A stretch of DNA of 64,000 bases, taken from the sequence record PP989839.1; one strand, 5' to 3'. Below the pieces are notes generated by a model, which worked only from the letters and a program-made list of their open reading frames with translations, ran no database searches and had not been told where the DNA came from. Both the position numbers and the translations under genes were made by a program. The stretch is from Escherichia phage VTCCBPA_322. Positions 1-64,000 of this stretch are shown piece by piece. How positions within the stretch are numbered: position 1 is the first letter of the stretch; every line of letters starts with the position of its first letter.

Positions 1-1
1 C

Positions 2-268
2 GTTCTCAGAATCCTTACAGAATTCCTCAATACTTTTCTTACGCAGAGTCTCAGTCATAGCTGTTTCCTCTGCCAGTTTATTAACGAATGTATGCATTTC
101 TAATTTAGTACGAATGGCTTGTTTCTCTGCCATAGTACTTACATATGAATTAAGCATACCTACTGCTTTAGTTGCTGTACCGAATGTATCTGCAACAGTA
201 GTAGCAGCTGAGTTAACAGTACCAAGTAAAGTTCCTGCGGTCATACGTACAGTAGCTTGAGTAGTCAT
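2..268 (-). CDS. hypothetical protein, 3'-truncated at window edge
   Basis: ATG at 268-266 (MTTQATVRM...) with GGAG SD 8 nt upstream; frame stays open to coordinate 2 (...AMTETLRKKSIEEFCKDSEN). Absent from ORF track because it has no stop in the window. Confidence 0.4.
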   Translation of the reverse strand, partial: MTTQATVRMTAGTLLGTVNSAATTVADTFGTATKAVGMLNSYVSTMAEKQAIRTKLEMHTFVNKLAEETAMTETLRKKSIEEFCKDSEN

Positions 269-501
269 GATGATAGCTCCAATAGTTGATGATAGGACGA
301 CATGTCCATAACATGCGGAGCATGTGTAACGTGTAAGGTGGGGTAGGGTAGTGGCTACACCGTCAACATACCGGGGGGCTAGTTGAGTGTAAGGGTGTAG
401 CCCCAGCCACAACACTGTAGTCATACATAGCTATCACAATTTTGACATGCAAAAATATTATAGGCACTATCTCTATAAGCAGATAACTTTGAGGTATTAA
501 C

Positions 502-627
502 ATGAAAGATGGATGGGGTAACTACAATCCTACAGACCCTGAGAACTGGTTTCACTTTATTGCATGTGCCTGTGTCGCAGGATTCGTAGGTATTGTACTC
601 TTGCCACTGGTTCTACCTTACTTATAA
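502..627 (+). CDS. small hydrophobic peptide (41 aa, one predicted TM helix)
   Basis: ATG 502 with GAGGT SD 8 nt upstream, TAA 625-627; MKDGWGNYNPTDPENWFHFIACACVAGFVGIVLLPLVLPYL. Below the 60-aa track cutoff; followed by hairpin GGGGATA-TCTATC-TATCCCC (636-655). Confidence 0.25.
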   Translation: MKDGWGNYNPTDPENWFHFIACACVAGFVGIVLLPLVLPYL

Positions 628-790
628 ATACTATGGGGGATATCTATCTATCCCCTATTCATCATAGCGTTTGATACTTAAAACCTCACATAGCTTACCA
701 TTAACAAGCAATGGTCCACCTACTTCTACAAAAGCTAGGCTGTGTACTATCACTGGTTCAGGTAAGCCTTTGACTGTTACATACCACATA

Positions 791-1120
791 TTAATCCTTA
801 TAAGCAGTTAAATAGGAGGGAGCATACACCAAATGTGGAAAGTGAAGGGAATCACTCGTGGTGAAGGTAAGAGTGTACTTATCCGTATTCACATGCCAGG
901 GGGAATAAATATGGATAGGCCATGGTACTTCCTTTCCTGGTTCAAGAACTTCTACAATAACCCTCTTGTTTAGAATTAGTGTTAACCCTTTGACCTCATG
1001 AAGTGTTTGTTCATCCGGTACTAGGATAATAGGAGTAAGTCTACCAGGTACAAGGTCTTGCAAGATTGCATGGGTAGTGGGGTTAGGTCCACCAGCATAG
1101 CCTATCTTAGTAAGTTTCAT
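791..1120 (-). CDS. early-region paralog family protein (member 6 in transcription order)
   Basis: 109 aa; shares core motif with five neighbours (PIILVPDEQTLHEVKGLTLIL); overlaps upstream gene by 14 nt. Confidence 0.5.
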   Translation of the reverse strand: MKLTKIGYAGGPNPTTHAILQDLVPGRLTPIILVPDEQTLHEVKGLTLILNKRVIVEVLEPGKEVPWPIHIYSPWHVNTDKYTLTFTTSDSLHFPHLVYAPSYLTAYKD

Positions 1121-1454
1121 GAGATATAATCCTTACTCTTTTAAAATCTTTATTAGGTCTACCATCTATAGTAAGTCCAACGAATCCCTCGTCTATCCTT
1201 GGTTCAAAGAACAAGAATGCAGATTCACCAGCAGGTATCCATATGGATTCTCCTAGATTAAGGATGGTTATCTTAGCTGGGCTATTAAGTAGGAGGATGG
1301 AACCACGGGTACTATCTGCTAGCTCACCGAATAACATAAGCATATGACAGTCCTGCGGGAGTAACCACTCAATAGCTTTATTGATATTCTCGGAGTAAAC
1401 AGAGACTTCATCCTTATACTGATGAAGGTACATTACTCTATTCATATGGTGCAC
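1107..1454 (-). CDS. early-region paralog family protein
   Basis: 115 aa; divergent copy of family motif (HMLMLFGELADSTRGSILLL); overlapping tandem arrangement. Confidence 0.45.
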   Translation of the reverse strand: MHHMNRVMYLHQYKDEVSVYSENINKAIEWLLPQDCHMLMLFGELADSTRGSILLLNSPAKITILNLGESIWIPAGESAFLFFEPRIDEGFVGLTIDGRPNKDFKRVRIISHETY

Positions 1455-1765
1455 TCGTCGCTAGATAAATATGAGGTAGAAGGGTATAAGGTAATAAGTC
1501 TACCAGTTAGGGTAGTTACTACCATAGGTTCATTAGTGGATAGTATGTACACACTGGTGTGCTCTGGTATTTCTACGGAATCTTCCATCTTAATGAATTT
1601 GATAGGTTGCCCCAACATTAAGCAAGTACCAATGAACACTTCTGCTTCTTCACTTGGCTCATACAGGATAGTGGTAACTCTCCCCTTACCTGCCAGGATA
1701 TTATCCAGCGTATACGGGGATAGATAGCAAGTAGTAGCAAAGCTAATAAGGCAGTAAAGATGCAT
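1442..1765 (-). CDS. early-region paralog family protein
   Basis: 107 aa; family motif (TTILYEPSEEAEVFIGTCLML); AAGGAAG SD 7 nt upstream of ATG at 1765. Confidence 0.45.
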   Translation of the reverse strand: MHLYCLISFATTCYLSPYTLDNILAGKGRVTTILYEPSEEAEVFIGTCLMLGQPIKFIKMEDSVEIPEHTSVYILSTNEPMVVTTLTGRLITLYPSTSYLSSDECTI

Positions 1766-1768
1766 AGC

Positions 1769-2083
1769 TTACTTCCTTACATAGTAGTAATGGTATTCCT
1801 CATCCTCATAACGACTATCCCATTGGTAGTCATCTGATACCAACATAAAAGGTAGAGCATCATACGCACCACTATTGGTATAGACAGAAGGAGGAATGAT
1901 ACATACAACTTTACGGTCATTACCTGCTAAGAAGAGTTGACCCCTTACTTCATGATAATCCTCTAAGGTAGGAACCAGGATTACATGCTGAGGGTTGCTA
2001 TCTATGACTTCTTCTAAGGTGAAGTCCGTTGTGTATAAGGATTCCCCTTTAACAAAGCTGGGGGCGGTCAGTATGAATTTCAT
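1769..2083 (-). CDS. early-region paralog family protein
   Basis: 104 aa; motif HVILVPTLEDYHEVRGQLFL; AGGAAGGAAA SD upstream of ATG at 2083. Confidence 0.5.
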   Translation of the reverse strand: MKFILTAPSFVKGESLYTTDFTLEEVIDSNPQHVILVPTLEDYHEVRGQLFLAGNDRKVVCIIPPSVYTNSGAYDALPFMLVSDDYQWDSRYEDEEYHYYYVRK

Positions 2084-2447
2084 GATTGATTTTCCTTCCT
2101 TTGGGGATAGGTCTGAAGTAAATGGAAAGTGTTTTATTAAAGACGTTATGGTCAGCTATTAATTCCCAACCAGGTACTTTATAGAACCTAACTCCTGGGA
2201 AGAATATTTCAAAGCCTGCATACTCAGTAAGGTCATACACCACTGGTTCAGTGAGTATATGCGTATTGATTTGCAGGTTACTTAAAAAGAATGAGCCAAC
2301 TATCTTATGGGATTCTTCACAATCAGGTAAGAATACTACTTGCTTGTGTGTGATGAACTTACTTACTGCCTCTGGTTCTCCAAGGTAGTAGGGGTCTTGT
2401 CTACGTAGTACACCGGTAATATCAATATCGAAAGCGTAGATGCTCAT
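2049..2447 (-). CDS. early-region paralog family protein
   Basis: 132 aa; motif QVVFLPDCEESHKIVGSFFL; GGAGGT SD upstream of ATG at 2447; directly preceded by hairpin and T-run. Confidence 0.5.
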   Translation of the reverse strand: MSIYAFDIDITGVLRRQDPYYLGEPEAVSKFITHKQVVFLPDCEESHKIVGSFFLSNLQINTHILTEPVVYDLTEYAGFEIFFPGVRFYKVPGWELIADHNVFNKTLSIYFRPIPKGRKINHEIHTDRPQLC

Positions 2448-2460
2448 AATTACATACCTC

Positions 2461-2499
2461 CAGAAAAAGAAATGGGGTAGAGCCTCTCGACTCTACCCC
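2461..2499 (-). terminator. intrinsic terminator-like hairpin (9-bp stem GGGGTAGAG/CTCTACCCC) with T-run on - strand
   Basis: Stem 2474-2482 and 2491-2499, 8-nt loop; on - strand followed by ATTTCTTTTTCTG then the SD of the gene at 2447. Confidence 0.4.
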
Positions 2500-2647
2500 T
2501 TACCGTTTTCAATCACGGGTCAGTTCATCACCCTAGATACATGTGTATCGTTAGCCTACTAGGTAGGAAAGGAGCCGGGTAACCCTGACTGTAGAAGTTA
2601 TTAACTCTTTACGAGTACCGCCACTGTCTACTAGGCGGTATGACTAA

Positions 2648-2938
2648 TCACATCGTCACCATCATCCGAACACTGTCTTTACTTCGCCTGACGGAGACAC
2701 TATGAGGTAATTTTGTGAAGAACACAAGAGATGAAATAGACTTTTCTAAAGAGTAACTTTCTCTTGGTTCTAAGATCTTAATGCCTGGACGATTCTCTAA
2801 CAGCATCATCCCAGCTAATTCATGGTAGGAATCTTCATCATGTGTAATGATAATATCATCTGAAAGAATACCAGCCTTGGTATGGTCTAGCTCTTTGTAT
2901 TCATCTTTGGAGTCTTGGACTCTCATATAGATTCTCAA
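2648..2938 (-). CDS. early-region paralog family protein (first in transcription order)
   Basis: Motif DIIITHDEDSYHELAGMMLLEN matches family; TTG at 2938 has AAGGAG SD 6 nt upstream, first ATG at 2926. Confidence 0.45.
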   Translation of the reverse strand: MRIYMRVQDSKDEYKELDHTKAGILSDDIIITHDEDSYHELAGMMLLENRPGIKILEPRESYSLEKSISSLVFFTKLPHSVSVRRSKDSVRMMVTM

Positions 2939-2977
2939 AGGTTACTCCTTTTAGGAATAGGGTCATCGGAACATTAC

Positions 2978-2991
2978 ATACTATTTAGTAT
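2978..2991. promoter_or_regulatory. inverted repeat ATACTA-TT-TAGTAT in divergent intergenic region
   Basis: Near-perfect 14-bp palindrome 40 bp upstream of the - strand gene start at 2938; second hairpin GGGGT-ATCTC-ACCCC at 3048-3062 lies ~50 bp upstream of the + strand gene at 3110. Confidence 0.25.
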
Positions 2992-3109
2992 CATGAACTT
3001 TTTCTATATCATGACTAAAGTGTAACTGTATGGTATGGTTTCTTCAAGGGGTATCTCACCCCAAGAAAAGAATCTTCTTTAATAGACATAACTTTGTAGC
3101 GAGATAAGT

Positions 3110-3799
3110 ATGAGTGAACTAACTAAGCAGCAGATTGTTAATGCCCTACCTGCTAATTTCAAGAATAGTGTAACCCAGGAGTTGGTGGACACGATTAACA
3201 ACATTACCCAAGACCAACTGGTTGCTGAAGCATTCCGTGAAAACTTCATCTCTTACTCTGGAGTTATGAAGGAAGGTAAGTTTAAGACACAGGACTACAT
3301 GAATGCAGTTCAGTATGTGACTTACAAACATATGGGCTATTCAAATAAGGAAGCCTACTTCAAAACATTCCCTAACCGACAAGCAGAACTCGTAGCACGG
3401 GGAACCAGTGAGAAAGATATTAGTGCTTACGTGTCTGCTTACCACAGGGGTAAGTTAGTTAACCTCATCATGGAACAAAGTTTGGTTCCAGTGTGGATTG
3501 TGAACCAGGACAATTATCAGAAGGCAATCAATGTTCAGGTTGAACTGATGACTACAGCAGCAAGTGAGAAAGTAAGATGTGATGCAGCTAACTCTATCCT
3601 TACTCACTTGGCTAAACCGAAAGACCAGATAACAAATATTAACCTGGACCTGAGAGAGAACTCTGGGTTGACTGACCTCAAGGCAACACTTGCTGCATTA
3701 GCTGAGCAACAAATTAATGCAATCAATAGTGGTGTACCCACCAAAGAGGTTGCTGGTTCTAAACTAGTACGTGCAGATGAGGACATTACAGATGTCTGA
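3110..3799 (+). CDS. putative terminase small subunit
   Basis: 229 aa ORF immediately upstream of and overlapping the terminase large subunit gene; first gene of the + strand late block. Assignment is positional only. Confidence 0.4.
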   Translation: MSELTKQQIVNALPANFKNSVTQELVDTINNITQDQLVAEAFRENFISYSGVMKEGKFKTQDYMNAVQYVTYKHMGYSNKEAYFKTFPNRQAELVARGTSEKDISAYVSAYHRGKLVNLIMEQSLVPVWIVNQDNYQKAINVQVELMTTAASEKVRCDAANSILTHLAKPKDQITNINLDLRENSGLTDLKATLAALAEQQINAINSGVPTKEVAGSKLVRADEDITDV

Positions 3800-5381
3800 G
3801 TTAATTAAACAGGAACTAGATGAATGGCTAGACCAGGTGGATTACTCCCACCTTAACTCATCTAACTATGTTCCTAGTCAGTTTGCTCTTACCTTTGCCA
3901 ACTTTATTAAGTTGGTTAATGGCAAAGAGGGTGAATCCAACAAAACACCGCCAGTCCATTTGAAGATGTTGGATAAGATGATTAGCCCGAACCAGTATGT
4001 AGTTAACCTGTGTTTCCGTGGTGCAGGTAAGACTGCCGTGTTCATGGAATACTTTACCCTGTTCCTGGCAGTGTTTGGGCACTTACCAAGTCTGGGTAAG
4101 GTAGAAGGAATGATTTATGTATCTGACTCAATGGATAACGGTGCTAAGTCTGCACGTAAGAACATTGAGTTTCGTTACAAGAATAGTGAGTTCCTTCAGC
4201 AGTGGATACCTGAAGCTACCTTTACGGATAACCTATTAGAGTTCCGTAATGTAGAAGGACATCGACTGGGTGTTAAGCTGTTTGGTGCTAAGACAGGTCT
4301 TCGTGGTACGAAGATATATGGTAAACGTCCAACACTCTGTGTACTGGATGACTTGATTAGCGATGGGGATGCTAACTCCAAGACTAGCATGGAAGCTATT
4401 AAAGACACCGTTTATAAAGGCGTGAACCATGCTCTTGACCCAACACGTCGTAAAGTAATCTTCAATGGTACTCCCTTTAATAAGGAAGATATTATCATTG
4501 AAGCAGTTGAGTCTGGTGCATGGGATGTTAACGTATGGCCTGTATGTGAGAAGTTCCCTTGTAGCAGAGAAGAATTTCAGGGTGCATGGGATGACCGATT
4601 CTCTTACGACTACATCAAAGCCCAGTATGATATGGCAGTTAAGACGGGTAAGTTGGCTGGCTTCTATCAGGAACTTATGCTTCGTATTAGCTCTGAAGAT
4701 GAGAGACTGGTTCAGGATAGTGAGATTAAATGGTATAGCAGACAGCAGCTACTAAGGATGAAGTCCTGCTACAACTATTATATTACAACTGACTTTGCTA
4801 CTTCGGAGAAACAGACTAGTGACTACAGTGTCATTTCAGTTTGGGCTTATAGTTCTAATGGAGATTGGTTCTGGGTTGATGGTGTGGCTAATCGTCAGCT
4901 TATGGATAAAAACTTCGATGACTTGTTCCGTCTGGTTCAGGAATACCAACCACAAAACGTTGGTGTCGAAATTACAGGTCAGCAGGGTGGATTCATCTCC
5001 CTTCTTCAGAAAGAAATGATTAACCGTAATGTCTTCTTTAACTTTGCATCTTCTGAAGGTGGTAAGCCAGGCATACGTCCTGTAACCTCTAAGCTGTCAC
5101 GCTTTAACCTAGTAGTTCCATGGTTCAAAGCTGGTAAGATGTACTTCCCGGAAGAGTTGAGAGATACAACTATTATGGGTCTGTTCATGGGCCAGATAAA
5201 ACTGGCTACCATTAATGGAATCAAAGGTAAGGATGACTGTATTGATACTATCTCCATGCTGGGATATCTCAACCCTTGGAAACCACAAGCAGGTATGACT
5301 ATGGTGGATAACAAGGGTGACCCTATGTGGGATGATGAAGAAGAAGATAGTGTTAACCCTCTACGTTCATATATTGTGTGA
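3792..5381 (+). CDS. terminase large subunit
   Basis: Walker A-like CFRGAGKTAV, Walker B-like LCVLDDLISD, acidic C-terminal nuclease-like region; ATG 3792 overlaps upstream stop (ATGTCTGA); track start 3771 is GTG. Confidence 0.8.
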   Translation: MSELIKQELDEWLDQVDYSHLNSSNYVPSQFALTFANFIKLVNGKEGESNKTPPVHLKMLDKMISPNQYVVNLCFRGAGKTAVFMEYFTLFLAVFGHLPSLGKVEGMIYVSDSMDNGAKSARKNIEFRYKNSEFLQQWIPEATFTDNLLEFRNVEGHRLGVKLFGAKTGLRGTKIYGKRPTLCVLDDLISDGDANSKTSMEAIKDTVYKGVNHALDPTRRKVIFNGTPFNKEDIIIEAVESGAWDVNVWPVCEKFPCSREEFQGAWDDRFSYDYIKAQYDMAVKTGKLAGFYQELMLRISSEDERLVQDSEIKWYSRQQLLRMKSCYNYYITTDFATSEKQTSDYSVISVWAYSSNGDWFWVDGVANRQLMDKNFDDLFRLVQEYQPQNVGVEITGQQGGFISLLQKEMINRNVFFNFASSEGGKPGIRPVTSKLSRFNLVVPWFKAGKMYFPEELRDTTIMGLFMGQIKLATINGIKGKDDCIDTISMLGYLNPWKPQAGMTMVDNKGDPMWDDEEEDSVNPLRSYIV

Positions 5382-5387
5382 GGAACC

Positions 5388-6098
5388 ATGCAAAAATTAT
5401 CGGAAGTATACCGTGGTTTAGCACTAAGTACCTTGAAGGGTACTGGTGCAGTCACGGATGATAGATTAGGTATTGAACCAGATAGTAAGCCTGAAATATT
5501 GGCAGCTATTAATGAAGGGTTGGTTCGACTACATAGTCGTTTCCCCCTTAAGACTAATAGCTGCATTGTGGAGATGAAGGAAGGACGTACTGATTATCCT
5601 CTTCAATCCAAGTATGCTTACTCCAGATTTACTAAACCTACTCTTGAGATTCAGTATCCGTACATCATGGATGGGTTCATGAAACCTTTCCAGGATGATG
5701 TTATTAAAATCTTAAATGTGTTTGATAACTCAGGGAACCGACGTAGACTGAACGACGATTCAGACCCTCGTGCTATCTTCACTCCACGGCCTGATACTAT
5801 TCAGTGTATGCGACCTCGACACTTTGAGGCACTTAACGTAACGTATCAAGCTAAGCACCCAGTTCTTACGGGTGATGAAGAACAGGAAGTTGACTTAGCA
5901 GATACGCTAATGACGGCACTTCATAATTGGGTGGGTTATCGTTACCACACTGGTTTGAATACTCCTGAAGCTAACGCTAAGGCAGCAGAGTATCTGCAAA
6001 CGTATGAAAGCATCTGTGGTGAGGTTGTTGATTATGACCTGGCTAATGGAAGTATTTCAATTACCGAAACTAAATTTGAACAACGAGGATGGCGATGA
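5388..6098 (+). CDS. hypothetical virion-associated protein
   Basis: 236 aa; GAGGAA SD before ATG 5388; between terminase and tail genes. Confidence 0.4.
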   Translation: MQKLSEVYRGLALSTLKGTGAVTDDRLGIEPDSKPEILAAINEGLVRLHSRFPLKTNSCIVEMKEGRTDYPLQSKYAYSRFTKPTLEIQYPYIMDGFMKPFQDDVIKILNVFDNSGNRRRLNDDSDPRAIFTPRPDTIQCMRPRHFEALNVTYQAKHPVLTGDEEQEVDLADTLMTALHNWVGYRYHTGLNTPEANAKAAEYLQTYESICGEVVDYDLANGSISITETKFEQRGWR

Positions 6099-9000
6099 AC
6101 GCACACACTCCCTTTGATGCAAATCAGGATTGGACCAATCCTTACTGCCAGAACAGTTCCAATGACCCTATGGTAGATGCATTACTTGGTAATGCTTATC
6201 ATGTGGTTCGAACTGTTTACTGTAACTTGGGTAACCTGAAACTTATCTATGACTTCCTTAACCAGTATGGAATGGTACTTGGTGTACAGTCTGAAGCAGA
6301 ACTTAAAGCACTAACTACCAAATCTAAGTATGCACGTATCTATGGCTTCTCCCGTGCAGGTGATCGTCAGGTTACTGACTACTTGTATGTGGAAGGTGAT
6401 CGTACTGGTATTATCCCAGATAATCCAGAAGCAACTGGTTCATGGATTACTGTTGCTACCTCTGGTTCTAATGGCGGTGGTACTCCATCTAGTGAAGGTG
6501 CATATATCCCATGGGTATACTCAAACGGTTCTGCTACTGGTGGGGAAACCTCAATCAACGTACCGGATGGTACGGTGGGTGTACCCTTTATTATTATTAA
6601 TGGTGACATGCAGTATGTAGGCCGTGGTTTTGAGTTTAATGTGGATAGCTTGTCCGTAACTCTGGCTCAACCTCTGGAAGAAGGTGATGAGGTAGTATTC
6701 CTTTTGACGGGAGTGCCTGCTGTACCGGATAATCCTAACGTTAATGACTGGGTTCAGATTAACTGGTTATACAACAATGGTACTGCTGTAGGTGGAGAGC
6801 AGGTTATTGCTATTCCTTATACCTTCCAGTCTATTCCGGCAGTGTATAAGAATGGGCTTCGTTTGTATAAAGGATTAACTACTGAATCATATACTGCTGA
6901 CCCAGATAACCAGCGTATCCTTCTTACTGAACCACTGGTAACCAATGACCGATTGATTGTACAGATTGGTGGAGAAGCACAGGTACTGGAGACATCAGAC
7001 CATACTCTTCAGGAAGTTGCTCGTTCTGCTAATGTGAAGGATAGTGAGGTAATTCTGAGTACAGATACCACACAATTCCTGAATAACAAAAAAGTTATCT
7101 ATTCTATTAGTGAACAGAGAATCTATGGTCTCCCTGCCTTACCAACTAATATATACATTCAATCTGTTTCAAATGGTCAGTTAACTTACTTACCGGGTGG
7201 TATTACTGTAGATTTGCTACCTATTGACTCTGCTATTATTTTACGTGAGGAACTAAAAGAAGAGGGTGGAGACAGGCTGGTTAATGGATTTACTTCCATA
7301 GACTCCATGAAGTTATCAACCATACTTTCATTGGGGGATGTGGTATCTACAGGTCGTTCTAAGTGGGAAATTGTTTCTTCAGAGACCCCTATTGCATTAG
7401 CAAACGGCTTATTCGCTAAGTTACTCAACAGCCTGTACATTGATGATTTTGCAGGTACTGGCACGGATAAAATAAACTCACTAAATGCTTATATAACACA
7501 TGGTATGCAAGCATCCTATGCATCTTCCATGTTACTAGAGGCATACAAGTATTCTCTTACCCCTGTTCATGTGGTATTTACCTCCCGTGTAGAAACGGAA
7601 GTACCACTGCTTTTAATGCGTCACGTTCACTATGACCAGGTTGGTAGTCAAACGTATTTCAACAGGCAGATGCCTGTAGGCTTATATTATGCCCCAGCTG
7701 ATTTAAACACATCCGCCACAGAACCAGTTGTTTTTGAGTTGTCAGGCACTTCTTATGTGAGGAAAACTGGCGTTTTAATTGGCACGCCGGACAACGATAT
7801 TACCGATGTGAACGGTTATATCACGATGTCAGATGGGTTCCTATTCGACCTATCCGTGGCATGTTCTGGCGGTGTCAAGATAGGTCTTAACTTCTCAATG
7901 GCCCCTGGATGTAAAGGCACAAAAACCAGTATAGGAATCACAGAACGTGGCGGTAATCTGGTATCCGCACCTCTGTTAGGAATGTATTTTAGATGGTCAT
8001 GGGGTGCTGATTTCCGTTCCCCTAAAGTGTTGGCTATGCGTCAGGGTATCCATCTTTATAAGGCAAACGCCGGGCTACGTATAACCAACCCTTATGTTGC
8101 ACGAGTTGGTGCTAACGCCGACAATCCAGAATTAGTCTATTCAGCATCTGCATGGACTACTGAAGGTAAAAATCAGAACACAGGTATAACTTGCGATACA
8201 GTTCGTGATTTTGTTATTGATGAGCCTGTCGTTGAATGGTGGCGTCAGGCGTTCGCATTTAACGATACAGACATTCACTTACGAAAGCCGCACGTAGAAG
8301 ATGTAGGTGGCAATATGATTATGCGCCACAACTTTGTGATAGCTAATAGTTATATAGATTTGGATAACTGGTCACAAGTTAACTATACATGCCTTTCCTA
8401 TGGTTTTTATTTTTGCGGCCAAGACGGCAGCGAACGTAAAGTTATTGCTCGCGGTATGCCCCCAGTCGGTGGGTTCTCTAATGGGATGGTTGGTGGAACA
8501 TTCACTAATGCTCCGTTACGTGTAGAGAATATAAGTCCCGCTATGACTGACTATGGGAGCATTGGTAACTGGTCTGCTATAAACTATTTAGGGATGGATT
8601 TCTATCGGGAAATCTTTGTTAACCCTACTACCGGTAATGACGAGAACTCCGGATTTGTTTCTGGTAGGGCTGTAGCATCTCTGGAGCGAGCTATAGAAAT
8701 CATTAATATCATTCAACAACGTGGCAGTTTCCGGGGCAACTTCGTTATTAACGTAAGTGGAAGTATTGCTTTAACCAGGGTGGTTAGGGCATACAAAGAT
8801 TTTCGTATAAATGCTGCGGGTTCTGTTATTACTTCTAGCAGTACCGGACATATAGAAATGAGTGGTATTGATGTAATCCTGGCATCTGGCACGTTTAGTG
8901 GTACTGCTGCTCTATTACGCCATGTAGCAGACAACAATAGGGTTTATTTGATAGGTTCCGCTGTTGTAAACACCCCGGCTATAGTTACGGCATCCATAGG

Positions 9001-9184
9001 TTTGGGCACACTACATATTAACCAAACAGCTGGTACTAATACGTCTGAAATATCTAAGTATGTAGATGGTGCTGGAGTTGTAATGGTTACTCTTTTAGTA
9101 AGAGCAGCTAATAGAAATACTGCTATTGATTCTGTTCCTGTATCTGCAAATCAGTATGCTGGTATATCAAGTATTACATCTTAA
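6095..9184 (+). CDS. tail appendage/tailspike-like protein with conserved N-terminal region and divergent C-terminal module
   Basis: ~1030 aa; tandem ~70-aa internal repeat (WVYSNGSATGGE... / WLYNNGTAVGGE...); codon usage shifts after about nt 6950-7150 (ATA, AGA/AGG, CGG, CTA appear); ATG 6095 has better SD spacing than 6089. Confidence 0.55.
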   Translation: MNAHTPFDANQDWTNPYCQNSSNDPMVDALLGNAYHVVRTVYCNLGNLKLIYDFLNQYGMVLGVQSEAELKALTTKSKYARIYGFSRAGDRQVTDYLYVEGDRTGIIPDNPEATGSWITVATSGSNGGGTPSSEGAYIPWVYSNGSATGGETSINVPDGTVGVPFIIINGDMQYVGRGFEFNVDSLSVTLAQPLEEGDEVVFLLTGVPAVPDNPNVNDWVQINWLYNNGTAVGGEQVIAIPYTFQSIPAVYKNGLRLYKGLTTESYTADPDNQRILLTEPLVTNDRLIVQIGGEAQVLETSDHTLQEVARSANVKDSEVILSTDTTQFLNNKKVIYSISEQRIYGLPALPTNIYIQSVSNGQLTYLPGGITVDLLPIDSAIILREELKEEGGDRLVNGFTSIDSMKLSTILSLGDVVSTGRSKWEIVSSETPIALANGLFAKLLNSLYIDDFAGTGTDKINSLNAYITHGMQASYASSMLLEAYKYSLTPVHVVFTSRVETEVPLLLMRHVHYDQVGSQTYFNRQMPVGLYYAPADLNTSATEPVVFELSGTSYVRKTGVLIGTPDNDITDVNGYITMSDGFLFDLSVACSGGVKIGLNFSMAPGCKGTKTSIGITERGGNLVSAPLLGMYFRWSWGADFRSPKVLAMRQGIHLYKANAGLRITNPYVARVGANADNPELVYSASAWTTEGKNQNTGITCDTVRDFVIDEPVVEWWRQAFAFNDTDIHLRKPHVEDVGGNMIMRHNFVIANSYIDLDNWSQVNYTCLSYGFYFCGQDGSERKVIARGMPPVGGFSNGMVGGTFTNAPLRVENISPAMTDYGSIGNWSAINYLGMDFYREIFVNPTTGNDENSGFVSGRAVASLERAIEIINIIQQRGSFRGNFVINVSGSIALTRVVRAYKDFRINAAGSVITSSSTGHIEMSGIDVILASGTFSGTAALLRHVADNNRVYLIGSAVVNTPAIVTASIGLGTLHINQTAGTNTSEISKYVDGAGVVMVTLLVRAANRNTAIDSVPVSANQYAGISSITS

Positions 9185-9192
9185 ACAGTAAC

Positions 9193-9214
9193 ACCCCTCT
9201 TCGGAGGGGTTTCC
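9193..9214 (+). terminator. hairpin ACCCCTC-TTCG-GAGGGGT followed by TTCC
   Basis: 7-bp GC-rich stem with TTCG tetraloop between the two tail genes; short T-run, so likely a partial terminator or attenuator. Confidence 0.4.
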
Positions 9215-9235
9215 TAGAAAAACGAAGAGGTTATT

Positions 9236-11533
9236 ATGAACGAAATGTTCTCGCAAGGTGGCAAAGGCTCCACTGGTATTCTTACCAATAAGCAAGCTAT
9301 TGCCCGTCATTTTGGTATTAAGCAATCCGAGGTTCTTTACTTCTCTGTTGGTGCTGTATTAGATGGTTATAAAGTCATTTATGACAAGTCCACTCAAAGG
9401 AGTTATTCCTTACCTGCTGGTATTCCATCTGGCACTACTGCTATTAGTCTAAGCACTGCTGCTGTACTTGTACACTCAGCAGGCAGTGAGGACTTAGGTA
9501 CTTTGGCTGCTACTCGTAAGGAATTTATAACTAAGCAGGAGAACTTTAATACAGGCTTTACTATTAGTACCCATAATGAGCAAGTAGTTACTCCTGGTGG
9601 GGTTTACTACTGGGCAGGGTCTTTACCTAAAGTTGTACCTCCTGGTTCCTCTATTGAGGAAACTGGTGGGGTGAATGCTACTGCATGGGTTAATTCATAC
9701 TCCAATGCTGTCTTATGTATTAAGGATTTGCTGACACATCCACAGGGTGGCACAGTTAGTGTGGTTGGTTACATTTCTGGTACGGACTTTGGTGGTGGTG
9801 ATTTTTACTGGGATGCTACTCGTCCACGTAGTAAACATAATGGTATTACAGTATTCAGTCCTACTGTTCCATTTAGTGGTTTATATACGGATATACCGAA
9901 TTTCCATGCTAAGGTTGGAGAGACTGCACCTGATGCCAATGGTTGTTGGGTGCGTAAGGACTGTGGTCGTAAAGTTCTAATGTCATGGGGTGGTGTAGAT
10001 ATTTCAGGCACTCAGCCAATGGATGCCGTAGTAACAAGTATGTGTACTTATGTGCATAATACTCGTCAGATTTTGGATGCTGATGAGAATGCTGTACTTA
10101 AGGCAGGGTTTACTACCGGTACTCAGACCAAAGATAAGCACAATGTGTTTACCCAAGCTTCTGTAATCTTAGAGGGTAAGTATGTCACCATTCGTGGTAA
10201 TGGGGCTAAGATTGATACATATCACCCTGTCCACAGAGAACGTTCTGTATTTGTTCTTCGTAATGGTGGGTATAACATTTCTGGTTTTAAATGGAATGAT
10301 GGGTACACTGACTTTAGTACTTCCCCTACGGATACCCAGCACAAACAAGGTGAATGGTGGATGGGTATTGTTGCAGATGGTGCAGTTACTTTAGTAGCTG
10401 ACCACCATGAAGTAACTGCTTCTCAGGTATTTGTACGAGCAGATGCATTTAATGCTACGGACTGGAATGAAAGAGTAACTGTACGGTATAGTAAGTTTGA
10501 CTACATTACTAACTACTGTTTCCTTAGTCGTAAGCTGAAACATTATGAGTTCAGCTACAATGAGGTTAAACACAATGGCCGTGAGTGGCATACTTATGGG
10601 GAAGCATGTGCTCCAACCACATACACCACACATACTATTATACGTAGTAATAACTTCTTCAATCAGATCGCAGAACAATCCTGTATTACTCCTGGGTCAT
10701 ACCATAAGTCCTGTCTGATTGTTAATAACCATTGTGAACGCTATCGAGGCATTTTCGTTGAGATTGGTTCTTCCAGTAATATCAGCATTCTGAATAACTA
10801 CTCTTATTCCAGTGGTGAAAGGGATAGTTCTCATATCCTACTTGTATCTGGTGGGGTAGATGACGAACCAGAGGGTGGTTTGAATAACTTGTTGATTAAC
10901 GGTAATGTGTTTGAGAGTGGACCGTATACGCTGCGGGAGTACAACACTGGTACTCCAGTTCGCAGAGGCATTACATTCTCTAATAACCACATTATTGATT
11001 GCCCTATGCCTAATATGGGTAATGCTGCTTACCACTCAATGGCATTTACCAATAACTACTGCCAGCCACCAGCAGACTTCCCGTATCTGGTATGGGCAGG
11101 TAAGAATCCAATTATTGAAGGCAATACTTTTGTTGGTGGGGTTATTCGTGCTAGAGATCTGGGTTATACCATTACTAACCCAATCATTCGTAATAACGTA
11201 TTCCGTGATGGTAGTACTGTTCAGACATTCCCTGCATTAATTGATATGACTGACTTTACCCGTTTAGTTGCTGAGGGTAACGATGTAACTAATGCTACCT
11301 TTACTCGTGTAATTGTTGATCCAGCCAACTGTACTTCGGTCGGGTTTAAACGTATTGGGCAGGCAGAGGGTTTTGAATCTAACCCAGCTACCTTGTATGG
11401 TGCTAAACTTACGGATGTAATTAATGGTGATATTGTGATGAACAATAACCCAGGTAATGCTGAAGGTGGTTACGCATGGGTATGCGTAAATTCTGGTTCT
11501 AAACAATTTGGTAAAATTGTCGTAGCTGTGTAA
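9236..11533 (+). CDS. tailspike-like protein with predicted right-handed beta-helix (possible polysaccharide depolymerase)
   Basis: 765 aa; recurring N-N/G-N-x-F/I rungs (IRSNNFFNQ, LINGNVFESG, ITFSNNHIID, IIEGNTFVGG, IRNNVFRDG, AEGNDVTNATF) typical of pectate-lyase-like beta-helices. Confidence 0.55.
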   Translation: MNEMFSQGGKGSTGILTNKQAIARHFGIKQSEVLYFSVGAVLDGYKVIYDKSTQRSYSLPAGIPSGTTAISLSTAAVLVHSAGSEDLGTLAATRKEFITKQENFNTGFTISTHNEQVVTPGGVYYWAGSLPKVVPPGSSIEETGGVNATAWVNSYSNAVLCIKDLLTHPQGGTVSVVGYISGTDFGGGDFYWDATRPRSKHNGITVFSPTVPFSGLYTDIPNFHAKVGETAPDANGCWVRKDCGRKVLMSWGGVDISGTQPMDAVVTSMCTYVHNTRQILDADENAVLKAGFTTGTQTKDKHNVFTQASVILEGKYVTIRGNGAKIDTYHPVHRERSVFVLRNGGYNISGFKWNDGYTDFSTSPTDTQHKQGEWWMGIVADGAVTLVADHHEVTASQVFVRADAFNATDWNERVTVRYSKFDYITNYCFLSRKLKHYEFSYNEVKHNGREWHTYGEACAPTTYTTHTIIRSNNFFNQIAEQSCITPGSYHKSCLIVNNHCERYRGIFVEIGSSSNISILNNYSYSSGERDSSHILLVSGGVDDEPEGGLNNLLINGNVFESGPYTLREYNTGTPVRRGITFSNNHIIDCPMPNMGNAAYHSMAFTNNYCQPPADFPYLVWAGKNPIIEGNTFVGGVIRARDLGYTITNPIIRNNVFRDGSTVQTFPALIDMTDFTRLVAEGNDVTNATFTRVIVDPANCTSVGFKRIGQAEGFESNPATLYGAKLTDVINGDIVMNNNPGNAEGGYAWVCVNSGSKQFGKIVVAV

Positions 11534-11535
11534 AC

Positions 11536-11561
11536 GAAAGCCCCCAATTAAGGGGGCTTTT
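11536..11561. terminator. bidirectional terminator hairpin AAGCCCCC-AATTAA-GGGGGCTT
   Basis: 8-bp stem between convergent genes ending at 11533 (+) and 11563 (-); T-rich flank on the + side. Confidence 0.55.
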
Positions 11562-11562
11562 C

Positions 11563-11943
11563 CTATATGGAGTTCACTGTTTGCATTACCCTGACTGACA
11601 CTGATGTTAGGGTAATTACTTGACCTGAGATATTGAACATACCCAGCTGGATACCATCTACCATAAACGGGTCTGTTGAACCGAGTGTGTAAGTAGCTAA
11701 TACATTATCTCTGTTAGCAATGTCCGTACCTTGTACCTTAACACTAGCGTCTGAACCCACTATCGTAGTTCCATTGGTTCGCCTTGTTTGTGTTCTCCAT
11801 TCCCTAGCTGTACCAGCACCTCCTGCAATAGTTCCTGAGATACGTACACTAAACATTACCTGGGTATTTCTGGTTCTAACAGGAAACTTAAGATTACCCT
11901 CTTCAATTGTTAGTGCTGCTGTACCTCCAGGAGTTTTAGTCAT
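11563..11943 (-). CDS. hypothetical protein encoded antisense to the late operon
   Basis: Track ORF 11563-12012 starts at TTG; first ATG at 11943 gives 126 aa (MTKTPGGTAALTIEEG...); rich in AGA/AGG/CGA/ATA/CTA codons unlike core genes. Confidence 0.4.
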   Translation of the reverse strand: MTKTPGGTAALTIEEGNLKFPVRTRNTQVMFSVRISGTIAGGAGTAREWRTQTRRTNGTTIVGSDASVKVQGTDIANRDNVLATYTLGSTDPFMVDGIQLGMFNISGQVITLTSVSVRVMQTVNSI

Positions 11944-12032
11944 GCCTGGTAAAGCAAAGTAATTGAACCAGGACTGGTCATTTACTGCCTGGTTCCCTGT
12001 CCACGTATACAAGTCCAGAAGGAAAGTATCTT

Positions 12033-12188
12033 CTAACTCGGTTGGGGGAAAGGTAGCAGTTCTGGTGGGATCTCTGAGATGTTATTAGCAGAAACTATTC
12101 GTTCCCCATAACTTCCCACGACCAACAATCCTCCCTTCATTTTGCATACAACATCCTTACCACTTTGGAAAATATCTTTAATAGACAT
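12033..12188 (-). CDS. small hypothetical protein
   Basis: ATG 12188 with GAGGT SD; MSIKDIFQSGKDVVCKMKGG...; upstream of the 126-aa gene on the same strand. Confidence 0.25.
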   Translation of the reverse strand: MSIKDIFQSGKDVVCKMKGGLLVVGSYGERIVSANNISEIPPELLPFPQPS

Positions 12189-12312
12189 AGTTACCTCGCA
12201 GTCGATACCAGACACTATGTCTGGATGTATTCCATCATACTAAGTATTATCTAAGAGTCATCTTATGATACGACCCTATTGGGGTTCCTAACTTTACAAC
12301 TACGGTAATATT

Positions 12313-12642
12313 ATGAATGAATCGGGTGAACTGCTTCTAGTCAGACTGGAGGAACGATTGAAGACTCTGTTTGAGAACCAGACAAGGGACAGGCAGGACC
12401 GTGAGAAACTGGAGGAAACTCTGGGAGAACTACGGGATTCAATCAATGACATAGGCAATAGACTAAAGAATGTGGAGGATAGCTTAGCTAAGAATGAACC
12501 TACTATTGAAGAGTTCATCACCATTAAGCATAAGGTCGTTGGTGCCGGAATTTTTGGTAAGTGGGTATGGGCTGGGGCAGGTGCAATTATCGGGGTACTG
12601 GCTGCTGCAAGACGGGAGATATTCGCATGGTTCGCAGGCTAA
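12313..12642 (+). CDS. lysis-cassette membrane protein (coiled-coil N-terminus, C-terminal TM helix; holin or antiholin candidate)
   Basis: 109 aa; charged heptad-like N-terminal region then VVGAGIFGKWVWAGAGAIIGVLAAA; first gene of the lysis cluster. Confidence 0.4.
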   Translation: MNESGELLLVRLEERLKTLFENQTRDRQDREKLEETLGELRDSINDIGNRLKNVEDSLAKNEPTIEEFITIKHKVVGAGIFGKWVWAGAGAIIGVLAAARREIFAWFAG

Positions 12643-12887
12643 AAAGAAAAGTAGAGTTAGTACCTAACTGGAAAAGATGCTGGAAGTGGGCATCAGTTCA
12701 AATTAGTACGTTTGGTTTAATTCTATTCTCTGCTGTAGATATCATCCAACCAATGATGACAGGATTACCTCGCCACATCCTGGATGATATTCCTCATGGT
12801 TCCAATATTGCAATCGCACTGTTTGCCTTAAACATCATAGGTAGATTAATACGATTCCGTCCAAAGGAAAATTCTCATGAAAGCTAA
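12627..12887 (+). CDS. putative holin (two TM helices)
   Basis: ATG 12627 (MVRRLKRKVEL...) after GGGAG SD; two hydrophobic helices (ISTFGLILFSAVDII, NIAIALFALNIIGRLI); rare codons; overlaps endolysin start (ATGA). Confidence 0.5.
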   Translation: MVRRLKRKVELVPNWKRCWKWASVQISTFGLILFSAVDIIQPMMTGLPRHILDDIPHGSNIAIALFALNIIGRLIRFRPKENSHES

Positions 12888-13512
12888 ACAGAAACTTGCT
12901 GCGAAAGGTGGTGCAGTGGGAGGAGTTGTCGCTGCTATTCTGGGGGCAGTGTTCTATATGGAAGGGGGTTATGTAAACAATCCTCGTGACCCAGGTGGGG
13001 AAACTAATCATGGTATTACCCAATCAGTAGCTAAGTCTCACAAAGAAGTTCTGGCTACTGAGTATGGTTGGGATGGTTCTATGAAGGGTTTATCTAAAGA
13101 GATGGCTGCTGAGATATACATTGATGACTACGTACTTAAGCCTAACTTCGTAGCCTTCGCTGATATATCTCCTGCTGTAACACATAAGCTGGTAGATGCT
13201 GGTGTTAATACTGGTGTGACTCGCCCGGCTAAGTGGTTACAGTTATCCCTTAATGAAATGTCCCGTGATGGCAAAGACTACCCTAAAATACAGGTTGATG
13301 GTAAAGTCGGTGTAAGTACTGTTAATGCATATAAAGCATTACAGAAAAAACGAGGCAAAGTTGCAGCATGTCAAGTAATGATTAAGCTGCTTGATGCTAA
13401 ACAACTGAACCACTATACCTCATTAAACATGCCAGACTTTACGTATGGTTGGGTAGCTAACCGAATTGGCAATGTGCCACTGGAGGCATGTAATGAAGAC
13501 GCTAATCTCTAA
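12877..13512 (+). CDS. endolysin, GH108-type N-acetylmuramidase with C-terminal peptidoglycan-binding region; possible SAR N-terminus
   Basis: MEGGYVNNPRDPGGETNHGIT matches the GH108 catalytic signature (EGGY...DPGG.T..GIT); preceded by Gly/Ala-rich weakly hydrophobic KGGAVGGVVAAILGAVFY. Confidence 0.75.
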   Translation: MKAKQKLAAKGGAVGGVVAAILGAVFYMEGGYVNNPRDPGGETNHGITQSVAKSHKEVLATEYGWDGSMKGLSKEMAAEIYIDDYVLKPNFVAFADISPAVTHKLVDAGVNTGVTRPAKWLQLSLNEMSRDGKDYPKIQVDGKVGVSTVNAYKALQKKRGKVAACQVMIKLLDAKQLNHYTSLNMPDFTYGWVANRIGNVPLEACNEDANL

Positions 13513-13999
13513 AGGTTGGCCTTATCTTCTGGTGGTGGTCCTTGGGGCCACCATTTACTTTTGGGGCAATTCCAATGGACAGTCTACTGTTCAAAAGAAA
13601 TGGGATGCCCAAAAGGTTGAAGACCAAAAGGCAACACAAAAATTACAGGACAAATACAATGCTCTCCAAAGAAACCATAGTTATGAAGTCGGGTTACTCA
13701 CTTCCCGGTTGCAGACGGCTGAGAGTAATTACGCAAGCGAGCTTGCTCGCGTTAGCAGTGATTACGACAGCCGGATGCAACAGTCTGAAAGGCGAGCATC
13801 GGTATATAAACGTCAAGCCGAAGCCGGAACCCTTGAGTGCAGAAGTCTTGCAAGCCATGCAGCCAGACTCGACAATAGTCTTGAAGAAGGCAGACGTTTG
13901 GTTGAAGAACTCCGGGCAACTGTTAGACTCCGTGACAACCAACTAATTGAGTTGGGTAAACAAATTCAGGCTGACCGTAAACTTTTTGAACAGGAATAA
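13493..13999 (+). CDS. i-spanin (Rz-like)
   Basis: ATG 13493 overlaps endolysin stop; N-terminal TM ([16 protein letters not shown]) then long charged helical region ([26 protein letters not shown]...). Confidence 0.6.
13683..13946 (+). CDS. o-spanin (Rz1-like lipoprotein) embedded in Rz in a different frame
   Basis: ATG 13683; signal-like [32 protein letters not shown] with lipobox-like TAGC; Pro-rich mature part (KPKPEP); wholly inside the Rz ORF. Confidence 0.5.
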   Translation: MKSGYSLPGCRRLRVITQASLLALAVITTAGCNSLKGEHRYINVKPKPEPLSAEVLQAMQPDSTIVLKKADVWLKNSGQLLDSVTTN

Positions 14000-14001
14000 C
14001 T

Positions 14002-16272
14002 ATGGAACACCAAGACACTTTTAAGCCTTTACCAGACCCGGCTCAATCAGAGAAGTTAACGGACTGGAAGAAGGAACCAAGTATCCAATTACTGAAAGGT
14101 GATCTGGAATCTGCTAAACCTGCTCACGATGCAATCATGGCACAAATTCGTGAGTGGAATGACTTAATGGAAGTCAAGGGTAAGGCTAAACCCCCAAAGG
14201 TAAAAGGGCGTTCACAGGTCCAACCTAGACTGGTTCGCCGTCAGGCAGAGTGGCGTTATGCTCCATTGTCTGAACCATTCCTTTCTTCTAATAAACTCTT
14301 TAAAGTAACCCCAGTTACTTTTGAAGATGAGTTAGCTGCTCGTCAGAATGAACTAGTTCTTAACTACCAATTCCGTACTCAGCTTAATAAAGTAAAATTG
14401 GTAGATGATTATGTGCATAGTGTCGTAGATGACGGTACTGGTATTGCTCGTATCGGTTGGGAACGTAAGACTGTTAAGATTAAGACAGAAACCCCAGTCT
14501 TCCAGTTGTATCCAATTGAGAACCAGGAACAAGCAGATGTTCTTCAACAGGCTTTGCAGCTTCAGGCAGAGAATCCCCGTGAGTATGACGAAACAATGCC
14601 GGAAGATATCAAGGAAGCTGTTAACTACTTCAACGAAACTGGAGAAGCTACTTATGCAATCCAGACTGGAGTTACTGAAGTAGAGGTAGAGAAAGCACTG
14701 GTTAACAGACCTACTGTTGAAATGCTTAATCCAAATAACGTAGTTATCGACCCAAGCTGTAATGGTGACTTAGATAAGGCTCTTTATGCAGTTATCTCCT
14801 TTGAGACTTGCAAAGCAGACCTTATGAAAAACAAAGACCGTTATCACAACCTGGATAAAATTGACTGGGAAAGTTCCAGCCCCATTACTGACCCAGACCA
14901 TGAAAGTAAAACCCCTAGCGATTTCCAGTTTAAGGATGCACTTCGTAAGAAGGTAGTTGCTTATGAGTACTGGGGATTCTACGACATCAATGATGATGGT
15001 TCATTGGAACCAATTGTTGCTACATGGATTGGCTCTACTCTTATTCGTATGGAGAAGAACCCATTCCCTGATGGCAAGTTACCATTGGTAGTTGTTCCTT
15101 ACATGCCACGTAAACGTGAACTCTATGGTGAAGCTGATGCTGAATTGTTAGGCGACAACCAGGCAATTCTTGGTGCAACTATACGTGGGATGATTGACCT
15201 GTTGGGTCGAAGTGCAAATGGTCAACGTGGTTATCCTAAAGGGATGTTAGATACCCTGAACCGTCGTCGATATGATGATGGGCAAGACTATGAATATAAC
15301 CCAATGCAAGGTAATCCCAGTCAGTCCATTATGGAACATAAGTTCCCTGAGTTGCCTCAGTCTGCAATAGTAATGACTCAGATGCAAAACCAGGAAGCAG
15401 AAGCATTAACAGGTGTTAAGGCATTTTCTGGTGGTGTAACTGGTTCAGCTTACGGTGATGTTGCTGCCGGTATTCGTGGTGCACTCGATGCAGCATCCAA
15501 ACGTGAGATGGCAATCCTACGTCGATTAGCTAAAGGCATGGCAGACATTGGTACTAAGATTTGTGCAATGAATGCTGTGTTCTTATCTGAGAAAGAAGTA
15601 GTACGTATTACTAATGAACAGTACGTGGAAATTAACCGTGAAGACCTTAAAGGTAACTTCGACATTGAGGTTGATATTAATACTGCTGAAATTGATAACC
15701 AGAAATCCCAGGACTTGAGCTTCATGGTTCAAACATTAGGTAATACAGTTGACCAGACTATTACGTTATCTCTTGTAGCAAAAATTGCAGAACTTAAACG
15801 TATGCCTGACCTTGCACATGAGTTACGTACCTGGCAACCACAACCAGACCCTATGGAAGAACAGCTTAAGCAATTGGCAATTCAGAAAGCACAGCTTGAG
15901 AATGAAGAGTTGCAAAGTAAAATTGCACTCAATATGGCTAAGGCTAAAGAGGCTGCTTCTAGCGGTGACCTTAAAGACCTGGATTATCTGGAGCAGGAAT
16001 CTGGTACTAAACATGCTCGTGATATGGAGAAACAAAAAGCACAATCCCAAGGAAACCAGAACCTTCAGATAACTAAGGCGTTGACAACACCTACTAAAGA
16101 AGGTGAAACTACCCCCAACATATCTGCTGCTGTTGGATATAACGCTTTGACTAACGGGAACTCTATACCAGAACGTGACTTAGCTGCACAACAAGACCCA
16201 GCTTATTCACTTAGTTCCCAATTTTATGACCCTAGCCAAGACCCAGCATCGGCTCTTGGCATGAACTTGTAA
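14002..16272 (+). CDS. portal protein
   Basis: 756 aa between lysis cassette and capsid genes; size and position match N4-type portal; GGAA SD before ATG 14002. No motif verified. Confidence 0.55.
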
Positions 16273-16285
16273 GGCAGACCTTCAC

Positions 16286-16630
16286 ATGAGTAAAGAATCA
16301 ACAATCGCTGGACTGGAACATCGACTGGAAGCTGCTAAAGGTGCAGTTGCACATGCAGAAGATGTACGTAAACTTCTGGAGAATCCACTGTTCCGTAAAG
16401 TAATTCTTCGCCAGTTCTGTGTGGAAGATTGTGCACGTTACGTGCAGGAGTCTGGTGACCCACTGCTTGAACCTAATAACCGTGCAGATGCACTGAATAT
16501 GGCTCAAGCTGCTGGTCACTTACGTCGTTGGCTCGACCTCGCCATTCGTATGGGCGAAAACGAAGCTGATGTTATTCTTCAGGTAGAAGAAGAACTCGAT
16601 GCAGTTCGTGCTGAACCTGAAGACGAATAA
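16286..16630 (+). CDS. hypothetical head-module protein
   Basis: 114 aa between portal and scaffold-like gene. Confidence 0.4.
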   Translation: MSKESTIAGLEHRLEAAKGAVAHAEDVRKLLENPLFRKVILRQFCVEDCARYVQESGDPLLEPNNRADALNMAQAAGHLRRWLDLAIRMGENEADVILQVEEELDAVRAEPEDE

Positions 16631-16649
16631 TTAACCGGAGATATTTCCT

Positions 16650-17870
16650 ATGACTACGGAAGCTGCAACCACAGCTTCCGACATTCTCGCAATGTCGGAT
16701 GATGAGATTCTGAATATGGAAGCCCCAGCAGTTATTGCTGAGGAAGATACTTCCACTCAGAACAACCCTGAAACCAACGGCGTACAGACTCCTGATGAAG
16801 AAGTTGATCCCTCTGCTGTTGAAGACCTACCAACCGAAGAAACCTCCCCTGAAACCGAACCAGTTGAAGAAGATGCAGCAAATTCTTTAACTTCTGATAA
16901 AGTTGATGATAAAGTTGTTGACACAGAAGTTGATAGTAACGGTAAGCCGATTACTAAAGCTGAACCTTCTACTACTGAACCAGGCCAGGAACAGAAAGAA
17001 GAAGGCAAACAGTCTGAAGGTCTGCCTGCTGACTTCAACTATAAGGAAGGTTACGAGAAGTTGATGGCTCCTTTTAAAGCTAACGGCAAAATGATTACTC
17101 CCCGTTCACCGGAGGAGGCCATTAGCCTGATGCAGATGGGTGCTAACTATACTCGCAAGATGCAAGAACTTCAGCCGTACCGTAAGGTAATGCTGATGCT
17201 ACAGAACAACGGTTTAATGGATGAGGAAAAACTTTCTTTCCTGATTGACCTGGATAAGAAGAATCCTGAAGCCATTAAGAAGTTGCTCAAAGACTCTGGT
17301 ACAGACCCTCTGGACTTTAATCCAGATGAGGAAATTAACTACCAGGGTGGCAATTACCGTGTTACCGACACCGAAGCAGATTTTGCAACCGAAATTGACG
17401 ACTTAAAGTCTACTCAAGAAGGACAAGCTACATTAGGTGTTATTGGCTCGACATGGGATGCTGCCAGTAAAGATGCTCTTTATCAGAATCGTGGCTTACT
17501 CCACACTATTCACGAACAACGTGAGAATGGTATTTATGACACCATTGCTAACGAAGTGAATCGTCTTCAGATGTTAGGCCAGATTCCGGTAGGTACTCCG
17601 TTTATTCAGGCTTATAACTACGTTGGTAATCTCCTTGCACAACAGGGAGCATTTAACCAAGTAGCTAAGCCTGAACCGGTACAAGCAGTTAAACCAGCGG
17701 TTCAGCCGGTAGTGCGTGTAGCACAGCCTAAGCAGACTCTGGCTAACAGTGAGCAAGCTAAAGCAGCTTCCCTTAATCGGGCTGCTACACGCAAAGCAAC
17801 ACCTATTGTAAACCCACTCGCCATGAGTGATGAAGATTTCGCTAAACTCCCAGTACCGGGTAGTCTTTAA
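16650..17870 (+). CDS. putative scaffolding-like protein (acidic N-terminal region)
   Basis: 406 aa; N-terminal third very rich in E/D/P/T; immediately upstream of the major capsid gene. Confidence 0.4.
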   Translation: MTTEAATTASDILAMSDDEILNMEAPAVIAEEDTSTQNNPETNGVQTPDEEVDPSAVEDLPTEETSPETEPVEEDAANSLTSDKVDDKVVDTEVDSNGKPITKAEPSTTEPGQEQKEEGKQSEGLPADFNYKEGYEKLMAPFKANGKMITPRSPEEAISLMQMGANYTRKMQELQPYRKVMLMLQNNGLMDEEKLSFLIDLDKKNPEAIKKLLKDSGTDPLDFNPDEEINYQGGNYRVTDTEADFATEIDDLKSTQEGQATLGVIGSTWDAASKDALYQNRGLLHTIHEQRENGIYDTIANEVNRLQMLGQIPVGTPFIQAYNYVGNLLAQQGAFNQVAKPEPVQAVKPAVQPVVRVAQPKQTLANSEQAKAASLNRAATRKATPIVNPLAMSDEDFAKLPVPGSL

Positions 17871-17886
17871 ACAGGAATAATACGAT

Positions 17887-19089
17887 ATGTTAAACTATAA
17901 CGCTCCAATTGACGGTCAGAAATCTAGCATTGATGGTGCTGGTTCCGACCAGATGAATACCTTTTACTGGCTGAAGAAAGCTATTATTCAGTCTCGTAAA
18001 GACCAGTACTTCATGCCACTGGCTAACACCATTAACATGCCGAAGAACTACGGTAAGACTGTTAAGGTGTATGAGTACGTTCCTCTGCTCGATGACAAGA
18101 ACATTAACGATCAGGGTATTGATGCTAACGGTGCTACCATTGTTAACGGTAACCTGTATGGTTCTTCTAAAGACGTAGGTAACATCACCTCTAAACTGCC
18201 TCTTCTGACAGAGAACGGTGGTCGTGTTAACCGTGTAGGATTTACTCGTCTGTCCCGTGAAGGCTCCATCCATAAATTTGGTTTCTTCTACGAATTTACC
18301 CAAGAGTCCCTGGACTTTGATTCTGATGACCAGCTGAAAGAACACCTGTCTCGTGAACTGATGAACGGTGCTGTACAGCTGACCGAAGCTGTTCTCCAGA
18401 AAGACTTGTTGGCTGCTGCTGGTACTGTACTGTATGCAGGTGCTGCTACCTCCGATGCTACCATCACTGGTGAAGGTTCTACTCCGTCTGTAGTTTCTTA
18501 TAAGAACCTGATGCGTCTTGACCAGATTCTTACTGAGAACCGTACTCCGACTCAGACCACTATTATCACTGGTTCTAAACTGACTGATACCAAAGTATTG
18601 GGTGGTACTCGTGTAATGTACGTTGGTTCTGAACTGGTTCCAGAACTGAAAGCGATGAAAGACCTGTTCGGTAATAAAGCATTCATCGAAATTCAGCACT
18701 ATGCTGATGCTGGTACACTGATGAATGGTGAAATCGGTTGTATTGATAAGTTCCGTATTATCCAGGTTCCTGAGATGCTGCATTGGGCAGGTGCTGGTGC
18801 TCAAGTTTCTTCTAACCCGGGTTACCGTACTTCTATGGTATCAGGTCAGGAACACTATGATGTGTTCCCGATGCTGGTAGTTGGTGATGACTCCTTCTCT
18901 ACCATTGGATTCCAGACTGATGGTAAGTCTGTTAAGTTCTCCATCATGACTAAGATGCCTGGTAAAGAAACTGCTGACCGTAATGATCCGTATGGCGAGA
19001 CTGGCTTCAGTTCTATCAAGTGGTACTACGGTATCCTGGTTAAACGTCCAGAACGTCTGGCTCTGATTAAGACTGTTGCTCCTCTGTAA
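17887..19089 (+). CDS. major capsid protein
   Basis: 400 aa; AGGAA SD; strongly biased codon usage (CGT, GGT, CTG, AAC) suggesting high expression; position after portal/scaffold; followed by hairpin. Confidence 0.65.
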
Positions 19090-19106
19090 TAGTCCGAAAT
19101 AAAACA

Positions 19107-19126
19107 AGGGGGACATTAGTCCCCCT
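19107..19126. terminator. hairpin AGGGGGAC-ATTA-GTCCCCCT downstream of capsid gene
   Basis: 8-bp GC stem; A-tract upstream and no T-run downstream on + strand, so the T-run is on the - strand side. Confidence 0.35.
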
Positions 19127-19156
19127 CTTAATAAAACTGAATGAACCACAGGAAAT

Positions 19157-19798
19157 ATGAACATGAGCATTAACGATAAACCGACCACTGACGTAGAAGT
19201 GAACGTACAGGGCAACGAAGATACCGTTAACGATATTGCAATGCCTAGCGAACTTGAAGTTCTTAAGCAACGTGCAACGTTGATGAATATCAAGTTCTCT
19301 AACAACATCTCCGTTGAAAAACTTCGTGAGAAAATTGAAGCAGCACAAGTAAAAGATGAACCAGTAGTAGAAGAAGCTGCTGTTAATCCTCTGGGTGAAA
19401 AACAGGAAGCTGGCGTTAAGAAGATGACTCTGGGTCAGAAGATTCGTGCAGAACAGACTCGACTGATTCGTGTACGTATCCAGAACCTTGACCCTAAGAA
19501 GAAAGACCTGCCTGGTGAGATTATCACCGTAGCTAACGAATATATGGGTACTGTACGTAAGTTTGTTCCATTCGGTGAAGTAACTGACAATGGTTATCAC
19601 ATTCCGTACTGTATCTACGAGTTCCTTAAAGAGCGTAAGTTCATCAACATTACAACCCGTAAGGGTAAGAATGGCTTACCGGATATTCGTGCAACTGAAG
19701 CACGAGAGTTCTCCATTGAGGTACTGCCTCCGTTGACTGAAGCAGAATTGGCTCAACTGGCTCAGGCACAGATTGCTGCTGGTAGCCTGAACGATTAA
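19157..19798 (+). CDS. virion structural protein (highly expressed)
   Basis: 213 aa; same strong codon bias as capsid gene; second in-frame ATG at 19163 has better SD spacing. Confidence 0.45.
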   Translation: MNMSINDKPTTDVEVNVQGNEDTVNDIAMPSELEVLKQRATLMNIKFSNNISVEKLREKIEAAQVKDEPVVEEAAVNPLGEKQEAGVKKMTLGQKIRAEQTRLIRVRIQNLDPKKKDLPGEIITVANEYMGTVRKFVPFGEVTDNGYHIPYCIYEFLKERKFINITTRKGKNGLPDIRATEAREFSIEVLPPLTEAELAQLAQAQIAAGSLND

Positions 19799-19868
19799 CG
19801 TATAAGCTACAGTTCAACACGGCTCACTGGGGTAACTCCGTGGGCCGTTTCTTTTTGAACCAAGAGGA

Positions 19869-20711
19869 ATGATTATGTCTTGTTCTGCTGAGGTAGAAGC
19901 TAACCGACTCCTAGAAGAGTTAACTAAGGGTGACGACTTTACCCTTCCTGATATTGATATGTCCGGTCCTGAATGGGATATCCCTGGTGGAGATGATTCT
20001 CCAATCTTTGGTGCTATTGATAAAATATCCAACGAATCTCTTACTACCCGAGAAGTGGGTGGTAGTGGTACGTTTGATGCATTAATGGAATCTGCTCACA
20101 ATCACCTTAAAGCTGAGTTTAAAGCTAACCGTATTACCGGTGGTGAATATACCAAAGCATACATTGCTATGATGGAATCTTGCATGAGCAATGCTGTTCA
20201 GTTCTTACTTGGTCGTGACCAGGCATACTGGGCTGCTGCTATGGCACAGATTCAGGCAGTTACTGCTCGTGTTCAACTGGCAACTTCTAAAGCACAGTTT
20301 GTACTGGCTAAGATTCAGGCACTGTCTGCTAAGAGTGAATATGCTCTTACTAAGATGAAGATTGCTACTGAGTCTGAAACGTACTGTGCTGCACTGTTTA
20401 ATGCTAACCAGATGCTACCTCAACAGCTTAAATTGCTTACTGAGCAGACTGAAGCACAACGTGCACAGACACTGGATACTCGTACCGATGGTGCAGTAGT
20501 TAAGGGTTCTGTAGGTAAACAGAAAGAGTTGTACTCTCAACAGATTACCTCTTACCAACGTGATGCAGAAGTTAAAGCATCTAAGCTGTTTACTGATGCA
20601 TGGATTACACAGAAGACTATTGATGAAGGCTTGAACCCACCGAATGGTTTCACTAATGCAAGTATTGATACCATTCTGACCAAGCTGAAGTCTAACAACG
20701 GGCTGAACTAA
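19869..20711 (+). CDS. virion structural protein
   Basis: 280 aa; helical, Ala/Gln-rich C-terminal half; within the structural operon. Confidence 0.4.
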
Positions 20712-20712
20712 T

Positions 20713-23367
20713 ATGGGCTTATTCAGTGGGAAGACTAAAGTATACGTAGCATCCTCTGTCTATAACATGGCAGGGGATATACACAAACGTCCTAACTATA
20801 TGAAGACTGTAGTTATCGGTAATATTGTTTCCAATACAGGATTCACTATGGCAGATACTATCTCTGATAGTTATCTGAATGGGCCAGGCATTCGTATGCG
20901 ACTGTTCTCCAGCTGGAGTAAGAACCACTATGATTCAGTAGTTGGTATGGCTGGTTCTTCATTAGGTGTATTGGCTAAGATTGACCCTACTGTTATAGAA
21001 GGGCAAATTACACCACCTGCTGGAGAGTCAGTCTATGTTCAGGCAGCAGAGATAGGCTTTGCTGACTTTGAGCAATGGTGTGACCAGTATCTTTATGAAA
21101 ATGCTCCAAGTCGAATCATGGAACGATTCGACATAGACATTGACGAAGATACTAATGAAATCACTATGACCTCCTTAGATGGAGGCTCTACTATTACATT
21201 CACACCTACTAACTTTGAACCAGGTGCTTTATATCTCTATGCTGATTACTCATTCTATAAGTCCCCTACCACCAATCCACCAGTAGTAGGACCGACTACC
21301 GTTTATGATGATGAGGATGACTTACCATCTACTTTGTTATGGACTACTGTCTCTAGTGATACGACTGCTAACACAACCAATCTTACTAAGACTATACATA
21401 CTCATTCTGTTTACTCTGATGGTAGACCAGATGAGGACAGTACTGTTACTGAGCCAAGTGTGGATAACTGGAACTCTTACATTAAAGTTTACCGTAGAGG
21501 ATTTACTGAGAAACCTGATGATGTGACTGTAGTTGTATCTGACAGGGTAATGACTCATACAAAGTTTGGAGAGATTCAGTCCAGTACTTCTGTAACTACT
21601 AATGTAGTTGATATAGGTGGTGGTGTTACTCGTACAGATACAATCACTACAACCACAGAGACACTGGTTCGTAAGTATTCATCCCAGACTACTCGTACTG
21701 ATACTGAGATGACTGCTGTTGGTACACCTAAGATGCTTATCTATAAGCAGAACTCCGGTAATGTTGTACTGGATTCACTGTTTGAAACTGAGGCTACTGA
21801 TAACCGATTCTACCCATTTATTCCAATCAGGAATGATAAACAATGGGTAGAGAATGACCCAATCTACCCCCACTGTAAGAAAGCTCTTTATAAAGCTACT
21901 GGTGGGAAAATTGATAAAGTAGTCACAGAGCTTAAGAAGAATGATGACATAGGAGATATTCAGTACATCTATGGTTCATTCGGTGTATCCCTTAATACTC
22001 CTGAGGATACTGCTAAAGAATACATCTACCGTTTCTTTCAGATGGCTACTGAAGCATTTCCACCTGACCCAACTTATCCAACACTGGAGGCAGTAATTGC
22101 AGGTTATCAGGCAGCAAATGATGCAGTTGATGCATACGTGGAATGGTGGAACAGGCAGGAAGGTCAGATTGTTGGAACACCTCCTCCATTGCCAGAATAC
22201 CCAGTCATACCTAAGCGAGAGTTTAGGGTACATAGTAATAAGCAGTACAAGTACGACATGACTATTGGCTGGAACTATGTATCTGAAACTACCCATTCAG
22301 GACAAGCATGGTCTGGTGCTAAGCAAGGACAACTTCGAGCCAGATATGCTGGAGATATAACGCTTACTCGTAAGAACATACGTACTGCTAGTAACTCTGG
22401 TTCAGTTAAGAAGTTGGAAGTTACTACTACATTTTACTCTATGCAGGAGTATGAGTTACTTTGGCAGGATGGTAATGACACTTACCGTAAACTTAGGGTA
22501 TTAGGTCTAAACCACAATAACAGGGTATATAAGAACAAGTCAGTGCACATTGATGTTGCCGAAGCAATGGGAGATGCAGAGGAGAGCGGATTCATTATTC
22601 CACTGCACACTAATATCTACCGTTCAATGTCACTGGTTCGTAGTACACAGCTGTCTACTGCCTGTTCCTACTTAGTAATGAACTCATATAAGAAAGTTAA
22701 GCAGAAGTGGTACACAACATCTGCCTTTAAGATTGTGGTTGTTGTAGTTGCTGTCGTTGTATCTGTATTTACTATGGGTGCTGGTGGTGCAGGTATTCTT
22801 GGGGCATACGGTGCAGTTGGTGCATCCCTGGGTTTTGTTGGATTAGCTGCTGTAATAGTTGGTGCTGTAGCAAACGCAATTGCTGCAATGATTCTGGTAT
22901 CTATTATTACTAAAGTATCTACTTCACTGTTCGGTGATAAGCTAGGTTTTATCATTGCTGCTATTGCCTCAATGGTAGCCATGAACGTTGGTACTGCTTT
23001 GTCTACTGGTACATCCTTATCTTCCCTAGCCGGTGAAATGATGAATGCCCAAAACATCATGCAGCTTACCAGTTCAGTTGGCAATGGTATTAGTCAGTAT
23101 ATTAATGCATCCACGGCTGCTACTATTCAGAAAGCAGAGAATATAATGCAGCAGTACAATACTGATATGATGGCAATCAATAAGCAGTATGAAGAAATGT
23201 TCGGTACTGCTGGACAGGGTGTGATTGACCCCATGCAATTCGTGTCAATGGAGTCGTTGGATTCGTTCCTATCACGTACTCTCATGAATGGTTCAGATAT
23301 AGCTGACTTGTCCTTAGACATGGTTGGCAACTACTCTGATATGACTCTTAATACTGACCTTATTTAA
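20713..23367 (+). CDS. large virion protein with C-terminal multi-pass hydrophobic region (ejection/channel protein candidate)
   Basis: 884 aa; residues ~680-790 contain several Gly/Ala/Val-rich helices (VVVVVAVVVSVFTMGAGGAGILGAYGAVGASLGFVGLAAVIVGAV...). Confidence 0.45.
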   Translation: MGLFSGKTKVYVASSVYNMAGDIHKRPNYMKTVVIGNIVSNTGFTMADTISDSYLNGPGIRMRLFSSWSKNHYDSVVGMAGSSLGVLAKIDPTVIEGQITPPAGESVYVQAAEIGFADFEQWCDQYLYENAPSRIMERFDIDIDEDTNEITMTSLDGGSTITFTPTNFEPGALYLYADYSFYKSPTTNPPVVGPTTVYDDEDDLPSTLLWTTVSSDTTANTTNLTKTIHTHSVYSDGRPDEDSTVTEPSVDNWNSYIKVYRRGFTEKPDDVTVVVSDRVMTHTKFGEIQSSTSVTTNVVDIGGGVTRTDTITTTTETLVRKYSSQTTRTDTEMTAVGTPKMLIYKQNSGNVVLDSLFETEATDNRFYPFIPIRNDKQWVENDPIYPHCKKALYKATGGKIDKVVTELKKNDDIGDIQYIYGSFGVSLNTPEDTAKEYIYRFFQMATEAFPPDPTYPTLEAVIAGYQAANDAVDAYVEWWNRQEGQIVGTPPPLPEYPVIPKREFRVHSNKQYKYDMTIGWNYVSETTHSGQAWSGAKQGQLRARYAGDITLTRKNIRTASNSGSVKKLEVTTTFYSMQEYELLWQDGNDTYRKLRVLGLNHNNRVYKNKSVHIDVAEAMGDAEESGFIIPLHTNIYRSMSLVRSTQLSTACSYLVMNSYKKVKQKWYTTSAFKIVVVVVAVVVSVFTMGAGGAGILGAYGAVGASLGFVGLAAVIVGAVANAIAAMILVSIITKVSTSLFGDKLGFIIAAIASMVAMNVGTALSTGTSLSSLAGEMMNAQNIMQLTSSVGNGISQYINASTAATIQKAENIMQQYNTDMMAINKQYEEMFGTAGQGVIDPMQFVSMESLDSFLSRTLMNGSDIADLSLDMVGNYSDMTLNTDLI

Positions 23368-23380
23368 CAGGAGAATCCCC

Positions 23381-23824
23381 ATGGATTTGTCATTCTTAAC
23401 AGGCAACCAAACTCCACAGCCAGCTGCTATGTCTTGGATGTCTAATAACAATCAGAACTTTAATACCCCGGCTATGAACTATGTACCTGGTGCAACTATT
23501 GGTATGGGAGCAAATACAGGAGTAGCTTCTCCTACCTCTTTCCTGTCTGGTTCAGCTAATCAGTTGGGTTTGAATGTACCCACCTTCCAACTAGGCTTAG
23601 GTGCACTTGGTTCATTAGCGAATATCTATAGTGGTTTCCAGGCTAATAAGTTAGCCAAAGACCAGTTGAACTTTACCAAGAGTGTTACTAACACTAACCT
23701 GAATAATCAGATTAAGTCTTATAACACTGCACTGGAAGACCGTGCTCGTAGTCGTGCTACAGCAGAGAACCGTGACCAGTCTACTGCTGATGCTTATATT
23801 GCAGCTAATAAATTAACCCGTTAA
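23381..23824 (+). CDS. virion protein
   Basis: 147 aa; AGGAGA SD before ATG 23381. Confidence 0.4.
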   Translation: MDLSFLTGNQTPQPAAMSWMSNNNQNFNTPAMNYVPGATIGMGANTGVASPTSFLSGSANQLGLNVPTFQLGLGALGSLANIYSGFQANKLAKDQLNFTKSVTNTNLNNQIKSYNTALEDRARSRATAENRDQSTADAYIAANKLTR

Positions 23825-23836
23825 TAGGAAACCATC

Positions 23837-25801
23837 ATGGCTCAAATTACATGGCGTAATGTTGATGCACCCAACTTCTCTGGGGTTGGTGACAGCATTC
23901 GCACATTTGGCAACATGATTGGTAACGCCACCTCCGGCTTAAGTGATGCACTGGGTAATTTCCAGAACGCTGCCAAGCAGGAGGCTGGCAATGCCGTCAT
24001 GATGAATGCTATGCAGTATCAAGACCCTACTGAGTATCGCAATGCTTTAGCATCCGGTGCACTGTTTCAGGGGGTTGACCCTTCACTGGTAAACCAACGT
24101 ACTCTCCAGAATCTGGATGAGCGAGCAGGCACACTTCTGACCCAACAAGGTCAGCAGGGAACCAATGACTATAATGCTTATCGCTTTGGTCGTTTACAGG
24201 ATACTAATGCTGCATTAGATAGTGCTTCCCCAGCTATTCGTTTACTGTCTGAGGCTTATCAGTCTGGTGACCAGAATCGTATTAATGCTGCATTGGGTCA
24301 GACGCGTGAAGCGTTATCTGCACTACCTGCTGACCAACAACTGGATATGTTGAGTCGTCTACAAGGACAAGGTGGTCAGGCTATCAATCAAGCACAGAAC
24401 CGTTTTGATTTAGGCGTGGCTCAACGTAATGATGCAGATAGTCAGGCAGCTATGGGTGTAATGTCTCAAATTACCCGTGGTGCTGAGAACCCCAATGATG
24501 CTCGTTTGCTGGCAGAAGCATATAGTAAAAACCTGTCCCCTGTTGCACAGGCACGTTTACAGGAAATGCTCGCTCGTGCATACCCGGGTGTCTATGGCAA
24601 TAATGTTGGTGCTACATCTGCTCCCGGTACTGCTGGTACTCGTCAGGGTTCCCCTTATGATGTTACTTATCAGTTTGCTGGTACATCTACTCCTATTACT
24701 CAAATGAGTATTGGTGATGTAATTAAACACCAGGATGTTATGAAGACTAATCAGGGTGCTTCCCCTGTTGGTGCATTCCAGATTAACCAAGCTACCTTGA
24801 AAGACTTTGCCCCCAAAGTTCTTGGTTCAGATTGGCAGAACCAACCTCTTTCTCCTGAGAACCAGGAGAAGATTGGTAAGGCTATTTTTGAGGCTCGTAA
24901 GAATGGTAACCTTAAAGATACCTGGGCTGCTTTACCTAACTCTACCCCTGGTGCTTATAAGGATATGACTTGGGAACAGATTAAACCTGTTATTGCCCAA
25001 GCTGAAGTAGGGGCTGACCCATTCGCTCTGATTCAGAATAATCAAGGAAATCAGGCAGTATCTACCTTGGCTCAGGGTATGATTGGTACACGTTCTATGC
25101 AGGATAACACCGGTAGTCTTAATACCGATTTCCTGGGTACTGTCACCGATAATACTCCAGTAGGTGAGATTGCTAATCGTCTACTGGATGGTGACTTTAA
25201 GGGTGCTGACCGTAACTGGGTACTTAACCGATTAACTGATATTTCTCAACGTGGGAATATGTCTCCAGCTATGGCTGCTGCTGTTATGCAACGTGCACAG
25301 ACTGGTGTACCGGAAGGTTATATTAGTCGTGCTATTGATGCGGTTAACCCATTCATTACCAACGAAGCCGGTAATGGTATGCGTCTTAATGACCGTCTGG
25401 TAGATCAGTTAATTGAGGGTGTACAACGTGGTGAACCACTGGAAGGCAGTGTGCGAAACCTTGGTCGTGCTCAAGCTATGCAGAATATTCAGGCAGCACA
25501 GACTGCTTATGATGCTGCTGTAGCTGCACTGACAAATACCCAGAACAAGATTAACACCGGACAAACCGGTCTTACTGCATTGTTACCCGCACGTCAGGAA
25601 GCTGTTACTAAAGCTGCTGCAATGCTTCAAGCTGCACAAGCCCAAGTACAAGCAGACCCAGCTAACCTGGCTCCAAGAGGTTTTCGGTCACAGGCTAGTG
25701 TGGACAGAGCACGAGCCAAGGAAGATGAAGAACGTGCTGCACGTTACCTACGTCAGGCACAAGGTTTGCCTGAGTATATGCAACCAAGACAAAATCGGTA
25801 A
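23837..25801 (+). CDS. virion protein
   Basis: 654 aa; Gln/Ala-rich low-complexity regions; immediately upstream of vRNAP. Confidence 0.4.
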   Translation: MAQITWRNVDAPNFSGVGDSIRTFGNMIGNATSGLSDALGNFQNAAKQEAGNAVMMNAMQYQDPTEYRNALASGALFQGVDPSLVNQRTLQNLDERAGTLLTQQGQQGTNDYNAYRFGRLQDTNAALDSASPAIRLLSEAYQSGDQNRINAALGQTREALSALPADQQLDMLSRLQGQGGQAINQAQNRFDLGVAQRNDADSQAAMGVMSQITRGAENPNDARLLAEAYSKNLSPVAQARLQEMLARAYPGVYGNNVGATSAPGTAGTRQGSPYDVTYQFAGTSTPITQMSIGDVIKHQDVMKTNQGASPVGAFQINQATLKDFAPKVLGSDWQNQPLSPENQEKIGKAIFEARKNGNLKDTWAALPNSTPGAYKDMTWEQIKPVIAQAEVGADPFALIQNNQGNQAVSTLAQGMIGTRSMQDNTGSLNTDFLGTVTDNTPVGEIANRLLDGDFKGADRNWVLNRLTDISQRGNMSPAMAAAVMQRAQTGVPEGYISRAIDAVNPFITNEAGNGMRLNDRLVDQLIEGVQRGEPLEGSVRNLGRAQAMQNIQAAQTAYDAAVAALTNTQNKINTGQTGLTALLPARQEAVTKAAAMLQAAQAQVQADPANLAPRGFRSQASVDRARAKEDEERAARYLRQAQGLPEYMQPRQNR

Positions 25802-25809
25802 TACTAATA

Positions 25810-25831
25810 AAAGCCCTTCGGGGCTTTTTTC
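25810..25831 (+). terminator. rho-independent terminator AAAGCCC-TTCG-GGGCTTT + TTTC
   Basis: Perfect stem with TTCG loop and T-run directly after the stop at 25801. Confidence 0.7.
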
Positions 25832-25839
25832 TTACACAG

Positions 25840-25857
25840 GCTTACTGTAGAGTAAGC
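25840..25857 (+). promoter_or_regulatory. hairpin GCTTACT-GTAG-AGTAAGC upstream of vRNAP gene
   Basis: 7-bp perfect inverted repeat between the terminator and the vRNAP SD (AGGAA 25883-25887). Confidence 0.3.
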
Positions 25858-25895
25858 TTCCTATATACGATATAAGTTTGAACAGGAAACATGCT

Positions 25896-28800
25896 ATGTC
25901 AACATTTGACCGTCTGGCAGGTTTCGCAGACAGCATCACTAATGCCAAGCAAGTCGATGTCTCTACTGCAACCTCTCAGAAGCAAGCTGCACAAGGGCAA
26001 AGCCCTTTCCAATTAACCCCAGAGAATGCTTACAATCTCCAAACTGGTCGTGTAGGTAATCTTGGAATCGGTGCATTCGAACCAGGTTCACTTCAGGCAG
26101 ATTTCACTCAAGCCTCTCCATTAGAAATTCTTAATAAATACGGTAATGAGCAAGGTCTACAGATTCTTAATAGCCGAGCTAATGCTGCTGATGTTGTACG
26201 TCAGGACTTATCTAAGCAACGTACTAACGCAGAAGCATTTGGTGATACTCTTTCTGGTGTTGGTCTTGGTGTTGCTAATACCCTTGGGGGCATTGCTGCT
26301 CTTGGCACAGGTCTGGTCAATGATAATGCCGGGGCATCCATTGCTTCCGGGATGGATTGGTTGAATGAAGGTGTACACAATCTACAGTCTGATGCACTGA
26401 ATGCTACCCGTAAGGTTGTTCAGAATCAGAACCTGATTTCTGCACAAAAGAACCAGAAACTTTATGAAGAAGACATTAAGAATGGGGAGAGCAGTTTGGT
26501 TGCCTCCTTGTCTCGCATTGGTCGTGACGCTTTTGATTCCGTTGCTAATACACTTGATAATGGTATGGCTGCCACCGATGGACTGAGTGAAGGTGTTGGT
26601 TCCCTCTTTACTGGTGGTCCACTTATCCGTGGTGTATCTGCACTTGGTAAAGTAATGGTAGGTGGTGATAAAGCTATTAAAGGTATTACCTTAGCTGCTG
26701 AGTTAGGTTCACGCCCTGCACAGGTTGCATTGTCTGCTGGTCGTGTTGCTGCACCTGCTATAGCAATTGGTGGTATGGAAGCTGGTGGTGCATACCAACA
26801 GACTGCTTCTGAAATCATGAAGATGTCCCATCAAGAATTAGCAAGTAAGTCTCCTGTTTATCAACAACATATTGCTGATGGTTTATCCCCTGATGAAGCT
26901 CGTCGTCAGACTGCATCTGAAACAGGTATCGTTGCTGCTGGCTTAACTGCTCCGGTTGCTGCTGCTACTGGTCCACTGGTATCCAAATTTGAACTCAACC
27001 CCCTTAAAGTAGGTTCACTGGCTGGTGCTGGCTCTAACATGCTACGTGAGACTGTAGAAGAAGGTATCCAGTCCGGTACTAGTCAGTTTGCACAGAACAA
27101 AGCAATTCAGGGTAATGTAGATGCTAAGCGTGATTTGCTTAAAGGTGTCGGTGAACAAGCAGGTCTTGGTGCACTTTATGGCTTCGGTAGTGCTGGTGTT
27201 GCTCAGGCTCCAGGTGCAACTGTTAAAGCTGTTGGTGCTTCTGCTGGGCCTGCTTTACGTACTACTCTGGCTGGTGCTTCTCTGGTTGGTAGTGCATTAG
27301 CAAAAGCTGCCTCTCCTATTACTAACATCCTGGTTCAACGTGGGGAAGAAGTTGCTAAGCGTAATGAACAAGCATCTCCTGTATCAGACGCTACAGTTAA
27401 CGCTGCTGCACAAGAAGCTACTGCTCAGGCAGAACAAGCACAAGCAACTGTACAGGAAGCAGTAGATGCAATGGATATTTCTCCTGAAGAGAAAGCTGCT
27501 GCTACTCAGTATGCTGCTGACTTAACTCAGGCAATGAAGTTTGACCCAGTAGAGTTAGAGCAAGCTAATCCAGCAATCCGTGAAGCTGTTTCTGGTTCCA
27601 CTAACCGTGTAGAAGCTATTCAGAAGATGGCTGACCTGGTTAATACTGCTGAAGACCCTAACGTTCAAATGGAAGCTGCAATCCAGATGTATGACAACAT
27701 CATGTCTATGGATAGCTTCATTAATCGTGACCCGGGTGCTTTGGCTAATCTGGAACAGGGTTCTCCTGCTGCTAATATTGTTGACCAGTTCTCCGGTCTG
27801 ATGGCTAACGTACAGAATACTCCAAAGGTACTTCGTGCATTCCGTGCCATCCATTCTATGATTCAGGAACAGGCTGAAGCAGGTAAGTTAAAAGCTACTG
27901 AAGAAGCTAATCAAGCCCAAGCAAACAACATTGCTATGGCTGCTGATATGTCTCCAGAAGTATTGGATGCAGATTCAGTGAACATGGTTCTGAAACATGC
28001 AAGTGAAGGTAAGATTACACTGGGTAATCGTCAGCGTGCTGCCTTGCAATCTGCTGCTGCTTTATTACAAGGAGCACGGGAATTTGACGCTAAAGCAGAA
28101 GAACTGGGCTTACGTCCTCAGGACATTGTTAGTAAACAGATTAAAACCGACGAATCTCGTTCTAATGAAGGTCAGTACTCTGCGTTGCAACATGCTAAAC
28201 GCATTCGTTCTGCGTACAACTCTGGTAACTTCGATTTGGCTTCCGCTTATCTCGACGACTTTATGAAGTTCGCCCAGCACATGCAGAATAAGGTCGGAGC
28301 GTTGAATGAGCATCTGATTTCTGGGAATGCGGATAAGAATAAGTCTGTCCATTATCAGGCTCTTACTCCCTCCCGTGAATGGGTACGTAGTCGTACTGGC
28401 CTCGGTGTCAATCCGTATGATACCAAGTCGGTTAAGTTTGCCCAGCAAGTAGGACTGGAGGCCAAAACCGTAGCTGATATTGCTAATGCACTTGCTACGG
28501 CTTACCCGGAGCTTAATGTTTCTCATGTGAAGGTTACCCCATTAGATTCACGTCTGGACAAGCCTGCTGCCCAGGTGGTTAAAGAGTTCCGTCAGGGCAA
28601 TCTTGACGCTGCTCAATCCCAACAGACCAATGAACCAGTGAATCAGGTTGATAAATCTCCTGCACCTGTGCAAGAGGCCACTACTACTGTACAGCCTAAA
28701 GCTAAACTAGTGGTAGAAAATAAGACTGTTCCTGTTAAGGAGACTAGTTCAAAAGCAGAAGAAGTCTCTACTACCGAATCCGAAAGGGATGCTTATGTGA

Positions 28801-31800
28801 AAGAAAATACTATTTCACAGGACATCCTCAATAAGAGCGGTGATCGTAGAGAGAGTCCTTGGCTCTTTGCTGATGGTACTGTTGTTGGTTCTAACGGCGA
28901 TCACATTAGCCTGTCCGATGTATTTGGTCACGATGGCTATCGTGATATGTCTTTGGATACTGGTGCTGTACGTTCTACTTTCTATAAAGGCAGTGAGCAA
29001 CCATTCGTATCTTTGCAACTTTTTGATAATCAGAAGCTAACTACTGAACAATTCAATACTGTTCAATCATTCGTAGAAGCAAACAATGCACTGATTCAGA
29101 TTGGTGTAGATACGTCTGGGCGTAACACCAATAACGTTGAGAAGATAGAAGTATCACTGGCCCAACTGAAAGCAGACTATACCGTTGGTGGTAAACCCCT
29201 GTCTGAGATGGAAACAGTGTTCCCTGTCTATAACAATGACAAGACACCGAACCAGTTCCTGAAAGCATTTACCCTGCCGGAAGAACCTAAGTCTCGCACC
29301 ATTGGTTCTGAATCCCCTTTGACTGATGTTAAGCAAGCACTGTCTTCTGCTGCTCGCTTTGAAGCATTCACTCAAAAAGAAAATAACGCTCTCACAAGTG
29401 ATGTGATTAAGCGTTATCAGGACTTAATGGACTTTGGTGAAACTCTGAAGACTACTTTGTCTGACCGTCTGACTAAGTTTCTTGCTAATAAGAATGTTGG
29501 TAAACGTTTTGCAGAAGGTACTGAGGCTAACCGTTGGGTAGGTGGTAAGTTACTTAACATCGTAGAGAAAGATGGGGATACCTTTAAGTTCAATGACCAG
29601 TTGTTAGAGACTGCTGTACTTGCTGGTCTGCAATGGCGACTTACTGCTACACAAAATGCTGCTGTTAAAGATATGAAAGACGTAGCTGCTATTACTGGAG
29701 TAGAAGCATCCTTGTTACCTGAAGGTATCCTGGCTGAATTTGAGAATGCTCAGACTCTGGTTGAAGCTACTAACTCACTGGCTCAAAAGATTGAATCTTA
29801 CTGGGGTCTGAATCGTAATCCTAATGCACCTCTGGGTTATACCAAAGGTATCCCAATGGCAATGGCTACAGAGATTCTGTCTTCTTTCATTGAGATGGGT
29901 GAAGTTAAAGAATCTATGCTGGATGTGTCTGAGTTTGACCCAGCTTCTAATAAGACTGTTGGTCTGTATACTATTGAGAAACTGGATGATAATGATGCCA
30001 TTAACAAATTCCCTACTGCTATTGAGGAAGCTGTCCTCGTAGAACCAGAAGAGAAAATGTACTTTGGTGATGATATTCCTTCCGTGGCTCAAACACAGTT
30101 ACGTAATCCTGCTGTTAAGAATACCCCAGAGCAGAAAGCTGCTCTTAAAGCAGAACAGGCTACCGAGTTCCGTGTACACATGCCTATGGTTAACTTCTAT
30201 GAAGCATTAGGTCGTGACAACATTCTGGAACTGATGGGTGCTGGTACTCTTAATCCTGAACTGCTGAACGTGAATACTGCTAAATCATTGGAAGGTAAAA
30301 ACCTGTCCGTGTCCATGGCATATGATTCCTTGTTTGGTGTAATCAATCAATTACAGGAACAGGAGAATGGTCTGGATACGCCTATTCACTATGGTTACAA
30401 CATGACCCGTGTAGGTCGTATGCAGATGCTTGGTAAGAACAACCCACAATCCAGCAAGCTGGTTCGTGAAGCAATTCTGCCAACCTTCTCTACTATTGAC
30501 TTAAGTAATGAAAATAGCCAAACGTTCTCTGACTTCCAGTTAGGTCTGGCTCAGGCATTGGGCATCAAGGTTCATAATATGTCCCGTGAAGCTATGTCTG
30601 AAAAACTGACCAAAGCTCTGGAAGGTAATTTGAAACCTGCTGTTGATATGATGGTTGAGTTTGATAAGTCCGGTCACTTACCTGCTGATGCAGTAGATAT
30701 TCTGAAGACATCTCTGGGTGGTGATAAATCATTCGTAGCTCTTATGGCTCTTATGGAATATGCCCGTTACCTTAACAGTACTGACCGTGCTAACTTTAAT
30801 ACCCCACTGTACGTTGAAGCCGATGGTGTAACCAACGGGCCAATCAATGCAATGGTATTAATGACCGGTGGTAAGTTCACTTCGGATTGGATTAAGAATA
30901 CTGCTAAAGGTGGTTTGTTCTTCGGTAAAGCTGGTAAGACTATGAACGAACACCGTTCACAGGATGACAGTGTTGACTTGTATGAAGCATCTACTAATGG
31001 TCTGCAACAAGCACTAAATGAGTTACGTACTACTTACCGTAATAATGTTCCGGTCATGAACCAGATGAATCATCTTCAGAAGTTAATGGACCTGTTCATT
31101 AAAGACTTTAACCTGAACGAAGACGGTACTTTGGACCTGAAACGTGGTATCGCTAAAAACCCACTGACTATTACCATCTATGGTTCTGGTGCTCGTGGTA
31201 TTGCTGGCAAGATGGTTAGTGCAATTACTGACACCATCTATGAACGCTTCAGTGATGTTCTGCAAGCTCGTGCTGCTGACCCTAGCATTTCCCCAGCTAT
31301 GGCAATGTTTGGTAAGGAGGCTGCGTCTGAGGCTAATGCTCAGGCTATGCTGGATACTTTCCTTACATCTATGGAAGCACTGACTGGTAATGTTCCAGTT
31401 ATGCGTAAAGGTCAACTGTCTATTCAACAGGTAGAAGGTGCTCTGACTGGTAAGTTAGACCCACAGAAATTTACTGTATCTGGTAATGCCCTGAAGAACT
31501 TACAAGAGAACATGCTTCACCTGTTCGTTGAACCAATGCGTACTGGTATCCGTAATACTGTTGGTGAAGGTCTTATGCATTCTACTGAGAACTTGCAGAA
31601 GGCTACCCAGATTCAGTCTTTGGTTCTGCAAGACATGTTCCAACAAGCAGTACAGGCTAAGCTGGCAGAAAAAGAAAAAGACCCAACATGGAAGAAGGGT
31701 GATTTCTTAACACAGAAAGAACTTAATGAAATCCAGGAATCATTATCTCCACTGGCTCCAATGATTGAGACTGGTTCACAGACTTTCTACATTGCTGGTA

Positions 31801-34800
31801 GTGAGAATACTGACGTTGCTAACCAAGTTCTGGCTACCAACTTAGATGATCGTATGCGTGTGCCAATGAGCATCTATGCTCCTTCACAGGCAGGCGTTGC
31901 AGGTATTCCATTTATGACCATTGGTACTGGCGATGGCATGATGATGCAGACCCTTTCTACTATGAAAGGTGCTCCGAAGAATACCCTGAAAATCTTTGAT
32001 GGTATGAACATTGGTATCGACAACATCACTGATGCAAGTCGTAAAGCTAACGAGGCTGTATACACTTCCTGGCAGGGTAACCCTATCAAGAATGTCTACG
32101 ACTCCTTCTCTAAGTTCATGAAGAATGTAGACTTCAGCAAACTGTCTGATGAAACCAAACAGGCTATCGCTAAATCTGCTCTGGAATATGACCAGCGTGA
32201 AGGTGCTACCGATGACCTGTTACGTGTTGGTGCTGAACAGATTGAACGTAATCTGCGCAACATTGCTCTGGGTGTGGATATTCGCCACAAAGTAATGAAC
32301 CAGGTACAGACTACTGTTGACCAGATGGCTGCTGTAGGTGCTCCTTATGTGAACAACGGTAAAATCTCTCTGGAAGGTCTGACTGTAGACCAGCAAGTAG
32401 CTAAGCTGAACGAACTGTTTGATGCTGAGTTAAACAAGCGTCGTGATGCAGTACGTGCTGCTAAAGCAGAACCAGTGAAAGAAGTACCAGCAATGGAACA
32501 GGTTGGTCGTGTACTGAAGTCTGGTGTACGTCTGCTGTCTAATACTGCTATCTCTAAGCTGGCTAAAGAGATGTCTCCGGAACAGCAAGCGGTACTGAAA
32601 GAAGTACAGAAATCCCTTGCTGCTAAAGACTACAAAGTTGTTTATGGTACTCCTGCTCAATTAGATGCTTATGCTATTGAGAAGAATATTACTCGCCCAG
32701 CACCAGAAGATATTGAAGCTGCTGAAGCAGGTAATGCATACGGCTGGACTAACTTTGATGATAAGACTATCTACTTAGTTACCCCTTCCTTGGAGACTCT
32801 GGTTCATGAATTGGTACATGCTTCTACTTTCGAATCTGTACTGGCTCATTATGAAGGTACTCCAAATGAAGCAGTCCAAAATATTGAAGACTTAATGAAT
32901 CAGTTCCGTACTCTGGATGTTAAGGATGAATCTCCGGCAGTACGCGAAGCATATGCAGATGCTCTTAATACCATTAATGGTCATTTGTCTAATGGCTTCA
33001 TTGAACCAGCAATGGCTAAAGCTGCTGCACTTAACGAGTACATGGCATGGGGTTTAACTAACCGTGAACTAATTAGCAAGCAGAAGAAAACTACTGCACT
33101 GAAGACTATGGTTCAGGCTGTGTATGAAGCAATCAAGCGTCTGGTATTCGGACGTAAGAAAGCTCCCGCTAATGCAGATGATATGTTCTCTGGTTTACTA
33201 TTTAACTCTGCTGTAGTTATGCGAGGACAAGCTCCTACTGCTGCTGTAGCCAAGGATACTACTCTGTTCCATAACAAAGCATACGGTGACAATACTCGTC
33301 TGGAAGAGCTAGGGAAAACCTTCGATAAACTGATTACAGACTACATTGGTTCAGAACCAGTACAACAAGTAATTCGTAAGGGTAAATTCTCTGATGCAGT
33401 AGTGAATGCAACTAAAGTAACCCGTGATGTTCAGGCTCATGGCTTCACTATGAATATGCAGGAACAGCGTCTATTCACTAACATCGTTGCTGCTCTGGCT
33501 ACTGAAGCTGCCATTAGTCCTGCTGCCCTGGCTCGTGCACAGGAATACTATACGCATGTTACTAAGAACCTGACCGTTGAATCGTTCATGGCTGACCCGG
33601 ATAGTACTAACCCTGCTGACCGTTACTATGCTCAACAGAAGTTCGATACCATTATGGGTGCTAACAATATTGAGTTTGATGCACAGGGCCGTTCTTCCTT
33701 ACTGCCTACCTTTGTTGGTCTGGCAATGGTAAGTGAAGAGGTACGTAAAGTACTGGCAGACATTCCTGTTATGAAAGCAGATAAGCAATCCGGTAATACA
33801 GTTGATGCAATGCTGACTAACATTGGTACTGCTGCAATGGCTAGTCTGAATGCTCGTGTAGCGGGTGATACTAAGGCTACCAATGTACAGGAAGGTATGG
33901 ATGCACTGGCTCAGACAATCATGCAGACGAGTCTCAATGCACAGTCCTTCTATGATTCCGTTGCTACTCCTAGTGGTAATGCTATTGACCGTGCTAACCA
34001 GTATCTGGTGGATTCTATTGATGCATTGTCTACCCGTGCTTTAGAAGGTGCTCGTGAAGTTGCAGCTAATACCAAGAACCCGTTGGTTAAAGGTGCTGCT
34101 CATGCTGCACAACTAATAGCTGCTATTGCTACAGAGAAGAATGGTGAAATCGTAGCTGAAGGCGTTATGGCTGCAATGAACCAGGGTAAAGTGTGGCAAC
34201 CTTTCCATGACCTGGTTAATGACTTAACAGGCCGTACTAAGAGCAATGCTTCTGTATACGATTTGATTAAGGCAGTACGTGCACAGGTACAAGCTGACCG
34301 TCAACAGTTCCGTGAACATTTGCCTACCACTATCGCATCTAAGTTCAGCCGTAAGCTGACTAATGATGAATGGAAAGCAATGCATACTGGTATGGGTAAA
34401 ACTGACTTAGCTGTTTTACGTGACACTATGTCTCTGGCTGAAATTCGTGACTTGCTGACTGACCAAAAGATTGTTGACCGTGAAGTGAATAAGCTGGAAG
34501 CAGACTTACAGAAACAAGCTGGTCGTAACTGGCCTCTGATTAGCCGTAAATCTAAGCAACTAGCTCAGTACATGATTAACGGTACAGTTGGTAATAACCT
34601 GCTGCGTAATGCTACAGCAATCTCTCGTATGCTGGGTGAACGTCAGGCTGCACGTTCTACTGTAGATGTAGCTCAACTGGATAAACTGATTACTCTGTAT
34701 GCACTGGAAGCAATGAGTAAGACTGACCGTGAGATGTTATCTTCACTGGCTCAATCAGAAGTTGATGGAATTGATTTTGCTACTTCTTACCTGGTTGGTC

Positions 34801-36608
34801 AGCGTAAAGATGAAATGGCTAAAGCCAAGTCTGACATGCGTGCAACCCTGAACCAGTACAAAGGTTATATCCCAAGTGAGACTAAGCAAGGTGTTAACCT
34901 GATTGTTGCTGAAGACAGTCAATTTGCTGATTTGATTGAGAAGTCTTATGTACGTCTGGGTACTTATCAAGGTAGTTCTGCTAATCGTGGTTCAGCACGT
35001 AGCTACTACTTCGCACCGGTACAGGCACAGGCTCCATTCTCACAGGGTATTCTACAGAACGTTCGTAATACTGCTGGTGGTGTAGACCTTGGTACAGGAT
35101 TTACGATGGGAACCATGGTGGCTGGTCGTATTACTGACAAGCCTTCTGTAGACCGTATCACTAAAGCACTGGCTCGTGGTGAACGAGGTAATGAGCCACT
35201 GATGCCTGTATATGATGACAAAGGTAATGTAGTTGCTTATGAACAATCTATTGACCCTAACATGCTGAAGCACATTGAGGGTGAGAACCATCTTGCTCGT
35301 GCAATCGGTGTATGGCGTGGTCGTCAGGTGGAAGAAGCTAAGGCTCAGCGTTTCAACGATATGCTAATTGAGAATCTGCATAGCATGTATGAGAACGACA
35401 TTAAGATGTCTGCCTCTAATAAGTCCCAGTACGTTAACCTTCTTGGTTCTAAGCTGGACCCAGTAACTGCTGATGCCCTTAAGCTGATGAACAGTGAAAC
35501 ACGTCAGAAAGCAGAAAGCCTGTTTGGCGAAGGTGAACTGTGGGTTCGTCGTGACATGCTGAATGATGCACTAGGCTATCGTGCAGCTTCCGTTGGTGAT
35601 GCCTGGTCTGGTAATTCTCGTTGGTCCCCGGAAACACTGGATACCTTTAAGAAAGCTATGCTTGGTGTGTTCGGCAACCGTGCCTACAAGTATGTAATGG
35701 GTGGTGAGAACCTGGTTCAGAACTTAGTTAAAGAAGCTAAGACTCTGATTGTAGTTAAATCAGTGGTTGTACCTGCTGTTAACTTCCTGGCTAACCTTTA
35801 CCAGATGGTTGGTCGTGGTGTACCCGTTAAGAACATTGCTAAAAGCATTCCACAGAAGACTGCTGAGATTAACCAGTACCTGAAATCTCGTCTGCGTCAG
35901 GTAGACGCAGAAGCAGAATTACGTGCAGCCACTAACCCGAACCAGATTCGTAAACTTAAGGCTGAGATTCAGTCTATTACTGACAGCCATAAGCGTATGA
36001 GTATCTGGCCTCTGTTAGAAGCTGGTGAGTTCTCTTCAATTGCAGATGCTGGTATTGGGCGTGATGATATCCTGATTACTGAGGGTAAACTCCATGAATA
36101 CATGGATAAACTGGCTGATAAGTTACCTAAGTCTGTACGCAACGCTGGACGTTATGCACTTATCACCAAAGATACTGCTCTCTTCCAGGGTATCCAGAAG
36201 ACGGTTGAGTACTCTGACTTTATCGCTAAAGCAATCATCTATGATGATTTGACTCAGCGTAAAGGTAAGACTCGTGAAGAAGCACTAGGACGTGTAACGG
36301 AGGAGTTCATTAACTATGACCGTTTGCCTGGTCGCTTCCGTGGGTATATGGAAAGTGTTGGTTTAATGTGGTTCTACAACTTTAAGATTCGTTCTGCGAA
36401 AATTGCAGTATCCATGATTCGTAACAACCCGGTACATGCAGCTATGGCTATGTTGGCTCCAACTCCTACCATGTTTGGTAACGTTGGTTTACCTATTCAG
36501 GACAACATCTTCAGTATTGCTGCACAAGGTAATCTTGGTTACTCCTGGGGCTTCGGTCAGGGCTTACGTGCCCATAACCTTAACCCTTGGCTCAACCTCA
36601 CTAACTAA
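25896..36608 (+). CDS. virion-encapsidated RNA polymerase (N4 vRNAP-like giant protein)
   Basis: One uninterrupted ~3,570-codon frame; first in-frame ATG 25896 after AGGAA SD (track start 25878 is TTG); a ~3,500-aa virion RNAP is the N4-like hallmark; RNAP motifs not verified. Confidence 0.8.
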   Translation: MSTFDRLAGFADSITNAKQVDVSTATSQKQAAQGQSPFQLTPENAYNLQTGRVGNLGIGAFEPGSLQADFTQASPLEILNKYGNEQGLQILNSRANAADVVRQDLSKQRTNAEAFGDTLSGVGLGVANTLGGIAALGTGLVNDNAGASIASGMDWLNEGVHNLQSDALNATRKVVQNQNLISAQKNQKLYEEDIKNGESSLVASLSRIGRDAFDSVANTLDNGMAATDGLSEGVGSLFTGGPLIRGVSALGKVMVGGDKAIKGITLAAELGSRPAQVALSAGRVAAPAIAIGGMEAGGAYQQTASEIMKMSHQELASKSPVYQQHIADGLSPDEARRQTASETGIVAAGLTAPVAAATGPLVSKFELNPLKVGSLAGAGSNMLRETVEEGIQSGTSQFAQNKAIQGNVDAKRDLLKGVGEQAGLGALYGFGSAGVAQAPGATVKAVGASAGPALRTTLAGASLVGSALAKAASPITNILVQRGEEVAKRNEQASPVSDATVNAAAQEATAQAEQAQATVQEAVDAMDISPEEKAAATQYAADLTQAMKFDPVELEQANPAIREAVSGSTNRVEAIQKMADLVNTAEDPNVQMEAAIQMYDNIMSMDSFINRDPGALANLEQGSPAANIVDQFSGLMANVQNTPKVLRAFRAIHSMIQEQAEAGKLKATEEANQAQANNIAMAADMSPEVLDADSVNMVLKHASEGKITLGNRQRAALQSAAALLQGAREFDAKAEELGLRPQDIVSKQIKTDESRSNEGQYSALQHAKRIRSAYNSGNFDLASAYLDDFMKFAQHMQNKVGALNEHLISGNADKNKSVHYQALTPSREWVRSRTGLGVNPYDTKSVKFAQQVGLEAKTVADIANALATAYPELNVSHVKVTPLDSRLDKPAAQVVKEFRQGNLDAAQSQQTNEPVNQVDKSPAPVQEATTTVQPKAKLVVENKTVPVKETSSKAEEVSTTESERDAYVKENTISQDILNKSGDRRESPWLFADGTVVGSNGDHISLSDVFGHDGYRDMSLDTGAVRSTFYKGSEQPFVSLQLFDNQKLTTEQFNTVQSFVEANNALIQIGVDTSGRNTNNVEKIEVSLAQLKADYTVGGKPLSEMETVFPVYNNDKTPNQFLKAFTLPEEPKSRTIGSESPLTDVKQALSSAARFEAFTQKENNALTSDVIKRYQDLMDFGETLKTTLSDRLTKFLANKNVGKRFAEGTEANRWVGGKLLNIVEKDGDTFKFNDQLLETAVLAGLQWRLTATQNAAVKDMKDVAAITGVEASLLPEGILAEFENAQTLVEATNSLAQKIESYWGLNRNPNAPLGYTKGIPMAMATEILSSFIEMGEVKESMLDVSEFDPASNKTVGLYTIEKLDDNDAINKFPTAIEEAVLVEPEEKMYFGDDIPSVAQTQLRNPAVKNTPEQKAALKAEQATEFRVHMPMVNFYEALGRDNILELMGAGTLNPELLNVNTAKSLEGKNLSVSMAYDSLFGVINQLQEQENGLDTPIHYGYNMTRVGRMQMLGKNNPQSSKLVREAILPTFSTIDLSNENSQTFSDFQLGLAQALGIKVHNMSREAMSEKLTKALEGNLKPAVDMMVEFDKSGHLPADAVDILKTSLGGDKSFVALMALMEYARYLNSTDRANFNTPLYVEADGVTNGPINAMVLMTGGKFTSDWIKNTAKGGLFFGKAGKTMNEHRSQDDSVDLYEASTNGLQQALNELRTTYRNNVPVMNQMNHLQKLMDLFIKDFNLNEDGTLDLKRGIAKNPLTITIYGSGARGIAGKMVSAITDTIYERFSDVLQARAADPSISPAMAMFGKEAASEANAQAMLDTFLTSMEALTGNVPVMRKGQLSIQQVEGALTGKLDPQKFTVSGNALKNLQENMLHLFVEPMRTGIRNTVGEGLMHSTENLQKATQIQSLVLQDMFQQAVQAKLAEKEKDPTWKKGDFLTQKELNEIQESLSPLAPMIETGSQTFYIAGSENTDVANQVLATNLDDRMRVPMSIYAPSQAGVAGIPFMTIGTGDGMMMQTLSTMKGAPKNTLKIFDGMNIGIDNITDASRKANEAVYTSWQGNPIKNVYDSFSKFMKNVDFSKLSDETKQAIAKSALEYDQREGATDDLLRVGAEQIERNLRNIALGVDIRHKVMNQVQTTVDQMAAVGAPYVNNGKISLEGLTVDQQVAKLNELFDAELNKRRDAVRAAKAEPVKEVPAMEQVGRVLKSGVRLLSNTAISKLAKEMSPEQQAVLKEVQKSLAAKDYKVVYGTPAQLDAYAIEKNITRPAPEDIEAAEAGNAYGWTNFDDKTIYLVTPSLETLVHELVHASTFESVLAHYEGTPNEAVQNIEDLMNQFRTLDVKDESPAVREAYADALNTINGHLSNGFIEPAMAKAAALNEYMAWGLTNRELISKQKKTTALKTMVQAVYEAIKRLVFGRKKAPANADDMFSGLLFNSAVVMRGQAPTAAVAKDTTLFHNKAYGDNTRLEELGKTFDKLITDYIGSEPVQQVIRKGKFSDAVVNATKVTRDVQAHGFTMNMQEQRLFTNIVAALATEAAISPAALARAQEYYTHVTKNLTVESFMADPDSTNPADRYYAQQKFDTIMGANNIEFDAQGRSSLLPTFVGLAMVSEEVRKVLADIPVMKADKQSGNTVDAMLTNIGTAAMASLNARVAGDTKATNVQEGMDALAQTIMQTSLNAQSFYDSVATPSGNAIDRANQYLVDSIDALSTRALEGAREVAANTKNPLVKGAAHAAQLIAAIATEKNGEIVAEGVMAAMNQGKVWQPFHDLVNDLTGRTKSNASVYDLIKAVRAQVQADRQQFREHLPTTIASKFSRKLTNDEWKAMHTGMGKTDLAVLRDTMSLAEIRDLLTDQKIVDREVNKLEADLQKQAGRNWPLISRKSKQLAQYMINGTVGNNLLRNATAISRMLGERQAARSTVDVAQLDKLITLYALEAMSKTDREMLSSLAQSEVDGIDFATSYLVGQRKDEMAKAKSDMRATLNQYKGYIPSETKQGVNLIVAEDSQFADLIEKSYVRLGTYQGSSANRGSARSYYFAPVQAQAPFSQGILQNVRNTAGGVDLGTGFTMGTMVAGRITDKPSVDRITKALARGERGNEPLMPVYDDKGNVVAYEQSIDPNMLKHIEGENHLARAIGVWRGRQVEEAKAQRFNDMLIENLHSMYENDIKMSASNKSQYVNLLGSKLDPVTADALKLMNSETRQKAESLFGEGELWVRRDMLNDALGYRAASVGDAWSGNSRWSPETLDTFKKAMLGVFGNRAYKYVMGGENLVQNLVKEAKTLIVVKSVVVPAVNFLANLYQMVGRGVPVKNIAKSIPQKTAEINQYLKSRLRQVDAEAELRAATNPNQIRKLKAEIQSITDSHKRMSIWPLLEAGEFSSIADAGIGRDDILITEGKLHEYMDKLADKLPKSVRNAGRYALITKDTALFQGIQKTVEYSDFIAKAIIYDDLTQRKGKTREEALGRVTEEFINYDRLPGRFRGYMESVGLMWFYNFKIRSAKIAVSMIRNNPVHAAMAMLAPTPTMFGNVGLPIQDNIFSIAAQGNLGYSWGFGQGLRAHNLNPWLNLTN

Positions 36609-36615
36609 ATGAAAA

Positions 36616-36635
36616 AGCCCCTCTAATGAGGGGCT
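36616..36635. terminator. bidirectional terminator AGCCCCTC-TAAT-GAGGGGCT
   Basis: 8-bp stem at the convergence of the + late arm (stop 36608) and the - arm (stop 36649); T-rich flanks on both strands. Confidence 0.7.
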
Positions 36636-36648
36636 TTACTCTTAGAAG

Positions 36649-36879
36649 TTAAGGTGTTTTCCACATTTTAGGCTTACGCCCTTCACTTGGAAATTTACCA
36701 GTCTCCTTAATCTTTCGTAGTGTTTCTTCAGATGGGAACCACAGGAATGTGAAGTAAAGCTTCTTAGCTACGTAACGAGTTACTCCTAGTTTCTCTGCGA
36801 TTTCATCGAATGAATATGTACGAACGGTATTGTTGAGAATGGCTTCACGAACAACAGAGGTAATAGATACTTGTGTCAT
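36649..36879 (-). CDS. small putative DNA-binding protein (HTH-like)
   Basis: 76 aa; SFDEIAEKLGVTRYVAKK resembles a helix-turn-helix; last gene of the - arm. Confidence 0.4.
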   Translation of the reverse strand: MTQVSITSVVREAILNNTVRTYSFDEIAEKLGVTRYVAKKLYFTFLWFPSEETLRKIKETGKFPSEGRKPKMWKTP

Positions 36880-36901
36880 GCTATTTTCCTATAAATGAGA
36901 A

Positions 36902-36931
36902 AGCCCTCACTAGGAGGGCTTGTTTTGTTTT
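36902..36931. terminator. hairpin AGCCCTC-ACTAG-GAGGGCT with T-run on + side
   Basis: Between the two - strand genes; + strand flank TGTTTTGTTTTGG, - strand flank TTCTCATTT. Confidence 0.4.
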
Positions 36932-37001
36932 GGCTTCTTGAGCCTTACCACTTGTCTGGTAGTTCAGTACCTTTCGGTAAAAACTACCTTACATCTTTGA
37001 A

Positions 37002-37382
37002 TCAGATTGTACAACCACCACCATCACAGGTGTTGTTTTCTGCAAAGGAAGCTAGAGCCTTAGCTGTCTCCTCTTTCTCATGCAGTGCCTGACGTAGCAG
37101 GTAACCCTCTAATTCCCAAATCTTATTGAATGCATTTTCATATGCATACTGACGGCCTTTCTTCTCATCATAGATAGTTGGGTCTACACAGGCAGATACA
37201 CCTTCAACTTTGAAGCCGTTTTCTAGGATGATAATGCAATGAGTTGTCAGACCCAGGTTAGCTAAATCATCTGCCGGGAGTGCAGATGGATCAACGAATG
37301 CAGACTTCACTGCATCAGCACCATTGAAATAGTAGACGCTCTTAATCTTAGCTTCGATTGCTTCTTTACTTACTGTTGCCAT
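37002..37382 (-). CDS. hypothetical protein
   Basis: ATG 37382 (MATVSKEAIEAKIK...) with GAGG SD; track start 37394 lacks SD. Confidence 0.45.
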   Translation of the reverse strand: MATVSKEAIEAKIKSVYYFNGADAVKSAFVDPSALPADDLANLGLTTHCIIILENGFKVEGVSACVDPTIYDEKKGRQYAYENAFNKIWELEGYLLRQALHEKEETAKALASFAENNTCDGGGCTI

Positions 37383-37440
37383 TATTAGCCTCATAGAGTG
37401 GTTTTAGTGTGTGCTTAAACATGATTACGTTTATTAATAC

Positions 37441-37480
37441 TCAAATAAAAAAGTCCCCCAGAGTGACGGCTCCAGGGGAC
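37441..37480 (-). terminator. intrinsic terminator on - strand (GTCCCC/GGGGAC stem, then TTTTTTATTT)
   Basis: 6-bp GC stem 37453-37458/37475-37480 with 16-nt loop; strong U-run in - orientation; closes the ORF-poor RNA region. Confidence 0.5.
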
Positions 37481-38265
37481 TTAGTACTATTTACCCATAG
37501 CTGGGAGGCTTTTGGTTCTTACCACGAAGACAGTCCACGCTGACTAGGCTTGGGATTGATAGTCCCGTTCCTGTGGTAATTACTCAGGCTAGGATTTAAG
37601 GAGTTCCTATTCTCCAGCGAAATTCCCGTCGAGGGGAATAACAATACAATAGCAGCCACTGGACTGTCTTACCAGTGTTGTCTTTAGAGTGCTGTGCAAT
37701 CAGGACTATGTTACTGCTAAATAGGTGAGTCATGCCAGGCTCTAACTGGCTCCTTCTTCGCAATCCTTACATACCCCTACATAATTATTGCGTTAAGCTT
37801 TTTTGTTTAAGTTTAAGTGAAGGCGTTCTTGCTGACTCATAATTAGGTTGGGCGTTTGACGAATGACTAGTTCGTTACTACCCGTTTGCCATAAGTACCT
37901 GGCGACTTTGGTTTGAGGTGGGAGTCCGAGTCCTGTACAGCCTTACCGTTCACACATTGGCAGCGTATCTAGAATAGCACTTCCGGCAACTGGATTTAAC
38001 TGTTACACCTCAAATCTGGTAGGGGCGTCCAGAAGTCTCATCTGGTACTTACGCCGTCGTATGGTTACGACTTACCCCCATTGTTAGTTGCTCGGCTCAC
38101 CCCCTCGACTAAAGTGACCTTTGAGGGGCTACGCTACACTATGTGTTTCATCCCATTACAGAGAATCATCAGGCGTATTAGTTGGTCACCCCGGATACCT
38201 ACTTACCGAGCATTGGTATCGTATGACTCTTCCAATTAGAAGTAGCACTGTTGCAGTCGTCACTG

Positions 38266-38337
38266 CCCATAGGTAAGGACTCGAACCTTACAATACCATT
38301 GGTTTACAATGTCGCTGTACCATTTCGCGTTCTATGC
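38266..38337 (-). ncRNA. tRNA-like element a (possible degenerate tRNA)
   Basis: T-arm TAAGG-TTCGAGT-CCTTA then CCTATGG; 5' partner GCATAGA gives only 5 of 7 acceptor pairs; internal CATTG-TAAAC-CAATG hairpin has a 5-nt loop; no canonical anticodon loop found. Confidence 0.3.
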
Positions 38338-38352
38338 AATGCTACTTTGAAT

Positions 38353-38476
38353 TGGTTATCAGTGAAGGATTCGAACCTCCGGTTGGAGTCTATAGCTTAC
38401 CGCAGCAGCCCTCCAATCTAGCGGTGTCACACTTAGTCCAAACTTGAACATGTCAAGCCATCTCGTGCAACTGATA
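38353..38476 (-). ncRNA. tRNA-like structured RNA b (124 nt; exact acceptor stem, T-arm, encoded CCA)
   Basis: 5' TATCAGT pairs exactly with 3' ACTGATA; T-arm GGAGG-TTCGAAT-CCTTC; discriminator A and CCA encoded (38353-38355 as TGG on +); too long for a canonical tRNA. Confidence 0.4.
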
Positions 38477-38478
38477 AT

Positions 38479-38606
38479 TGGTTCCAGGAGAAGGAATCGA
38501 ACCTCCAAGTCAGGCCGTGAACCCTGACTATATCACCTACACTTAGTAGGCTTACTCTAACTGCTGCGCATTACATTAAAGCTATACCTAGTGTTGATAT
38601 CCTGGA
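38479..38606 (-). ncRNA. tRNA-like structured RNA c (128 nt; exact acceptor stem, T-arm, encoded CCA)
   Basis: 5' TCCAGGA pairs exactly with 3' TCCTGGA; T-arm GGAGG-TTCGATT-CCTTC; discriminator A + CCA; 2-nt spacer to element b; internal hairpins CCTAC-TAAGT-GTAGG and GTCAGG-GTTCACGG-CCTGAC. Confidence 0.4.
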
Positions 38607-39240
38607 ATTGGAGTTGCCAGGGATTCCACCTGGCTCCATCTGTTTTTATAGTCACTCAGATATCGTCTGGACTCTTTACTGTGGGCTGTACCGACTACTT
38701 AGAATAACTACGGCAAAGATTATTCCACAGCTTACATTGATGGTACAACCCATCAAAGAGTACACTAGCACTGGGCCACGCATAAGTGGGCATCGGCCTT
38801 CCTCCCACAGCTAATCTACTAATGTACTCATTGATAGGATGTCATAATAGGAGGGAGGGGACGAATCCTCCCTTTATACCCTATGTTGCATGTAAGACCT
38901 AACATCTCGATGTTGTATAAATAGCGTAATGAACTATCCGACATTATTGGTTAATGTTGTGCTCAACATGAGCGTTAGTTGATAAGGGATCTGAAGCCTT
39001 ATCCTAAAGATTCTAACCTTTGGGATATAGCCTAAGATTCAGAAATGGCCCCTATAGGGAGAGGCCATTGATTAACCCGAATGTTGCTTTACATTTTCTG
39101 TAATAACCAATTCTTAAAATAGTCTGTCTGACGGATGGGGGGCCACCCCTAGCGTCAGTGCCATACGGCAAAGATTAAGTTAAGAAAGGTTATGATAGGA
39201 GTTCCTATCTCAAAGGATTCTAACAGAACCCTTCACGATA

Positions 39241-39411
39241 TTAACTACTCTTTTTTAATGCCTTTACTTCACCATCTTTATACCAAGCATACGGTATTAA
39301 GATTTTGCATCCTTCCGAATCAATGTGGAATGCTTTTTTTCCTTCAGCAGGTTCTCCACCCACGAAAGAACTAACCTTTCCATTGAGCCAGTGAATAGTA
39401 AATTTGTTCAT
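39241..39411 (-). CDS. small hypothetical protein (56 aa)
   Basis: ATG 39411, TAA 39243-39241; MNKFTIHWLNGKVSSFVGGEPAEGKKAFHIDSEGCKILIPYAWYKDGEVKALKKSS; below track cutoff; just upstream of the RNA cluster. Confidence 0.3.
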   Translation of the reverse strand: MNKFTIHWLNGKVSSFVGGEPAEGKKAFHIDSEGCKILIPYAWYKDGEVKALKKSS

Positions 39412-39642
39412 GCTAACCCCGTTTGAACCAATCCCCTTCGGAGAGTATTAAAGGGGACTGGTTCGGTTGTTGTTATTCTGGCGGCTTGTCACCACCGTGT
39501 TTACCACTGCATTTCCACAGGATAATGACAGTGATGATAAAAGCTATGTATGGAGCCGACACGTCTATAATTCTGACCAGTAGTAGCATCAGGACTATAA
39601 ACACTACCACACCTAGCAGCAGCTTCTGAGCCACCTACCAGA

Positions 39643-40086
39643 TTAACTACGTTTAAGGCCAGCGAACAGTGAAGGCTTAGTAGCAGGTTTCTCTGCCGGT
39701 TCTTCAGCCTTAACTTCTTCCTGCACAACTTCTTCTTGTGCTTCTGGTTCAGCTACTGCTTCTTCTTCAGGTTCCGGCGTAGAACTCTCGTTCTGACCAC
39801 CAGTAGAGGTCTGGATTTCTTCTTCCTTTACCTCTTCAACCACTTCTTCCGGTTCCGGTTCTACCGGACGGTGTTTGGCTTCCTGCGGGTTCTTACGAGA
39901 ACGACGTGTCTTCTTCTCTACCAAGGGTGGAGTATCATCGTTATGACTTACCTCTTCGTTAATACCAATGGAGGCTGTGCCATCTGCATTTACAACAATG
40001 CTGGCTTCCCCTGGATAATTAACTTGTTCATCTACGTATGCCTGAATAGCTGCTTCTACTTCAGCTTGGTTCAAAGTGATTTGCAT
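39643..40086 (-). CDS. highly acidic Glu/Pro-rich protein
   Basis: 147 aa; ~50-aa N-terminal domain, basic patch KKTRRSRKNPQEAKHR, then long E/P-rich acidic tail. Confidence 0.45.
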   Translation of the reverse strand: MQITLNQAEVEAAIQAYVDEQVNYPGEASIVVNADGTASIGINEEVSHNDDTPPLVEKKTRRSRKNPQEAKHRPVEPEPEEVVEEVKEEEIQTSTGGQNESSTPEPEEEAVAEPEAQEEVVQEEVKAEEPAEKPATKPSLFAGLKRS

Positions 40087-40087
40087 G

Positions 40088-40642
40088 TTACGCCTTTATT
40101 AAATTAAGAAGGTTTTGGAAAGCTGGGAGATTTACACCAGCATGGATTGCACCGATTGCATCTGCTAAGTGCTCATTCTTATTCAGAAGTTTGCCTTTCT
40201 TATCAGTGAGCCAGTTGGCTTCAGGATAGATAGCATGAGCAGCACGAATCATCGTGTCCTTAGATGCAGTTTTATCACCGACCAGTGCAAGTTTGTTTTC
40301 AATTGGGGATACTTCAAAGATTGGACAACCCAACGCACGAAATGCACCAATTAATCCTACGCATACGCCATAGGATTTCATACCGTTAGCAGACTGAGAG
40401 CCTACCGGTACTTCTACGAATACTGCTTTAGCAGACCGTAACCATTCCTCACAACCAAGAAACAAATCGTGAGCGGCTTGTATATCTTTGGAGTTGGTTC
40501 GAACTTGTTTGTTGTGGTCAACTTCAGTTTGAACCAGTTTAAGTTCGACCTGCTCGAAGACGCCGGAATCAATGTCCAGCATCCCACGAGCTAAACCCCA
40601 ATTGCGGAGACTAATATCTGCACCAACAATTGGGATTTTCAT
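40088..40642 (-). CDS. putative RuvC-like Holliday junction resolvase
   Basis: 184 aa; N-terminal MKIPIVGADISLRNWGLA and C-terminal HLADAIGAIHAG resemble RuvC-fold catalytic segments; by eye only. Confidence 0.45.
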   Translation of the reverse strand: MKIPIVGADISLRNWGLARGMLDIDSGVFEQVELKLVQTEVDHNKQVRTNSKDIQAAHDLFLGCEEWLRSAKAVFVEVPVGSQSANGMKSYGVCVGLIGAFRALGCPIFEVSPIENKLALVGDKTASKDTMIRAAHAIYPEANWLTDKKGKLLNKNEHLADAIGAIHAGVNLPAFQNLLNLIKA

Positions 40643-41439
40643 TAACGTTTACCGAACAGTGATTTACCACCAGCAGGAGCAGTACCCGTGCCAGCACCCG
40701 GTTTAGGAGGCAAGCCTGATTTACCAGTACCACCGGCAGAACTCTTAGTCTTGTCACGAGTTTTGCCTTTGTTCTTTTCCAACCATGCTGCATAGAATAC
40801 AGCCAGTTCCGGGGTCAGTTCTTTCTCAGCCTTCTCTGCTTCCTGAGCCTCGACGACTGTGACCAGCAGTTCCGGGTGAAACACTTTCTGAATCTCGTTT
40901 ACTTCACGAGTTTCGCCAGAGTCAACGTAACCGTTGTCTCCTTTGACTTGTTTGGATTCCAGAACTTTTTCCAGAGCGAAGGTAACAGTCTGACCAACCA
41001 GCTCAACTGGAACCATGACAGACTTATTGACTTCTGCTTTAGCATCGAAGTCATAGACTTTGACAATCTTCTCTTCGAAGTCTGCTTCAGGCAGTTCAGT
41101 ACCGGTTGCCATCAGCATCATGTCATTAATGACGGTATAACCAGGCAAGAAGTATTCTTTACCATTCTTCTCGTAAGTAGGCTTATTGCCTTTAGCATTA
41201 CCAGAAGTGAAGTACACCTGAGCACGGAACTCACCAGCAGGCACACCATCTGAGTTTTTCAGGTCTTCAATAATTAACTGCATCCAGTCTGCACCGGAGT
41301 CAGCTTTACCTACGTAAGCTACTTTGACATCGCCCGTGTAGATATCAGTCTCTTTTGCACCGAATCCACCACCACCAAGGGTGTCTTTTACAGCTTCAAC
41401 GTTTTTGGTTTTTTCTTTCAAGTTACTGAACAGTGACAT
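40642..41439 (-). CDS. putative single-stranded DNA-binding protein (N4 SSB-like by position and size)
   Basis: 265 aa; Gly-rich flexible C-terminal tail (SSAGGTGKSGLPPKPGAGTGTAPAGG); sits between recombination and replication genes. Not motif-verified. Confidence 0.4.
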   Translation of the reverse strand: MSLFSNLKEKTKNVEAVKDTLGGGGFGAKETDIYTGDVKVAYVGKADSGADWMQLIIEDLKNSDGVPAGEFRAQVYFTSGNAKGNKPTYEKNGKEYFLPGYTVINDMMLMATGTELPEADFEEKIVKVYDFDAKAEVNKSVMVPVELVGQTVTFALEKVLESKQVKGDNGYVDSGETREVNEIQKVFHPELLVTVVEAQEAEKAEKELTPELAVFYAAWLEKNKGKTRDKTKSSAGGTGKSGLPPKPGAGTGTAPAGGKSLFGKR

Positions 41440-41479
41440 AATATTTTTCCTAATAAGTGATTAACAACCAGGCAAACGC

Positions 41480-42232
41480 TTAAGCGTAGTATTCAGCCAG
41501 ATGGTCTAAGAGTTTCTGGGCATCGTTATCAATGTAAGTCTCGGACTTATCGAACATACCCATTGGAGAACGTAGACGTTTACCAACAGACTTCTTAGTT
41601 GGGCGAGTCTGGAATACGTGCTTATACCCTAAGTCACGTTCTTCTTCGGTAATTTCAAGCATCTTGTTGCCATATTTCTCCAGTTCTTTAATGTCTACAC
41701 GCTCTGCGTAAACCACTGTAGAGAAGTAAGCCTCAAGACCATTGTTCTTCAGAGAGCCTTTCACTGGGATGAATGTTTTGATCACACCAGCAGCTTCGTC
41801 GAGTTCATCTTTGGCATGAGCAGTAATGATTACTGGCTTACCAAACTTAACAACTTTCTGTTGCAGCAGTATTTTAAAGAACTGTGCAAAATCCCCCCAT
41901 GCCTTCTGAGTATTAGCAGACGGCAGTACATACTGGGATTCCAGCATATCCATCATGAAGGTAGCGGAGTCGATAATGATACCATCAACATCGTCTGCCA
42001 TTTCTCCACCTGGAGATGCAACATCAAATGCTTCCCAAATCTGGTATGGGTCTTCAATGTTGTAGGTATTAAACTTGTTACGGAAAGGTAGACGTTTACC
42101 TGCTTCTGTATTCAGATAGAGCCAGCGTTCCTGGTTCCGGATGTTACGCAGTGATGCTGATTTACCACTCGCTGAGAATCCTGCAATCAGGATTAGCTGA
42201 GTGTTCATATCATTGGAGATTTCTTCGGACAT
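41480..42232 (-). CDS. RecA-like P-loop ATPase (Sak4/AAA_24-like recombination protein)
   Basis: LILIAGFSASGKSASL (Walker A) then WLYLNTEAG, the usual AAA_24 arrangement; Walker B-like IIIDSATF. Confidence 0.55.
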   Translation of the reverse strand: MSEEISNDMNTQLILIAGFSASGKSASLRNIRNQERWLYLNTEAGKRLPFRNKFNTYNIEDPYQIWEAFDVASPGGEMADDVDGIIIDSATFMMDMLESQYVLPSANTQKAWGDFAQFFKILLQQKVVKFGKPVIITAHAKDELDEAAGVIKTFIPVKGSLKNNGLEAYFSTVVYAERVDIKELEKYGNKMLEITEEERDLGYKHVFQTRPTKKSVGKRLRSPMGMFDKSETYIDNDAQKLLDHLAEYYA

Positions 42233-42288
42233 TATTTTTCCTCGTTTAATTTAGGAGTCCTTCAAACCAAAGAAAGACTCCTGTTTAC

Positions 42289-44442
42289 TTATTTACCAGC
42301 GTAGCGTTTAGCCACGGTGACCATTACGGTTGCATTCAATTCATCATCTGGTAATGGATTAGCCAGTTTCTTATTGAATGTGTGGACGGCTTGCTGTACT
42401 TGAGCAAAGTCCCAACCACTATCAACCAATGCCAGTGCGTACTTAATCATTTGATTATTACGATTACCGGAGGCAATACGACTAGCGAACCAACGCTCCA
42501 GATTATCCAACGACTGTACTTCCTTCATCTGGTTCTGGAACTGCTCGTTCTTACTAGTACGAGGAATAAAGTCACGCACATCTAACAGATTCGCATCGAG
42601 ATTATAATGATAAGAACCAGTCTCGCAGGACATCCACTTCTTGGCTCGTTGATTAGCTGACTCATCCGTTTCGAATGGTAGCCAAGCCATAACATTATTC
42701 ATGAACTCTTTATATTCCTCAGTATCGAGGTGTAACTCATAGTTCATTGGAATAATCAGACGGAAGCGGTTCTCTTCATCAGTATGACGCTTGGTGGTAT
42801 AGGTCATGAACTTATATTCCTTCATCAGTTCATGGCACGTATGCAGTGGTACTCCACCATCACAATCAATAACAATCATGTTAAATCCTGGAATAACGTT
42901 CTCTTCAGAACGATGCCCATTCTTCATGTGATGGTTTACCCAGTGCATACCGGGAGCTTGGGTTAATACATGCAACTGGTCGAACGGTACACGCTCACCA
43001 ATGTAGTCATAAGCAAAGCTATCACTATACGCCACAATCATCTCATTGATGTCTGTCTCTTTAAGAGTTTCACCACGGAAGAACTCAATACCCTCATTGA
43101 AGGTCTTCTTAATGATGATGTGCTGTTTGTAACCCCATGCAGTAGCAAGAGTCATCATCTCATTACGAGCTGCATTGCCACTCTTATAGAATGGCAAAGA
43201 CTCCAGTAAGTCAGCATGAGTTACTTCTTTACCTACAGAGGCAATGTACTTAGCCAGCTTCACATAGGCTTTTTCACGATTGAGGATTGTCTGGAATGCT
43301 GCTCCAGATTCCTCTACAAGCAGAATTGCTTGTTTAAGGTGAGCCATCTCAATGAATGAACTCTGGTCAACAAACGCCAGTGCACCTGCCAGCTTAAGAG
43401 CTTTGAAGTAGCGGTGGGAGATTTCAGCCTTACGAATTTCTTCGTGGTCAGCCATAGCCTCTGCTTGTTTCTCACAATCAATCTTGTAAGTAATAAGAGC
43501 AATGCCCACAGCATCTTCCACAATCATCTTAAAGCCAAACAAGTTTGGGTCAGCCAGACTATGGAAGTGGTTAGCCCATTTACCAAGAGACTGTACGTTA
43601 TCCTGTTTAATCAGGTTACGGTAGATTTCTTCCGGAGTCAGTGTTGCATGTGCTCGTTTGTCTAAATGCCCTATGGCAAACAGACAACGACGTGCATACC
43701 CTGTATCAAGGAAATCATAGAACTGGTCTTCAGTCTGTCCACCATCCAGCAGCTTACTCGGAGTACCGAACAGCAGCAGGTTAGTTGGAGTCTTACCATC
43801 CAGTTCTTCGCCACGAACGCTTTCAGCAGTATTCTTGGTCAGCTTCTGCTTAACCTTGCCCTGGTCATATAGCTCCAGGAACAAGGTTAATACATCAGAG
43901 TTAGCCAGCAGATTTGAACCAATTTCATCAATCTGAAGGTTAATAGAACCACAGCCAGCCATTAACAGCTTATGGCGTAGTTGTTTAACTGCTGGTGGAG
44001 TACCTGAGTCAAACGTAAACGGATATGCTCCAGCACGTTTATATTCTGCTTCAACTTTATCAAACTCTTCCTGCTGGTCAGTGCCCTGACGTGCAGAACG
44101 TTCGTTAGCAATCTTCCATAGACGGTCATTTGCAATGACGGGCATGGTGTCTTCCATAAAACGCTTACGGAAGCCAGTCATGAACCCGTCTTCGATGATA
44201 TTTACTGAGTGACCTTTACCGAAACCAGATGTAGCCAACGCTATAGCGTAGATGTTTACCGGCAGGTCACCACGGTCTTTAGTTACGATGGTTGCACCCA
44301 TGCAGGATGCCATTTTAGCCAAGAAGTAGGCTACTTCGACACGGAAGAATCCCCGGTCATTGTTCTGGGTTTTATTGCAGAGCACATCTACGATTTCTTC
44401 AATCGCCGGATGATGCACTACTCCGGTAAGGTCAATACTCAT
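42289..44442 (-). CDS. putative DNA primase / replication initiation protein
   Basis: ~717 aa from ATG 44442 (ATGA overlap with upstream stop); large replication-module protein beside polymerase and helicase; positional assignment. Confidence 0.45.
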   Translation of the reverse strand: MSIDLTGVVHHPAIEEIVDVLCNKTQNNDRGFFRVEVAYFLAKMASCMGATIVTKDRGDLPVNIYAIALATSGFGKGHSVNIIEDGFMTGFRKRFMEDTMPVIANDRLWKIANERSARQGTDQQEEFDKVEAEYKRAGAYPFTFDSGTPPAVKQLRHKLLMAGCGSINLQIDEIGSNLLANSDVLTLFLELYDQGKVKQKLTKNTAESVRGEELDGKTPTNLLLFGTPSKLLDGGQTEDQFYDFLDTGYARRCLFAIGHLDKRAHATLTPEEIYRNLIKQDNVQSLGKWANHFHSLADPNLFGFKMIVEDAVGIALITYKIDCEKQAEAMADHEEIRKAEISHRYFKALKLAGALAFVDQSSFIEMAHLKQAILLVEESGAAFQTILNREKAYVKLAKYIASVGKEVTHADLLESLPFYKSGNAARNEMMTLATAWGYKQHIIIKKTFNEGIEFFRGETLKETDINEMIVAYSDSFAYDYIGERVPFDQLHVLTQAPGMHWVNHHMKNGHRSEENVIPGFNMIVIDCDGGVPLHTCHELMKEYKFMTYTTKRHTDEENRFRLIIPMNYELHLDTEEYKEFMNNVMAWLPFETDESANQRAKKWMSCETGSYHYNLDANLLDVRDFIPRTSKNEQFQNQMKEVQSLDNLERWFASRIASGNRNNQMIKYALALVDSGWDFAQVQQAVHTFNKKLANPLPDDELNATVMVTVAKRYAGK

Positions 44443-45419
44443 GATGGAAAATATCTCTCTCTTTGTTTGCAAATGGTAGCGACAGGGCAGTATAAACAAC
44501 GCTTAACCTGCCCCTCCACGACCTTGATAGCACCTTTGCCACCTTTTTCAGCCATGAAGATACGAGCAGATGCCATATCGTCAAAGTTTTTGGTACTTCT
44601 GGCTCCGGGTACATCTACCTTAGAAGCGTCAGAGAAGTATTTGAACTGTGGCTCTGTTCGCCACAACTCCTCATCAGTACATTCAGGAATTTCCTCTTCA
44701 GGAGCATCCCAGTACTTTTCAATGAGGTGAATCTTCTCTTCTACCCAACGTTCAGTCTTCTCGACAGATAGCAGCGGAATATCCTTATGCATAATACGAT
44801 TAGCAGGATAGTTCGGGTTGCTACTAGCCATGTGCTTCATGAAGTCAGTGAAGATGTAGTTAATACGAATTACATCCTCAGTAATGATGTCGTTGTGAAT
44901 CCAACGGTACAAGCTGCCTTGCATCTTGTGTTCATCATCACGGGAACCAGCAACCCAAGAATAGGTTGAGGTAGACTTAAAGTCTTGCAACAGACCTTCA
45001 GTTACGATGTCGAACTTACCACCGATAGTCCAACCCTTAACTACTCTGGTTCCACGTTGTTCAATGTAGATTGGGATAAGGTCAGGGTTAGCATCAAAGT
45101 CTGCTTTGGTTGGGTTAATGACTACTGCATCAATTACTCGCTGAGGATAACCCAACTTTTTCAATGCAGTCTTATGGCCTAACTTCCAGGCTTTCTCAAT
45201 AGAATCGTGTAAGCCAGTACCCATTGATGTGGAGACGAAATCCATAACATCAATGGATTGTTCACTGAGATCTACGCGATGCTTCATGACGATTTGCTTA
45301 ATGGGTTTAAGCAATGTAGTAGCAGACAAGTACTTAGGATTGTCTACATAATCATACTCGTCATGCAATAGCCATACAGCCAAAGCCAGCGAGACATCAT
45401 GGTTGTTGGTTATCTTCAT
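44439..45419 (-). CDS. PD-(D/E)xK family nuclease with C-terminal cysteine cluster (RecB/Cas4-like)
   Basis: 326 aa; GKFDIVTEGLLQDFKST resembles a D...(E/Q)xK core; C-terminus CLYCPVATICKQRE has three Cys. Confidence 0.4.
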   Translation of the reverse strand: MKITNNHDVSLALAVWLLHDEYDYVDNPKYLSATTLLKPIKQIVMKHRVDLSEQSIDVMDFVSTSMGTGLHDSIEKAWKLGHKTALKKLGYPQRVIDAVVINPTKADFDANPDLIPIYIEQRGTRVVKGWTIGGKFDIVTEGLLQDFKSTSTYSWVAGSRDDEHKMQGSLYRWIHNDIITEDVIRINYIFTDFMKHMASSNPNYPANRIMHKDIPLLSVEKTERWVEEKIHLIEKYWDAPEEEIPECTDEELWRTEPQFKYFSDASKVDVPGARSTKNFDDMASARIFMAEKGGKGAIKVVEGQVKRCLYCPVATICKQRERYFPS

Positions 45420-45919
45420 CAGTAGTTAATCCTGTATTTAAGTACACGGTTCCACTGTATTTCACGTAAATTTGAATAGGAGTAAATATACTTCCTATCC
45501 AGTTCCGTCTTATAAACAACTTCAATGGAAGTAAACTTTTTGGTGAAGTACGGATGGCCACTACCTAAGTAATGCCAGCATCCACCAATAGTAGATATGT
45601 CTGGCGGAGTCTCTGTACCTTTTTCTTTAGCTACTTCTTCACTCTCCTTAGCAAATAAAAGCGCTTTAGCTAATAGTCGGTTTGAGTAGTGAACTAACTT
45701 CTCGCAGTCATACACTGGAGTATTTCCAGGTTTACCATTACCCATACGGGCAGCAGCATTTCGCCATAGAGCTTTAAAGGCACAACCTTCATCGAAGGTC
45801 ATGCCCAGTGCCTGGATAATATCCTCGCACTCTGCTTGGTATGGCTCTTGCTCTTTCCGTTGGGGGTTCTTAACTGGTACTACATACCAGTTATTCAATC
45901 CACCGGAGAGCTTAGTCAT
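45419..45919 (-). CDS. hypothetical protein (possibly DUF3310-like)
   Basis: 166 aa; AFKALWRNAAARMGNGKPG...YDCEKLVHYSNRLL loosely resembles a common phage domain; low certainty. Confidence 0.3.
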   Translation of the reverse strand: MTKLSGGLNNWYVVPVKNPQRKEQEPYQAECEDIIQALGMTFDEGCAFKALWRNAAARMGNGKPGNTPVYDCEKLVHYSNRLLAKALLFAKESEEVAKEKGTETPPDISTIGGCWHYLGSGHPYFTKKFTSIEVVYKTELDRKYIYSYSNLREIQWNRVLKYRINY

Positions 45920-46224
45920 TATTCCCCCTTGGGAATCATGTTTGCCTGGAACTCTGGTTCAGACATCAGACCCAGGTTGTTAATAGACAGATAAACGATG
46001 TCTTTCAAATCAACCGAAGTGTCGAAACGCTGGTCCAGACTAATCTTCAGGGAGTGATTGGCACGGGCCAAGTCTTTATAGGTCACATGAGGCTCGTCAG
46101 TGAGCAGCATTGTGTTCATGGTAAGCAGGGAGCCATCATCAGCTTTGGGAAGCTGGAAAATTACCTGTGCTGCCACCATCCAATGATATTTTCTGACAAC
46201 GGTTTCTTTAGTACTTTTAGTCAT
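45919..46224 (-). CDS. hypothetical protein
   Basis: 101 aa; translationally coupled to neighbours. Confidence 0.35.
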   Translation of the reverse strand: MTKSTKETVVRKYHWMVAAQVIFQLPKADDGSLLTMNTMLLTDEPHVTYKDLARANHSLKISLDQRFDTSVDLKDIVYLSINNLGLMSEPEFQANMIPKGE

Positions 46225-48800
46225 GCGAATGCCTTTTGAATTATTTGATGAACTTCATCTGGGGTAGCGTGATTTGGAATTTCAATCTCGTTAGCCCACG
46301 TTGGGTAAAACAAGGATAGTTCCCCACCCAAACCAACTTCTGGATGAGCAATATCAGGATGGTCTTGCCAGTTAACGGCTTCAACCAGATGCTTGTTCGT
46401 ATACTGCAAGGTGTCCATGTTGTCGCGAATCATGAAGTATTGGGCATCATGAATGTGAATACAAGGGCGTATATCTAACCTGAACTCACTGGTTCTGACT
46501 TTACGCATAAATTCTGAGCCAGCACGGTTATTCAGTAGACACCAGCTTTGACCTAATGCATTACCAGCAGTCCTGCCTTCAGCCTCTGCTTCATATGGAG
46601 TCTTACATGTCCCACGTAAAACCTGAGCCAGTAAAGGAGTACGCACTCTCAAACCAAATGCAGCAGTTACATAACCAGTCTTAGCAGCTTCATCTAGCTT
46701 AGCTTGAACCCACGCATCACTAACTACATAGAGGTCGTGATAACGTTTCTCTGTGAGTTTTGCCTTCTCTTCGGAGAAGCCACAGTTTTTCATTAAGCCC
46801 ATATATGTACCACCATAGGTAAGCAGGAAGGTTGGAGCCTTCGAGTCACTACGTAATGATTTGTACTTATGCTGAATGGAGTTAATAGATTCTACAGTGT
46901 CTTCTATGTCTGGCATCTGCTCGCCGAAGTAAGCATATGCACGGAGACTATGTCCATCATAGCCATCGGTATATACCTTAAGCTTCTGAGGGTCTTTAGT
47001 AGTTAGTGCAGAGATACGGTCTTCAAGGCTTGCAAAGTCCAGTCCACAAAATATCCAACCTGGTGGTGCTTCGAAGCATTTCTTAATCTTCTTGGCATAT
47101 TTGGAACCACTGGGGATGGTCTGTAGATTAGGCTCGGACGCTGAGAGACGTCCTGATACTGTGCCTCCAAGATTGAGGTTACCGAACAGGTAGTGCCATC
47201 CATCTGGTCCAGGCTGTGCATTACGGAAAGCTGGTATGAATGAAGTGATAATCTTATCCACGAGCTTATAGTCGATAAGTGCATTGAGCAGTTCCTTAAC
47301 ATCTTCACTCTGCGTATGTGTACGCAGTGCTTTAATAGTGTCACCGTCAGTAGCAGGTTGCTTGCTCTTAGTAAGACCAAGAACCGGTAAGCCGATATAA
47401 TCAAATAACAGCTTCTGTAGTTGTGGCCCAGAGTTAGGATTAAACTCAATGTCACAATCAGCTAGTGTTACCTGTTTCTTTTTCAACTTAGCATTCTTAT
47501 CGTCTACCCATTCCTGACGAAGCATCAGGGTGAAGTTCTTCATGAGATTAGACTCACGAATAGTTTTCAGAGCCTGGTTCCTGTCAGTTTCCATTTCCTC
47601 AGCTACCTGGTTAACGGTTTCCATATTCATGGGCATACCGGTTAACTGCATTTGAATAATGTCTTCACATGCTGGTTTAAAGATGTTGTTGTAAACATCC
47701 AGTTGGTCATCAGTTACCAGGGTATCCCAGTGCTTCTCATAGGTGTACCACGTACACAAACCATCAATGAGGTTGTAGCGTAACAGTTGCTCATTAGGAA
47801 TAAGACGAATGTCTTTAATATCATCCTGAGCATAGTTACCAGCATACTCCTGAGCCTGCTCTTTTAGACTAAGGTGATTACCAGCACAGCTGTTAGTAGC
47901 CAGATAGGTAATTAATTTAGTACAGTCCCAGTTACGCAGCATGATGTCCATGCCATGTAGTAACCCTTCTGTATCAATCAGGTTATCCATGAATAACTGA
48001 TAGATAAGTATGTATACGTCATAGCTAATGTTGTGATACATCTGCCGTTGGGTGTACTTAATGAAGAACTCGCGTAACAGGTTTCGAACAATATCATTTC
48101 TGTTGATACGCCCGTAAGGTGCTTCAGTAGCTCCAGGAATCGGCTCATAGTCCACGTTAAAGGCTATGCCTTGTGTCTTACTCCAACAGAATGTAATTGT
48201 CCCTATACCGGCGTTATAGTGCTTTAAACCGAATGCTTCGATGTCTATAGCCAGAGGCTTATTCATCTCAAGCAACTGGTCTAGCCAGGCTTTAATCTTT
48301 TCGGGTGTATCTGGGTAGGCTTCAAACTCAATGATTCCTTGACCTGGTTCAGCATACTGTCCACGTATGTGGTTGAGTAATGCATCCATACCCTGAGCAA
48401 TCTTGGATTTCACTACGGGTGGGTCATAAAATACCTGCCTGTAGCTAGGCGTATAGATAACCTTCTGCTTACCCCATACTGAGTCACAAACATAGCCGAG
48501 GTTAGCCTCTGCTTTAGCTTCTTTAGTCAGTATTTTGAAGTAGTCAGAATCGGTACAGATAATGTACTGAGTTTCTGCATCATCCAGTACTTGTTGCAAT
48601 TCCTGCTGTATGAACTCCTTAATCTCCCTTGCTGGAGTCTTCTTCTTGCCGGGGGCAGAATGAAGTTCAATAAAGATGAAATCTTCCATGCTTAGGTCAT
48701 AAGGTAGCAGGTAGGTTTTAATCATCTCCTCCCTTCGGATTTGATGACCGAGGATAGCAATAGGATACTTACCAGTATCCTGAGAGGTGATGTAACGCAT
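46221..48800 (-). CDS. DNA polymerase, family A, with 3'-5' exonuclease domain
   Basis: Exo I AIDIEAFGL; motif A LDFASLEDRISAL; motif B RSDSKAPTFLLTYGGTYMG; motif C IHIHDAQYF; AGGT SD before ATG 48800. Confidence 0.9.
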   Translation of the reverse strand: MRYITSQDTGKYPIAILGHQIRREEMIKTYLLPYDLSMEDFIFIELHSAPGKKKTPAREIKEFIQQELQQVLDDAETQYIICTDSDYFKILTKEAKAEANLGYVCDSVWGKQKVIYTPSYRQVFYDPPVVKSKIAQGMDALLNHIRGQYAEPGQGIIEFEAYPDTPEKIKAWLDQLLEMNKPLAIDIEAFGLKHYNAGIGTITFCWSKTQGIAFNVDYEPIPGATEAPYGRINRNDIVRNLLREFFIKYTQRQMYHNISYDVYILIYQLFMDNLIDTEGLLHGMDIMLRNWDCTKLITYLATNSCAGNHLSLKEQAQEYAGNYAQDDIKDIRLIPNEQLLRYNLIDGLCTWYTYEKHWDTLVTDDQLDVYNNIFKPACEDIIQMQLTGMPMNMETVNQVAEEMETDRNQALKTIRESNLMKNFTLMLRQEWVDDKNAKLKKKQVTLADCDIEFNPNSGPQLQKLLFDYIGLPVLGLTKSKQPATDGDTIKALRTHTQSEDVKELLNALIDYKLVDKIITSFIPAFRNAQPGPDGWHYLFGNLNLGGTVSGRLSASEPNLQTIPSGSKYAKKIKKCFEAPPGWIFCGLDFASLEDRISALTTKDPQKLKVYTDGYDGHSLRAYAYFGEQMPDIEDTVESINSIQHKYKSLRSDSKAPTFLLTYGGTYMGLMKNCGFSEEKAKLTEKRYHDLYVVSDAWVQAKLDEAAKTGYVTAAFGLRVRTPLLAQVLRGTCKTPYEAEAEGRTAGNALGQSWCLLNNRAGSEFMRKVRTSEFRLDIRPCIHIHDAQYFMIRDNMDTLQYTNKHLVEAVNWQDHPDIAHPEVGLGGELSLFYPTWANEIEIPNHATPDEVHQIIQKAFA

Positions 48801-48809
48801 AGCTTTACC

Positions 48810-49340
48810 TTAGAAAATCAGATGGGAAGCTGCATAGTACTCAATAGAGGGCAGAATCTTCTCATACTGTTTTATTGCCATAGCATCGCCAGCGAGTGTC
48901 CAGGCTGCTTCACGAGTACGTGGCAGACCTTTGTACTGACCCGTCTGGTCTTGTGCTACCAGACACTCAGGCAGAGCATCACGTACATCCTGATAAGACA
49001 TACAACCGCGAACCAGGCGATATACAGTCTGGTTCACAAGGTGTACTTCCATAATCAGACGACTGGAGGCTTTCAGATACTTGTCCATTGCAGGCCATAG
49101 TTCTGGATTAAGGGTTAATCGTTCACCGTAGGTTGGGGGTCTGGTAGCGTTAGAACGCTGATAGAACTCCCCCTGATAAAGGAATCCAGCTGATACATCA
49201 ATACCATTGATACGGTCATTCTTATCAATGATGCTGTTTAACACACCATCAAGACGAACCAGTTCTGCTAAGAACAGGTGCTTGACTATCTCGCTGCTAT
49301 TGGCAACCTGACCAATAGTTGCTGAACCAATCTGAGGCAT
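48810..49340 (-). CDS. hypothetical replication-module protein
   Basis: 176 aa between helicase and polymerase. Confidence 0.4.
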   Translation of the reverse strand: MPQIGSATIGQVANSSEIVKHLFLAELVRLDGVLNSIIDKNDRINGIDVSAGFLYQGEFYQRSNATRPPTYGERLTLNPELWPAMDKYLKASSRLIMEVHLVNQTVYRLVRGCMSYQDVRDALPECLVAQDQTGQYKGLPRTREAAWTLAGDAMAIKQYEKILPSIEYYAASHLIF

Positions 49341-49350
49341 ATACCCTCCC

Positions 49351-50661
49351 TTAGAAAGTTAGACCACCGTACTTACTGGCAAGATTGCCATAGAACACTA
49401 CACGCTTACGAGCACGAGACACAGCGACGTAAAGCAGACGGGCAACCATATCTGGTTGGCGACAGCTTGAGAGGTCATTTGCGTCAATAAAGATTGTGTC
49501 GTAAGTAGAGCCTTGCGATTTATGAACAGTACATGCGTGAGTAGCACGTAGGTCTGGAATGGTTTCTTTAAGACGGAAGTAAGGTTCCCAGTTCTTCTCT
49601 TTACCTAACCACTTAACTAAACGGTTGAAGTAGTCTGGGTCGGTAGGTACTGGAACTTCACTAACAATACCACCATAACCAAGGTCAAGAGTACTATCAC
49701 GGACTTCCAGTTCCAGGTCACCTGTAACTTTAACCATTCGAGTACTACTATCCTGGTCGATGAGTTTTACGTCTTGCTCGATAGACAGACGATCATCCAC
49801 ACCTAAGCGAACAGCAGAGTTAGATACCAGCTGCTCGCCGATGGAGTACTCACCTACGTAGCCATTAGCCTCACGAATGTAGTTATTGTAATTAATAACC
49901 TGGTCATTTGTGTAAGCAACAATACGGCTGTTGGTAGGTTGAGTGAAGTGACTGAGAACCAGTCTCTCCATCTCTTCTTCCTGTACCCAGTCAATAATGC
50001 CTGGAATACATTTAATAGGCAGGAAGCCTGTCTTACCTTCCACCGTGTCACGCAATTGCTGGTGCAATGCCTTAAGTTCCGGTGCGTCAGTACGCATCTG
50101 TTCAGTCAGATAGTGTGTTGGGATATTACCTGCGTATACCGGAGACTTATTCTCTTTAACGGGCAGAAGCTGGGAAGCATCTCCTACAAATACCAGTTTG
50201 CACTGGTGAGTACCTTCACGAGCATACTTAAGTAACTGACGGTCAATCATGGATGCTTCATCTACGAAGATGATTTTGTTCTTCTTAATATTGAATGACT
50301 TAGAAGGTACGACATTAGCCTCACCAGTCTTAAAATCATTTTTAACAATCAGTCCCTGGAAGGAATGATAGGTAGATGTTGGACGTCCGGTAGCCTGAGC
50401 CAGAACTTCAGCAGCTTTGTTCGTGGTCGCAGTCATAACAACCTCGTTATACAGAGGCTTGGTTCCCATAAGGGAGCAAGTTTCCATATATGCAGGCATA
50501 GTGTCATCAATGAGGTGCGACATCAGGAATGTCTTACCAGTTCCCCCAGGTCCACTAATATTGAATTCTGAGGCATTAGGGTCGAGCAGGAAGTCGAAGA
50601 ACTCCTTCGCAACCGCTTCTTGCCCCTTGTTCAGTGGGGCTTTGGTAGGTTTGGAAAACAT
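49351..50661 (-). CDS. SF1B DNA helicase (Dda/RecD-like)
   Basis: Walker A FNISGPGGTGKTFL; Walker B IFVDEASMI; late motif ATHACTVHKSQGSTYDTIFID. Confidence 0.85.
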   Translation of the reverse strand: MFSKPTKAPLNKGQEAVAKEFFDFLLDPNASEFNISGPGGTGKTFLMSHLIDDTMPAYMETCSLMGTKPLYNEVVMTATTNKAAEVLAQATGRPTSTYHSFQGLIVKNDFKTGEANVVPSKSFNIKKNKIIFVDEASMIDRQLLKYAREGTHQCKLVFVGDASQLLPVKENKSPVYAGNIPTHYLTEQMRTDAPELKALHQQLRDTVEGKTGFLPIKCIPGIIDWVQEEEMERLVLSHFTQPTNSRIVAYTNDQVINYNNYIREANGYVGEYSIGEQLVSNSAVRLGVDDRLSIEQDVKLIDQDSSTRMVKVTGDLELEVRDSTLDLGYGGIVSEVPVPTDPDYFNRLVKWLGKEKNWEPYFRLKETIPDLRATHACTVHKSQGSTYDTIFIDANDLSSCRQPDMVARLLYVAVSRARKRVVFYGNLASKYGGLTF

Positions 50662-50694
50662 TAAAATCTCCAGTAAAAAACCCTCCGTAGAGGG

Positions 50695-51162
50695 TTAGAT
50701 GTAAGGGGTTAAATCTGGGGGAGTGTAGTCTTTCCCCTTCATAACTTTCTTATTCTCATTGAAGACTGGTTCCCCATCTTCAAACTTAGAATAGTTAGAG
50801 CGATTGACTTCAGCCAATGCTCCAGGGACATTCATCCCAAGGAAAGTACCGACGCCAGTTGCTGTAACAATCTGGTCTGCCAGTGCATCCAGTAGTTCTT
50901 TACGGTCTTCTTCTTTAATGAAGAAGCTACCCTCTTCTTGCTTAAGCAAGTTGGATACAAATCGTAAGTGTTTACGTGCATCATCTAACTTGTTTTTATA
51001 GCCAGGATACTTAGTCTGGAGCACATCTAGCATCTCCACTACTTCTTCCAGATGACAACCAATCTGGGTACTAATGTTCTTACTCGTCGGATTTGGTACT
51101 GCTTTCCGGAACCAGGCTTCCGTATTTGCCAGCGTACAAACGGATGAACTTGTCATACTCAC
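50695..51162 (-). CDS. putative MazG-like nucleotide pyrophosphohydrolase
   Basis: 155 aa; HLEEVVEMLD and ELLDALADQIV resemble the acidic EExxE/D metal-binding helices of MazG/HisE-like enzymes; the ORF as listed overlaps the upstream gene by 83 nt, so the true start is probably internal. Confidence 0.4.
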   Translation of the reverse strand: MSMTSSSVCTLANTEAWFRKAVPNPTSKNISTQIGCHLEEVVEMLDVLQTKYPGYKNKLDDARKHLRFVSNLLKQEEGSFFIKEEDRKELLDALADQIVTATGVGTFLGMNVPGALAEVNRSNYSKFEDGEPVFNENKKVMKGKDYTPPDLTPYI

Positions 51163-51475
51163 TCTCTTGGTTAAGGTGGCGATTATTATATGCCTCCAGA
51201 ATCAAGTCCCTTACATATGAGCGAATTTCATAAGCAGGACCAACTTGTTCTGACAGCCAATCTGCCACATGGGTTGGTAAAGGACGTAATACGTTTTCCA
51301 TGAACGTGCGACGTGTGTCGGCTGGTTCAATGTTTAAAGAACGCAATCGCAAAGTAACCGTAGTGGGGTGAACCCCCAACGTCTTAGCGATAGTTGCGAG
51401 GGACAGACCAACAGCATTCATACGAATGATGTCTTCATCAGTTGCTTTGCGATTACTTCTGAATACTTTACTCAT
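51080..51475 (-). CDS. helix-turn-helix DNA-binding protein
   Basis: ATG 51475 (MSKVFRSNRK...) after GAGGAGG SD; HTH-like LSLATIAKTLGVHPTTVTLRL. Confidence 0.45.
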   Translation of the reverse strand: MSKVFRSNRKATDEDIIRMNAVGLSLATIAKTLGVHPTTVTLRLRSLNIEPADTRRTFMENVLRPLPTHVADWLSEQVGPAYEIRSYVRDLILEAYNNRHLNQESEYDKFIRLYAGKYGSLVPESSTKSDE

Positions 51476-51490
51476 AGTACAATTCCTCCT

Positions 51491-51522
51491 CAAAATTACC
51501 CTCACTTTATTACAAGTGAGGG
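51491..51522 (-). terminator. hairpin CCCTCACTT-TATTAC-AAGTGAGGG with T-rich flank on - strand
   Basis: 9-bp stem 51499-51507/51514-51522 between the rIIB-like stop (51538) and the HTH gene SD; - strand flank TAATTTTGAGG. Confidence 0.45.
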
Positions 51523-51537
51523 CATTTGAACAGGCTA

Positions 51538-53589
51538 TTACTTAACTGCTTTGACTAGCTTGGTAGCTAATTTAGCTTCTTCTTCAGTCAGACCCATTGC
51601 AGTGAATGACTTCTTAGCATGACGCTTATAGTCTTGCAGGGCATGACCCTTCTGATAGTCAGAGTATGACGTATCGTTCAGGATGCTACGCAGATTATCA
51701 GCGTGTTTACCAGAAGGAGCTACTTTAGTAGCAGCAGCAGAACGGTGAGCCTTAGCTTGCTTCACTGGTTTAGGTTTACCGATTGGTTTAGCTGTGTAAG
51801 TTGTACGTACATCAGCAATCTTAGCCACCACATCGCTACCTACGCCCAAAGCAGCCCATGGCTTACGAGCCTTGCCTCGCATTTCCACAAGCAAATCAGC
51901 AGCAGCTAACTTATCTTCTGGGGTTGTTGCATTAAGTAACTCTTTAACCAGTTCCTGGATTTGTTCTTTCACAGTAGGAGCCTTCTTAATAACAGGTTTG
52001 AGGTCAGTAGCTTTCACTGGTTCAGCAGCTACAGCTTCATTTAGTGACTCTTCCATATTCAGTGCTTCCTTACTAGCAACTGTACGGAATTGTTCTACAG
52101 AACCAGATGTGAGATTAGTGTATTTGAGGTTAGTACCACGATGCCCACCAACCATAACAAGTGTGGTAGGGGAACTGTGGTTCCCAACGATGGCATCATT
52201 AAGCAACTTCTTGCCCACTTCCGTCTTAGACAGATAGATACCATTGTTAACGTTGCAACGTTCCTCTTCCGGCAGTTCAGCAATAATGTGATATGCAGAT
52301 ACACGCATCTTATTAGTGTTGTACTGAGGAACAGCAAATACATCTTCTGGTGCTACTTTACCAAGGATAGTTACGTTACCACCGAAGCTACGAATGTAGC
52401 TCATGGATGCTACGTGTAGGCCATTAGAACAGTCCTGACGACGGTCAGGGTCTACCAGGTCTTCACGTACCTGCACTTTACAGCCTACCCATTGACGAAT
52501 GTTGCCTGAGTGACAGTCAACGAATACACGTTTACCATCTTCTTTCTCTTTATACTGAAGACGTTTCAGGAACAAGATAGAACCATCATCAGCAATAGGC
52601 AGTTCAGCAGTTTCCATGAACTTCATCAGGTCTTCTACTGAGTGCAGACGGTCTTTAATAACCGGAGCCAGACGCTCAAGGAACTTAGTAAAGCCCTTGT
52701 AGTCTTTCAGCTTGGCAGACTGACGCAAGTGACGTTGTAGGTTCTCAACTCCAGGGATAACCCCATTGTTGGTAACAGCAACAACCACTTCATCTTCCTT
52801 CACATCAGTGTGGAAGTTAGCGTCATCAGTACTAATGGCACCTAATGCAGCTAACTTCTCAGAAGCAGCAGCCAGCTTATCCTGGTTCGAAGTTTTAGTT
52901 ACTTCAATGTAAGGCAGTGGTGTCTGTTCACGGTTGGTAAATACAACATGTACGCCTTTTATGTGCTTAGCTTGTTTAGCAAACTCACCCATTTCATCAT
53001 CAGATACTGCACGAATTGCAACAGGCCATTCTTGTCTGAGCATGGTGTTGGTATGTTCATACCCCCAACCCATTACGTCGTTAATAAAGCGAACCAGTGC
53101 AGGATGGTTATGGTCTTTGTCCCAACCAGTAACCCACATCAGATTGTCACGCTTGTCATAACAACCATCTGATACTGTTACTTCTGGTTCATTAGCCTGT
53201 ACAGCCAGGAAGGTATCCATAGCTTTAGATACTAATGTCTTAGTGGGATTGCCCAGCTTAATATCAGCAACGTTACGGGCTGGTGGAACATCAGTATCAT
53301 CATGGAAGAACTCTTTAAGCTTAGCTTTAGCTACCTTGAAGAAACGAACGAATCCGTTAGTGTTCTTCTCTGCTTCCAGATACTCAGTACGTAGTGATAC
53401 CTCTGGTGCAATGTTTACTTCTATCAGGTCTTTGGTAATTCCCAGACCTTTGGTTTGTGCTTCAGATACAATACGAGCAACCCGTGGGTCGCTCTGAGGA
53501 TACACAATTGTGGAGCCATCTGGCTTCCACAATGTTAGGTTTCGACTGTCAACTGCCAGTGCGATGATAGAAATCAGTTCGATTTTCAT
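51538..53589 (-). CDS. rIIB-like protein
   Basis: 683 aa directly downstream of the rIIA-like gene, as in T4/N4 gene order; positional assignment. Confidence 0.45.
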   Translation of the reverse strand: MKIELISIIALAVDSRNLTLWKPDGSTIVYPQSDPRVARIVSEAQTKGLGITKDLIEVNIAPEVSLRTEYLEAEKNTNGFVRFFKVAKAKLKEFFHDDTDVPPARNVADIKLGNPTKTLVSKAMDTFLAVQANEPEVTVSDGCYDKRDNLMWVTGWDKDHNHPALVRFINDVMGWGYEHTNTMLRQEWPVAIRAVSDDEMGEFAKQAKHIKGVHVVFTNREQTPLPYIEVTKTSNQDKLAAASEKLAALGAISTDDANFHTDVKEDEVVVAVTNNGVIPGVENLQRHLRQSAKLKDYKGFTKFLERLAPVIKDRLHSVEDLMKFMETAELPIADDGSILFLKRLQYKEKEDGKRVFVDCHSGNIRQWVGCKVQVREDLVDPDRRQDCSNGLHVASMSYIRSFGGNVTILGKVAPEDVFAVPQYNTNKMRVSAYHIIAELPEEERCNVNNGIYLSKTEVGKKLLNDAIVGNHSSPTTLVMVGGHRGTNLKYTNLTSGSVEQFRTVASKEALNMEESLNEAVAAEPVKATDLKPVIKKAPTVKEQIQELVKELLNATTPEDKLAAADLLVEMRGKARKPWAALGVGSDVVAKIADVRTTYTAKPIGKPKPVKQAKAHRSAAATKVAPSGKHADNLRSILNDTSYSDYQKGHALQDYKRHAKKSFTAMGLTEEEAKLATKLVKAVK

Positions 53590-53593
53590 CAGA

Positions 53594-56158
53594 TTAGTTA
53601 CCTTTCAGTTTATTTAGACGATTACGGTAGAGGGATTTAAACCCAGGAATATCCTCTGGATTCCTCTTGAGATGTTTAACTAAACTATCTAAGTCCAGAT
53701 TTTGAAGGATGTCACTATCACTCCAGCTATAATGGAATAATCCTTTGTACTGATTAAGTATTTCAAAGTATTTATGATTACGTGGGCTGGTCATTTGTAT
53801 GTAAGGTAATAAGTCTTCCCTTGACTTAATGTAACCCATTTCAATGAGCTTCTCCTCTTTACTCCGATGATTTCTTAGGAAATCATACGCCCATTCATAC
53901 TCTGGTTTAAAAATCAGATTCTGTAATGGTTTGAATGTTAGACCCAGTATGTCGAGGATTTCCCAGTATTCCCTGTCATCTAATCCTACATATTCCAGAA
54001 TACCAATACGGTGTTCAGTGACATACTTCTTAAATCCCTTACTGGTAATGACAGGCATCAGTTCCTTAAAACGAACATCGTCAATGTGAATAGCACCACG
54101 TCGTTTAGCCTTGTTAGCTTCTATTTGATTACGGCAGACAACAGTCTCTGCCTTCATCTCATCAGATAACTCATACCATTTCCACATGGTTCCAATCCGG
54201 GCAATTACTGGACTACCAGAAGCAACCTGATTGGCTAGTACGTAGTACTTAGGTTGTTCCACTTCAACAAAACCATATTTCTCATGGCGGCTTGGGTCAG
54301 CAAACTCCTTCTGGATGTATGGTTTATATACCCAATCACCACTTTTATCTCGTACAGGAGTAGTACCAAGAACTGCATTCAATGAAACCAATGCATTAGT
54401 TTTACCAGTTGCTTTGGTTTTATTGGCAGCTATTGTCTTAGCCCGTCTTTCAGCAGCTATCTTAGCTTGCTCTCTGCGATAGTTAGTTGGTTTGTCCCAC
54501 TCATTATATTGAGTGAGGTCAATTACCCGATAACCCATAGCAGTGAACTTAGCTACAGCTTCCTCTGCTGCACCCTTCTTAGGACCAACGACGTGAACAA
54601 AAGCTGTACGCTCCAGGTCATCTCGGTTGTACTCTGGGAAATATGAGAAAGAGTCCGCACAATCAGATAAACGTCGAGTAACTACAACGTTCTTGGTAGT
54701 GAAAATACCAATACCCAAATGGCAGTTATAGCCCATCTTAAAGTAATCAGTAAGTTTACCTTTCACCAGATCAACACGGTTACCCTGGTTCATTATGTAA
54801 CCAGACCATTTAACACCAGTTGCTTTTAAAGCAGCAAGCTGAGGTAAATGTAGATGGCGATATACCAATTCCTGGAATGGATAGCTTGTACCATCTGCAC
54901 GAGTATCTTTAAGAGCACTCATAGCCTTACTATACAGTTTCTTAAGACCTGCATATTCAGGACGAGCTAGTAGTGCTTTATTAGATAAGTTACGCCAATG
55001 CTTGATGTGATGTTTGCGTTGTTTAGCCCATAAGCTAGAGGACATATAGCGTTGAACAGTTCTGTCTGTAACTGCAAGTAAGAAAGATGGATATTCCCAA
55101 TAACGGGTAGATGATTTAGAGGCGTATTCTTCAATCTGCTTAATAGCTTCAGGAATTTTAGCCTTAATCTCCTTCTCCATACGGTCTACTAAATCTACAC
55201 ATAGAGTAGTAATACCATCGTCGGTTAACTTCTGGTTAGACAGTGTTTCTCGACTAGGAGCAATAGCTAGAGTATCCGGTGCAGCCTGAACTACTAAATT
55301 GTCAGCACCAATAATGTTCATAAAGTTGAGAATAAGACCTACAGCCTCTTCACTAGCAGGGCTGGATACTATTGGGTACATTACATTACCGTAACGAACA
55401 AATAGATTACTGTTACCCATATAGCCTTGATACCAGCTATCAGACATATTATAGGAACCAGGTTCAAATGACATGCCTAGTGTATTCAGTAAAGTGTAGT
55501 CGCCCTGCTGAATACTATTACCTTCTTCTGTTTTAACGAGTTTAGGGATACTAAGTTCAGCTTTAATTTCACCGTTAAATACAATAGATGTAATGTAATG
55601 CACAAAGGTATTTAAATCATGCTTGCCTAACTGGAATTTAACTTCCAGGCCAGATTCCTCAGTAGGAATGTTAGTAACGATAGGAACAATTCCGGGTTTA
55701 CCGTCATTCTCAATCGCAGCTTTAGCTACGTTATATACAGACATCTTTCCCTGGTTCCATGAAGTAACCTGAAAGCTATCTGTATAAGCGAACGGGGATT
55801 TACATCCCAGACCAAAGCCACCAGTAACACTACTGTTGGCTTTCTTAGTAGATGCACCATAGACACCATAAATGGAACCAATGAGTTCATCAGGGATACC
55901 ATTACCGTAGTCACGGAATGTAATAAAGTTGTCTGTATCAATAGTGATACGAATAGGAGTATCAGTCTTACCTGCTTCAATATGAGCATCCCAACTGTTA
56001 CAGATAGTCTCACGAACTACTGCTAAAGTAGGATTGTTATATAAGGAAGTACTTAATACATGAAAGAATGCCGGGTCATCAGAGATGCCAAAGGCAATTG
56101 TTTCTTTGCCACCCAGTGTCGCTGAGGTAGCTACTTCATTGGTATCTGCAACTAACAT
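53594..56158 (-). CDS. rIIA-like protein (N-terminal GHKL/HATPase-like segment)
   Basis: 854 aa; N-terminal AVVRETICNSWDAHIEAG resembles the GHKL ATPase N-box; followed by rIIB-like gene. Confidence 0.6.
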   Translation of the reverse strand: MLVADTNEVATSATLGGKETIAFGISDDPAFFHVLSTSLYNNPTLAVVRETICNSWDAHIEAGKTDTPIRITIDTDNFITFRDYGNGIPDELIGSIYGVYGASTKKANSSVTGGFGLGCKSPFAYTDSFQVTSWNQGKMSVYNVAKAAIENDGKPGIVPIVTNIPTEESGLEVKFQLGKHDLNTFVHYITSIVFNGEIKAELSIPKLVKTEEGNSIQQGDYTLLNTLGMSFEPGSYNMSDSWYQGYMGNSNLFVRYGNVMYPIVSSPASEEAVGLILNFMNIIGADNLVVQAAPDTLAIAPSRETLSNQKLTDDGITTLCVDLVDRMEKEIKAKIPEAIKQIEEYASKSSTRYWEYPSFLLAVTDRTVQRYMSSSLWAKQRKHHIKHWRNLSNKALLARPEYAGLKKLYSKAMSALKDTRADGTSYPFQELVYRHLHLPQLAALKATGVKWSGYIMNQGNRVDLVKGKLTDYFKMGYNCHLGIGIFTTKNVVVTRRLSDCADSFSYFPEYNRDDLERTAFVHVVGPKKGAAEEAVAKFTAMGYRVIDLTQYNEWDKPTNYRREQAKIAAERRAKTIAANKTKATGKTNALVSLNAVLGTTPVRDKSGDWVYKPYIQKEFADPSRHEKYGFVEVEQPKYYVLANQVASGSPVIARIGTMWKWYELSDEMKAETVVCRNQIEANKAKRRGAIHIDDVRFKELMPVITSKGFKKYVTEHRIGILEYVGLDDREYWEILDILGLTFKPLQNLIFKPEYEWAYDFLRNHRSKEEKLIEMGYIKSREDLLPYIQMTSPRNHKYFEILNQYKGLFHYSWSDSDILQNLDLDSLVKHLKRNPEDIPGFKSLYRNRLNKLKGN

Positions 56159-56201
56159 TTATTTACTCTCCAGATTAAATGTTGCTTCCTGGTTATGACT
56201 A

Positions 56202-56426
56202 TTAAGAATTTAATGCTGATTTACAGGCTTCAAAGATTTCTTTACGCAATTCCCGTTCTTTTTCTGGTTCTTCATGAGGATTGTAACCAAAAGGACTGTT
56301 TTGCATAAAACTAGCTAGAATTAGTAAATCTTCTTTAGATAGACCATCAATAGTGATGGAGTATTGGTTTTTGCTTTTTACTGTAGCGTTAGCCATTTCG
56401 TTTCTCCGCCATTGCTTGTAGTACAA
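56202..56426 (-). CDS. small hypothetical protein
   Basis: 74 aa ORF in a run of short overlapping genes. Confidence 0.35.
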   Translation of the reverse strand: MYYKQWRRNEMANATVKSKNQYSITIDGLSKEDLLILASFMQNSPFGYNPHEEPEKERELRKEIFEACKSALNS

Positions 56427-56703
56427 ATACTACAGTGTCTGAAATCTGGTCATCAGTAGGCTCAACTAATTGACCATCCTTGTCATACATTTCTTTCAGA
56501 AGTGCATTAAGTTCAGCCATACCAGCCAATACCATTTCTTTGCTTGGCTCCAACCATAACTTACGTTCCTCTGCTAGTGCAGCAATGCACATACACAGAG
56601 AGGCAATGTTTGCAGGACATGCAAGAATATCTCCAGTAAGAGCTACTTCACTTAGGGGTACTGCTTTGCCTGTTTCAGACAAAATTACTTCAGGATTAAT
56701 CAT
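56389..56703 (-). CDS. small hypothetical protein
   Basis: ATG 56703 (MINPEVILSETGK...) 2 nt after the upstream stop; 104 aa. Confidence 0.4.
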   Translation of the reverse strand: MINPEVILSETGKAVPLSEVALTGDILACPANIASLCMCIAALAEERKLWLEPSKEMVLAGMAELNALLKEMYDKDGQLVEPTDDQISDTVVFVLQAMAEKRNG

Positions 56704-56938
56704 GTATTTGCTCCAGGTTATGGGCAGGAATAGGGAAGCATGGATAGTCACCAGTAGGGTCCAGTGTCACTGATACATGTAGTGTATTTGTCATTTGGGT
56801 TAACATAAGAGCAGCATTGAAATCATCCTGAATACAGGCATATACAATGTCACCCTTCTCACCTTCACACATTAGTGGGGTGTCTTTAATGCGGTATTTA
56901 GCAGGCATATGTCCTCCTAAAAGAGTTAATAGAATCAA
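56696..56938 (-). CDS. small hypothetical protein
   Basis: 80 aa; Cys-containing (CEGEKGDIVYAC). Confidence 0.35.
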   Translation of the reverse strand: MILLTLLGGHMPAKYRIKDTPLMCEGEKGDIVYACIQDDFNAALMLTQMTNTLHVSVTLDPTGDYPCFPIPAHNLEQIHD

Positions 56939-56967
56939 AAAAAGACCTCCCGGAGGAGGTCTTAGGT

Positions 56968-57204
56968 TTACTTACTATTTTCTTCAATGAAACGTCTCAT
57001 ACGCTCCTTTGCTTCATCATGCTCCTTAATGGCTACATAGTCTCGTGCATAATAATATGCACACCATAAGCCAAGAACGCATGCAGAGAAGCGAGCCACT
57101 ACGAAGAACATTTCCTCCAGGCTTTGAGCATTGTGCAATGAAAATACAAATTCCAGAACCAGGATGATACTTATAATCATTGCTTGTATAGCTAGTCGTC
57201 TCAT
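56968..57204 (-). CDS. small membrane protein (two predicted TM helices)
   Basis: 78 aa; AIQAMIISIILVLEFVF and FSACVLGLWCAYYYA; overlaps thyX stop. Confidence 0.4.
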   Translation of the reverse strand: MRRLAIQAMIISIILVLEFVFSLHNAQSLEEMFFVVARFSACVLGLWCAYYYARDYVAIKEHDEAKERMRRFIEENSK

Positions 57205-58145
57205 TCAGTAATAGTCTCACCGGGGATTAACTTACGGAATTGGATAAAGTGAAGTAGGTTACCTGAGTACAGATTCCCTTCTTTATCCATGGATGTAACA
57301 CCTTGTTCCCATGTAGCCGGGTTCATGTTATTCACACACTTTTCACCAAGATTCATAGGTGTAGCCTGATGTTCAGTAGGTGAAGCATGAATAGGCTGTT
57401 TCTCTACCAACTTAGCAAACAGGTCAAGGTCATCGCTGATAGTGGATGGCTTACCTTCGAAGTTGTTATAAGAAGCACGGGCACAACGAGCAGCAGAGAC
57501 TTTAAGCAGCAAGCCTAAAATTTCTTCATTACTTGGTTCATCACGAGTAATTCGCTGATATTTGCAATGATTGTAAGCATTAGCACAATCAACACTGCGA
57601 ATATAAGGCAGATGCCAGTCACCTTTCTTGAGCTTTTGCGGAACAGATTCTTCATGAGCCTTCTTCATGGCCTGGGCCAGTAAACGAATTTCTGGTTGGG
57701 CATCCTCATGGTCACGTAAGCCATAAAAGTTAGCCCAACTTGTTGAAGTTACCACGACACGGATATGTGTGAATGGTTCCAAGATACGGTTAACAATCTG
57801 CTTATGTACTTGCCCACGTCGTAACTGTTCAGCATACACAGCAGCAGCAGATGCAGCGTTATCCCAGATAAACTTAGCATCCTCAATTTCCATAGGAGTG
57901 AGTTCTTCTTCTGCTTGCATACCCTTCTGGTTCTTGCCCCAGTGACTGGGCATCACTGGTTCATTACGAACTTGTTCGATGAACTTAGCTGTTGGAATAG
58001 CACGACTGCTTGAAGCATTACGGTTAAATACACGGTGGGTCATAAACTCACTGTGGATGAATCGGGGATAAACCAATTCAAAGGTAGTAATACGAGTTCC
58101 TGTTTCTGGGTGAACGGAATCTGCAATGACAGTTGCCTTAATCAT
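57201..58145 (-). CDS. thyX: FAD-dependent thymidylate synthase ThyX
   Basis: 314 aa; MTHRVFNRNASSSRAIP fits the ThyX signature (R/T)HR-x7-S-x-R. Confidence 0.7.
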   Translation of the reverse strand: MIKATVIADSVHPETGTRITTFELVYPRFIHSEFMTHRVFNRNASSSRAIPTAKFIEQVRNEPVMPSHWGKNQKGMQAEEELTPMEIEDAKFIWDNAASAAAVYAEQLRRGQVHKQIVNRILEPFTHIRVVVTSTSWANFYGLRDHEDAQPEIRLLAQAMKKAHEESVPQKLKKGDWHLPYIRSVDCANAYNHCKYQRITRDEPSNEEILGLLLKVSAARCARASYNNFEGKPSTISDDLDLFAKLVEKQPIHASPTEHQATPMNLGEKCVNNMNPATWEQGVTSMDKEGNLYSGNLLHFIQFRKLIPGETITE

Positions 58146-58588
58146 TAGAATGACCTTAGATAGTTGGTAATACCACTACGGTTTTCTGTAATTTTCTTAA
58201 CCTGAACGTATACCAGTTTAAACTCACTACGAGGTAGTTCCTGTAATACTGCTATACCTTCAGTAAGAGCCACAGAACACGCTACAGCGGTTTCTTTTTT
58301 AAAGGAGTACAAGTCTTCGTACATGATGGCTTCATACTCCCTGCGGAGCATACAGAGAGCATCTCTTGCCTTATCACTTACTTCTTGTGAACCAGCAGAC
58401 ATAGCTAAACTGTATATGATAAAGACTTGTTCAAAAACAAAGTCCAATAATCTATCAGGATTGTTAGTCCCCATGAATAATTTTGTTGTGTAGGAACGAG
58501 CTTTACGGTTGAGTTCGTACTCATTCTCTATACCTTTATTATAAAGAACCGGATTTCGTTCCCTTTTCCGTAGGAATGGGATACGCAT
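58145..58588 (-). CDS. hypothetical protein
   Basis: 147 aa; ATGA-type coupling with downstream thyX. Confidence 0.4.
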   Translation of the reverse strand: MRIPFLRKRERNPVLYNKGIENEYELNRKARSYTTKLFMGTNNPDRLLDFVFEQVFIIYSLAMSAGSQEVSDKARDALCMLRREYEAIMYEDLYSFKKETAVACSVALTEGIAVLQELPRSEFKLVYVQVKKITENRSGITNYLRSF

Positions 58589-58968
58589 TAGTATTTACTA
58601 CCTCTTCTATACCAAGGGTAATGATGGGTAGTACTTTTACCTTTGAATACATCCTTAGTACGTGGATTCTTTTGTATTTGAGCCAGGTAAAGATGCATAT
58701 CATCTCCACACGGGCTAAGCCAGAACTTATCTATGATTCGGTCTACCTTAGATTTCAGATGAGGTTCCGGAGGAATGTATGAAGGGAAAGGTCTGCTAAT
58801 AGTCCATCCTTTCTGAACAAGAGCCTGCATTGTCGTGTAAAGATCTAATGCAATATCATTATCTACTTGATCATGGATAGTTTTACCTAAAGTAAGCATT
58901 GCAGTTTGTTCCAGCTTACCGAAGTCCAGTCCTTGCAGGATAGACTTACCATTTCGTCTGTTTGACAT
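58588..58968 (-). CDS. hypothetical protein
   Basis: ATG 58968 (MSNRRNGKSILQGL...) with AGGT SD; the track N-terminus (to 59070) runs through a terminator and is probably untranslated. Confidence 0.4.
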   Translation of the reverse strand: MSNRRNGKSILQGLDFGKLEQTAMLTLGKTIHDQVDNDIALDLYTTMQALVQKGWTISRPFPSYIPPEPHLKSKVDRIIDKFWLSPCGDDMHLYLAQIQKNPRTKDVFKGKSTTHHYPWYRRGSKY

Positions 58969-58980
58969 AAGAGTACCTGT

Positions 58981-59010
58981 AAATAAAAAAGCCCACGGGT
59001 TAAGTGGGCT
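58981..59010 (-). terminator. rho-independent terminator on - strand (AGCCCAC-GGGTTAA-GTGGGCT then TTTTTTATTT)
   Basis: 7-bp stem 58990-58996/59004-59010; U-run in - orientation; between the Imm-like gene and the next gene. Confidence 0.6.
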
Positions 59011-59085
59011 TGGGTTAGGAGATGGATAAGCAATGAGCTGGAAGTAACTTCCACAAGCACCACTATGCAATGATGCTTAGGTTAG

Positions 59086-59364
59086 TTACTCTGCTTTACT
59101 ACCACCATTGGTTTGAACAACAGTTACGTTTGTAACTTGGTTCTGACCTTTGTTGGACAGTGACCAAATCAGTGCTACTACCCAGAAGACTAAAGACCAG
59201 CCTAATACAATATTGAGCACACCAATACCCCACTTGGAGGCATGGCCTCGTGCAAAAGCAATGATAGTAGGGATAAGGTATACAGCTAGTATGAATAAGA
59301 AAACAAGGATTGCTGCTAAAGATTCCATGATGGTTCCTATGTGAGGTTGAGTTAGTTTCTTCAC
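59086..59364 (-). CDS. superinfection immunity (Imm-like) membrane protein
   Basis: 92 aa, two TM helices; YLIPTIIAFARGHASKWGIGVLNIVLGWSLVFWVVALIWSL closely follows the Imm-type pattern (P-[ST]-I-I-A-F-A-R ... GW ... W-V-[VI]-A-L-I-W). Confidence 0.6.
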   Translation of the reverse strand: MKKLTQPHIGTIMESLAAILVFLFILAVYLIPTIIAFARGHASKWGIGVLNIVLGWSLVFWVVALIWSLSNKGQNQVTNVTVVQTNGGSKAE

Positions 59365-59401
59365 AAATAGCCCAACTATGCTGGGCTATTTAGGCAGCTA
59401 C

Positions 59402-59602
59402 TTACTCTGCGTCAGAGACAGCAGTCAAAGCTTTACGGATGTAACCACGCACAGAACGGTAACTTTCTTTTACAGATACTGTTCGCCCATCAATCAGATG
59501 AATTACAGCACCGACTGATGTCTCATCTACGTCTACTACGTTAGTTGCAACAATAGTTTTACGCACGGTACTTCCAACAGGAGTTACTTGAAATACTGAC
59601 AT
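59402..59602 (-). CDS. small hypothetical protein
   Basis: 66 aa. Confidence 0.35.
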   Translation of the reverse strand: MSVFQVTPVGSTVRKTIVATNVVDVDETSVGAVIHLIDGRTVSVKESYRSVRGYIRKALTAVSDAE

Positions 59603-59632
59603 GTTGTTTCCTTAATTAAGCTGGATAGCCTT

Positions 59633-60139
59633 TTATTTTGAAGGTCTAGCAGCTACTGGTTGGTTTTCCTGGTTCTGATACTTGCCATTGTAATTAGCAG
59701 GTTCCTGAACCAGATGAAATAATACTTGAGCTATCCCAGCACCAGCCGGGATATGTAGTTTTTTACGACCATGATAGACCAGTTCAAGGGTAAGATACCC
59801 TTTCCATCCTGGTTCTATTACGGTATTAAACACTGATAATGCACGTCTTGCCCACGTAGACTTATCGTGAACGATAGCTACACAGGAAGGAGACATGTTG
59901 AACTTCTCAATTGCTGAAGCCAAGGTGAACTTACCGAGATGGTGTGATACTTGATTCCCATCAACGACTTTCACCATTGGAATCAACCCAAATAAGCGAT
60001 AGAAGGTAATATCTTGTTTGATACGAATATCGTAACCAGCTTCACCCAATCCATAGCTTACACCATGCTCGGATACCTTGCGGTCTGGGATATCCAGCAA
60101 CTGAGATGAACGGTATAGAGAATTACCATTAACAACCAT
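59633..60139 (-). CDS. dCTP deaminase (dUTPase-fold)
   Basis: GYDIRI, VIEPGWKGYLTLELVY and IPAGAGIAQVLF match conserved dCTP deaminase segments. Confidence 0.65.
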   Translation of the reverse strand: MVVNGNSLYRSSQLLDIPDRKVSEHGVSYGLGEAGYDIRIKQDITFYRLFGLIPMVKVVDGNQVSHHLGKFTLASAIEKFNMSPSCVAIVHDKSTWARRALSVFNTVIEPGWKGYLTLELVYHGRKKLHIPAGAGIAQVLFHLVQEPANYNGKYQNQENQPVAARPSK

Positions 60140-61314
60140 TATTTCATTCCTTTAGGGATATGAACTACCTCCCCAAAAGGTACGGTAGCATTGGGATTAT
60201 TCAGAACACACCAGATGATAGGAATATCAAATGGTAATTCTTCCATAGGATGAACATACATATCGGAGAATATGATTGCAGCAGTTGGTTTATTCTTAAT
60301 AATCCAATCACGTACTGGCACAAGGCTTGTACCACCACGACCAGTAATCTTAATCTCTTCAAAAGTATCTTCTTCAGTGATGTCTATTTCTTCTTGGATA
60401 ATATCGTCGAAGGTAATTAGGGACATCTTCTTAGGATTGAACTGGCTCTTAACGTAGGCAACCTCTGAGTTAAATCGCAGAGAGTCTGCACTACTAATAG
60501 AACCAGATACATCCTCAAAGTAGGCCAAGTGTCGTAAACGTCCTTCATCATCTTCCAGTGAAGGTAGATAAATGTCAGTGTAACGACGGTTAGGTCTGGC
60601 CCACGTATAATGAGTATCATCAATGTCGGTAAAGAAGTTCATCAGAACTTCCTGCCATGGAACCACTGGTTTGAGGAATTGGGTAATAACCTCTTCCATA
60701 CGACCAGCACCTTTACCAGGCAATGTTCCACCAGCCATTTTCTGGCTCTGCATTGCACGTACTACGTTGTTGACGACAGCACCCTGGGACTGCCCCGAAG
60801 TGGGGGATTTCATGTCGCCAGCAAGACCTGCTCCAGCACCCCCTGACGGCTTCTGCCTTTTCTGAGGGTTCTTCATCAAGTCATCGTAGATGTCTTCTTC
60901 GACCCACCCTTTGTATTGTGGGTCTTTGCAAATACCTTCATCAATGCCAGTGAACTTGTAACCATCTTCTTCTAACTGAAGGTTAATGAAGTGGTCACAT
61001 GCCTGGTTCCAGATTTCTGGGTCACGGCTTCCACGACGAATATCGTGTAGGTATGCCACATGCCAAAGTTCATGCATTAATACTGTTTTTCTTGCATCTG
61101 GGCACATCCAGATGAAGAAATCAGGATTGAAATGGAGTTCTATCCCATCAGTACATGCAGTGGGACAATCCTCACGTTTCCATGAGAACTTAAGACTACA
61201 TAGTAATGAACCAAAGAACGCAGCAGACTTGCCTAGGAAAGCCTGAGCTTGAATACGGTCATACTCACGCATGAGTTGTTCATCACTAAGGGAGTGCTGA
61301 GGAAATTGGTTCAT
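60139..61314 (-). CDS. VWA-like protein with N-terminal HExxH metallopeptidase-like motif (partner of the AAA+ ATPase)
   Basis: 391 aa; MHELWHVAYLHD (HExxH); C-terminal acidic segment LITFDDIIQEEIDITEED; directly downstream of the MoxR-like gene. Confidence 0.5.
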   Translation of the reverse strand: MNQFPQHSLSDEQLMREYDRIQAQAFLGKSAAFFGSLLCSLKFSWKREDCPTACTDGIELHFNPDFFIWMCPDARKTVLMHELWHVAYLHDIRRGSRDPEIWNQACDHFINLQLEEDGYKFTGIDEGICKDPQYKGWVEEDIYDDLMKNPQKRQKPSGGAGAGLAGDMKSPTSGQSQGAVVNNVVRAMQSQKMAGGTLPGKGAGRMEEVITQFLKPVVPWQEVLMNFFTDIDDTHYTWARPNRRYTDIYLPSLEDDEGRLRHLAYFEDVSGSISSADSLRFNSEVAYVKSQFNPKKMSLITFDDIIQEEIDITEEDTFEEIKITGRGGTSLVPVRDWIIKNKPTAAIIFSDMYVHPMEELPFDIPIIWCVLNNPNATVPFGEVVHIPKGMK

Positions 61315-61318
61315 TGTT

Positions 61319-62371
61319 TTATCCGTGAAGGTAACGAGAGATATTAGCAGCAGCCTTACGCCATTCAGGGGTAGCCTGAAGTTCTGGCAATGCTCTACCT
61401 ACTGTACGGAAGTACAGAATCTTATGAGTGAACGTTTTAAATCGTTCAATGTACTGAAGAACATCAGCGAAGTTCTCTTCAGTAGTTTTGTTAGCCAGAT
61501 GGTTAACGGTAGCCCAGCACAGGTTGTTATCTTCTGGTAGTGCACAGCCCAAGGGGTCTTTTACTACCTTTTCAATCGTAATCATACGATTGTATACCTG
61601 AGTAAATTGAACAAACTCTGTAGCCTTACCAGCAGTAACGTGCCCTGCATAGTAGATAGAATCTTCGTCAGGCAGAGCACCTTCAGGGCGGTTCTTAAGG
61701 TCTTTGTTAACAAAGTCCCAGGTACGAGGGCAACAGAACGTTTTATTCTTATGTGCTGGGTCAAAGTCATGCAGATAACCGGGGTTAGCATGTAAGAATG
61801 CAACCAGACGTTCATCCCATTCTTGAGGAATCATTACGTCTTCAACAAAAATGTCGAAGTTGAGTTCCATTTCGAAGTGGACAACACGAGACTGCATTGC
61901 AGTACCCAGTGGGTTAACGATGGCACGGTCAGTAGCTTTGTTACCTGCACATATAATCATCACATTAGGATGAAGTTTTTTCTGACCAGTCATACGGTCT
62001 AAAATCAGTTTATATGCAGCAGCTACTACTTCTTTTCTGGCTGAGTTGAACTCATCAAGGAACAGGAGCCAACCATTATATCCTTCCGGTACTTTATCTC
62101 CCTCAATAGGGAATAAGTCAGCGAATGGGATAAACTCTGCACGGTCACCATTACGGAATGGTAGGCCAGACAAGTCTTCCGGGGCAGAAGTAGACAGACG
62201 ATGGTCTATCAGCTTCATACCAAATTCTTCTGCAACAGAGCGAATGATTGCAGATTTACCCATACCTGGTGATGAAGTCAGGAACGGTACGTTACCTGCT
62301 TGCAGGGCACGGATAATAAAGTTACGGGCCTGACGTGTATTACATACGGTCAGTGAGTCAATGCTCGCCAT
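61319..62371 (-). CDS. MoxR-like AAA+ ATPase
   Basis: Walker A SSPGMGKSAI; Walker B LLFLDEFNS; sensor-1-like ICAGN; Arg-finger-like TAMQSR. Confidence 0.65.
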   Translation of the reverse strand: MASIDSLTVCNTRQARNFIIRALQAGNVPFLTSSPGMGKSAIIRSVAEEFGMKLIDHRLSTSAPEDLSGLPFRNGDRAEFIPFADLFPIEGDKVPEGYNGWLLFLDEFNSARKEVVAAAYKLILDRMTGQKKLHPNVMIICAGNKATDRAIVNPLGTAMQSRVVHFEMELNFDIFVEDVMIPQEWDERLVAFLHANPGYLHDFDPAHKNKTFCCPRTWDFVNKDLKNRPEGALPDEDSIYYAGHVTAGKATEFVQFTQVYNRMITIEKVVKDPLGCALPEDNNLCWATVNHLANKTTEENFADVLQYIERFKTFTHKILYFRTVGRALPELQATPEWRKAAANISRYLHG

Positions 62372-62405
62372 TTACTTACTCTCCTAAAGTTAATGGAATT
62401 ACTAA

Positions 62406-62732
62406 TTAAGATTTAATACAAGGGTATGCTGTATCAATTGCCAGCAGAACCATGTCTGATGGTACTTTTACTGCATTAACCTTTCGGTCGTACAGAATAA
62501 TAGTGGCTACTTTGTCAAAGACATTTCCTAACTTTAAACTATCTGGTACGCAGTTTTTGCCTGCTTCTACACCCATAGTAACCATGCCCATGAAGTAACC
62601 TTGGTTCACAAAGCTATCATTCCCGGCCTTATAAGCAGCAGCAGCTTCCAATAAGGTTTCACGGCTGGATGCTTGAGCATTGAATGACAGAGCTGATAAA
62701 GCTACTACAGCAACAGCAATTAAAGTTTTCAT
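62406..62732 (-). CDS. small secreted (periplasmic) protein
   Basis: 108 aa; signal-peptide-like MKTLIAVAVVALSALSFNAQA; two Cys in the mature part. Confidence 0.45.
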   Translation of the reverse strand: MKTLIAVAVVALSALSFNAQASSRETLLEAAAAYKAGNDSFVNQGYFMGMVTMGVEAGKNCVPDSLKLGNVFDKVATIILYDRKVNAVKVPSDMVLLAIDTAYPCIKS

Positions 62733-62918
62733 TTAGTTACCTTTTAACTCGTTGAGTTGAAGTACTCCGGTAGGGGTTAATGACCACCCAAGACCAGCGT
62801 TGAACTGTACTAGGCCCAGTTTCTTAAGAGACTGTGCGGTTTTGTTATTACGGTTGCTGGTGGCAGAGCCACCTTGAACCATACGAAGGAAGATTGCTTG
62901 GGACTGAGTTAATTTCAA
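62733..62918 (-). CDS. small hypothetical protein
   Basis: 61 aa; abuts downstream gene. Confidence 0.35.
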   Translation of the reverse strand: MKLTQSQAIFLRMVQGGSATSNRNNKTAQSLKKLGLVQFNAGLGWSLTPTGVLQLNELKGN

Positions 62919-63124
62919 AGGTAATATCCTTCCAGGTTTATTGGTGTTACAAATGTACTAGCTGATAGACAGAAAGACTTACCAGTTTCTACAGCAACAG
63001 CAGCAGGCTTACCATCGGGTAAGTGAATCTTTAAACATACTGACTGGTTATATATAAAACCACAGGCAGGTTGCACATCACCGAAGGTCACTTCATTGCT
63101 TTCAGAACGATTCGTTACTTTCAT
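62915..63124 (-). CDS. small hypothetical protein
   Basis: 69 aa; ATGA-type overlaps both sides. Confidence 0.35.
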   Translation of the reverse strand: MKVTNRSESNEVTFGDVQPACGFIYNQSVCLKIHLPDGKPAAVAVETGKSFCLSASTFVTPINLEGYYL

Positions 63125-63309
63125 TTCTTCTCCGGTACGAACTGCATTACACAGTTTTGATTACGAGGGATATTCAATTCACATTCATGCTTGAGGGTTT
63201 GCGTTACAGAATTTGGAGTAGAACCAAAGTAGGTATTAGAAATAGCTACGAATCCTGCACCTATCAAACCACCTAGTAAGAATGAGAAAAATGCAATCTC
63301 TTTATACAT
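63121..63309 (-). CDS. small membrane protein
   Basis: 62 aa; N-terminal TM helix IAFFSFLLGGLIGAGFVAI. Confidence 0.35.
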   Translation of the reverse strand: MYKEIAFFSFLLGGLIGAGFVAISNTYFGSTPNSVTQTLKHECELNIPRNQNCVMQFVPEKK

Positions 63310-63332
63310 TTCCTGGCTCCAGGATGTTTAAG

Positions 63333-63364
63333 TCAAAAAAAGACCTCCCTTCAATAGGGAGGTC
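63333..63364 (-). terminator. rho-independent terminator on - strand (GACCTCCC-TCAATA-GGGAGGTC then TTTTTTTGA)
   Basis: 8-bp stem 63343-63350/63357-63364; long U-run in - orientation; downstream of the Ig-like gene. Confidence 0.6.
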
Positions 63365-63414
63365 AAACTTGAGGGTTTCATTTCAGGGTTTATAACCCCA
63401 AACAAAGGATACCC

Positions 63415-64000
63415 TTATTCTGCAACAGTAACAGCGATGGTTACATCGACCGTACCGTTGGTAACTACTACAGAAGTATCTTCGCCAGCAGCTACCGGTT
63501 TAACCGTCAGTACGTTACCAGCAATGGTAGCTGTAGCACGAGCAGAATCTGGGGCAGTTTTAATAGACAATGTACCAGCAGAAGAACCAACAGGCATAGC
63601 AGCAATGGTTACAGTCTTACCGGCAGCAGTATCATCAGCAACAGACAGAGCCAGTGAATCAGGAGTAGCTACCAGTGAGCTTGCTTCGTAGTAGCCTACA
63701 GCCAGCAGAGACTCATCTTCTACAGTGGTTCCATTAGCATCAGTAACAATTACTTTATAAGTACCGGCAGAAGCAGCTGTTACGTTGTTAAGGGTCAACG
63801 TTGCAGTAGCAGCGGATGCGTTATCACCAGAATCAATATCGGCGAATACTGCACCGGCAGTATCGGCTTTAAATTGCCATTTATAAGTAAATGGTGCTTT
63901 ACCACCTGCTACATCAACATGCCAGTTAATGTCTTCGCCTTCGATAGCAGAGACTACACGAGGCAGTTTAGTAGCAATAGTCAGTCGTGGAGTAGCTTTC
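63415..64000 (-). CDS. Ig-like domain protein, 5'-truncated at window edge (capsid decoration protein candidate)
   Basis: Frame open from 63415 to window end; track M at 63798 is an internal TTG; Ig-like strands (FTYKWQF...TLNNVTAASAGTYKVIVTDANGT). Confidence 0.45.
   Translation of the reverse strand, partial: KATPRLTIATKLPRVVSAIEGEDINWHVDVAGGKAPFTYKWQFKADTAGAVFADIDSGDNASAATATLTLNNVTAASAGTYKVIVTDANGTTVEDESLLAVGYYEASSLVATPDSLALSVADDTAAGKTVTIAAMPVGSSAGTLSIKTAPDSARATATIAGNVLTVKPVAAGEDTSVVVTNGTVDVTIAVTVAE

What the first reader, a model, noticed from the sequence alone, without database searches (positions are those of the whole stretch)
20713..23367. Large virion protein with a C-terminal glycine-zipper-like multi-helix hydrophobic block
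An N4-like phage must deliver its giant vRNAP into the cell. This 884-aa structural-operon protein ends in ~110 residues of consecutive Gly/Ala/Val-rich helices, as expected for a protein that inserts into the envelope during ejection.
Basis: inference. Interest (0 to 1): 0.4.

Follow-up and report, generated by a model that had tools for sequence, protein, structure and literature searches.

The report
N4-type phage tail plug protein
This gene encodes the G7C-like coliphage version of phage N4 gp53, the single-copy protein that plugs the tail tube; by homology its greasy near-C-terminal helices are the cork inside the tube, not a demonstrated membrane anchor, so the finding is real but already explained.

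Summary
The ORF (20713-23367, +, 884 aa) and its hydrophobic block are real. The block is aa 673-775 and holds only 4 charged residues. It is the only strongly membrane-like stretch among the structural proteins checked in the window. It is not the C-terminal end: a 109-aa acidic tail follows. Its glycines do not show glycine-zipper (i+4) spacing beyond chance.

Cryo-EM papers from 2026 show that N4 gp53 and DEV gp74 are the monomeric tail plug. N4 residues 29-56 and 670-716 (here 29-56 and 674-720) form a "hydrophobic knot" that corks the 12-mer tail tube. The last ~160 residues lie unresolved in the lumen. The published model assigns envelope insertion to gp52, gp51 and the vRNAP N-terminus.

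One open point remains: this G7C-like phage lacks the N4 sheath gp64/gp65 that holds the plug in N4. Verdict: already known, low interest.

The parts
20713..23367 (+). Complete ORF, 884 aa: orthologue of phage N4 gp53 / DEV gp74 tail plug (PHROG 2220).
20797..20880 (+). Aa 29-56: N-terminal helices that in N4 gp53 (same numbering) join the hydrophobic knot.
   Evidence: Residue mapping to N4 29-56, 71% identical. AF2 predicts helices 29-40 and 46-55. Role taken from PMC13434306.
21343..21714 (+). Aa 211-334: four long (24-31 residue) Ser/Thr-rich beta-strands, the 'beta-feather' protrusion described for N4 gp53 and absent from DEV gp74.
   Evidence: AF2 secondary structure E211-234, E241-269, E272-302, E305-334 with pLDDT ~85-92. 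The N4 alignment is nearly gap-free over this region (one 2-residue offset upstream). Feather described in PMC13434306. Weak aerolysin-like structural hits.
22690..22731 (+). Aa 660-673: conserved basic/aromatic collar (KKVKQKWYTTSAFK, net +5) immediately before the hydrophobic block.
   Evidence: K665, W666 and F672 invariant, K663 and Y667 near-invariant in 47 sequences. Charge. The motif recurs as WYQTGIFK in B2 and as (W)YQTGIFK / WYQRGIFK in JA-1 and DSS3phi2.
22732..22872 (+). Aa 674-720: first half of the hydrophobic block. [quoted passage not shown]
   Evidence: Mapping (69% identical to N4). Among the lowest column entropy in the protein, with conserved glycines G694, G697, G703, G707 and G717. 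Role from PMC13434306.
22873..23037 (+). Aa 721-775: second half of the hydrophobic block (invariant N721; segments ~722-741 and 744-765). From aa 729 onward it corresponds to N4 residues not resolved by cryo-EM and placed in the tail lumen.
   Evidence: Hydropathy. 75% identical to N4. The N4 model ends at residue 724, which is query 728. AF2 pLDDT below 50.
23038..23364 (+). Aa 776-884: polar, acidic (net -9), Met/Gln/Asn-rich helical C-terminal tail. It is unresolved in N4 and proposed there to act as a 'ripcord' for the luminal gp52 copies.
   Evidence: Composition and charge. E847, R855, T856 and G860 invariant. A tail of 111-157 aa is present in every homologue examined. Ripcord proposal in PMC13434306.
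19869..20711 (+). Upstream neighbour, 280 aa: N4 gp54-like tail-tube protein, the 12-mer that the plug seals.
   Evidence: tblastn with N4 gp54: 66.8% identity, E=2e-133. phrog_2050 virion structural protein. gp54 identified as tail tube in PMC13434306.
23381..23824 (+). Downstream neighbour, 147 aa: N4 gp52-like ejection protein, which in N4 lies in the tail lumen and forms the outer-membrane complex.
   Evidence: tblastn with N4 gp52: 59% identity, E=3e-48. Role from PMC13434306.
23837..25801 (+). 654 aa: N4 gp51-like ejection protein (periplasmic tunnel in N4).
   Evidence: tblastn with N4 gp51: 49.9% identity, E=2e-180. phrog_6126.
25878..36608 (+). 3576-aa virion RNA polymerase (N4 gp50-like).
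   Evidence: tblastn with N4 gp50: 58-70% identity over the full length.
6089..11533 (+). Two G7C-type tailspike genes (1031 aa and 765 aa). They occupy the position where N4 carries gp66, gp65 and gp64. No gp64/gp65 sheath, the plug anchor in N4, is encoded here.
   Evidence: No tblastn hit for N4 gp64 or gp65, and only the first 72 aa of gp66 match. PDB matches: 4QNL (G7C gp63.1) N-terminus, 9D80 (a 1086-aa 'tail fiber protein', probably the Moo19 tailspike) and 4OJ5.

Best explanation
The gene encodes the tail plug of a G7C-like (Gamaleyavirus) N4-family podophage. One copy caps the distal end of the dodecameric tail tube built from the upstream gene product.

Anatomy, with the basis for each part:
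- Aa ~7-665 fold into a globular core plus a long beta-sheet 'feather'. By homology with N4 this part sits outside the tube.
- Aa 29-56 and the first half of the hydrophobic block (aa 674-720) pack into a knot of short helices that is pushed into the tube mouth as a greasy cork. This is inferred by homology and shown for N4.
- The rest (aa 729-884: two more hydrophobic segments and an acidic tail) runs up the lumen beside copies of the downstream gp52-like ejection protein.

Proposed sequence of events, following the published model for N4 and DEV: receptor binding by the tail's receptor-binding proteins releases the plug sideways and pulls the C-terminal segment out of the lumen. This frees gp52, gp51, the vRNAP and the DNA to leave.

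Shown here: orthology, synteny, fold of the core, conservation of the block. Inferred from N4 and DEV structures: single copy, cork position, gating. Unknown: what holds the plug in this sheath-less phage.
For: - Full-length alignment to the solved N4 gp53 chain (9YFT_FA, E=0, 1060 bits). tblastn gives 54.7% identity.
- Gene order is exactly that of N4: portal, gp58, gp57, MCP, gp55, gp54, gp53, gp52, gp51, gp50.
- N4 knot residues 29-56 and 670-716 map to query 29-56 and 674-720 at 71% and 69% identity.
- Aa 601-720 is the most conserved internal stretch across 47 diverse homologues, with invariant or near-invariant Gly, Ala and Asn positions. That pattern is typical of tight helix packing rather than a generic lipid-facing helix.
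- The block is low-confidence in a monomer AF2 run (pLDDT 33-60), as expected if it folds only inside the tube.
- Published cryo-EM and LC-MS identify N4 gp53 as the plug with a hydrophobic knot (PMC13434306) and DEV gp74 as the plug (PMC12892993). Orthologues were found in LIT1 and Moo19 virions.
Against: - Nothing here directly shows the protein at the tail tip of this particular phage.
- The N4 partner that holds the plug (gp65 D9-D10, with gp64) has no homologue in the window, so the gating trigger cannot be copied from N4.
- In Moo19, a sheath-less relative whose orthologue is 70% identical, only very weak unassigned density was seen at the distal tube (PMC11654681).
- The second half of the block and the tail (aa 729-884) are unresolved in every structure, so their role is conjecture.
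- The uniformly hydrophobic, low-moment character of the block is also what a membrane segment looks like.
Confidence: 0.85

Rival explanations
1. One reading: an ejected or pilot protein whose hydrophobic helices insert into the host outer or inner membrane and form part of the conduit for the vRNAP and DNA.
For: - The block is uniformly hydrophobic with a near-zero hydrophobic moment.
- KD19 reaches 2.59. None of the other 13 structural-module proteins checked reaches 1.6, except one marginal vRNAP segment. The gp52-like and gp51-like proteins have maxima of only 1.14 and 0.75.
- Phobius predicted four TM helices in the KP8 orthologue (PMC6950046).
Against: - The modelled half of the block is inside the tail tube as a cork in N4, and about 80% of the protein is an external globular body.
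- The plug is still on empty particles. The authors propose lateral displacement with tethering, not ejection.
- Outer-membrane pore activity was shown for DEV gp73, the counterpart of gp52 by LIT1 numbering, N4 homology and size (PMC11445570). PMC13434306 pairs the DEV numbers the other way round.
- A single copy cannot form a pore wide enough for DNA.
- A crude translocon-scale sum puts only two 19-mers near the insertion threshold (-0.01 and -0.71 kcal/mol), and the Gly-rich middle is unfavourable (scale values recalled from Hessa et al. 2005).
- The glycine-zipper periodicity is not above chance.
Confidence: 0.05
2. A dual-state protein: cork in the virion, and after unplugging the freed C-terminal segment (aa ~721-884) is the first polypeptide to meet the outer membrane. 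It would then insert as a pilot or anchor that nucleates the gp52 outer-membrane complex.
For: - Aa 729-884 are unresolved and lie in the lumen next to gp52.
- They contain two further hydrophobic segments and conserved polar residues E847, R855, T856 and G860, which suggest a specific partner.
- The authors themselves call this segment a possible 'ripcord'.
- The architecture of block plus ~110-125-aa tail is invariant across subfamilies.
Against: - There are no data on membrane association of gp53.
- The third hydrophobic segment is weak on the crude translocon-scale sum (+1.95).
- The tail is acidic and polar.
- The plug re-seals empty particles in vitro, which suggests the segment can return to the tube.
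Confidence: 0.08
3. The block is a host inner-membrane targeting or assembly device: newly made gp53 is parked in the cytoplasmic membrane, and the tail tip is assembled there.
For: Only the membrane-like hydropathy of the block and the basic N-terminal flank (net +5), which fits the positive-inside rule.
Against: - No report of membrane-associated tail assembly in N4-like phages was met in the papers read.
- The block lies 670 residues from the N-terminus, which is unfavourable for co-translational targeting.
- The solved structure gives it a different, sufficient role.
Confidence: 0.02

Closest known systems
Phage N4 gp53 tail plug (PDB 9YFT; Nat Commun 2026, PMC13434306)
   Same: - Full-length orthologue: 885 against 884 aa, ~55% identity, E=0.
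- Same gene position between tail tube gp54 and ejection protein gp52.
- Same MGLFS N-terminus, and the sequence aligns with N4 across the beta-feather region.
- Knot segments 29-56 and 670-716 are conserved at ~70% identity.
- Same further hydrophobic stretch and C-terminal tail.
   Different: - N4 holds the plug through domains D9-D10 of one sheath subunit, gp65 (with gp64). This phage encodes neither and carries G7C-type branched tailspikes instead.
- The external core regions are only 40-42% identical to N4.
Pseudomonas phage DEV gp74 tail plug (PDB 9ZE4 chain M; mBio 2026, PMC12892993)
   Same: - Sequence match over the collar, hydrophobic block and tail (query 600-871, E=6e-17).
[quoted passage not shown]
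   Different: - DEV gp74 is 740 aa and lacks the beta-feather.
- It is held by the gp56-gp55-gp54 receptor-binding fibre.
- Only 12-13% identity in the structural alignments.
Gamaleyavirus orthologues and their relatives Moo19 and KP8: G7C (90.9%), PGN829.1 (99.3%), Moo19 gp70 (70%), KP8 ORF71 (57.5%)
   Same: The same gene. Moo19 gp70 was detected in virions by mass spectrometry, and KP8 ORF71 had already been noted to have four predicted TM helices.
   Different: All are still annotated 'hypothetical protein' or 'membrane protein'. No tail-tip structure exists for this sheath-less group, and Moo19 showed only weak unassigned plug density.
T7-type ejection proteins (gp14/gp15/gp16) and their N4 counterparts gp52/gp51/gp50
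   Same: Encoded in the same structural block and acting at the same step of infection. The C-terminal part of the plug shares the tail lumen with gp52 in N4.
   Different: Those proteins are packaged internally, are multi-copy, leave the virion and build the trans-envelope channel. gp53 is single-copy, mostly external, and remains with the tail in the N4 data. There is no sequence or fold similarity.

Membership tests
Schitoviridae tail plug (N4 gp53 / DEV gp74; PHROG 2220) | Full-length sequence homology to N4 gp53. | tested here: met
   9YFT_FA E=0, 1060 bits, 1-883 aligned to 1-883. phrog_2220 E=0, 1-883. tblastn 54.7% identity.
Schitoviridae tail plug (N4 gp53 / DEV gp74; PHROG 2220) | [quoted passage not shown] | tested here: met
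   Order is gp54-like 19869-20711, this ORF, gp52-like 23381-23824, gp51-like 23837-25801, vRNAP 25878-36608. The same order holds in N4, B2, JA-1 and DSS3phi2.
Schitoviridae tail plug (N4 gp53 / DEV gp74; PHROG 2220) | Fold of the globular core shared with a solved plug. | tested here: met
   [not shown]
Schitoviridae tail plug (N4 gp53 / DEV gp74; PHROG 2220) | Hydrophobic-knot segments: N-terminal helices 29-56 plus a hydrophobic stretch after a WY..FK collar, followed by a ~110-160-aa tail. | tested here: met
   Mapping to N4 29-56 and 670-716 at 71% and 69% identity. Present in 118 of 118 homologues and in three other lineages. Conserved Gly, Ala and Asn positions.
Schitoviridae tail plug (N4 gp53 / DEV gp74; PHROG 2220) | Single copy sealing the distal end of the 12-mer tail tube in the virion. 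| not testable with these tools
   Shown by cryo-EM for N4 and DEV. For this phage it needs virion cryo-EM or proteomics.
N4-type tail-gating complex (gp54 12 : gp65/gp64 6 : gp53 1) | A gp65 sheath/receptor-binding subunit whose C-terminal domains clamp the plug, with gp64 as partner. | tested here: not met
   tblastn with N4 gp64 and gp65 finds nothing in the window at E<=1e-3. The syntenic interval holds two G7C-type tailspike genes. The plug is a family member, but the N4-type gating complex as a whole is not present.
Glycine-zipper membrane motif ((G/A/S)xxxGxxxG repeats) | Small residues, especially Gly, recurring at i+4 more often than composition predicts. | tested here: not met
   In aa 673-775: GxxxG 2 against 2.0 in 5000 shuffles. 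[GAS]xxxGxxx[GAS] 5 against 2.4 (p=0.09). Small-xxx-small 22 against 17.9 (p=0.08). GxxG 6 against 2.0 (p=0.005). One GxxxG (G703/G707) is invariant.
Integral membrane protein / membrane-inserting ejection protein | Hydrophobic segments long and hydrophobic enough to span a bilayer. | tested here: inconclusive
   KD19 >= 1.6 across aa 665-765. <H> 0.6-0.8 with muH ~0.1. A crude translocon-scale sum is only ~0 for two 19-mers and +1.95 for a third. No TMHMM or DeepTMHMM was available. Phobius predicted 4 TM helices in the KP8 orthologue.
Integral membrane protein / membrane-inserting ejection protein | Demonstrated association with host membranes after ejection. | not testable with these tools
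   No such data for gp53 were found in the papers read. The N4 structure places the modelled half of the block in the tail tube.

The most novel reading that the evidence does not exclude
In sheath-less G7C-like phages the plug is retained and released in a way not yet described, with no gp65 or DEV-type fibre to hold it. On release, the unresolved C-terminal 156 residues (two further membrane-like helices plus a conserved acidic tail) would leave the lumen first and insert into the outer membrane as a pilot that seeds the gp52 channel. The cork would then be a two-state (tube to membrane) segment.
Probability: 0.1. Interest if true: 0.45.

Novelty: already known. Interest (0 to 1): 0.15.

Why it matters
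It matters little as a discovery. The family, its structure and the role of the hydrophobic stretch were published in 2026 for N4 and DEV, and the predicted TM helices had been noted in 2019 for KP8.

The practical value is annotation. Every listed Enquatrovirinae orthologue of 60% identity or more in the phage collection is labelled 'hypothetical protein' or carries no usable annotation. These can be re-labelled 'tail plug (N4 gp53-like)'.

One real gap remains. G7C-like phages lack the protein that clamps the plug in N4, so how receptor binding by their branched tailspikes opens the tail is unknown. That question is relevant to host-range engineering of these therapeutic-candidate coliphages.

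Tried and rejected
- Pfam gave no family for this protein or its four neighbours.
- PHROGs gave only an 'unknown function' family, phrog_2220.
- The glycine-zipper idea was tested by shuffling and rejected.
- The monomer AF2 run did not fold the hydrophobic block or the tail (pLDDT 33-60). It therefore gives no independent view of the knot or the unresolved C-terminus, and no multimer prediction was available.
- 9YFT is absent from the fold libraries, so structural comparison with N4 gp53 itself was not possible. Only the sequence match is available.
- A crude translocon-scale calculation used scale values recalled from memory. It is indicative only.
- The antisense ORF 22668..23084 opposite the block was considered and dismissed as a by-product of GCN/GTN/GGN codon richness. 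No further test was made.
Full report
**Observation**

The window carries an ATG-to-stop ORF at 20713..23367 on the + strand, encoding 884 aa. It begins one base after the stop of the upstream 280-aa gene.

A hydropathy scan shows one strongly hydrophobic region.
- Nineteen-residue Kyte-Doolittle means stay at or above 1.6 from about aa 665 to 765, with a peak of 2.59.
- There is a 60-residue run without any charged residue (aa 674-733).
- Aa 673-775 hold four charged residues in all. Over aa 671-780 the composition is dominated by Ala 21, Val 18, Gly 15 and Ile 10.
- None of the other 13 structural-module proteins I checked in the window reaches 1.6, except one marginal segment in the vRNAP.

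So the block is real and unusual.
- The block is not the end of the protein. A 109-residue polar, acidic tail (net charge -9) follows it.
- The glycines are not spaced like a glycine zipper. GxxxG occurs twice against 2.0 expected in 5000 shuffles of the block. The spacing that is enriched is GxxG, 6 against 2.0, p=0.005.

**What it is**

Pfam has nothing for it. PHROGs places it full-length in phrog_2220, 'unknown function'.

A tblastn search of the phage collection shows the window is a G7C-like coliphage of the genus Gamaleyavirus:

| Phage | Amino-acid identity |
|---|---|
| Escherichia phage PGN829.1 | 99.3% |
| G7C | 90.9% |
| Shigella phage Moo19 gp70 | 70% |
| Klebsiella phage KP8 | 57.5% |

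More distant records label the gene 'N4 gp53-like protein'.

A sequence search of the PDB is decisive. The protein aligns from residue 1 to 883 with chain FA of entry 9YFT, 'Gp53' of phage N4 (E=0, 1060 bits). It also aligns over residues 600-871 with chain M of 9ZE4, 'N4 gp53-like protein' (E=6e-17), which is the plug chain of the phage DEV tail-gating complex.

I fetched the N4 genome and ran its late proteins against the window. The order portal, gp58, gp57, major capsid protein, gp55, gp54, gp53, gp52, gp51, vRNAP is reproduced exactly. gp53 matches 20713-23361 at 54.7% identity.

**Structure**

I built an AlphaFold2 model from a 47-sequence alignment.
- It is confident for aa 7-665, with pLDDT about 80-90.
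- It includes four beta-strands of 24-31 residues at aa 211-334.
- It is unconfident for aa 666-884, with pLDDT 33-60.

**What is known about the family**

PMC13434306 (Nat Commun 2026) reports cryo-EM of the N4 tail.
- The twelve-subunit gp54 tube is closed by one copy of gp53, giving a 12:6:1 mismatch with the sheath.
- gp53 has a globular core and a 'feather-shaped' beta-sheet, both outside the tube.
- Residues 29-56 and 670-716 form a 'hydrophobic knot' of six short helices that corks the tube base.
- The model stops at residue 724. [quoted passage not shown]
- gp53 was found by LC-MS in virions.
- The plug is clamped by domains D9-D10 of one gp65 sheath subunit.
- The plug is present on both full and empty particles. 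The authors propose lateral displacement on receptor binding, with the C-terminus acting as a 'ripcord' for the luminal gp52.
- Envelope penetration is assigned to gp52 (outer membrane), gp51 (periplasmic tunnel) and the vRNAP N-terminal domain.

PMC12892993 (mBio 2026) shows the same role for DEV gp74. There the plug is held by the gp56-gp55-gp54 receptor-binding fibre.

Earlier proteomics found the orthologue in LIT1 virions (PMC3715699) and in Moo19 virions (PMC11654681). The KP8 paper (PMC6950046) had already remarked on four predicted TM helices in the orthologue.

**Mapping onto this protein**

A global alignment places the N4 features as follows:

| N4 gp53 | This protein | Identity | Note |
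|---|---|---|---|
| 29-56 | 29-56 | 71% | N-terminal knot helices |
| 670-716 | 674-720 | 69% | modelled part of the knot |
| 724 (end of model) | 728 | - | aa 729-884 (156 residues) have never been resolved |

- The first half, aa 674-720, corresponds to the cork.
- The second half, from about aa 721 to 775, has two further hydrophobic segments. Together with the acidic tail it corresponds to the luminal segment.

Conservation supports a packing role.
- Across 47 homologues down to 32% identity, aa 601-720 is the most conserved internal stretch. Its column entropy is 1.17-1.22, against 1.8-2.3 for the globular regions between aa 29 and 600. Only the first 28 residues are more conserved (0.87).
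- G703, G707 and N721 are invariant. G694, G697, A713, G717, A720, A722, A724 and A725 are near-invariant.
- The C-terminal tail also keeps invariant polar residues (E847, R855, T856, G860), which suggests a specific protein partner.

The architecture of collar, hydrophobic block and ~110-160-residue tail is present in all 118 full-length homologues retrieved. It is also present in Shigella phage B2 gp33, Vibrio phage JA-1 gp47 and roseophage DSS3phi2 gp63.

**Mechanism**

The best-supported reading (confidence 0.85) is that this is the tail plug. The hydrophobic block is the stopper and luminal tether of that plug. It keeps the ejection proteins and DNA in until receptor binding releases it.

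Orthology, synteny, core fold and conservation are shown here. Copy number, position and gating are inferred from N4 and DEV.

- In its favour: the block is uniformly hydrophobic with a near-zero hydrophobic moment.
- Against it: a crude translocon-scale sum puts only two 19-mers at the insertion threshold.

I give about 0.05 to pure membrane insertion and about 0.08 to a dual cork-then-pilot role.

**A difference from N4**

N4 gp64 and gp65 have no homologue in the window. The syntenic interval holds two G7C-type tailspike genes.
- 6089-9184 encodes 1031 aa.
- 9236-11533 encodes 765 aa.
- Their PDB matches are 9D80, 4QNL and 4OJ5.

The clamp that couples receptor binding to unplugging in N4 is therefore absent, and the DEV fibre is a different system. 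In Moo19, only weak unassigned density was seen at the tube end. How this group holds and releases its plug is the one open question left by this analysis.

**Verdict**

The feature is an orthologue of a structurally characterised protein whose hydrophobic stretch has a published explanation. Novelty: already known. Interest: 0.15.

Noticed in passing
window 6089-11533 and 11534-12360 (interval between the gp67-like gene and the lysis genes): The N4 sheath/receptor-binding genes gp64 and gp65 are absent. Two G7C-type tailspike genes take their place. The 1031-aa product has an N-terminus like PDB 9D80 (a 1086-aa 'tail fiber protein', probably the Moo19 tailspike) and a C-terminus like CBA120 TSP 4OJ5. 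The 765-aa product has an N-terminus (aa 1-159) like G7C gp63.1, 4QNL. The plug therefore has no N4-type clamp in this phage.
   Followed up: partly
L002 1721-4048 (Shigella phage B2 gp33): B2 gp33 (775 aa) is a gp53-family plug homologue. It gives tblastn E=9e-22 to query aa 340-673, has the MGLFS N-terminus, and has WYQTGIFK plus a hydrophobic block at aa 555-649 followed by a 126-aa tail. It lies directly after the tail-tube gene gp34. Table 1 of the Moo19/B2 paper (PMC11654681) lists 'N/A' for a gp53-like protein in B2.
   Followed up: partly
[not shown]
   Followed up: no
window 35736-35801 (vRNAP aa 3287-3308): This is the only other segment among the structural-module proteins checked with a 19-residue Kyte-Doolittle mean >= 1.6 (peak 1.76). 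It lies in the C-terminal domain of the vRNAP. The gp52-like and gp51-like ejection proteins have maxima of only 1.14 and 0.75.
   Followed up: no
window 22668-23084, minus strand: A 138-aa antisense ORF lies exactly opposite the hydrophobic block. It is most likely an artefact of the GCN/GTN/GGN codon richness of that stretch and not a gene.
   Followed up: no
phage collection hits H41-H100: Every listed Enquatrovirinae orthologue of 60% identity or more (60 records: Gamaleyavirus, Moo19, Jgk1 and two Klebsiella phages) is labelled 'hypothetical protein' or carries no usable annotation. More distant records carry misleading labels such as 'baseplate wedge protein', 'putative tail protein' or 'membrane protein'. 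All could be re-annotated as tail plug (N4 gp53-like).
   Followed up: no

Follow-up and report, generated by a model that had tools for sequence, protein, structure and literature searches.

The closest well-studied relative of the gene described here is gp50 of phage N4 (YP_950528), the virion RNA polymerase (vRNAP) of that phage. For N4, packaging and injection of the enzyme and rifampicin-resistant early transcription have been shown (PMC4496689), and its mechanism has been treated in several studies (PMC4496689, PMC13434306, PMC13492108). [quoted passage not shown] Its C-terminal domain is autoinhibitory and needed for encapsidation (PMC13434306, PMC13492108), and contains an HExxH motif (PMC13434306, PMC5512222). 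N4-type vRNAPs have already been included in the polyvalent class of proteins (Iyer, Burroughs, Anand, de Souza and Aravind 2017, PMC5512222), in which the RNAP module is always fused to a zincin-like peptidase domain and sometimes to ART, lysozyme or PBECR1 domains.

We analyzed a stretch of 64,000 nucleotides of Escherichia phage VTCCBPA_322 (PP989839.1), hereafter the window. Its plus strand carries, at positions 25896 to 36608, an open reading frame of 3570 codons plus stop that encodes, with a probability that we put at about 0.98, the ortholog of N4 gp50, the virion-encapsidated RNA polymerase, in an N4-like coliphage of the Gamaleyavirus type. The protein scores above the cut-offs of four Pfam vRNAP domains (E values of 4e-29 to 7e-101), and PHROG 2206, “virion RNA polymerase,” matches its residues 25 to 3569. 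In the PDB, full-length N4 gp50 chains match residues 1 to 965 and 1118 to 3569, and the mini-vRNAP crystal structures 2po4, 3c2p and 3q0a match the polymerase domain, in both cases with E = 0. Amino acid identity over aligned positions is 66.8% with N4 gp50, 96.4% with PhAPEC5 gp54 and 97.9% with the vRNAP of UE-S5a. A preliminary description of this DNA had proposed an N4-type vRNAP, to be abandoned if the protein showed no similarity to that family. The similarity proved overwhelming, and the end-to-end alignment with N4 gp50 together with the Pfam, PHROG and PDB matches bears the assignment out; we found no evidence contradicting it in this analysis. The identity of the protein is thus already known in kind, and the understanding of the family is unchanged.

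The protein has the three-part architecture of N4 gp50. The N-terminal domain (residues 1 to 901, positions 25896 to 28598) corresponds to N4 gp50 residues 1 to 906 and contains Gly/Ala-rich hydrophobic stretches. In the alignment to N4, linker 1 (residues 902 to 1102, positions 28599 to 29201) connects it to a T7-like single-subunit polymerase domain (residues 1104 to 2191, positions 29205 to 32468), the equivalent of the N4 mini-vRNAP (Pol residues 1008 to 2104). A large C-terminal domain follows (residues 2202 to 3570, positions 32499 to 36605; N4 residues 2123 to 3500). Identity to N4 is 71% in the polymerase domain and 69.9% in the C-terminal domain, and falls to its lowest value, 60.4%, in the N-terminal domain. 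The four Pfam domains all lie in the polymerase domain, with vRNAP_dom_2 at residues 1412 to 1527, vRNAP_plug (PF21624, E = 3.6e-29) at 1544 to 1625, N4_RNAP_helical at 1703 to 1919 and vRNAP_dom at 2001 to 2145.

The preliminary description had not found the T7-like catalytic motifs by eye and called for an alignment to N4 gp50 and its mini-vRNAP. This alignment located all of them, each the same as in N4. The T/DxxGR motif reads TRVGR (residues 1504 to 1508, positions 30405 to 30419), and the 11 residues around it are shared with N4. Motif A comprises E1641-A-D1643 (positions 30816 to 30824) in the context LYVEADGVTNG, and motif B, or the O-helix, contains R1750, K1754, Y1762 and G1763 (positions 31143 to 31184) within RGIAKNPLTITIYG. 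The catalytic aspartate of motif C is D2035 (positions 31998 to 32000), in the context TLKIFDGMNIG. R1508, D1643, R1750, K1754, Y1762 and D2035 are therefore conserved with N4 in six of six cases, local context included. In the mini-vRNAP numbering, which reportedly originated with Kazmierczak et al. in 2002, we take R1508 to be R424, E1641 and D1643 to be E557 and the catalytic aspartate D559, R1750, K1754 and Y1762 to be R666, K670 and Y678, and D2035 to be D951, the agreement being one of residue type and sequence context only.

Of the N4 promoter-contact residues, six of the seven checked are the same here (W129, K268, K849, K850, D901 and R904 in mini-vRNAP numbering). The exception is K267 of the intercalating hairpin, which is Asn in this protein. 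The plug, the motif B loop and the Trp that binds -11G are shared with N4 gp50, as are the length class (3570 versus 3500 residues), the domain order and the gene neighbors. In the C-terminal domain, the HExxH motif is present as HELVH (residues 2304 to 2308, positions 32805 to 32819; N4 residues 2228 to 2232) in a zincin-like C1 subdomain. The right-hand fold and the motifs T/DxxGR, A, B and C are common to T7 RNA polymerase and the mitochondrial single-subunit RNAPs. Unlike the T7 enzyme, however, this protein is about four times larger and, if it has the properties of its N4 counterpart, would be encapsidated, would not transcribe duplex DNA and would recognize a DNA hairpin in place of a duplex promoter.

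The main departure from N4 gp50 lies in linker 1, which measures about 200 residues here as against about 100 residues of low-complexity sequence in N4 (residues 907 to 1006, PMC13434306). The linker is roughly twice as long because it holds a folded insert of about 134 residues (residues 965 to 1098, positions 28788 to 29189, plus strand), a compact alpha/beta module delimited by the indel relative to N4 and UE-S5a. This insert had been overlooked in the preliminary description. It occurs in only 28 phage records, each time within a vRNAP, and shows presence/absence polymorphism among vRNAPs that are about 98% identical. The G7C-like vRNAPs of Gamaleyavirus, namely PhAPEC5 gp54 (AGV99338) and those of Bp4, G7C, Uz-1 and U1G, share the insert as well as the flanking terminators and the upstream hairpin described below; they are 92 to 94% identical in nucleotide sequence over 99 to 100% of the gene (96.4% in amino acids for PhAPEC5) and differ by point differences only. 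In contrast, the vRNAPs of UE-S5a, PBM-3 and PGN829.1 (e.g., WVP99857), which are 97.9% identical in amino acids over aligned positions and have an identical context, lack 120 residues of the linker insert, for a total of 3450 residues.

An exhaustive search of representative sequences yielded 22 relatives of the insert, and the 19 whose architecture was checked are large multidomain or stand-alone proteins. Their partner domains include TrwC relaxase, SLT, SNF2 helicase plus methylase, ddrB-ParB, InPase, LPD22, LPD38 and LPD39, and one relative is a Vibrio plasmid protein adjoining mobC. The carriers of this family thus comprise Gamaleyavirus vRNAPs, a distant vRNAP, relaxase-type plasmid proteins and DarB-like helicase-methylase giants. 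Residues S987, P988, L990, G994, D1002, H1003, R1026 and Q1052 are invariant in the family. AlphaFold2 predicted the fold of the insert confidently from a 21-sequence alignment (pLDDT 89.4, pTM 0.83), whereas a model from the single sequence reached a pLDDT of only 50.6. A Pfam search with the insert segment and all 21 family members gave no match. The LPD models of Pfam, which represent only part of the polyvalent-protein families LPD1 to LPD40, matched none of the 21 members at E ≤ 1. A PDB profile search retrieved no relative (best E = 0.026 over 37 residues), and a Foldseek search of the model against PDB and BFVD returned only a self-hit, the pSb-1 vRNAP. An Hjc or PD-(D/E)XK-like fold was considered on the basis of a weak drift and set aside as unsupported; the conserved residues include no Lys. 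An intein or other self-splicing element was likewise rejected: the insert has no boundary Cys, Ser or Thr and no HN motif, and it stays in frame, as a domain family also found in unrelated proteins.

The insert is a globular domain that, like those of polyvalent proteins, recurs in large phage and conjugative-element proteins entering the cell with DNA. The most probable reading is that it enters the host with the polymerase as a passenger, either an effector or an accessory domain. More tentatively, it may represent an undescribed, independently folding family that has repeatedly been shuffled into proteins co-transferred with invading DNA and that serves here as an early effector, a possibility that we hold to be less probable than not by some distance. 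The insert would ride into the host on the flexible linker and could act, for instance, against host defence or in the handling of incoming DNA, its invariant residues (SPWL..DG, GDH, R and Q) forming an active or binding site.

The surroundings of the gene are those of an N4-like genome. A gp52-like ORF (23381 to 23824) and a gp51-like ORF (23837 to 25801) directly precede it, and the order gp53, gp52, gp51, gp50, followed by a convergent replication arm, is shared with PhAPEC5, UE-S5a and N4. The vRNAP gene forms a separate unit of the late structural arm, directly following the counterparts of the N4 genes for ejection proteins gp52 and gp51. The minus strand encodes a family A DNA polymerase (46221 to 48800) and an rIIA-like protein (53594 to 56158), both recognized from Pfam searches on the neighboring genes and from the annotation of relatives, and an ORF (51538 to 53589) that aligns with the rIIB-like gene of PhAPEC5 and UE-S5a. 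On the same strand, an AAA ATPase gene (61319 to 62371) adjoins that of a VWA-like DUF2201 protein (60139 to 61314). The GC skew changes sign at about 36 to 38 kb, as convergent arms predict. The polymerase, the rIIA/rIIB-like pair, the MoxR/VWA pair and the convergent arms, which the preliminary description had combined into an N4-like gene set and order, are all supported by Pfam, the annotation of relatives and the GC skew, and the window is indeed collinear with PhAPEC5, UE-S5a and N4.

The comparison with Schitoviridae that had been suggested was run over the window. The gene, the first 6000 nucleotides (1 to 6000) and the last 10 kb (54000 to 64000) are each about 90 to 94% identical to Gamaleyavirus records, whereas their identity to N4 is about 70%. 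Collinearity with PhAPEC5 (about 92% identity) extends from about 12.5 to 54 kb, and the window is also collinear with UE-S5a. Nucleotide similarity and collinearity place the phage in Schitoviridae, Enquatrovirinae, Gamaleyavirus, with about 9 kb of its genome lying outside the window. The best nucleotide identity of any database record is about 94 to 95%, and the phage is therefore a distinct isolate or a species-level relative. A 70%-identical minus-strand match to the PhAPEC5 locus had raised the possibility of a giant palindrome; the match was the N4 locus in the opposite orientation, and a self-BLAST of the window gave no match, hence no giant palindrome.

As delimited mechanically, the open reading frame spans 25878 to 36608 and opens at a TTG, and it contains no internal stop after the ATG at 25896. 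This ATG is the true start because translation from it yields MSTFDRLAGFADS, which aligns with N4 gp50 from residue 1 onward, and because a Shine-Dalgarno sequence, AGGAAAC, lies 5 nt upstream. The uninterrupted frame of about 3,570 residues that had been reported is therefore real in its extent, but its size is ordinary for the vRNAP family, N4 gp50 having 3500 residues, and not exceptional as claimed. The second-longest open frame of the window has 1034 codons. That a 10.7-kb ORF is odd a priori is the sole support for regarding the long frame as an assembly or chimera artefact, or as a decayed pseudogene open by luck. With a stop probability of 0.058 per codon at the base composition of the window, the probability of 3570 codons without a stop is about 1e-92, which excludes chance as an explanation, and all catalytic residues are intact. 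The gene is matched by 89 phage records, 59 of which cover at least 80% of it; the three ORFs translated for comparison are intact and similar in length (PhAPEC5, 3571 residues; UE-S5a, 3450; N4, 3500), and every 300-nt segment of the gene, the insert excepted, is 91 to 99% identical to UE-S5a. An assembly artefact, which the preliminary description had named as grounds for dismissal, is vanishingly improbable in view of the intact long ORFs of relatives, and we regard it and the pseudogene reading as already refuted by these sequence comparisons. It is very improbable as well that the protein is a “polyvalent” one from a prophage or plasmid, equipped with an N4-like RNAP module but not packaged and not a true virion polymerase of a lytic N4-like phage. 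Such modules are classed among those of polyvalent proteins (PMC5512222), and the family of the linker insert occurs in plasmid relaxase-type proteins. However, lytic Gamaleyavirus genomes match the entire 64-kb window in gene order, from the terminal repeat to the terminase, portal, capsid and gp51/gp52 ejection-protein genes, and neither the annotation of the collinear relatives nor Pfam searches on nine neighboring ORFs gave any sign of integration or conjugation genes.

A virion polymerase gene remains the preferred reading, and the claim that it forms its own terminator-flanked unit, with a perfect 7-bp hairpin at 25840 to 25857 upstream, was confirmed. On the plus strand, an intrinsic terminator (25809 to 25830; AAAAGCCC-TTCG-GGGCTTTT plus a T run) closes the gp51-like gene; it is conserved in nine of nine phages aligned and annotated as a terminator in PhAPEC5. 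The hairpin, GCTTACT-GTAG-AGTAAGC, separates this terminator from the start region of the gene. With about 45 distinct perfect hairpins in the window that have stems of 7 bp or more and loops of 3 to 6 nt, a single one is unremarkable, and this one lacks a T run. It might therefore be a functionless palindrome that arose by chance or belongs simply to the terminator before it, but we consider this unlikely. The same site is occupied by a hairpin in nine of nine phages from four genera (Gamaleyavirus, Moovirus, Kaypoctavirus and Enquatrovirus), with stems that vary yet pair: GCTTACT/AGTAAGC, ATTCACT/AGTGAAT, CTCACT/AGTGAG, CACACT/AGTGTG and TTACACTA/TAGTGTGA. Each folds better than 97 to 99.7% of shuffles (0.3 to 3% per phage fold as well), and the terminator itself is formed by a distinct stem-loop, invariant among the phages, that lies 10 nt upstream. 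The covariation was read directly and from per-sequence folds, the arms being in inconsistent structural register in the MAFFT alignment. These data indicate that all four genera conserve the structure of the hairpin preceding gp50, a conservation overlooked in the preliminary description. The hairpin is unlikely to be a vRNAP promoter: with 4 nt in its loop (8 in some genera), it has neither the GC-rich heptamer nor the TTWTGG start region of true promoters.

Between the hairpin and the gene lies a conserved block, GATATAAGTTTGAACAGGAAACATGCT (25869 to 25895, plus strand), which contains the Shine-Dalgarno sequence AGGAAAC and a -10-like TATAAG, a candidate late promoter. Its first 12 nt are the same in the nine phages save for one base in N4, and GATATAAGTTTG is invariant across the four genera in the alignment of this block; a related motif, TAATAGAYATARNTT, is found upstream of two other late operons. 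At the other end of the gene, a bidirectional terminator with a 10-bp stem (36614 to 36637), annotated on both strands in PhAPEC5, is common to the vRNAP gene and the convergent minus-strand arm.

Also overlooked initially was a hairpin promoter, cognate to this enzyme, at the window's left end. A P1-type vRNAP promoter, homologous to N4 P1, is predicted on the minus strand at 311 to 325. The plus strand there reads ACATGC-GGA-GCATGT and would be the template strand, the central G of the loop being position -11, with a predicted leftward start at 307 with GG. The N4 P1 counterpart is GTTGC-TTC-GCAAC-TTATGGACA at N4 position 93; the hairpin promoters of the two phages have in common a GC-rich heptamer and a GG start. 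The hairpin is the same as both UE-S5a copies and lies inside a terminal repeat of about 400 bp (11 to 409 of the window). UE-S5a has homologs of P1, P2 and P3 type, the latter two in the early region, beyond the span of this window. From its sequence, the hairpin at 311 to 325 is thus a probable promoter for this vRNAP.

For the packaging, ejection and promoter specificity of this enzyme, we infer the following scheme from N4. The vRNAP would be made late by the sigma-70 RNA polymerase of the host, with the phage SSB as activator, and a few copies would be packaged via the C-terminal domain, which would keep them autoinhibited. Ejected through the tail along with the DNA, the enzyme would then transcribe the early genes from hairpin promoters extruded by gyrase and SSB, presumably initiating with GTP 11 nt downstream of the center of the loop.

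Several GenBank relatives name this gene “DNA polymerase” or “gram positive anchor domain protein,” and the present assignment can serve to annotate them. Its added value is modest and includes a map, residue by residue, of the catalytic and promoter-contact positions in the Gamaleyavirus enzyme. The analysis also reveals a facultative folded domain in a linker that the structural papers on N4 describe as low-complexity sequence. Natural isogenic pairs for testing this domain exist, since it is present or absent among 98%-identical vRNAPs. The linker insert fits the “beads-on-a-string” view of the vRNAP, and its presence/absence variants may be used for its study.

The longest open reading frame of the window by far (25878..36608, + strand, in the ORF listing) yields 3570 residues and a stop when translated from the ATG at 25896, with no internal stop, so that the single uninterrupted 10.7-kb frame of the preliminary description holds. 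At the window's base composition a stop is expected about every 17 codons, and the chance of 3570 open codons is therefore about 1e-92; the second-longest open frame spans 1034 codons. Judged by sequence, ATG 25896 is the true start of the gene, because MSTFDRLAGFADS... aligns with residue 1 of N4 gp50 and because a Shine-Dalgarno sequence, AGGAAAC, lies 5 nt upstream.

Several searches identify the product as an N4-type virion RNA polymerase (vRNAP), as had been proposed. All four vRNAP-specific Pfam domains were found (N4_RNAP_helical, E 7e-101; vRNAP_dom_2, E 2e-58; vRNAP_dom, E 4e-56; vRNAP_plug, E 4e-29), residues 25-3569 match PHROG 2206 "virion RNA polymerase," and the PDB search returned, at E = 0, full-length N4 gp50 as well as the crystal structures of mini-vRNAP. 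We took the domain boundaries of gp50 from the 2026 cryo-EM work (NTD 1-919, linker 907-1006, Pol 1008-2104, CTD 2123-3500; PMC13434306, PMC13492108). A three-way protein alignment with N4 gp50 and PhAPEC5 gp54 gave 66.8% overall identity to gp50 (60.4% in the N-terminal, 71.0% in the polymerase and 69.9% in the C-terminal domain) and 96.4% to gp54; identity to the UE-S5a vRNAP is 97.9%. By megablast the gene matched 89 phage records, 59 of them over 80% or more of its length. Uz-1 and U1G match best (94% identity), and a tail of records lies at 60-80%. The PhAPEC5 gene (92.5%) is annotated "virion RNA polymerase," and that phage is classified in Schitoviridae, Enquatrovirinae, Gamaleyavirus. 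Near-identical genes are in GenBank, several of them mislabelled: the relatives' records H2, H10-H13, H18 and H24 of the nucleotide search carry "DNA polymerase" or "gram positive anchor domain protein," labels that are annotation errors.

Catalytic residues were carried over by alignment from mini-vRNAP, the N4 polymerase domain (gp50 residue = mini residue + 997), with numbers that we take to be those of Kazmierczak et al. 2002. The mapping is supported because, at every number, both the type of residue and the surrounding sequence pattern are as expected. The alignment to gp50 suggested in the preliminary description located T/DxxGR and motifs A to C in full: TRVGR (R1508), K1521 and R1524, motif A (E1641, D1643), motif B (R1750, K1754, Y1762) and motif C (D2035) are all identical to N4, as is their 11-residue context. 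The promoter-contact residues known from N4 are W129, K267/K268, K849/K850, D901 and R904 (PMC4496689). W129, K268, K849, K850, D901 and R904 are conserved in the window's enzyme, whereas K267 is replaced by Asn. The HExxH known from the C1 subdomain of N4 (PMC13434306, PMC5512222) is present in the C-terminal C1 subdomain as HELVH (aa 2304-2308).

A cognate promoter was also found. N4 has three mapped vRNAP promoters, which share a GC-rich heptamer with its centre at -11 and inverted repeats on either side (PMC4496689); a GCTYCGC scan of N4 recovered exactly three such hairpins, at positions 93, 562 and 4551, each followed by TTWTGG. The UE-S5a early region contains three homologs, and the window one, of P1 type, at 311-325 (-). 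There the + strand sequence is ACATGC-GGA-GCATGT, with that strand as the template of leftward transcription; the hairpin has a 6-bp stem, a GGA loop and its central G at -11, and the predicted GG start is at 307/306. It lies inside window 11-409, a terminal direct repeat of about 400 bp that shares 98% identity with its 401-bp counterpart in UE-S5a. On this match, therefore, the window begins at the physical genome end and, as 311-325 falls within the repeat, carries the terminal-repeat copy of P1.

The N4-like genome type is borne out by collinearity, with ~91-92% identity to PhAPEC5 between about 12.5 and 54 kb and ~70% identity to N4; both window ends match other Gamaleyaviruses. In the N4 gene order, read from the UE-S5a and PhAPEC5 annotation, the + strand carries terminase, tailspikes, lysis genes, portal, capsid, gp53, gp52, gp51 and vRNAP, and the convergent minus arm tRNAs, SSB, primase, DNA polymerase, helicase, rIIB, rIIA, ThyX, dCTP deaminase, VWA protein and ATPase. 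Direct Pfam scans of the window's own ORFs confirmed the marker genes named at the outset on the minus-strand arm: the family A DNA polymerase (46221-48800), an rIIA-like protein with a HATPase_c domain (53594-56158), whose rIIB partner comes from the relatives' annotation, and a DUF2201_N plus VWA-like protein (60139-61314) adjoining an AAA ATPase (61319-62371). The described convergence of late and replication arms agrees with the arm order in the relatives and with a GC skew sign switch at about 36-38 kb. Just past position 64000, the equivalent of UE-S5a position 65492, come the N4 RNAPII genes and the greater part of the early region.

The window also differs locally from its relatives. 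Two mobile elements of PhAPEC5 are absent, an HNH endonuclease gene that there separates the primase gene from gp42 (44436-44442) and an HNH-containing intron splitting the DNA polymerase gene (about 47128), a gene that is unbroken here. In the tailspike/receptor-binding region, 7222-12472 (+), with ORFs at 6089-9184 and 9236-11533 (+), only short stretches match PhAPEC5; at the corresponding place UE-S5a encodes an endosialidase and a K5 lyase. G7C-like phages usually have their hypervariable host-range module here. Two perfect hairpins with G-rich 4-nt loops, TTACGCAT-GGGT-ATGCGTAA and ACAATTT-GGTA-AAATTGT, lie at 11470-11520 (+), close to where the second tailspike gene ends and just before a terminator (11537-11560).

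The vRNAP gene forms its own terminator-flanked unit, as described, between a canonical terminator at 25809-25830 and one with a 10-bp stem at 36614-36637 that serves both convergent arms. Directly past the latter, a 76-aa ORF (MTQVSITSVVREAILNN...; 36649-36879, -) occupies the place of the gp49 (DUF2829) homolog of PhAPEC5 and N4; it gave no PhAPEC5 nucleotide match and no Pfam match. The perfect 7-bp hairpin reported just upstream of the gene, GCTTACT-GTAG-AGTAAGC, is present at 25840-25857 (+). We aligned the gp51-gp50 intergenic region of nine phages from Gamaleyavirus, Moovirus, Kaypoctavirus and Enquatrovirus. All nine share an invariant terminator and an invariant GATATAAGTTTG block, and the AACAGGAAAC stretch after that block has only three variable positions. 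The segment from the terminator to the GATATAAG block is variable, but a hairpin folds in 9/9: GCTTACT/AGTAAGC (loop 4) in the window's group, ATTCACT/AGTGAAT (loop 8) in EC1-UPM, CTCACT/AGTGAG in Moo19, CACACT/AGTGTG in KP8 and TTACACTA/TAGTGTGA (loop 4) in N4. Each folds better than 97-99.7% of shuffles. The core CACT/AGTG has become TACT/AGTA in the window, with both sides changed, and the outer stem pairs differ among lineages yet remain paired, which indicates that pairing is under selection. A candidate N4-type late-promoter element, the motif TAATAGAYATARNTT, stands before gp50 in N4, and KP8 and Moo19 have it there with one base changed. In the window it lies on the + strand upstream of the terminase operon (3080-3094), upstream of the late gene cluster starting at 12313 (12179-12193) and, as a degenerate copy, at 25865-25880. 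We read the hairpin as overlying the -35 region of this candidate promoter.

The other distinctive feature is a folded insert of about 134 aa (28788-29189, +) in the linker that joins the N-terminal domain to the polymerase domain. In the HMMER comparison with N4 the alignment is interrupted between query residues 965 and 1118, and the window and PhAPEC5 have ~107 more residues than N4, which has only a low-complexity linker at this site. By tblastn the segment occurs in only 28 phage records, always within a G7C-type vRNAP. UE-S5a, PBM-3, PGN829.1 and similar phages are without it, which accounts for the nucleotide matches covering 96% of the gene; the UE-S5a vRNAP is 120 aa shorter at the site and 97.9% identical elsewhere. 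The GC content of the insert is 0.413, versus 0.445 for the whole gene. It had no significant match to a Pfam family or a PDB sequence. With a 21-sequence alignment, AlphaFold2 gave a confident, compact alpha/beta model (pLDDT 89.4, pTM 0.83), which matched nothing significantly among solved or viral predicted structures. The residues that do not vary in that alignment (S, P, L, G, D, H, R and Q) sit in the motifs SPWL..DG, GDH and TGAIR.

Searched exhaustively with HMMER, a set of 1.84 billion representative proteins yielded 22 relatives of the insert. We examined the carriers' domains by Pfam for 17 of the 22, together with one tblastn match in PLSDB. The 3675-aa P0004 combines it with SLT, SNF2 helicase, methylase and LPD39 domains, and P0005 with methylase, ddrB-ParB and LPD39; P0006 and P0018 carry LPD38, P0008 LPD22, P0014 an inorganic pyrophosphatase domain and P0020 a TrwC relaxase. 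In P0012, a distant N4-type vRNAP, it is again N-terminal to the polymerase module. The PLSDB match is a Vibrio plasmid "LPD7 domain-containing protein" encoded directly after mobC. A stand-alone form of 166 aa is encoded beside a ParB_N gene; the 18.6-kb metagenomic contig that holds both otherwise carries replication and ubiquitin-like-system genes. According to Iyer et al. 2017 (PMC5512222), N4-type vRNAPs are "polyvalent proteins" that enter with the DNA and gain accessory domains. The insert fits this pattern. It matches none of the LPD families that Pfam contains, and we infer that it is most likely an early-acting passenger domain.

The intact active site, the conserved architecture and promoter-recognition residues seen in the alignments, the cognate hairpin promoter and the late-arm location beside the ejection-protein genes are shown here. 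By analogy with N4 (PMC4496689, PMC13434306, PMC13492108), the enzyme would be synthesized late by phage-SSB-activated host sigma-70 RNA polymerase and packaged in about four copies, with its C-terminal domain required; it would then be ejected through the tail as a "beads-on-a-string" chain with gp51 and gp52 and transcribe the early genes from hairpins that gyrase and SSB extrude. Both the gene and its family are already known, as are the mechanism and the genomic setting, and the result correctly identifies a gene that is striking yet ordinary. Two small additions may be new, the conserved upstream hairpin and the linker insert, the latter compared only with those of the LPD1-40 families that are in Pfam.

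What the first reader, a model, noticed from the sequence alone, without database searches (positions are those of the whole stretch)
37441..39240. ORF-poor 1.8 kb region with tandem over-length tRNA-like RNAs (exact acceptor stems, T-arms, encoded CCA)
On the - strand, 38266-38606 holds three consecutive elements each ending in a T-arm-like hairpin (loops TTCGAGT, TTCGAAT, TTCGATT). Elements b (124 nt) and c (128 nt) have exact 7-bp complementarity between their first and last 7 nt (TATCAGT/ACTGATA; TCCAGGA/TCCTGGA), a discriminator A and encoded CCA, and are only 2 nt apart, like genes in phage tRNA clusters. They are ~50 nt too long for any canonical tRNA: I could not place a D-arm or 7-nt anticodon loop, and shifting the 5' end to canonical distance gives no acceptor pairing. 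They share an internal CTAAGTGT block. Candidates are tRNA-derived stable RNAs (cf. T4 species 1/2 RNAs), tRNAs with insertions, or a new tRNA-like family. The region ends at a - strand terminator (37441-37480).
Basis: partly seen in the sequence, partly recalled or inferred. Interest (0 to 1): 0.85.

Follow-up and report, generated by a model that had tools for sequence, protein, structure and literature searches.

The report
Oversized tRNA-like genes in N4-like phage
Two real, conserved genes for tRNA-shaped RNAs that cannot decode (124 and 128 nt) sit in the tRNA island of an N4-like coliphage; they belong to unannotated families found in several phage groups and are built like phage T4's 'species 1' RNA, whose function is still unknown after 50 years.

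Summary
On the minus strand, b (38476..38353) and c (38606..38479) each have a canonical T arm, an exact 7-bp acceptor stem, A73 and an encoded CCA. They lie 2 nt apart. Shuffled windows give 0.005 such elements; the window has two. ARAGORN and Rfam call no tRNA there.

The window is a Gamaleyavirus (N4-like). The region is the gp47-gp48 gap, which holds ordinary tRNA clusters in N4 and other Schitoviridae.

Both elements belong to conserved families:
- b-type occurs in 42 phage records and is never annotated as RNA.
- c-type has 13 members in four phage lineages, always inside tRNA clusters.

Compensatory changes support the acceptor, a 4-bp D-like stem and the T stem. The anticodon domain is replaced. 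In c, a long variable hairpin sits in the D loop with the GG retained, next to an invariant 7-bp hairpin with an 8-nt loop.

Phage T4 species 1 RNA (rnaC) has the same layout but no sequence homology.

Best reading: these are stable tRNA mimics, cut out by RNase P and matured to a CCA end, that do not decode. A decoy or chassis role is inferred, not shown. I rate this a new variant of a known but unexplained kind. The same region holds further unannotated structured RNAs.

The parts
38479..38606 (-). Element c: a 128-nt 'c-type' tRNA-like RNA gene. Parts in order: acceptor 5' strand 38606..38600; 4-bp D-like stem P2; variable long hairpin; GG at about 38536-38535; invariant hairpin; T arm; acceptor 3' strand plus ACCA.
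   Evidence: Family alignment A7 has 13 members. The core is 97.6% paired, 7 pairs carry changes on both sides, and 0 of 500 shuffles reach the observed score.
38508..38529 (-). c: invariant hairpin AGUCAGG-GUUCACGG-CCUGACU (7-bp stem, 8-nt loop). The family consensus loop is R-K-U-C-A-Y-G-R.
   Evidence: Six of the 7 stem pairs are identical in all 12 distinct family members, and the seventh changes on one side only in one member, although acceptor and arm 1 diverge.
38479..38506 (-). c: T arm (GGAGG UUCGAUU CCUUC, with the G53-C61 closing pair), acceptor 3' strand UCCUGGA, discriminator A, encoded CCA.
38353..38476 (-). Element b: a 124-nt 'b-type' tRNA-like RNA gene. Parts in order: acceptor; UG; D-like stem enclosing hairpin 38459..38441 and a UGG; invariant 11-nt linker 38427..38417; invariant arm 2 at 38416..38383; T arm 38380..38364; ACUGAUA-A-CCA at 38363..38353.
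   Evidence: Found in 42 phage records at 90-100% identity and never annotated as RNA. The structure is 99.5% paired; compensatory changes occur in the acceptor (3 pairs), the arm-1 hairpin (1) and the T stem (1).
38241..38346 (-). Element a: a degenerate tRNA-like core (5-bp CAUAG/CUAUG pairing, GG-containing D-like loop, T arm 38290..38274, no CCA) enclosed by a 10-bp outer stem AGUAGCAUUG/CAGUGCUACU.
   Evidence: The T stem covaries in Bas96 (UGAGG/CCUCA). In PBM-3 the outer stem is kept but the inner element is replaced (alignment A1).
38610..38673 (-). 'Up' module: a conserved leader with hairpin GGAGCCAGG-UGGAAUC-CCUGGCAACUCC. In most relatives it directly precedes the slot occupied by c or by the 66-nt type; in Jgk1 about 240 nt lie between it and c.
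   Evidence: 93-100% identical across N4, KP8-like, Jgk1 and Gamaleyavirus phages.
37913..38013 (-). 'M8 core': a separate structured RNA of about 100 nt in the same transcription unit.
   Evidence: The inner 89 nt are 98.9% identical to N4. RNAalifold on 7 sequences predicts 28 pairs, 10 of them with compensatory changes.
37650..37720 (-). 'M9a': a conserved hairpin-closed element (UAGCAG...CUGCUA).
   Evidence: 83-98% identical in 14 relatives including N4. It lies within a stretch that folds with z = -2.7.
38674..39240 (-). 5' part of the ORF-poor region: a chain of strong hairpins. It includes two copies of AUCUUUGCCGUA (39175..39164 and 38720..38709).
   Evidence: Fold z-score is -5.3, and 0 of 100 shuffles fold as well. 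Motif positions.
39217..39244 (-). Sigma-70-like promoter match (TTAATA-16-TG-TAGAAT) at the start of the non-coding region.
   Evidence: This is a consensus match only; the region holds no more such matches than shuffles do.
37451..37482 (-). Intrinsic terminator that closes the RNA island, just upstream of the gp48 homologue.
   Evidence: 13-bp stem with 7 G-C pairs, followed by UUUUUAUUU.

Best explanation
b and c are functional genes for stable, tRNA-shaped RNAs that do not decode. They belong to the same kind as phage T4 species 1 RNA.

Proposed mechanism:
1. They are transcribed with the rest of the minus-strand RNA island, between gp47 and the terminator at 37482..37451.
2. RNase P cuts at their 5' ends. 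The features it needs are present: a 12-bp acceptor/T-arm helix, a canonical T loop, U at -1, and an encoded ACCA.
3. Their 3' ends are trimmed to CCA, as for the true tRNAs that occupy this locus in related phages.
4. The retained D-like stem plus GG lets the T loop form a tRNA elbow.
5. The anticodon domain is replaced by other arms. In c this is a lineage-variable hairpin in the D loop plus a sequence-invariant 7-bp/8-nt-loop hairpin. In b it is an invariant linker and arm 2.
6. These arms are displayed on a nuclease-resistant tRNA chassis.

Shown here: the anatomy, conservation, covariation, genomic context and spread across phage lineages.

Inferred: the processing, the stability, and the role. 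I think the most likely role is binding or titrating a conserved enterobacterial tRNA-recognising factor, such as a tRNA-targeting defence nuclease or a tRNA enzyme. That would make them decoys or host-takeover RNAs.
For: Non-random anatomy.

Same slot, strand, spacers (AAU/AU) and encoded CCA as bona fide tRNAs in N4 and other Schitoviridae.

The c-type covariance model aligns end to end with true tRNAs (best to tRNA-Ser and tRNA-Leu), the 66-nt type and b at about 25-32 bits.

Covariation:
- c-type acceptor has 5 of 7 pairs with changes on both sides. P2 has 2 of 4. Overall 97.6% of cells are paired, against 36-53% when partners are slid.
- b-type has 5 compensated pairs and is 99.5% paired.

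Constraint beyond structure:
- The c hairpin is invariant across four lineages.
- In b, the D-like stem, the 11-nt linker and all arm-2 pairs never vary, while flanking DNA is 78-83% identical.
- Arm 1 of c also covaries within the Klebsiella phage lineage.

Distribution:
- Horizontal spread: Gamaleyavirus, Cbunavirus, Erwinia phage Gungnir39, Klebsiella Stephanstirmvirinae and metagenomic phages of about 150 kb, always next to tRNAs.
- Absent from E. coli genomes. In the 100,044-species bacterial genome set, only the c hairpin pattern was scanned; its 6 hits look like chance.

Cassette-like presence, absence and replacement among close relatives is typical of accessory or counter-defence loci.

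T4 rnaC has the same layout, and its acceptor and T stem covary. It accumulates as a discrete RNA in infected cells (PMC9697503).

tRNA-targeting defences, with phage tRNAs as countermeasures or decoys, are documented (PMC10264068, PMC13096335).
Against: - There is no expression, processing or binding data for b or c.
- b's D-like stem, linker and arm 2 never vary, so their structure is untested. The sampled phages are close (90-100% identical), so invariance is weaker evidence than it looks.
- The window's own c carries CAC where 12 relatives have CAU in the invariant loop.
- No target or partner was identified. There are no antisense matches in the phage above chance.
- The role of the T4 analogue is itself unknown (PMC3014915, PMC9697503, PMC12685909).
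Confidence: 0.6

Rival explanations
1. They act only in cis. On this view the tRNA-like modules are RNase P/RNase E punctuation that cuts the long RNA-island transcript, or protective end structures. The excised RNAs would have no function of their own.
For: They sit in a densely structured polycistronic region with conserved AU-rich spacers. Only the top half of the tRNA, the part RNase P recognises, is canonical.
Against: Punctuation needs only the acceptor/T-arm minihelix. It does not explain the invariant hairpin of c across four phage lineages, the invariant 11-nt linker and arm 2 of b, or the covarying arm 1. True tRNAs already provide punctuation in the relatives.
Confidence: 0.13
2. 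They are unusual but working tRNAs. An expanded D loop is tolerated, the c hairpin is the anticodon arm (CAU/CAC, or UCA in another register, in an 8-nt loop), and the RNA is aminoacylated and used in translation, for example for start codons, frameshifting or UGA.
For: - A 4-bp D-like stem with GG is retained, the T loop is canonical, and A73 plus CCA are present.
- The loop keeps U-C-A-Y in all members.
- c-type genes lie next to tRNA-Met or tRNA-Ile2 in two lineages.
- Relatives carry other odd 'tRNAs'.
Against: - The stem is 7 bp with an 8-nt loop, there are no nucleotides 8-9, and the variable region is 1 nt.
- A 60-75-nt helix projects from the elbow, the part that contacts the ribosome. 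This is my inference from tRNA geometry.
- b has no candidate anticodon loop at all.
- Not recognised by the Rfam tRNA model or by ARAGORN.
- The window's own copy has changed the 'anticodon'.
Confidence: 0.1
3. They are decaying tRNA genes or recombination debris in a tRNA island that Gamaleyaviruses no longer need.
For: The locus holds true tRNAs in relatives, while the window has none. The island is a mosaic of insertions and deletions. Element a does look degenerate.
Against: - Compensatory substitutions maintain the stems.
- Identity is higher than in the flanks.
- The same family occurs in unrelated phages of Erwinia, Pectobacterium and Klebsiella.
- b is 90-100% identical in 42 records.
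Confidence: 0.07
4. They are ordinary tRNAs interrupted by a small intron or mobile insertion that is removed after transcription.
For: At 70% of its threshold, ARAGORN's intron mode models b as an 84-nt tRNA plus a 40-nt intron, and c as a 98-nt tRNA plus a 30-nt intron, with the full outer boundaries.
Against: - Those models have mismatched D and anticodon stems. They place the 'anticodon' in sequence that is not conserved between c-type lineages.
- The inserts are far too small for group I introns, and no intron or ribozyme family matches.
- From general knowledge, enterobacteria have no protein-dependent tRNA splicing.
Confidence: 0.05

Closest known systems
Phage T4 species 1 RNA (rnaC, 139 nt), and its neighbour species 2 RNA (rnaD)
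   Same: - Encoded inside a phage tRNA cluster on the tRNA strand, with AU-rich spacers.
- Length 119-139 nt.
- rnaC has an acceptor-like pairing of its ends, a short D-like stem enclosing a long hairpin followed by GG, a second hairpin with a conserved loop, and then a T arm (CCGGG UUCGAAU CCCGG).
- Its acceptor and T stems covary among T-even phages.
- Function unknown (PMC3014915, PMC9697503, PMC12685909).
   Different: - No significant sequence similarity, and rnaC is not detected by the c-type covariance model.
- rnaC has two U-U mismatches in the acceptor and encodes xCA rather than CCA.
- rnaD has no T arm.
- b and c have exact 7-bp acceptors and an encoded ACCA.
Canonical bacterial and phage tRNAs, especially type II (Ser, Leu, Tyr)
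   Same: 7-bp acceptor, discriminator, CCA, and a 5-bp T stem with G53-C61 and a UUCGANU loop. Same locus and spacing as real tRNAs. The c-type model aligns globally to tRNA-Ser and tRNA-Leu at about 29-32 bits.
   Different: No normal D arm, no 5-bp/7-nt anticodon arm, and length of 124-128 nt. Not called by ARAGORN or Rfam.
The 66-67-nt D-armless tRNA-like gene of N4, Gamaleyavirus and KP8-like phages (sometimes annotated tRNA-OTHER or tRNA-Undet)
   Same: It occupies the same slot after the 'up' module and has the same start to its acceptor (UCC.G), A73 and CCA. Its hairpin loop GUGCACR resembles the c loop GUUCACGG.
   Different: It lacks the D-like stem and the long arm 1, and its hairpin has a 4-5-bp covarying stem with a 7-nt loop.
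Engineered 'tRNA scaffold' RNAs (Ponchon-Dardel) and herpesvirus MHV68 tRNA-miRNA transcripts (TMERs)
   Same: They may work alike: a tRNA chassis supplies processing, CCA ends and stability for a non-tRNA payload. The scaffold approach is reported in PMC3753655; the TMER comparison is from my own knowledge.
   Different: These are analogies only, one synthetic and one eukaryotic-viral. In the scaffold the payload replaces the anticodon arm, whereas in c the large insert is in the D loop.
tmRNA tRNA-like domain; bacterial Y-RNA-like YrlA
   Same: They are partial tRNA mimics with a T arm.
   Different: tmRNA needs a tag reading frame, pseudoknots and G3-U70. ARAGORN's tmRNA mode finds none. 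YrlA has its termini at a Ro-binding stem, not at an acceptor with CCA. There is no Rfam match.

Membership tests
Canonical tRNA | Recognised by tRNA gene finders or covariance models | tested here: not met
   ARAGORN finds 0 genes in the window and 0 with intron or mitochondrial modes. Rfam RF00005 is absent even at E<=10.
Canonical tRNA | 7-bp acceptor stem, discriminator base, 3' CCA | tested here: met
   b: UAUCAGU/ACUGAUA-A-CCA. c: UCCAGGA/UCCUGGA-A-CCA. Both covary.
Canonical tRNA | T arm: 5-bp stem closed by G53-C61, with a 7-nt UUCRANY loop | tested here: met
   GGAGG-UUCGAUU-CCUUC in c and GGAGG-UUCGAAU-CCUUC in b.
Canonical tRNA | D arm: 3-4-bp stem with a 7-11-nt loop carrying G18 G19 | tested here: not met
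   c has a covarying 4-bp stem and a GG placed 1-3 nt before its 3' strand, but the loop holds a hairpin of about 60-75 nt. b is similar, with an invariant stem.
Canonical tRNA | Anticodon arm: 5-bp stem, 7-nt loop with U33 and a purine at 37 | tested here: not met
   c has a 7-bp stem and an 8-nt loop. b has no candidate.
Canonical tRNA | Aminoacylation and use on the ribosome | not testable with these tools
   Needs acid-gel or periodate assays and polysome analysis.
T4 species 1 RNA (rnaC) family | Encoded within a phage tRNA cluster on the tRNA strand | tested here: met
   The gp47-gp48 tRNA island. c-type genes always lie beside tRNAs.
T4 species 1 RNA (rnaC) family | Layout: paired termini, long hairpin within a D-like stem followed by GG, second hairpin, then a T arm near the 3' end | tested here: met
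   rnaC fold and three-phage alignment, compared with the c and b structures. The rnaC layout rests on inspection plus 3 sequences only.
T4 species 1 RNA (rnaC) family | Sequence or covariance-model homology to rnaC | tested here: not met
   The Smith-Waterman score is no better than shuffles. The c-type model does not hit rnaC at E<=10.
T4 species 1 RNA (rnaC) family | Accumulates as a discrete stable RNA during infection | not testable with these tools
   Shown for T4 RNAC by Northern blot (PMC9697503). No data for this phage.
tmRNA | tRNA-like domain plus a tag-peptide reading frame | tested here: not met
   ARAGORN tmRNA search finds none. No G3-U70.
tRNA with a group I intron or self-cleaving ribozyme | Match to an intron or ribozyme family; an insert large enough to be catalytic | tested here: not met
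   No Rfam match. The only ribozyme-like hit is Hammerhead_3 at 18.8 bits against a gathering score of 48.5, and it lies outside b and c. The inserts are 30-75 nt.
Y-RNA-like YrlA | Ro-binding terminal stem plus an internal tRNA-like domain | tested here: not met
   No Rfam match. The termini form an acceptor stem with CCA.

The most novel reading that the evidence does not exclude
b-type, c-type, the 66-nt type and T4 species 1 RNA together form a widespread, overlooked class of phage 'expanded tRNA mimics'. On this reading they are RNA-based counter-defence or host-takeover factors. They would be matured by the host's own tRNA machinery and would then trap a conserved enterobacterial tRNA-recognising protein, for example a tRNA-cleaving immune nuclease. 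The gp47-gp48 gap of N4-like phages would be an RNA anti-defence island whose cassettes are swapped between phages.
Probability: 0.2. Interest if true: 0.85.

Novelty: new variant of a known kind. Interest (0 to 1): 0.6.

Why it matters
- Small stable RNAs in phage tRNA clusters have been known in T4 since the 1970s, and no function has been found. Showing that unrelated phages (N4-like, Stephanstirmvirinae, Gungnir39) carry independent families with the same design makes the question comparative and testable. The design is a tRNA top half, a D-like stem with GG, an inserted hairpin, and an invariant non-anticodon hairpin, all with clear covariation.
- It identifies which parts are constrained, namely the c hairpin and b's linker and arm 2. 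These are the parts to mutate.
- It shows natural allele swaps. The window has c-type where 63 records have the 66-nt type, and b is present in only 42 of about 195 related records. These swaps can be used for host-range or defence-panel experiments.
- Practically, dozens of deposited genomes leave these genes unannotated, or cover them with spurious small ORFs or odd 'tRNA-OTHER' calls.

Tried and rejected
- **Ordinary tRNAs with other boundaries.** Rejected.
- **tRNA plus intron.** This appears only at 70% of ARAGORN's threshold, with bad stems and non-conserved 'anticodons'.
- **tmRNA, YrlA, group I intron, hammerhead.** No credible match. The weak Hammerhead_3 hit at 38201..38140 scores 18.8 against 48.5 bits and has a poor helix I.
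- **Sequence homology to T4 rnaC or rnaD.** Not significant. Only a 12-mer is shared.
- **Antisense targets of b and c in the 64-kb window.** Only 11-12-mers at chance level.
- **Origin from host tRNAs or prophages.** No blastn match in 5,426 E. coli genomes at E<=10. The 6 pattern hits in 100,044 bacterial genomes are terminator-like chance matches without a T arm.
- **Protein coding.** None of 8 ORFs tested inside the region has a PHROG family. The 56-aa ORF at 39241-39411, outside the region, does.
- **IMG/VR pattern scans for more b and c homologues.** They returned only lineages already in hand.
- **Literature searches.** They found no description of these elements.
- **Shared ACTAAGTGT block as a functional motif.** Not conserved in Jgk1's c, so probably chance.
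Full report
**1. What is in the sequence**

A motif scan of both strands of the whole window finds three strict T arms with a UUCGANU loop, all within 38606..38266.

Two of them are followed at once by a 7-nt strand, an A and CCA. The exact Watson-Crick complement of that strand lies 124 nt upstream for b (38476..38353) and 128 nt upstream for c (38606..38479). The two elements are separated by only 'AU'.

In 200 dinucleotide-preserving shuffles of the window, the mean number of such complete elements is 0.005, against 2 observed.

Standard tools find nothing:
- ARAGORN finds no tRNA or tmRNA in the window, and none with intron, mitochondrial or tmRNA modes.
- Rfam returns nothing at gathering thresholds and only weak noise at E<=10.

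The terminator at 37482..37451 is confirmed. The region has no minus-strand ORF above 55 aa, and none of 8 ORFs tested inside it has a PHROG family.

Element a (T arm 38290..38274) is weaker. It has a 5-bp acceptor-like pairing and no CCA, and it is enclosed by a 10-bp outer stem.

**2. Where we are**

blastn places the window in Gamaleyavirus, the G7C/N4-like phages of the Schitoviridae. The ORF downstream (37002-37394, minus strand) is the N4 gp48 homologue, so the region is the gp47-gp48 gap.

N4 itself has an unannotated 1.5-kb gap there. That gap holds tRNA-Asn, -Ser, -Thr and -Pro.

More distant Schitoviridae carry clusters of two to seven ordinary tRNAs in the same place. All have an encoded CCA and AAU-type spacers.

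The locus is therefore an ancestral tRNA island. In the window it contains no canonical tRNA. It is a mosaic of modules that are inserted, lost or replaced between close relatives.

**3. b is a conserved family**

b occurs in 42 phage records (E. coli Gamaleyaviruses and Klebsiella KP8-like phages) at 90-100% identity. The annotation under it is always 'none' or a hypothetical protein.

In a 12-sequence alignment, most of the variable positions lie in stems, and five stem pairs change on both sides so that pairing is kept:
- The acceptor changes from UAUCAGU/ACUGAUA to UACCAGU/ACUGGUA to UACUGGU/ACCAGUA.
- The T stem changes from GGAGG/CCUUC to GGGGG/CCCUC.
- The arm-1 hairpin changes from GCUUGA/UCAAGU to GCCUGG/UCAGGU.

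For the tRNA-like structure, 99.5% of cells are paired, against 25-48% when partners are slid. Five pairs carry double changes.

The D-like stem, an 11-nt linker (ACACCGCUAGA) and all pairs of the 34-nt arm 2 never vary. Flanking DNA between the same phages is only 78-83% identical.

**4. c is a conserved, horizontally spread family**

Full-length c occurs in one other coliphage, Jgk1. Its 3' half led to relatives in several other groups:
- Pectobacterium Cbunaviruses
- Erwinia phage Gungnir39, a 48.6-kb phage outside the Schitoviridae
- Klebsiella Stephanstirmvirinae of 140-150 kb

A metagenome scan added four more, all inside tRNA clusters.

A covariance model built from seven members recovers 13 members at 96-153 bits. 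On that alignment:
- The acceptor is 100% paired, with double changes in 5 of 7 pairs.
- A 4-bp stem abutting the acceptor (P2) has double changes in 2 pairs.
- Overall 97.6% of cells pair, against 36-53% in slid controls, and 0 of 500 shuffles reach the observed score.

P2 encloses a hairpin of 60-75 nt. Its sequence differs between lineages but covaries within the Klebsiella lineage. It is followed by an invariant GG, 1-3 nt before the 3' strand of P2. This is where G18 G19 sit in a tRNA D loop (my reading of alignment A6).

Next comes a hairpin, AGUCAGG-[R-K-U-C-A-Y-G-R]-CCUGAYU. Six of its 7 stem pairs are identical in all 12 distinct sequences, and the seventh changes on one side only in one member. 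Then come 1 nt, the T arm, the acceptor, A or G, and CCA.

The same model aligns globally, at about 25-32 bits, to true tRNAs (best to tRNA-Ser and tRNA-Leu), to the 66-nt type and to b. So c is tRNA-derived over its whole frame.

The family was not found in E. coli genomes. The six hits of its hairpin pattern in 100,044 bacterial genomes are chance terminator-like hairpins.

**5. The slot**

In 63 phage records, including N4, the position directly after the conserved 'up' module is filled by a different gene. It is a 66-67-nt tRNA-like gene without a D arm: UCCGGUG...CGCCGGA-A-CCA, with a covarying short hairpin and a GUGCACR loop. The window and Jgk1 carry c-type instead.

b is present in about a fifth of the related records (42 of about 195). 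Element a is present in only a few.

Other tRNA clusters of this phage family carry further non-tRNA structured RNAs between tRNAs:
- a 146-nt element with a T arm and CCA
- elements of about 110 nt closed by GAAGRGU/ACYCUUC-A-CCN
- 82-nt long hairpins

**6. Comparison with what is known**

T4 encodes two small stable RNAs, rnaC (species 1) and rnaD (species 2), at the end of its tRNA cluster. Their roles are still described as unknown (PMC3014915, PMC9697503, PMC12685909).

Folding rnaC and aligning it with Serratia and Yersinia T-even homologues gives this layout: an acceptor-like stem, a short D-like stem enclosing a long hairpin followed by GG, a second hairpin with an invariant loop, and a covarying T arm. 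The acceptor-like stem is CGAUUCG/CGUUUCG with two U-U mismatches in T4. It is fully paired as CGGUCCG/CGGACUG in the Yersinia phage. This is the layout of c.

There is no sequence homology:
- Local alignment scores are no better than shuffles.
- The c-type model does not detect rnaC.

I therefore file b and c as working like, and built like, T4 species 1 RNA, but not as members of its sequence family. They fail the defining tests for a canonical tRNA (D arm, anticodon arm, length, detection), for tmRNA, for YrlA and for intron-containing tRNAs.

**7. Mechanism**

The parts that are kept are the ones bacterial RNase P, 3' trimming and CCA repair, and the T-loop modification enzymes are known to use. 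These are a 12-bp acceptor/T helix, G53-C61, the UUCGANU loop, U at -1 and the RCCA end. They occur in the same spacing as the neighbouring real tRNAs of related phages.

I therefore infer that b and c are excised from the island transcript and accumulate as tRNA-shaped RNAs. Because the anticodon domain is replaced, they should not decode.

The strongest sequence constraint lies in the non-tRNA arms, which points to a sequence-specific partner. Three features fit an accessory host-interaction or counter-defence role:
- cassette-like turnover between close relatives
- spread across unrelated enterobacterial phages
- absence from host genomes

tRNA-targeting defences, with phage tRNAs as countermeasures or decoys, are documented (PMC10264068, PMC13096335). 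This last step is inference. I give the overall 'stable non-decoding tRNA mimic' reading 0.6, and the specific decoy reading about 0.2.

The rivals are cis-only punctuation, unusual decoding tRNAs, pseudogenes, and spliced tRNAs. They are listed separately with their evidence.

**8. Limits**

- There is no expression or biochemical evidence.
- The b alignment is shallow.
- The rnaC comparison rests on three sequences and inspection.
- The mapping of the arms of c and b onto D, anticodon and variable arms is ambiguous. ARAGORN, at relaxed thresholds, treats the invariant hairpin of c as a variable arm.
- The window's own c has CAC where all relatives have CAU in the loop.

Noticed in passing
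window 38013..37913 (minus strand); N4 L041:11232-11320: A separate structured RNA of about 100 nt ('M8 core'). Its inner 89 nt are 98.9% identical between N4 and this Gamaleyavirus. Its closing stem covaries (UUGAGGUG/CACCUCAA against GUGGGAUG/CAUCCCAC). RNAalifold gives 28 pairs, 10 of them compensated, in 7 sequences that include distant IMG/VR phages. There is no Rfam family.
   Followed up: partly
window 38673..38610 (minus strand): The 'up' module is 93-100% identical across N4, KP8-like, Jgk1 and Gamaleyavirus phages. That is more conserved than the neighbouring proteins. In most relatives it directly precedes the slot filled by the 66-nt type or c-type; in Jgk1 about 240 nt lie between them. 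It contains a T-arm-like hairpin, CCAGG-UGGAAUC-CCUGG.
   Followed up: partly
N4 RefSeq NC_008720, 32112-33632 (L041:10113-11633): The feature table returned for the N4 reference record lists nothing in the gp47-gp48 gap. ARAGORN finds tRNA-Asn, -Ser, -Thr and -Pro there. The gap also holds the 66-nt tRNA-like gene, a T-arm element inside an 11-bp outer stem, and homologues of M8 core and M9a.
   Followed up: partly
L041:10870-10935; L001:1586-1651; L032:1762-1828: A 66-67-nt tRNA-like gene without a D arm, with a conserved loop GUGCACR (a 6-nt palindrome). It is 100% identical between N4 and several Gamaleyaviruses, occurs in 63 records, and is only occasionally annotated, as tRNA-OTHER or tRNA-Undet.
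   Followed up: partly
L011:3101-3222, L018:3445-3565, L019:3211-3331; L015:3295-3376, L021:2964-3045; L019:3504-3649: Other non-tRNA structured RNAs lie between true tRNAs in related phages. One type is a multi-hairpin RNA of about 110 nt closed by GAAGRGU/ACYCUUC-A-CCN, with covariation. Another is an 82-nt long hairpin ending in CCU. A third is a 146-nt element with a T arm and ACCA.
   Followed up: no
window 39175..39164 and 38720..38709 (minus strand); L013:3053; T4 rnaC and rnaD: The 12-mer AUCUUUGCCGUA occurs twice in the island, on the minus strand only, and also in T4 rnaC. T4 rnaD has AAUAAUCUUUGCG. A CCUUUGCCG lies about 45 nt upstream of the first tRNA in Cbunavirus-like contigs. 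It could be a promoter, a processing motif or chance.
   Followed up: partly
window 39240..38674 (minus strand): The 5' third of the ORF-poor region folds far better than shuffles (z = -5.3) into a chain of strong hairpins. It is conserved in Gamaleyaviruses. In Jgk1, a cluster of five true tRNAs ends where window 38842 aligns.
   Followed up: no
window 38346..38241 (minus strand) against L001 (PBM-3): The 10-bp outer stem around element a is kept in PBM-3, while the inner tRNA-like core is replaced by an unrelated small hairpin. This looks like cassette exchange inside a conserved stem.
   Followed up: no
L001:2225-2384; L006:2830-2908; L002:1178-1249; L032:898-972: The 'tRNAs' of close relatives are themselves odd. 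They include anticodons AAU (Ile), ACA (Cys) and CGC (Ala), and two with 2-nt 'anticodons' (ARAGORN calls them tRNA-???). This suggests that many genes of this island are non-standard.
   Followed up: no
c-type, b-type and 66-nt hairpin loops: Many of the loops are self-complementary: UCAUGA in the Klebsiella c-type, UCAUGG (with G-U pairs) in other c-type members, ACAUGU in b, and GUGCAC in the 66-nt type. Loop-loop kissing is therefore conceivable. The window's c (UCACGG) and two b variants (AUAUGU) break the pattern.
   Followed up: no
L031:3631-3705; L059:2791-2865; L060:7862-7934: The large Klebsiella and metagenomic phages that carry c-type also encode a tRNA with anticodon CUA, which reads the amber codon (ARAGORN labels it 'tRNA-Pyl'). 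It is probably a suppressor tRNA.
   Followed up: no
window 38201..38140 (minus strand): A weak Hammerhead_3 match (18.8 bits against a gathering score of 48.5, E = 1.3) contains the CUGAUGA and GAAAC core motifs, but helices I and III are poor. Among the loci compared, the segment has a counterpart only in PD205. I judged it to be noise.
   Followed up: partly

Follow-up and report, generated by a model that had tools for sequence, protein, structure and literature searches.

Does the short gene at positions 59,086 to 59,364 of Escherichia phage VTCCBPA_322 (record PP989839.1) code for a superinfection-immunity protein and, if so, against which incoming phages would this protein act? A sequence-only reading of the 64,000 nucleotides analysed here (hereafter the window, meaning this whole stretch) had described a two-transmembrane, Imm-like product of the replication arm that blocks DNA injection by related phages.

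The phage and its relatives

Region 57000-61500 of the window was 93% identical to Escherichia phages PBM-2 and PBM-3 and 88-95% identical to PhAPEC7, Bas96, ECBP1, pSb-1, PGN829.1 and others, 82 phage records matching in all. Relatives whose taxonomy was checked belonged to family Schitoviridae, subfamily Enquatrovirinae and genus Gamaleyavirus, which is composed of G7C-like relatives of N4. The hallmark virion RNA polymerase (vRNAP) is encoded by an open reading frame (ORF) of 3576 aa at 25878..36608. The window is a Gamaleyavirus, i.e. an N4-like podophage of the G7C/PhAPEC7 type.

The gene is already annotated as Imm in dozens of near-identical N4-like coliphages, and the annotation as such adds nothing new. 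An identical 80-aa protein (100%) was found in phage U1G, with the RefSeq label "immunity to superinfection", and about 50 further records contained Imm proteins with 93-99% identity, many of them labelled "superinfection immunity protein" or "membrane immunity protein". Copies at least 90% identical were recorded in 52 phage records, all Gamaleyavirus or Gamaleyavirus-like among the matches listed. Protein gp27.1 of G7C bears the same superinfection-immunity label, together with the note "similar to Imm of phage JS98", and the EC1-UPM genome paper from 2013 gave the orthologue (AGC31537) with IPR016410 (PMC3853248). In PGN829.1 (MH733496.1), the deposited annotation splits imm into two short coding sequences on opposite strands (segment 2405-2663), which is an artefact; a disrupted or inverted imm was rejected for this phage, where the ORF is intact.

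Gene model and selection

The gene and the sequence in front of it are organized as follows:

59086..59328, minus strand: imm-family coding sequence, 80 aa plus stop (MESLAAILVF...GGSKAE); preferred gene model
59329..59364, minus strand: 5' leader, i.e. the N-terminal extension of the 92-aa GTG model; read from the sequence
59364..59392, minus strand: conserved stem-loop between the gp27-like gene and imm; 13-bp stem, 3-nt loop, no U-tract

The 92-aa ORF with a GTG start described by the sequence-only reading is present exactly at 59086..59364 on the minus strand, but its start had to be revised. Translation almost certainly begins at ATG 59328 and yields 80 aa. This start was preferred because a Shine-Dalgarno-like AGGAA (59338-59334, read from the sequence) lies 5 nt ahead of it, and because a Met-Glu start following such a motif was observed in all five homologues compared (window, G7C, Moo19, Mangalitsa and T4). 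Conversely, the GTG extension lacks conservation: Moo19 has the GTG in another frame, and in Mangalitsa an in-frame stop four codons upstream blocks such an extension. Further arguments were that the G of the window GTG forms the final paired base of the 13-bp hairpin stem, and that PhAPEC7_26 (imm of PhAPEC7) is annotated at 243 bp. The Moo19 frame, the Mangalitsa stop, the conserved Met-Glu and the overlap with the stem led to the rejection of the 92-aa model.

The gene occurred as a single copy in the window. Over its first 60 codons, dN/dS values ranged from 0.06 to 0.24 in 15 of 15 pairwise comparisons, and they therefore indicate purifying selection on imm. Values remained low where synonymous sites were saturated, i.e. 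between Gamaleyavirus and Moo19 or Mangalitsa.

Membership of the Imm family

The Imm-type motif that had been noticed in the protein was borne out by a Pfam search. PF14373 (Imm_superinfect, "Superinfection immunity protein") matched far above its cut-off and far beyond chance, with 61.8 bits and an E-value of 5.5e-17 for the 80-aa form (curated gathering cut-off of 27.9 bits; profile positions 1-42 of 42 covered). The 92-aa form scored 61.3 bits, E-values of both forms lying between 5.5e-17 and 7.8e-17. T4 Imm reached 58.2 bits in the same search, slightly under the window protein. PHROG comparison pointed to the same family (phrog_1039, "immunity to superinfection", E 7.9e-31).

A direct relationship with T4 Imm (NP_049660 from NC_000866, 83 aa) was also observed by BLASTP: the alignment was collinear over residues 1-74 (of 80) against 1-82 (of 83), with an E-value of 6e-11 and 28% identity. 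The imm genes of T4-like phages were likewise reached by tblastn with the window protein. T4 residues R33 and W50 aligned with R27 and W44 of the window protein. R27 was invariant in the five sequences aligned, and W44 was replaced by Leu in Mangalitsa only, a change that counts against a T4-like function as Mangalitsa carries the closest homologue outside Schitoviridae. From these comparisons the window protein is, with scarcely any doubt, a member of the Imm family and a true homologue of T4 Imm. No match was obtained in NCBIfam or PADLOC, nor in a PDB sequence search at E-values up to 10.

Its small size alone would speak for a chance ORF that is no gene at all. Such an origin is extremely improbable, being refuted by the Pfam match at E 5.5e-17, purifying selection and conservation in more than 50 genomes.

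Membrane topology and structure model

The presence of two transmembrane segments, as proposed from the sequence, was supported by hydropathy, which delimited two hydrophobic blocks at residues 4-26 and 33-57 (80-aa numbering). They are separated by a basic loop, R27-G-H-A-S-K32, with R27, H29 and K32 inside it, and the N-terminus is acidic. We infer an N-out, loop-in topology, which fits the acidic N-terminus, the basic loop and the hydropathy profile. Inserted in the cytoplasmic membrane, the protein would thus expose its N-terminus on the outside and keep loop R27-K32 inside. The N-terminus of T4 Imm is reported to face the periplasm (bioRxiv 10.64898/2026.03.06.709160).

An AlphaFold2 single-sequence model displayed a helical hairpin (helices 2-28 and 32-74, pLDDT 75). 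Fold search of this model against BFVD returned generic small membrane helical hairpins and one holin, all with E-values of at least 0.86.

Among Gamaleyavirus Imm proteins, the first 60 residues were nearly identical and two types of C-terminal tails were distinguished (residues 61-80, encoded by 59086-59148). The window protein shares the tail NQVTNVTVVQTNGGSKAE with PhAPEC7 and PGN829.1; G7C, Moo19 and Mangalitsa have in common a longer one, SQTTIVNVGSGN..NVSQ....

The generic fold matches would speak for a role other than exclusion, e.g. in membrane physiology or lysis timing, in which case the family name would be inherited from a single characterised member. In the same sense, the PF14373 domain comprises just 42 mostly hydrophobic residues, and its members also occur in a non-phage chromosomal context. 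One of them, 50% identical to the window protein (72.7 bits), was found on a gammaproteobacterial MAG contig of 2.9 Mb (CAVZFF010000003.1; 3983-4204 of the segment examined). It had genes for sugar-binding, oxidoreductase, PQQ-dehydrogenase and MFS-transporter proteins as neighbours, and the 4 kb to each side contained no phage genes. An exclusion role can therefore not be taken for granted from the family name. Against a non-exclusion role stand several observations: some 45 kb separate imm from the lysis genes (endolysin ORF 12877..13512), the protein displayed no match to holin families in Pfam or PHROG, and G7C was reported to be devoid of lysis inhibition (N4 lysis preprint). Moreover, the full-length similarity to T4 Imm, which includes functionally tested residues, favours a shared function. 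On balance, we consider a non-exclusion role quite unlikely. A holin was rejected, given the lack of holin matches in Pfam and PHROG and the position of imm outside the lysis cassette; in Bas96, holin, endolysin and spanin genes are located in the structural arm, at a place corresponding to about 12.6-14 kb of the window.

Locus and gene neighbourhood

The placement in the replication arm proved correct, with dCTP deaminase, ThyX and rIIA/B as neighbours (replication and nucleotide-metabolism genes). Upstream of imm, the following was delineated:

59402..62732, minus strand: upstream cistrons of the co-oriented unit; from ORFs, with names taken from relatives

These cistrons code for a 108-aa signal-peptide protein, an AAA ATPase (N4 gp24-like), a VWA protein (gp25-like), a dCTP deaminase (gp26-like) and a 66-aa gp27-like protein. 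Gene imm is the last cistron of this six-gene co-oriented unit, which runs from 62732 to 59086 and ends at terminator 58989-59011. The first cistron (62406-62732, 108 aa) displayed a signal-peptide-like N-terminus, two cysteines and a match to phrog_11132, and was 37-85% identical between Gamaleyavirus isolates.

Beyond imm lies the gp28-like gene, whose real start is ATG 58974 (128 aa, phrog_12812, E 2.6e-71). A 160-aa ORF with a TTG start (58588-59070) was rejected as a model for this gene, since it runs across the terminator.

In terms of N4 gene order, imm sits in the gp27-gp28 gap, both in Gamaleyavirus and in Moovirus Moo19. N4 itself displays gp26 (dCTP deaminase), gp27, a gap of 113 nt and gp28; no imm was found there, by gene order or by tblastn, in agreement with a note on PhAPEC7. 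The gene was 85-98% identical between isolates while its neighbours were mosaic (37-98%): identities were 47-89% for the gp27-like protein, 45-97% for dCTP deaminase and 53-84% for the gp28-like protein, the latter being absent in G7C. Because it is absent from N4, imm of Gamaleyavirus looks like a horizontally acquired cassette. Among 80 viral contigs, the N4-like imm neighbourhood was shared by seven Gamaleyavirus contigs only.

Proximity of imm to a gene of the thymidylate-synthase type was noted in three unrelated phage groups, namely with thyX in the window (57201-59328), with gene 42 in T4 and with thyX in Mangalitsa (segment coordinates 2480-3625 for T4 and 2501-5180 for Mangalitsa).

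Flanking hairpins and transcription

Two further features were delineated downstream of imm:

59055-59078 and 59040-59052, minus strand: pair of additional hairpins in the 3' untranslated region of imm; from folding
58980..59011 (stem 58989-59011), minus strand: intrinsic-terminator-like hairpin with U-run; from consensus scan, folding and PhAPEC7

The terminator that had been noticed at 58981-59010 was recovered by consensus scan as a hairpin at 59011..58989 on the minus strand. Its stem of 8 bp includes 5 G-C pairs and precedes TTTTTTATTT; the structure folds at -12.8 kcal/mol (z = -4.8 relative to shuffled sequences). The equivalent site of PhAPEC7 is annotated as an ARNold terminator. The terminator starts 75 nt past the imm stop and its U-run ends 6 nt before the ATG of the gp28-like gene (58974). 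Yet the gene is not bracketed by terminators, as had been stated: this one lies on the 3' side only, and the hairpin on the 5' side is a different structure, devoid of U-tract.

The upstream stem-loop (59364-59392) is situated between the gp27-like stop codon (59404-59402) and imm and folds at -17.4 kcal/mol (z = -3.5). PGN829.1 and PhAPEC7 carry it without any change from the window, and the G7C record enters it as 'stem_loop'. The G7C copy has its apical 9 nt inverted (reverse complement) with respect to the window (G7C segment 1143-1159), and in Moo19 an 11-bp stem with its 3-nt loop is kept by compensatory changes in the upper stem (segment ~1440-1470). It is therefore the structure that is conserved, and not the sequence alone. 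A repeated element was rejected, the stem-loop being unique in the window. Termination, RNA processing or mRNA stabilisation would be candidate roles for it.

The 111-nt 3' region of imm folds at -31.5 kcal/mol (z = -3.3); its conservation extends to PhAPEC7, with partial divergence in PGN829.1. One of the two hairpins within 59040-59078 displays a 5-bp stem and a 3-nt loop within a near-perfect palindrome, TGGAAGTTACTTCCA (coding strand). Neither Rfam families nor tRNAs were found over the whole window.

The suggestion that imm may be independently regulated was not upheld either, the terminator closing the six-gene unit and no promoter being found before imm. The sigma-70 promoter scan gave no candidate there on the coding strand, promoters of phage RNA polymerases being outside its reach. 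N4 genes of this type are transcribed by phage RNA polymerase. Sigma-70-like promoters were depleted in 44001-64000 (19 found, 39.5 ± 5.2 expected), which would fit an N4-type transcription by such a polymerase. Strong minus-strand terminators in the same interval occurred at 63364..63342, 59011..58989, 56963..56942 and 50696..50679, splitting the replication arm into units; the first two are those nearest to the imm unit. Imm would be made in the early-to-middle phase, alongside nucleotide-metabolism enzymes.

Candidate targets and the phages that may be excluded

According to a 2026 preprint (bioRxiv 10.64898/2026.03.06.709160), T4 Imm binds gp29, the tape measure protein of T4, at its helical-bundle domain, and substitutions R33A and W50A weaken exclusion. 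The best explanation for the window gene is that of an Imm homologue with a T4-like block of incoming genomes at the inner membrane, which we regard as moderately probable. Like its T4 counterpart, the protein would deny passage through the inner membrane to the genome of any phage that arrives later, presumably by binding a membrane-inserting delivery protein of the superinfecting phage. Excluded phages would be either of its own kind, through the N4-type gp50/gp51/gp52, or heterologous and tape-measure-bearing, as for T4 Imm. By analogy, an exclusion function as such is reasonably plausible; the literature searched contained neither an experiment nor an exclusion phenotype for any Gamaleyavirus Imm.

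N4-type phages deliver their DNA by means of three ejected proteins (PMC13434306): gp52 makes up the outer-membrane complex, gp51 the periplasmic tunnel, its C-terminus being hydrophobic, and vRNAP gp50 probably contributes to the inner-membrane complex through its N-terminal domain. That description of the N4 virion and ejection complex names gp50-52 and no tape measure protein (PMC13434306). A tblastn search with T4 gp29, either at full length or as residues 205-518, revealed no homologue in the window (best E-values of 0.05-0.22). The earlier claim of a block of DNA injection by related phages is an analogy only. It is left unsupported because T4 Imm is reported to bind gp29, N4-type phages use gp50-52 and the window lacks a gp29 homologue.

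A 406-aa ORF (16650-17870) matched phrog_2120, 'tail length tape measure protein' (E 5e-147), a label that was copied into Bas96. It displayed neither a Pfam or NCBIfam match nor a hydrophobic segment, and lies between the portal and major capsid genes. This site is the usual position of a scaffolding protein. According to the DEV paper, no scaffolding protein was identified for N4. In a short-tailed phage, the 'tape measure' label of this ORF is doubtful.

Exclusion of its own kind, i.e. a block of N4-like or Gamaleyavirus injection through the inner-membrane part of the N4-type ejection complex, would be compatible with several features of the window. The gp51-like protein (23837-25801) and vRNAP (25878-36608) are both encoded there. 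Candidate targets would be the gp51 C-terminus, the vRNAP N-terminal domain or the hydrophobic block of a gp53-like plug. Conservation of imm at one locus across Gamaleyavirus and Moovirus (dS above 1.4, dN/dS about 0.1) fits its use in every infection, and the phage's own progeny would probably be the commonest superinfectors. However, the sole mechanistic precedent is tape-measure binding, and the nearest relatives outside Schitoviridae occur in myophages with tape measures. Argued by analogy, own-kind exclusion may be held as possible though somewhat unlikely.

As to the plug, an 884-aa protein (20713-23367, phrog_2220) is encoded at the position of N4 gp53 and displayed a strongly hydrophobic stretch some 100 residues long (665-765; Kyte-Doolittle values up to 2.6), from which several membrane-spanning helices may be expected in this tail-lumen protein.

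The distribution of homologues would favour the opposite direction, in which the T4-type mechanism would have been kept against heterologous, tape-measure-bearing phages (T-even, Chaseviridae and other myo- or siphophages of Enterobacteriaceae) and not against N4-like ones. Imm homologues were detected by tblastn in 809 phage records, most of which appear long-tailed as judged by the names, sizes and annotations given. They included T4-like phages of Klebsiella, Citrobacter and Escherichia, Salmonella phages of ~42 kb, Acinetobacter phages of 43-45 kb and mycobacteriophages. The nearest Imm proteins outside Schitoviridae were those of myophages, namely Mangalitsa from Chaseviridae (54-62% identity) and the Acinetobacter phages of 43-45 kb. 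In addition, R27 and W44 correspond to T4 residues that are important for exclusion and for the tape-measure interface, and imm looks like an acquired cassette, absent from N4. On the other hand, 28% identity to T4 Imm does not allow specificity for a given tape measure to be predicted, and the benefit would depend on frequent mixed infections. Action on heterologous phages thus appears, like that on its own kind, conceivable at less than even odds.

Whichever phages are concerned, the T4-like block at the inner membrane is the reading that we retain. That Imm was retargeted to the N4-type ejection complex in Gamaleyavirus and Moovirus, the family thereby extending beyond tape-measure targets, seems rather unlikely; if true, exclusion through the ejection complex of a phage that injects its vRNAP would be seen here for the first time. 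A podophage Imm under purifying selection in the absence of a tape measure provides a convenient test of the generality of the tape-measure mechanism: the family may act across tail types, or may be open to retargeting towards a different genome-delivery machine. The answer bears on phage-phage competition and on phage cocktails combining Gamaleyavirus with T-even phages.

Comparison with known systems

T4 Imm, the founder of the family (PF14373 / IPR016410), resembles the window protein in size (83 versus 80 aa), in its Met-Glu start and in its two hydrophobic blocks. Both display the basic R-G-x-x-S-K loop and match the full PF14373 profile, and T4 R33 and W50 are kept as R27 and W44. For T4 imm, translation from an alternative start further upstream yields 94 aa, an extension reported as dispensable (bioRxiv 10.64898/2026.03.06.709160); an optional upstream in-frame start is thus found in both genes, for 94 aa in T4 and 92 aa in the window. 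T4 imm adjoins gene 42, and both imm genes lie among nucleotide-metabolism and replication genes. The main difference is the carrier: unlike T4, it is an N4-like podophage without the tape measure protein that was reported as the ligand of T4 Imm. Furthermore, 72% of the residues differ, the C-terminal tail is unrelated, and exclusion by the window protein is a prediction from its sequence.

HK97 gp15 and P22 SieA follow the same proposed logic, that of a phage inner-membrane protein stopping genome translocation. For gp15, too, the tape measure protein is the proposed target (bioRxiv 10.64898/2026.03.06.709160), and SieA acts for a podophage (PMC10883804). No sequence relation of either to the window Imm was detected in Pfam or PHROG, the likeness being functional only.

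The closest systems are the annotated Imm proteins of Gamaleyavirus and Moovirus (G7C gp27.1, PhAPEC7_26, EC1-UPM AGC31537, U1G and Moo19 gp41), from which the window differs in nothing material. They share with it the same locus, the upstream hairpin and the terminator, and the window protein bears the PhAPEC7-type tail NQVTNVTVVQTNGGSKAE rather than that of the G7C/Moo19 type.
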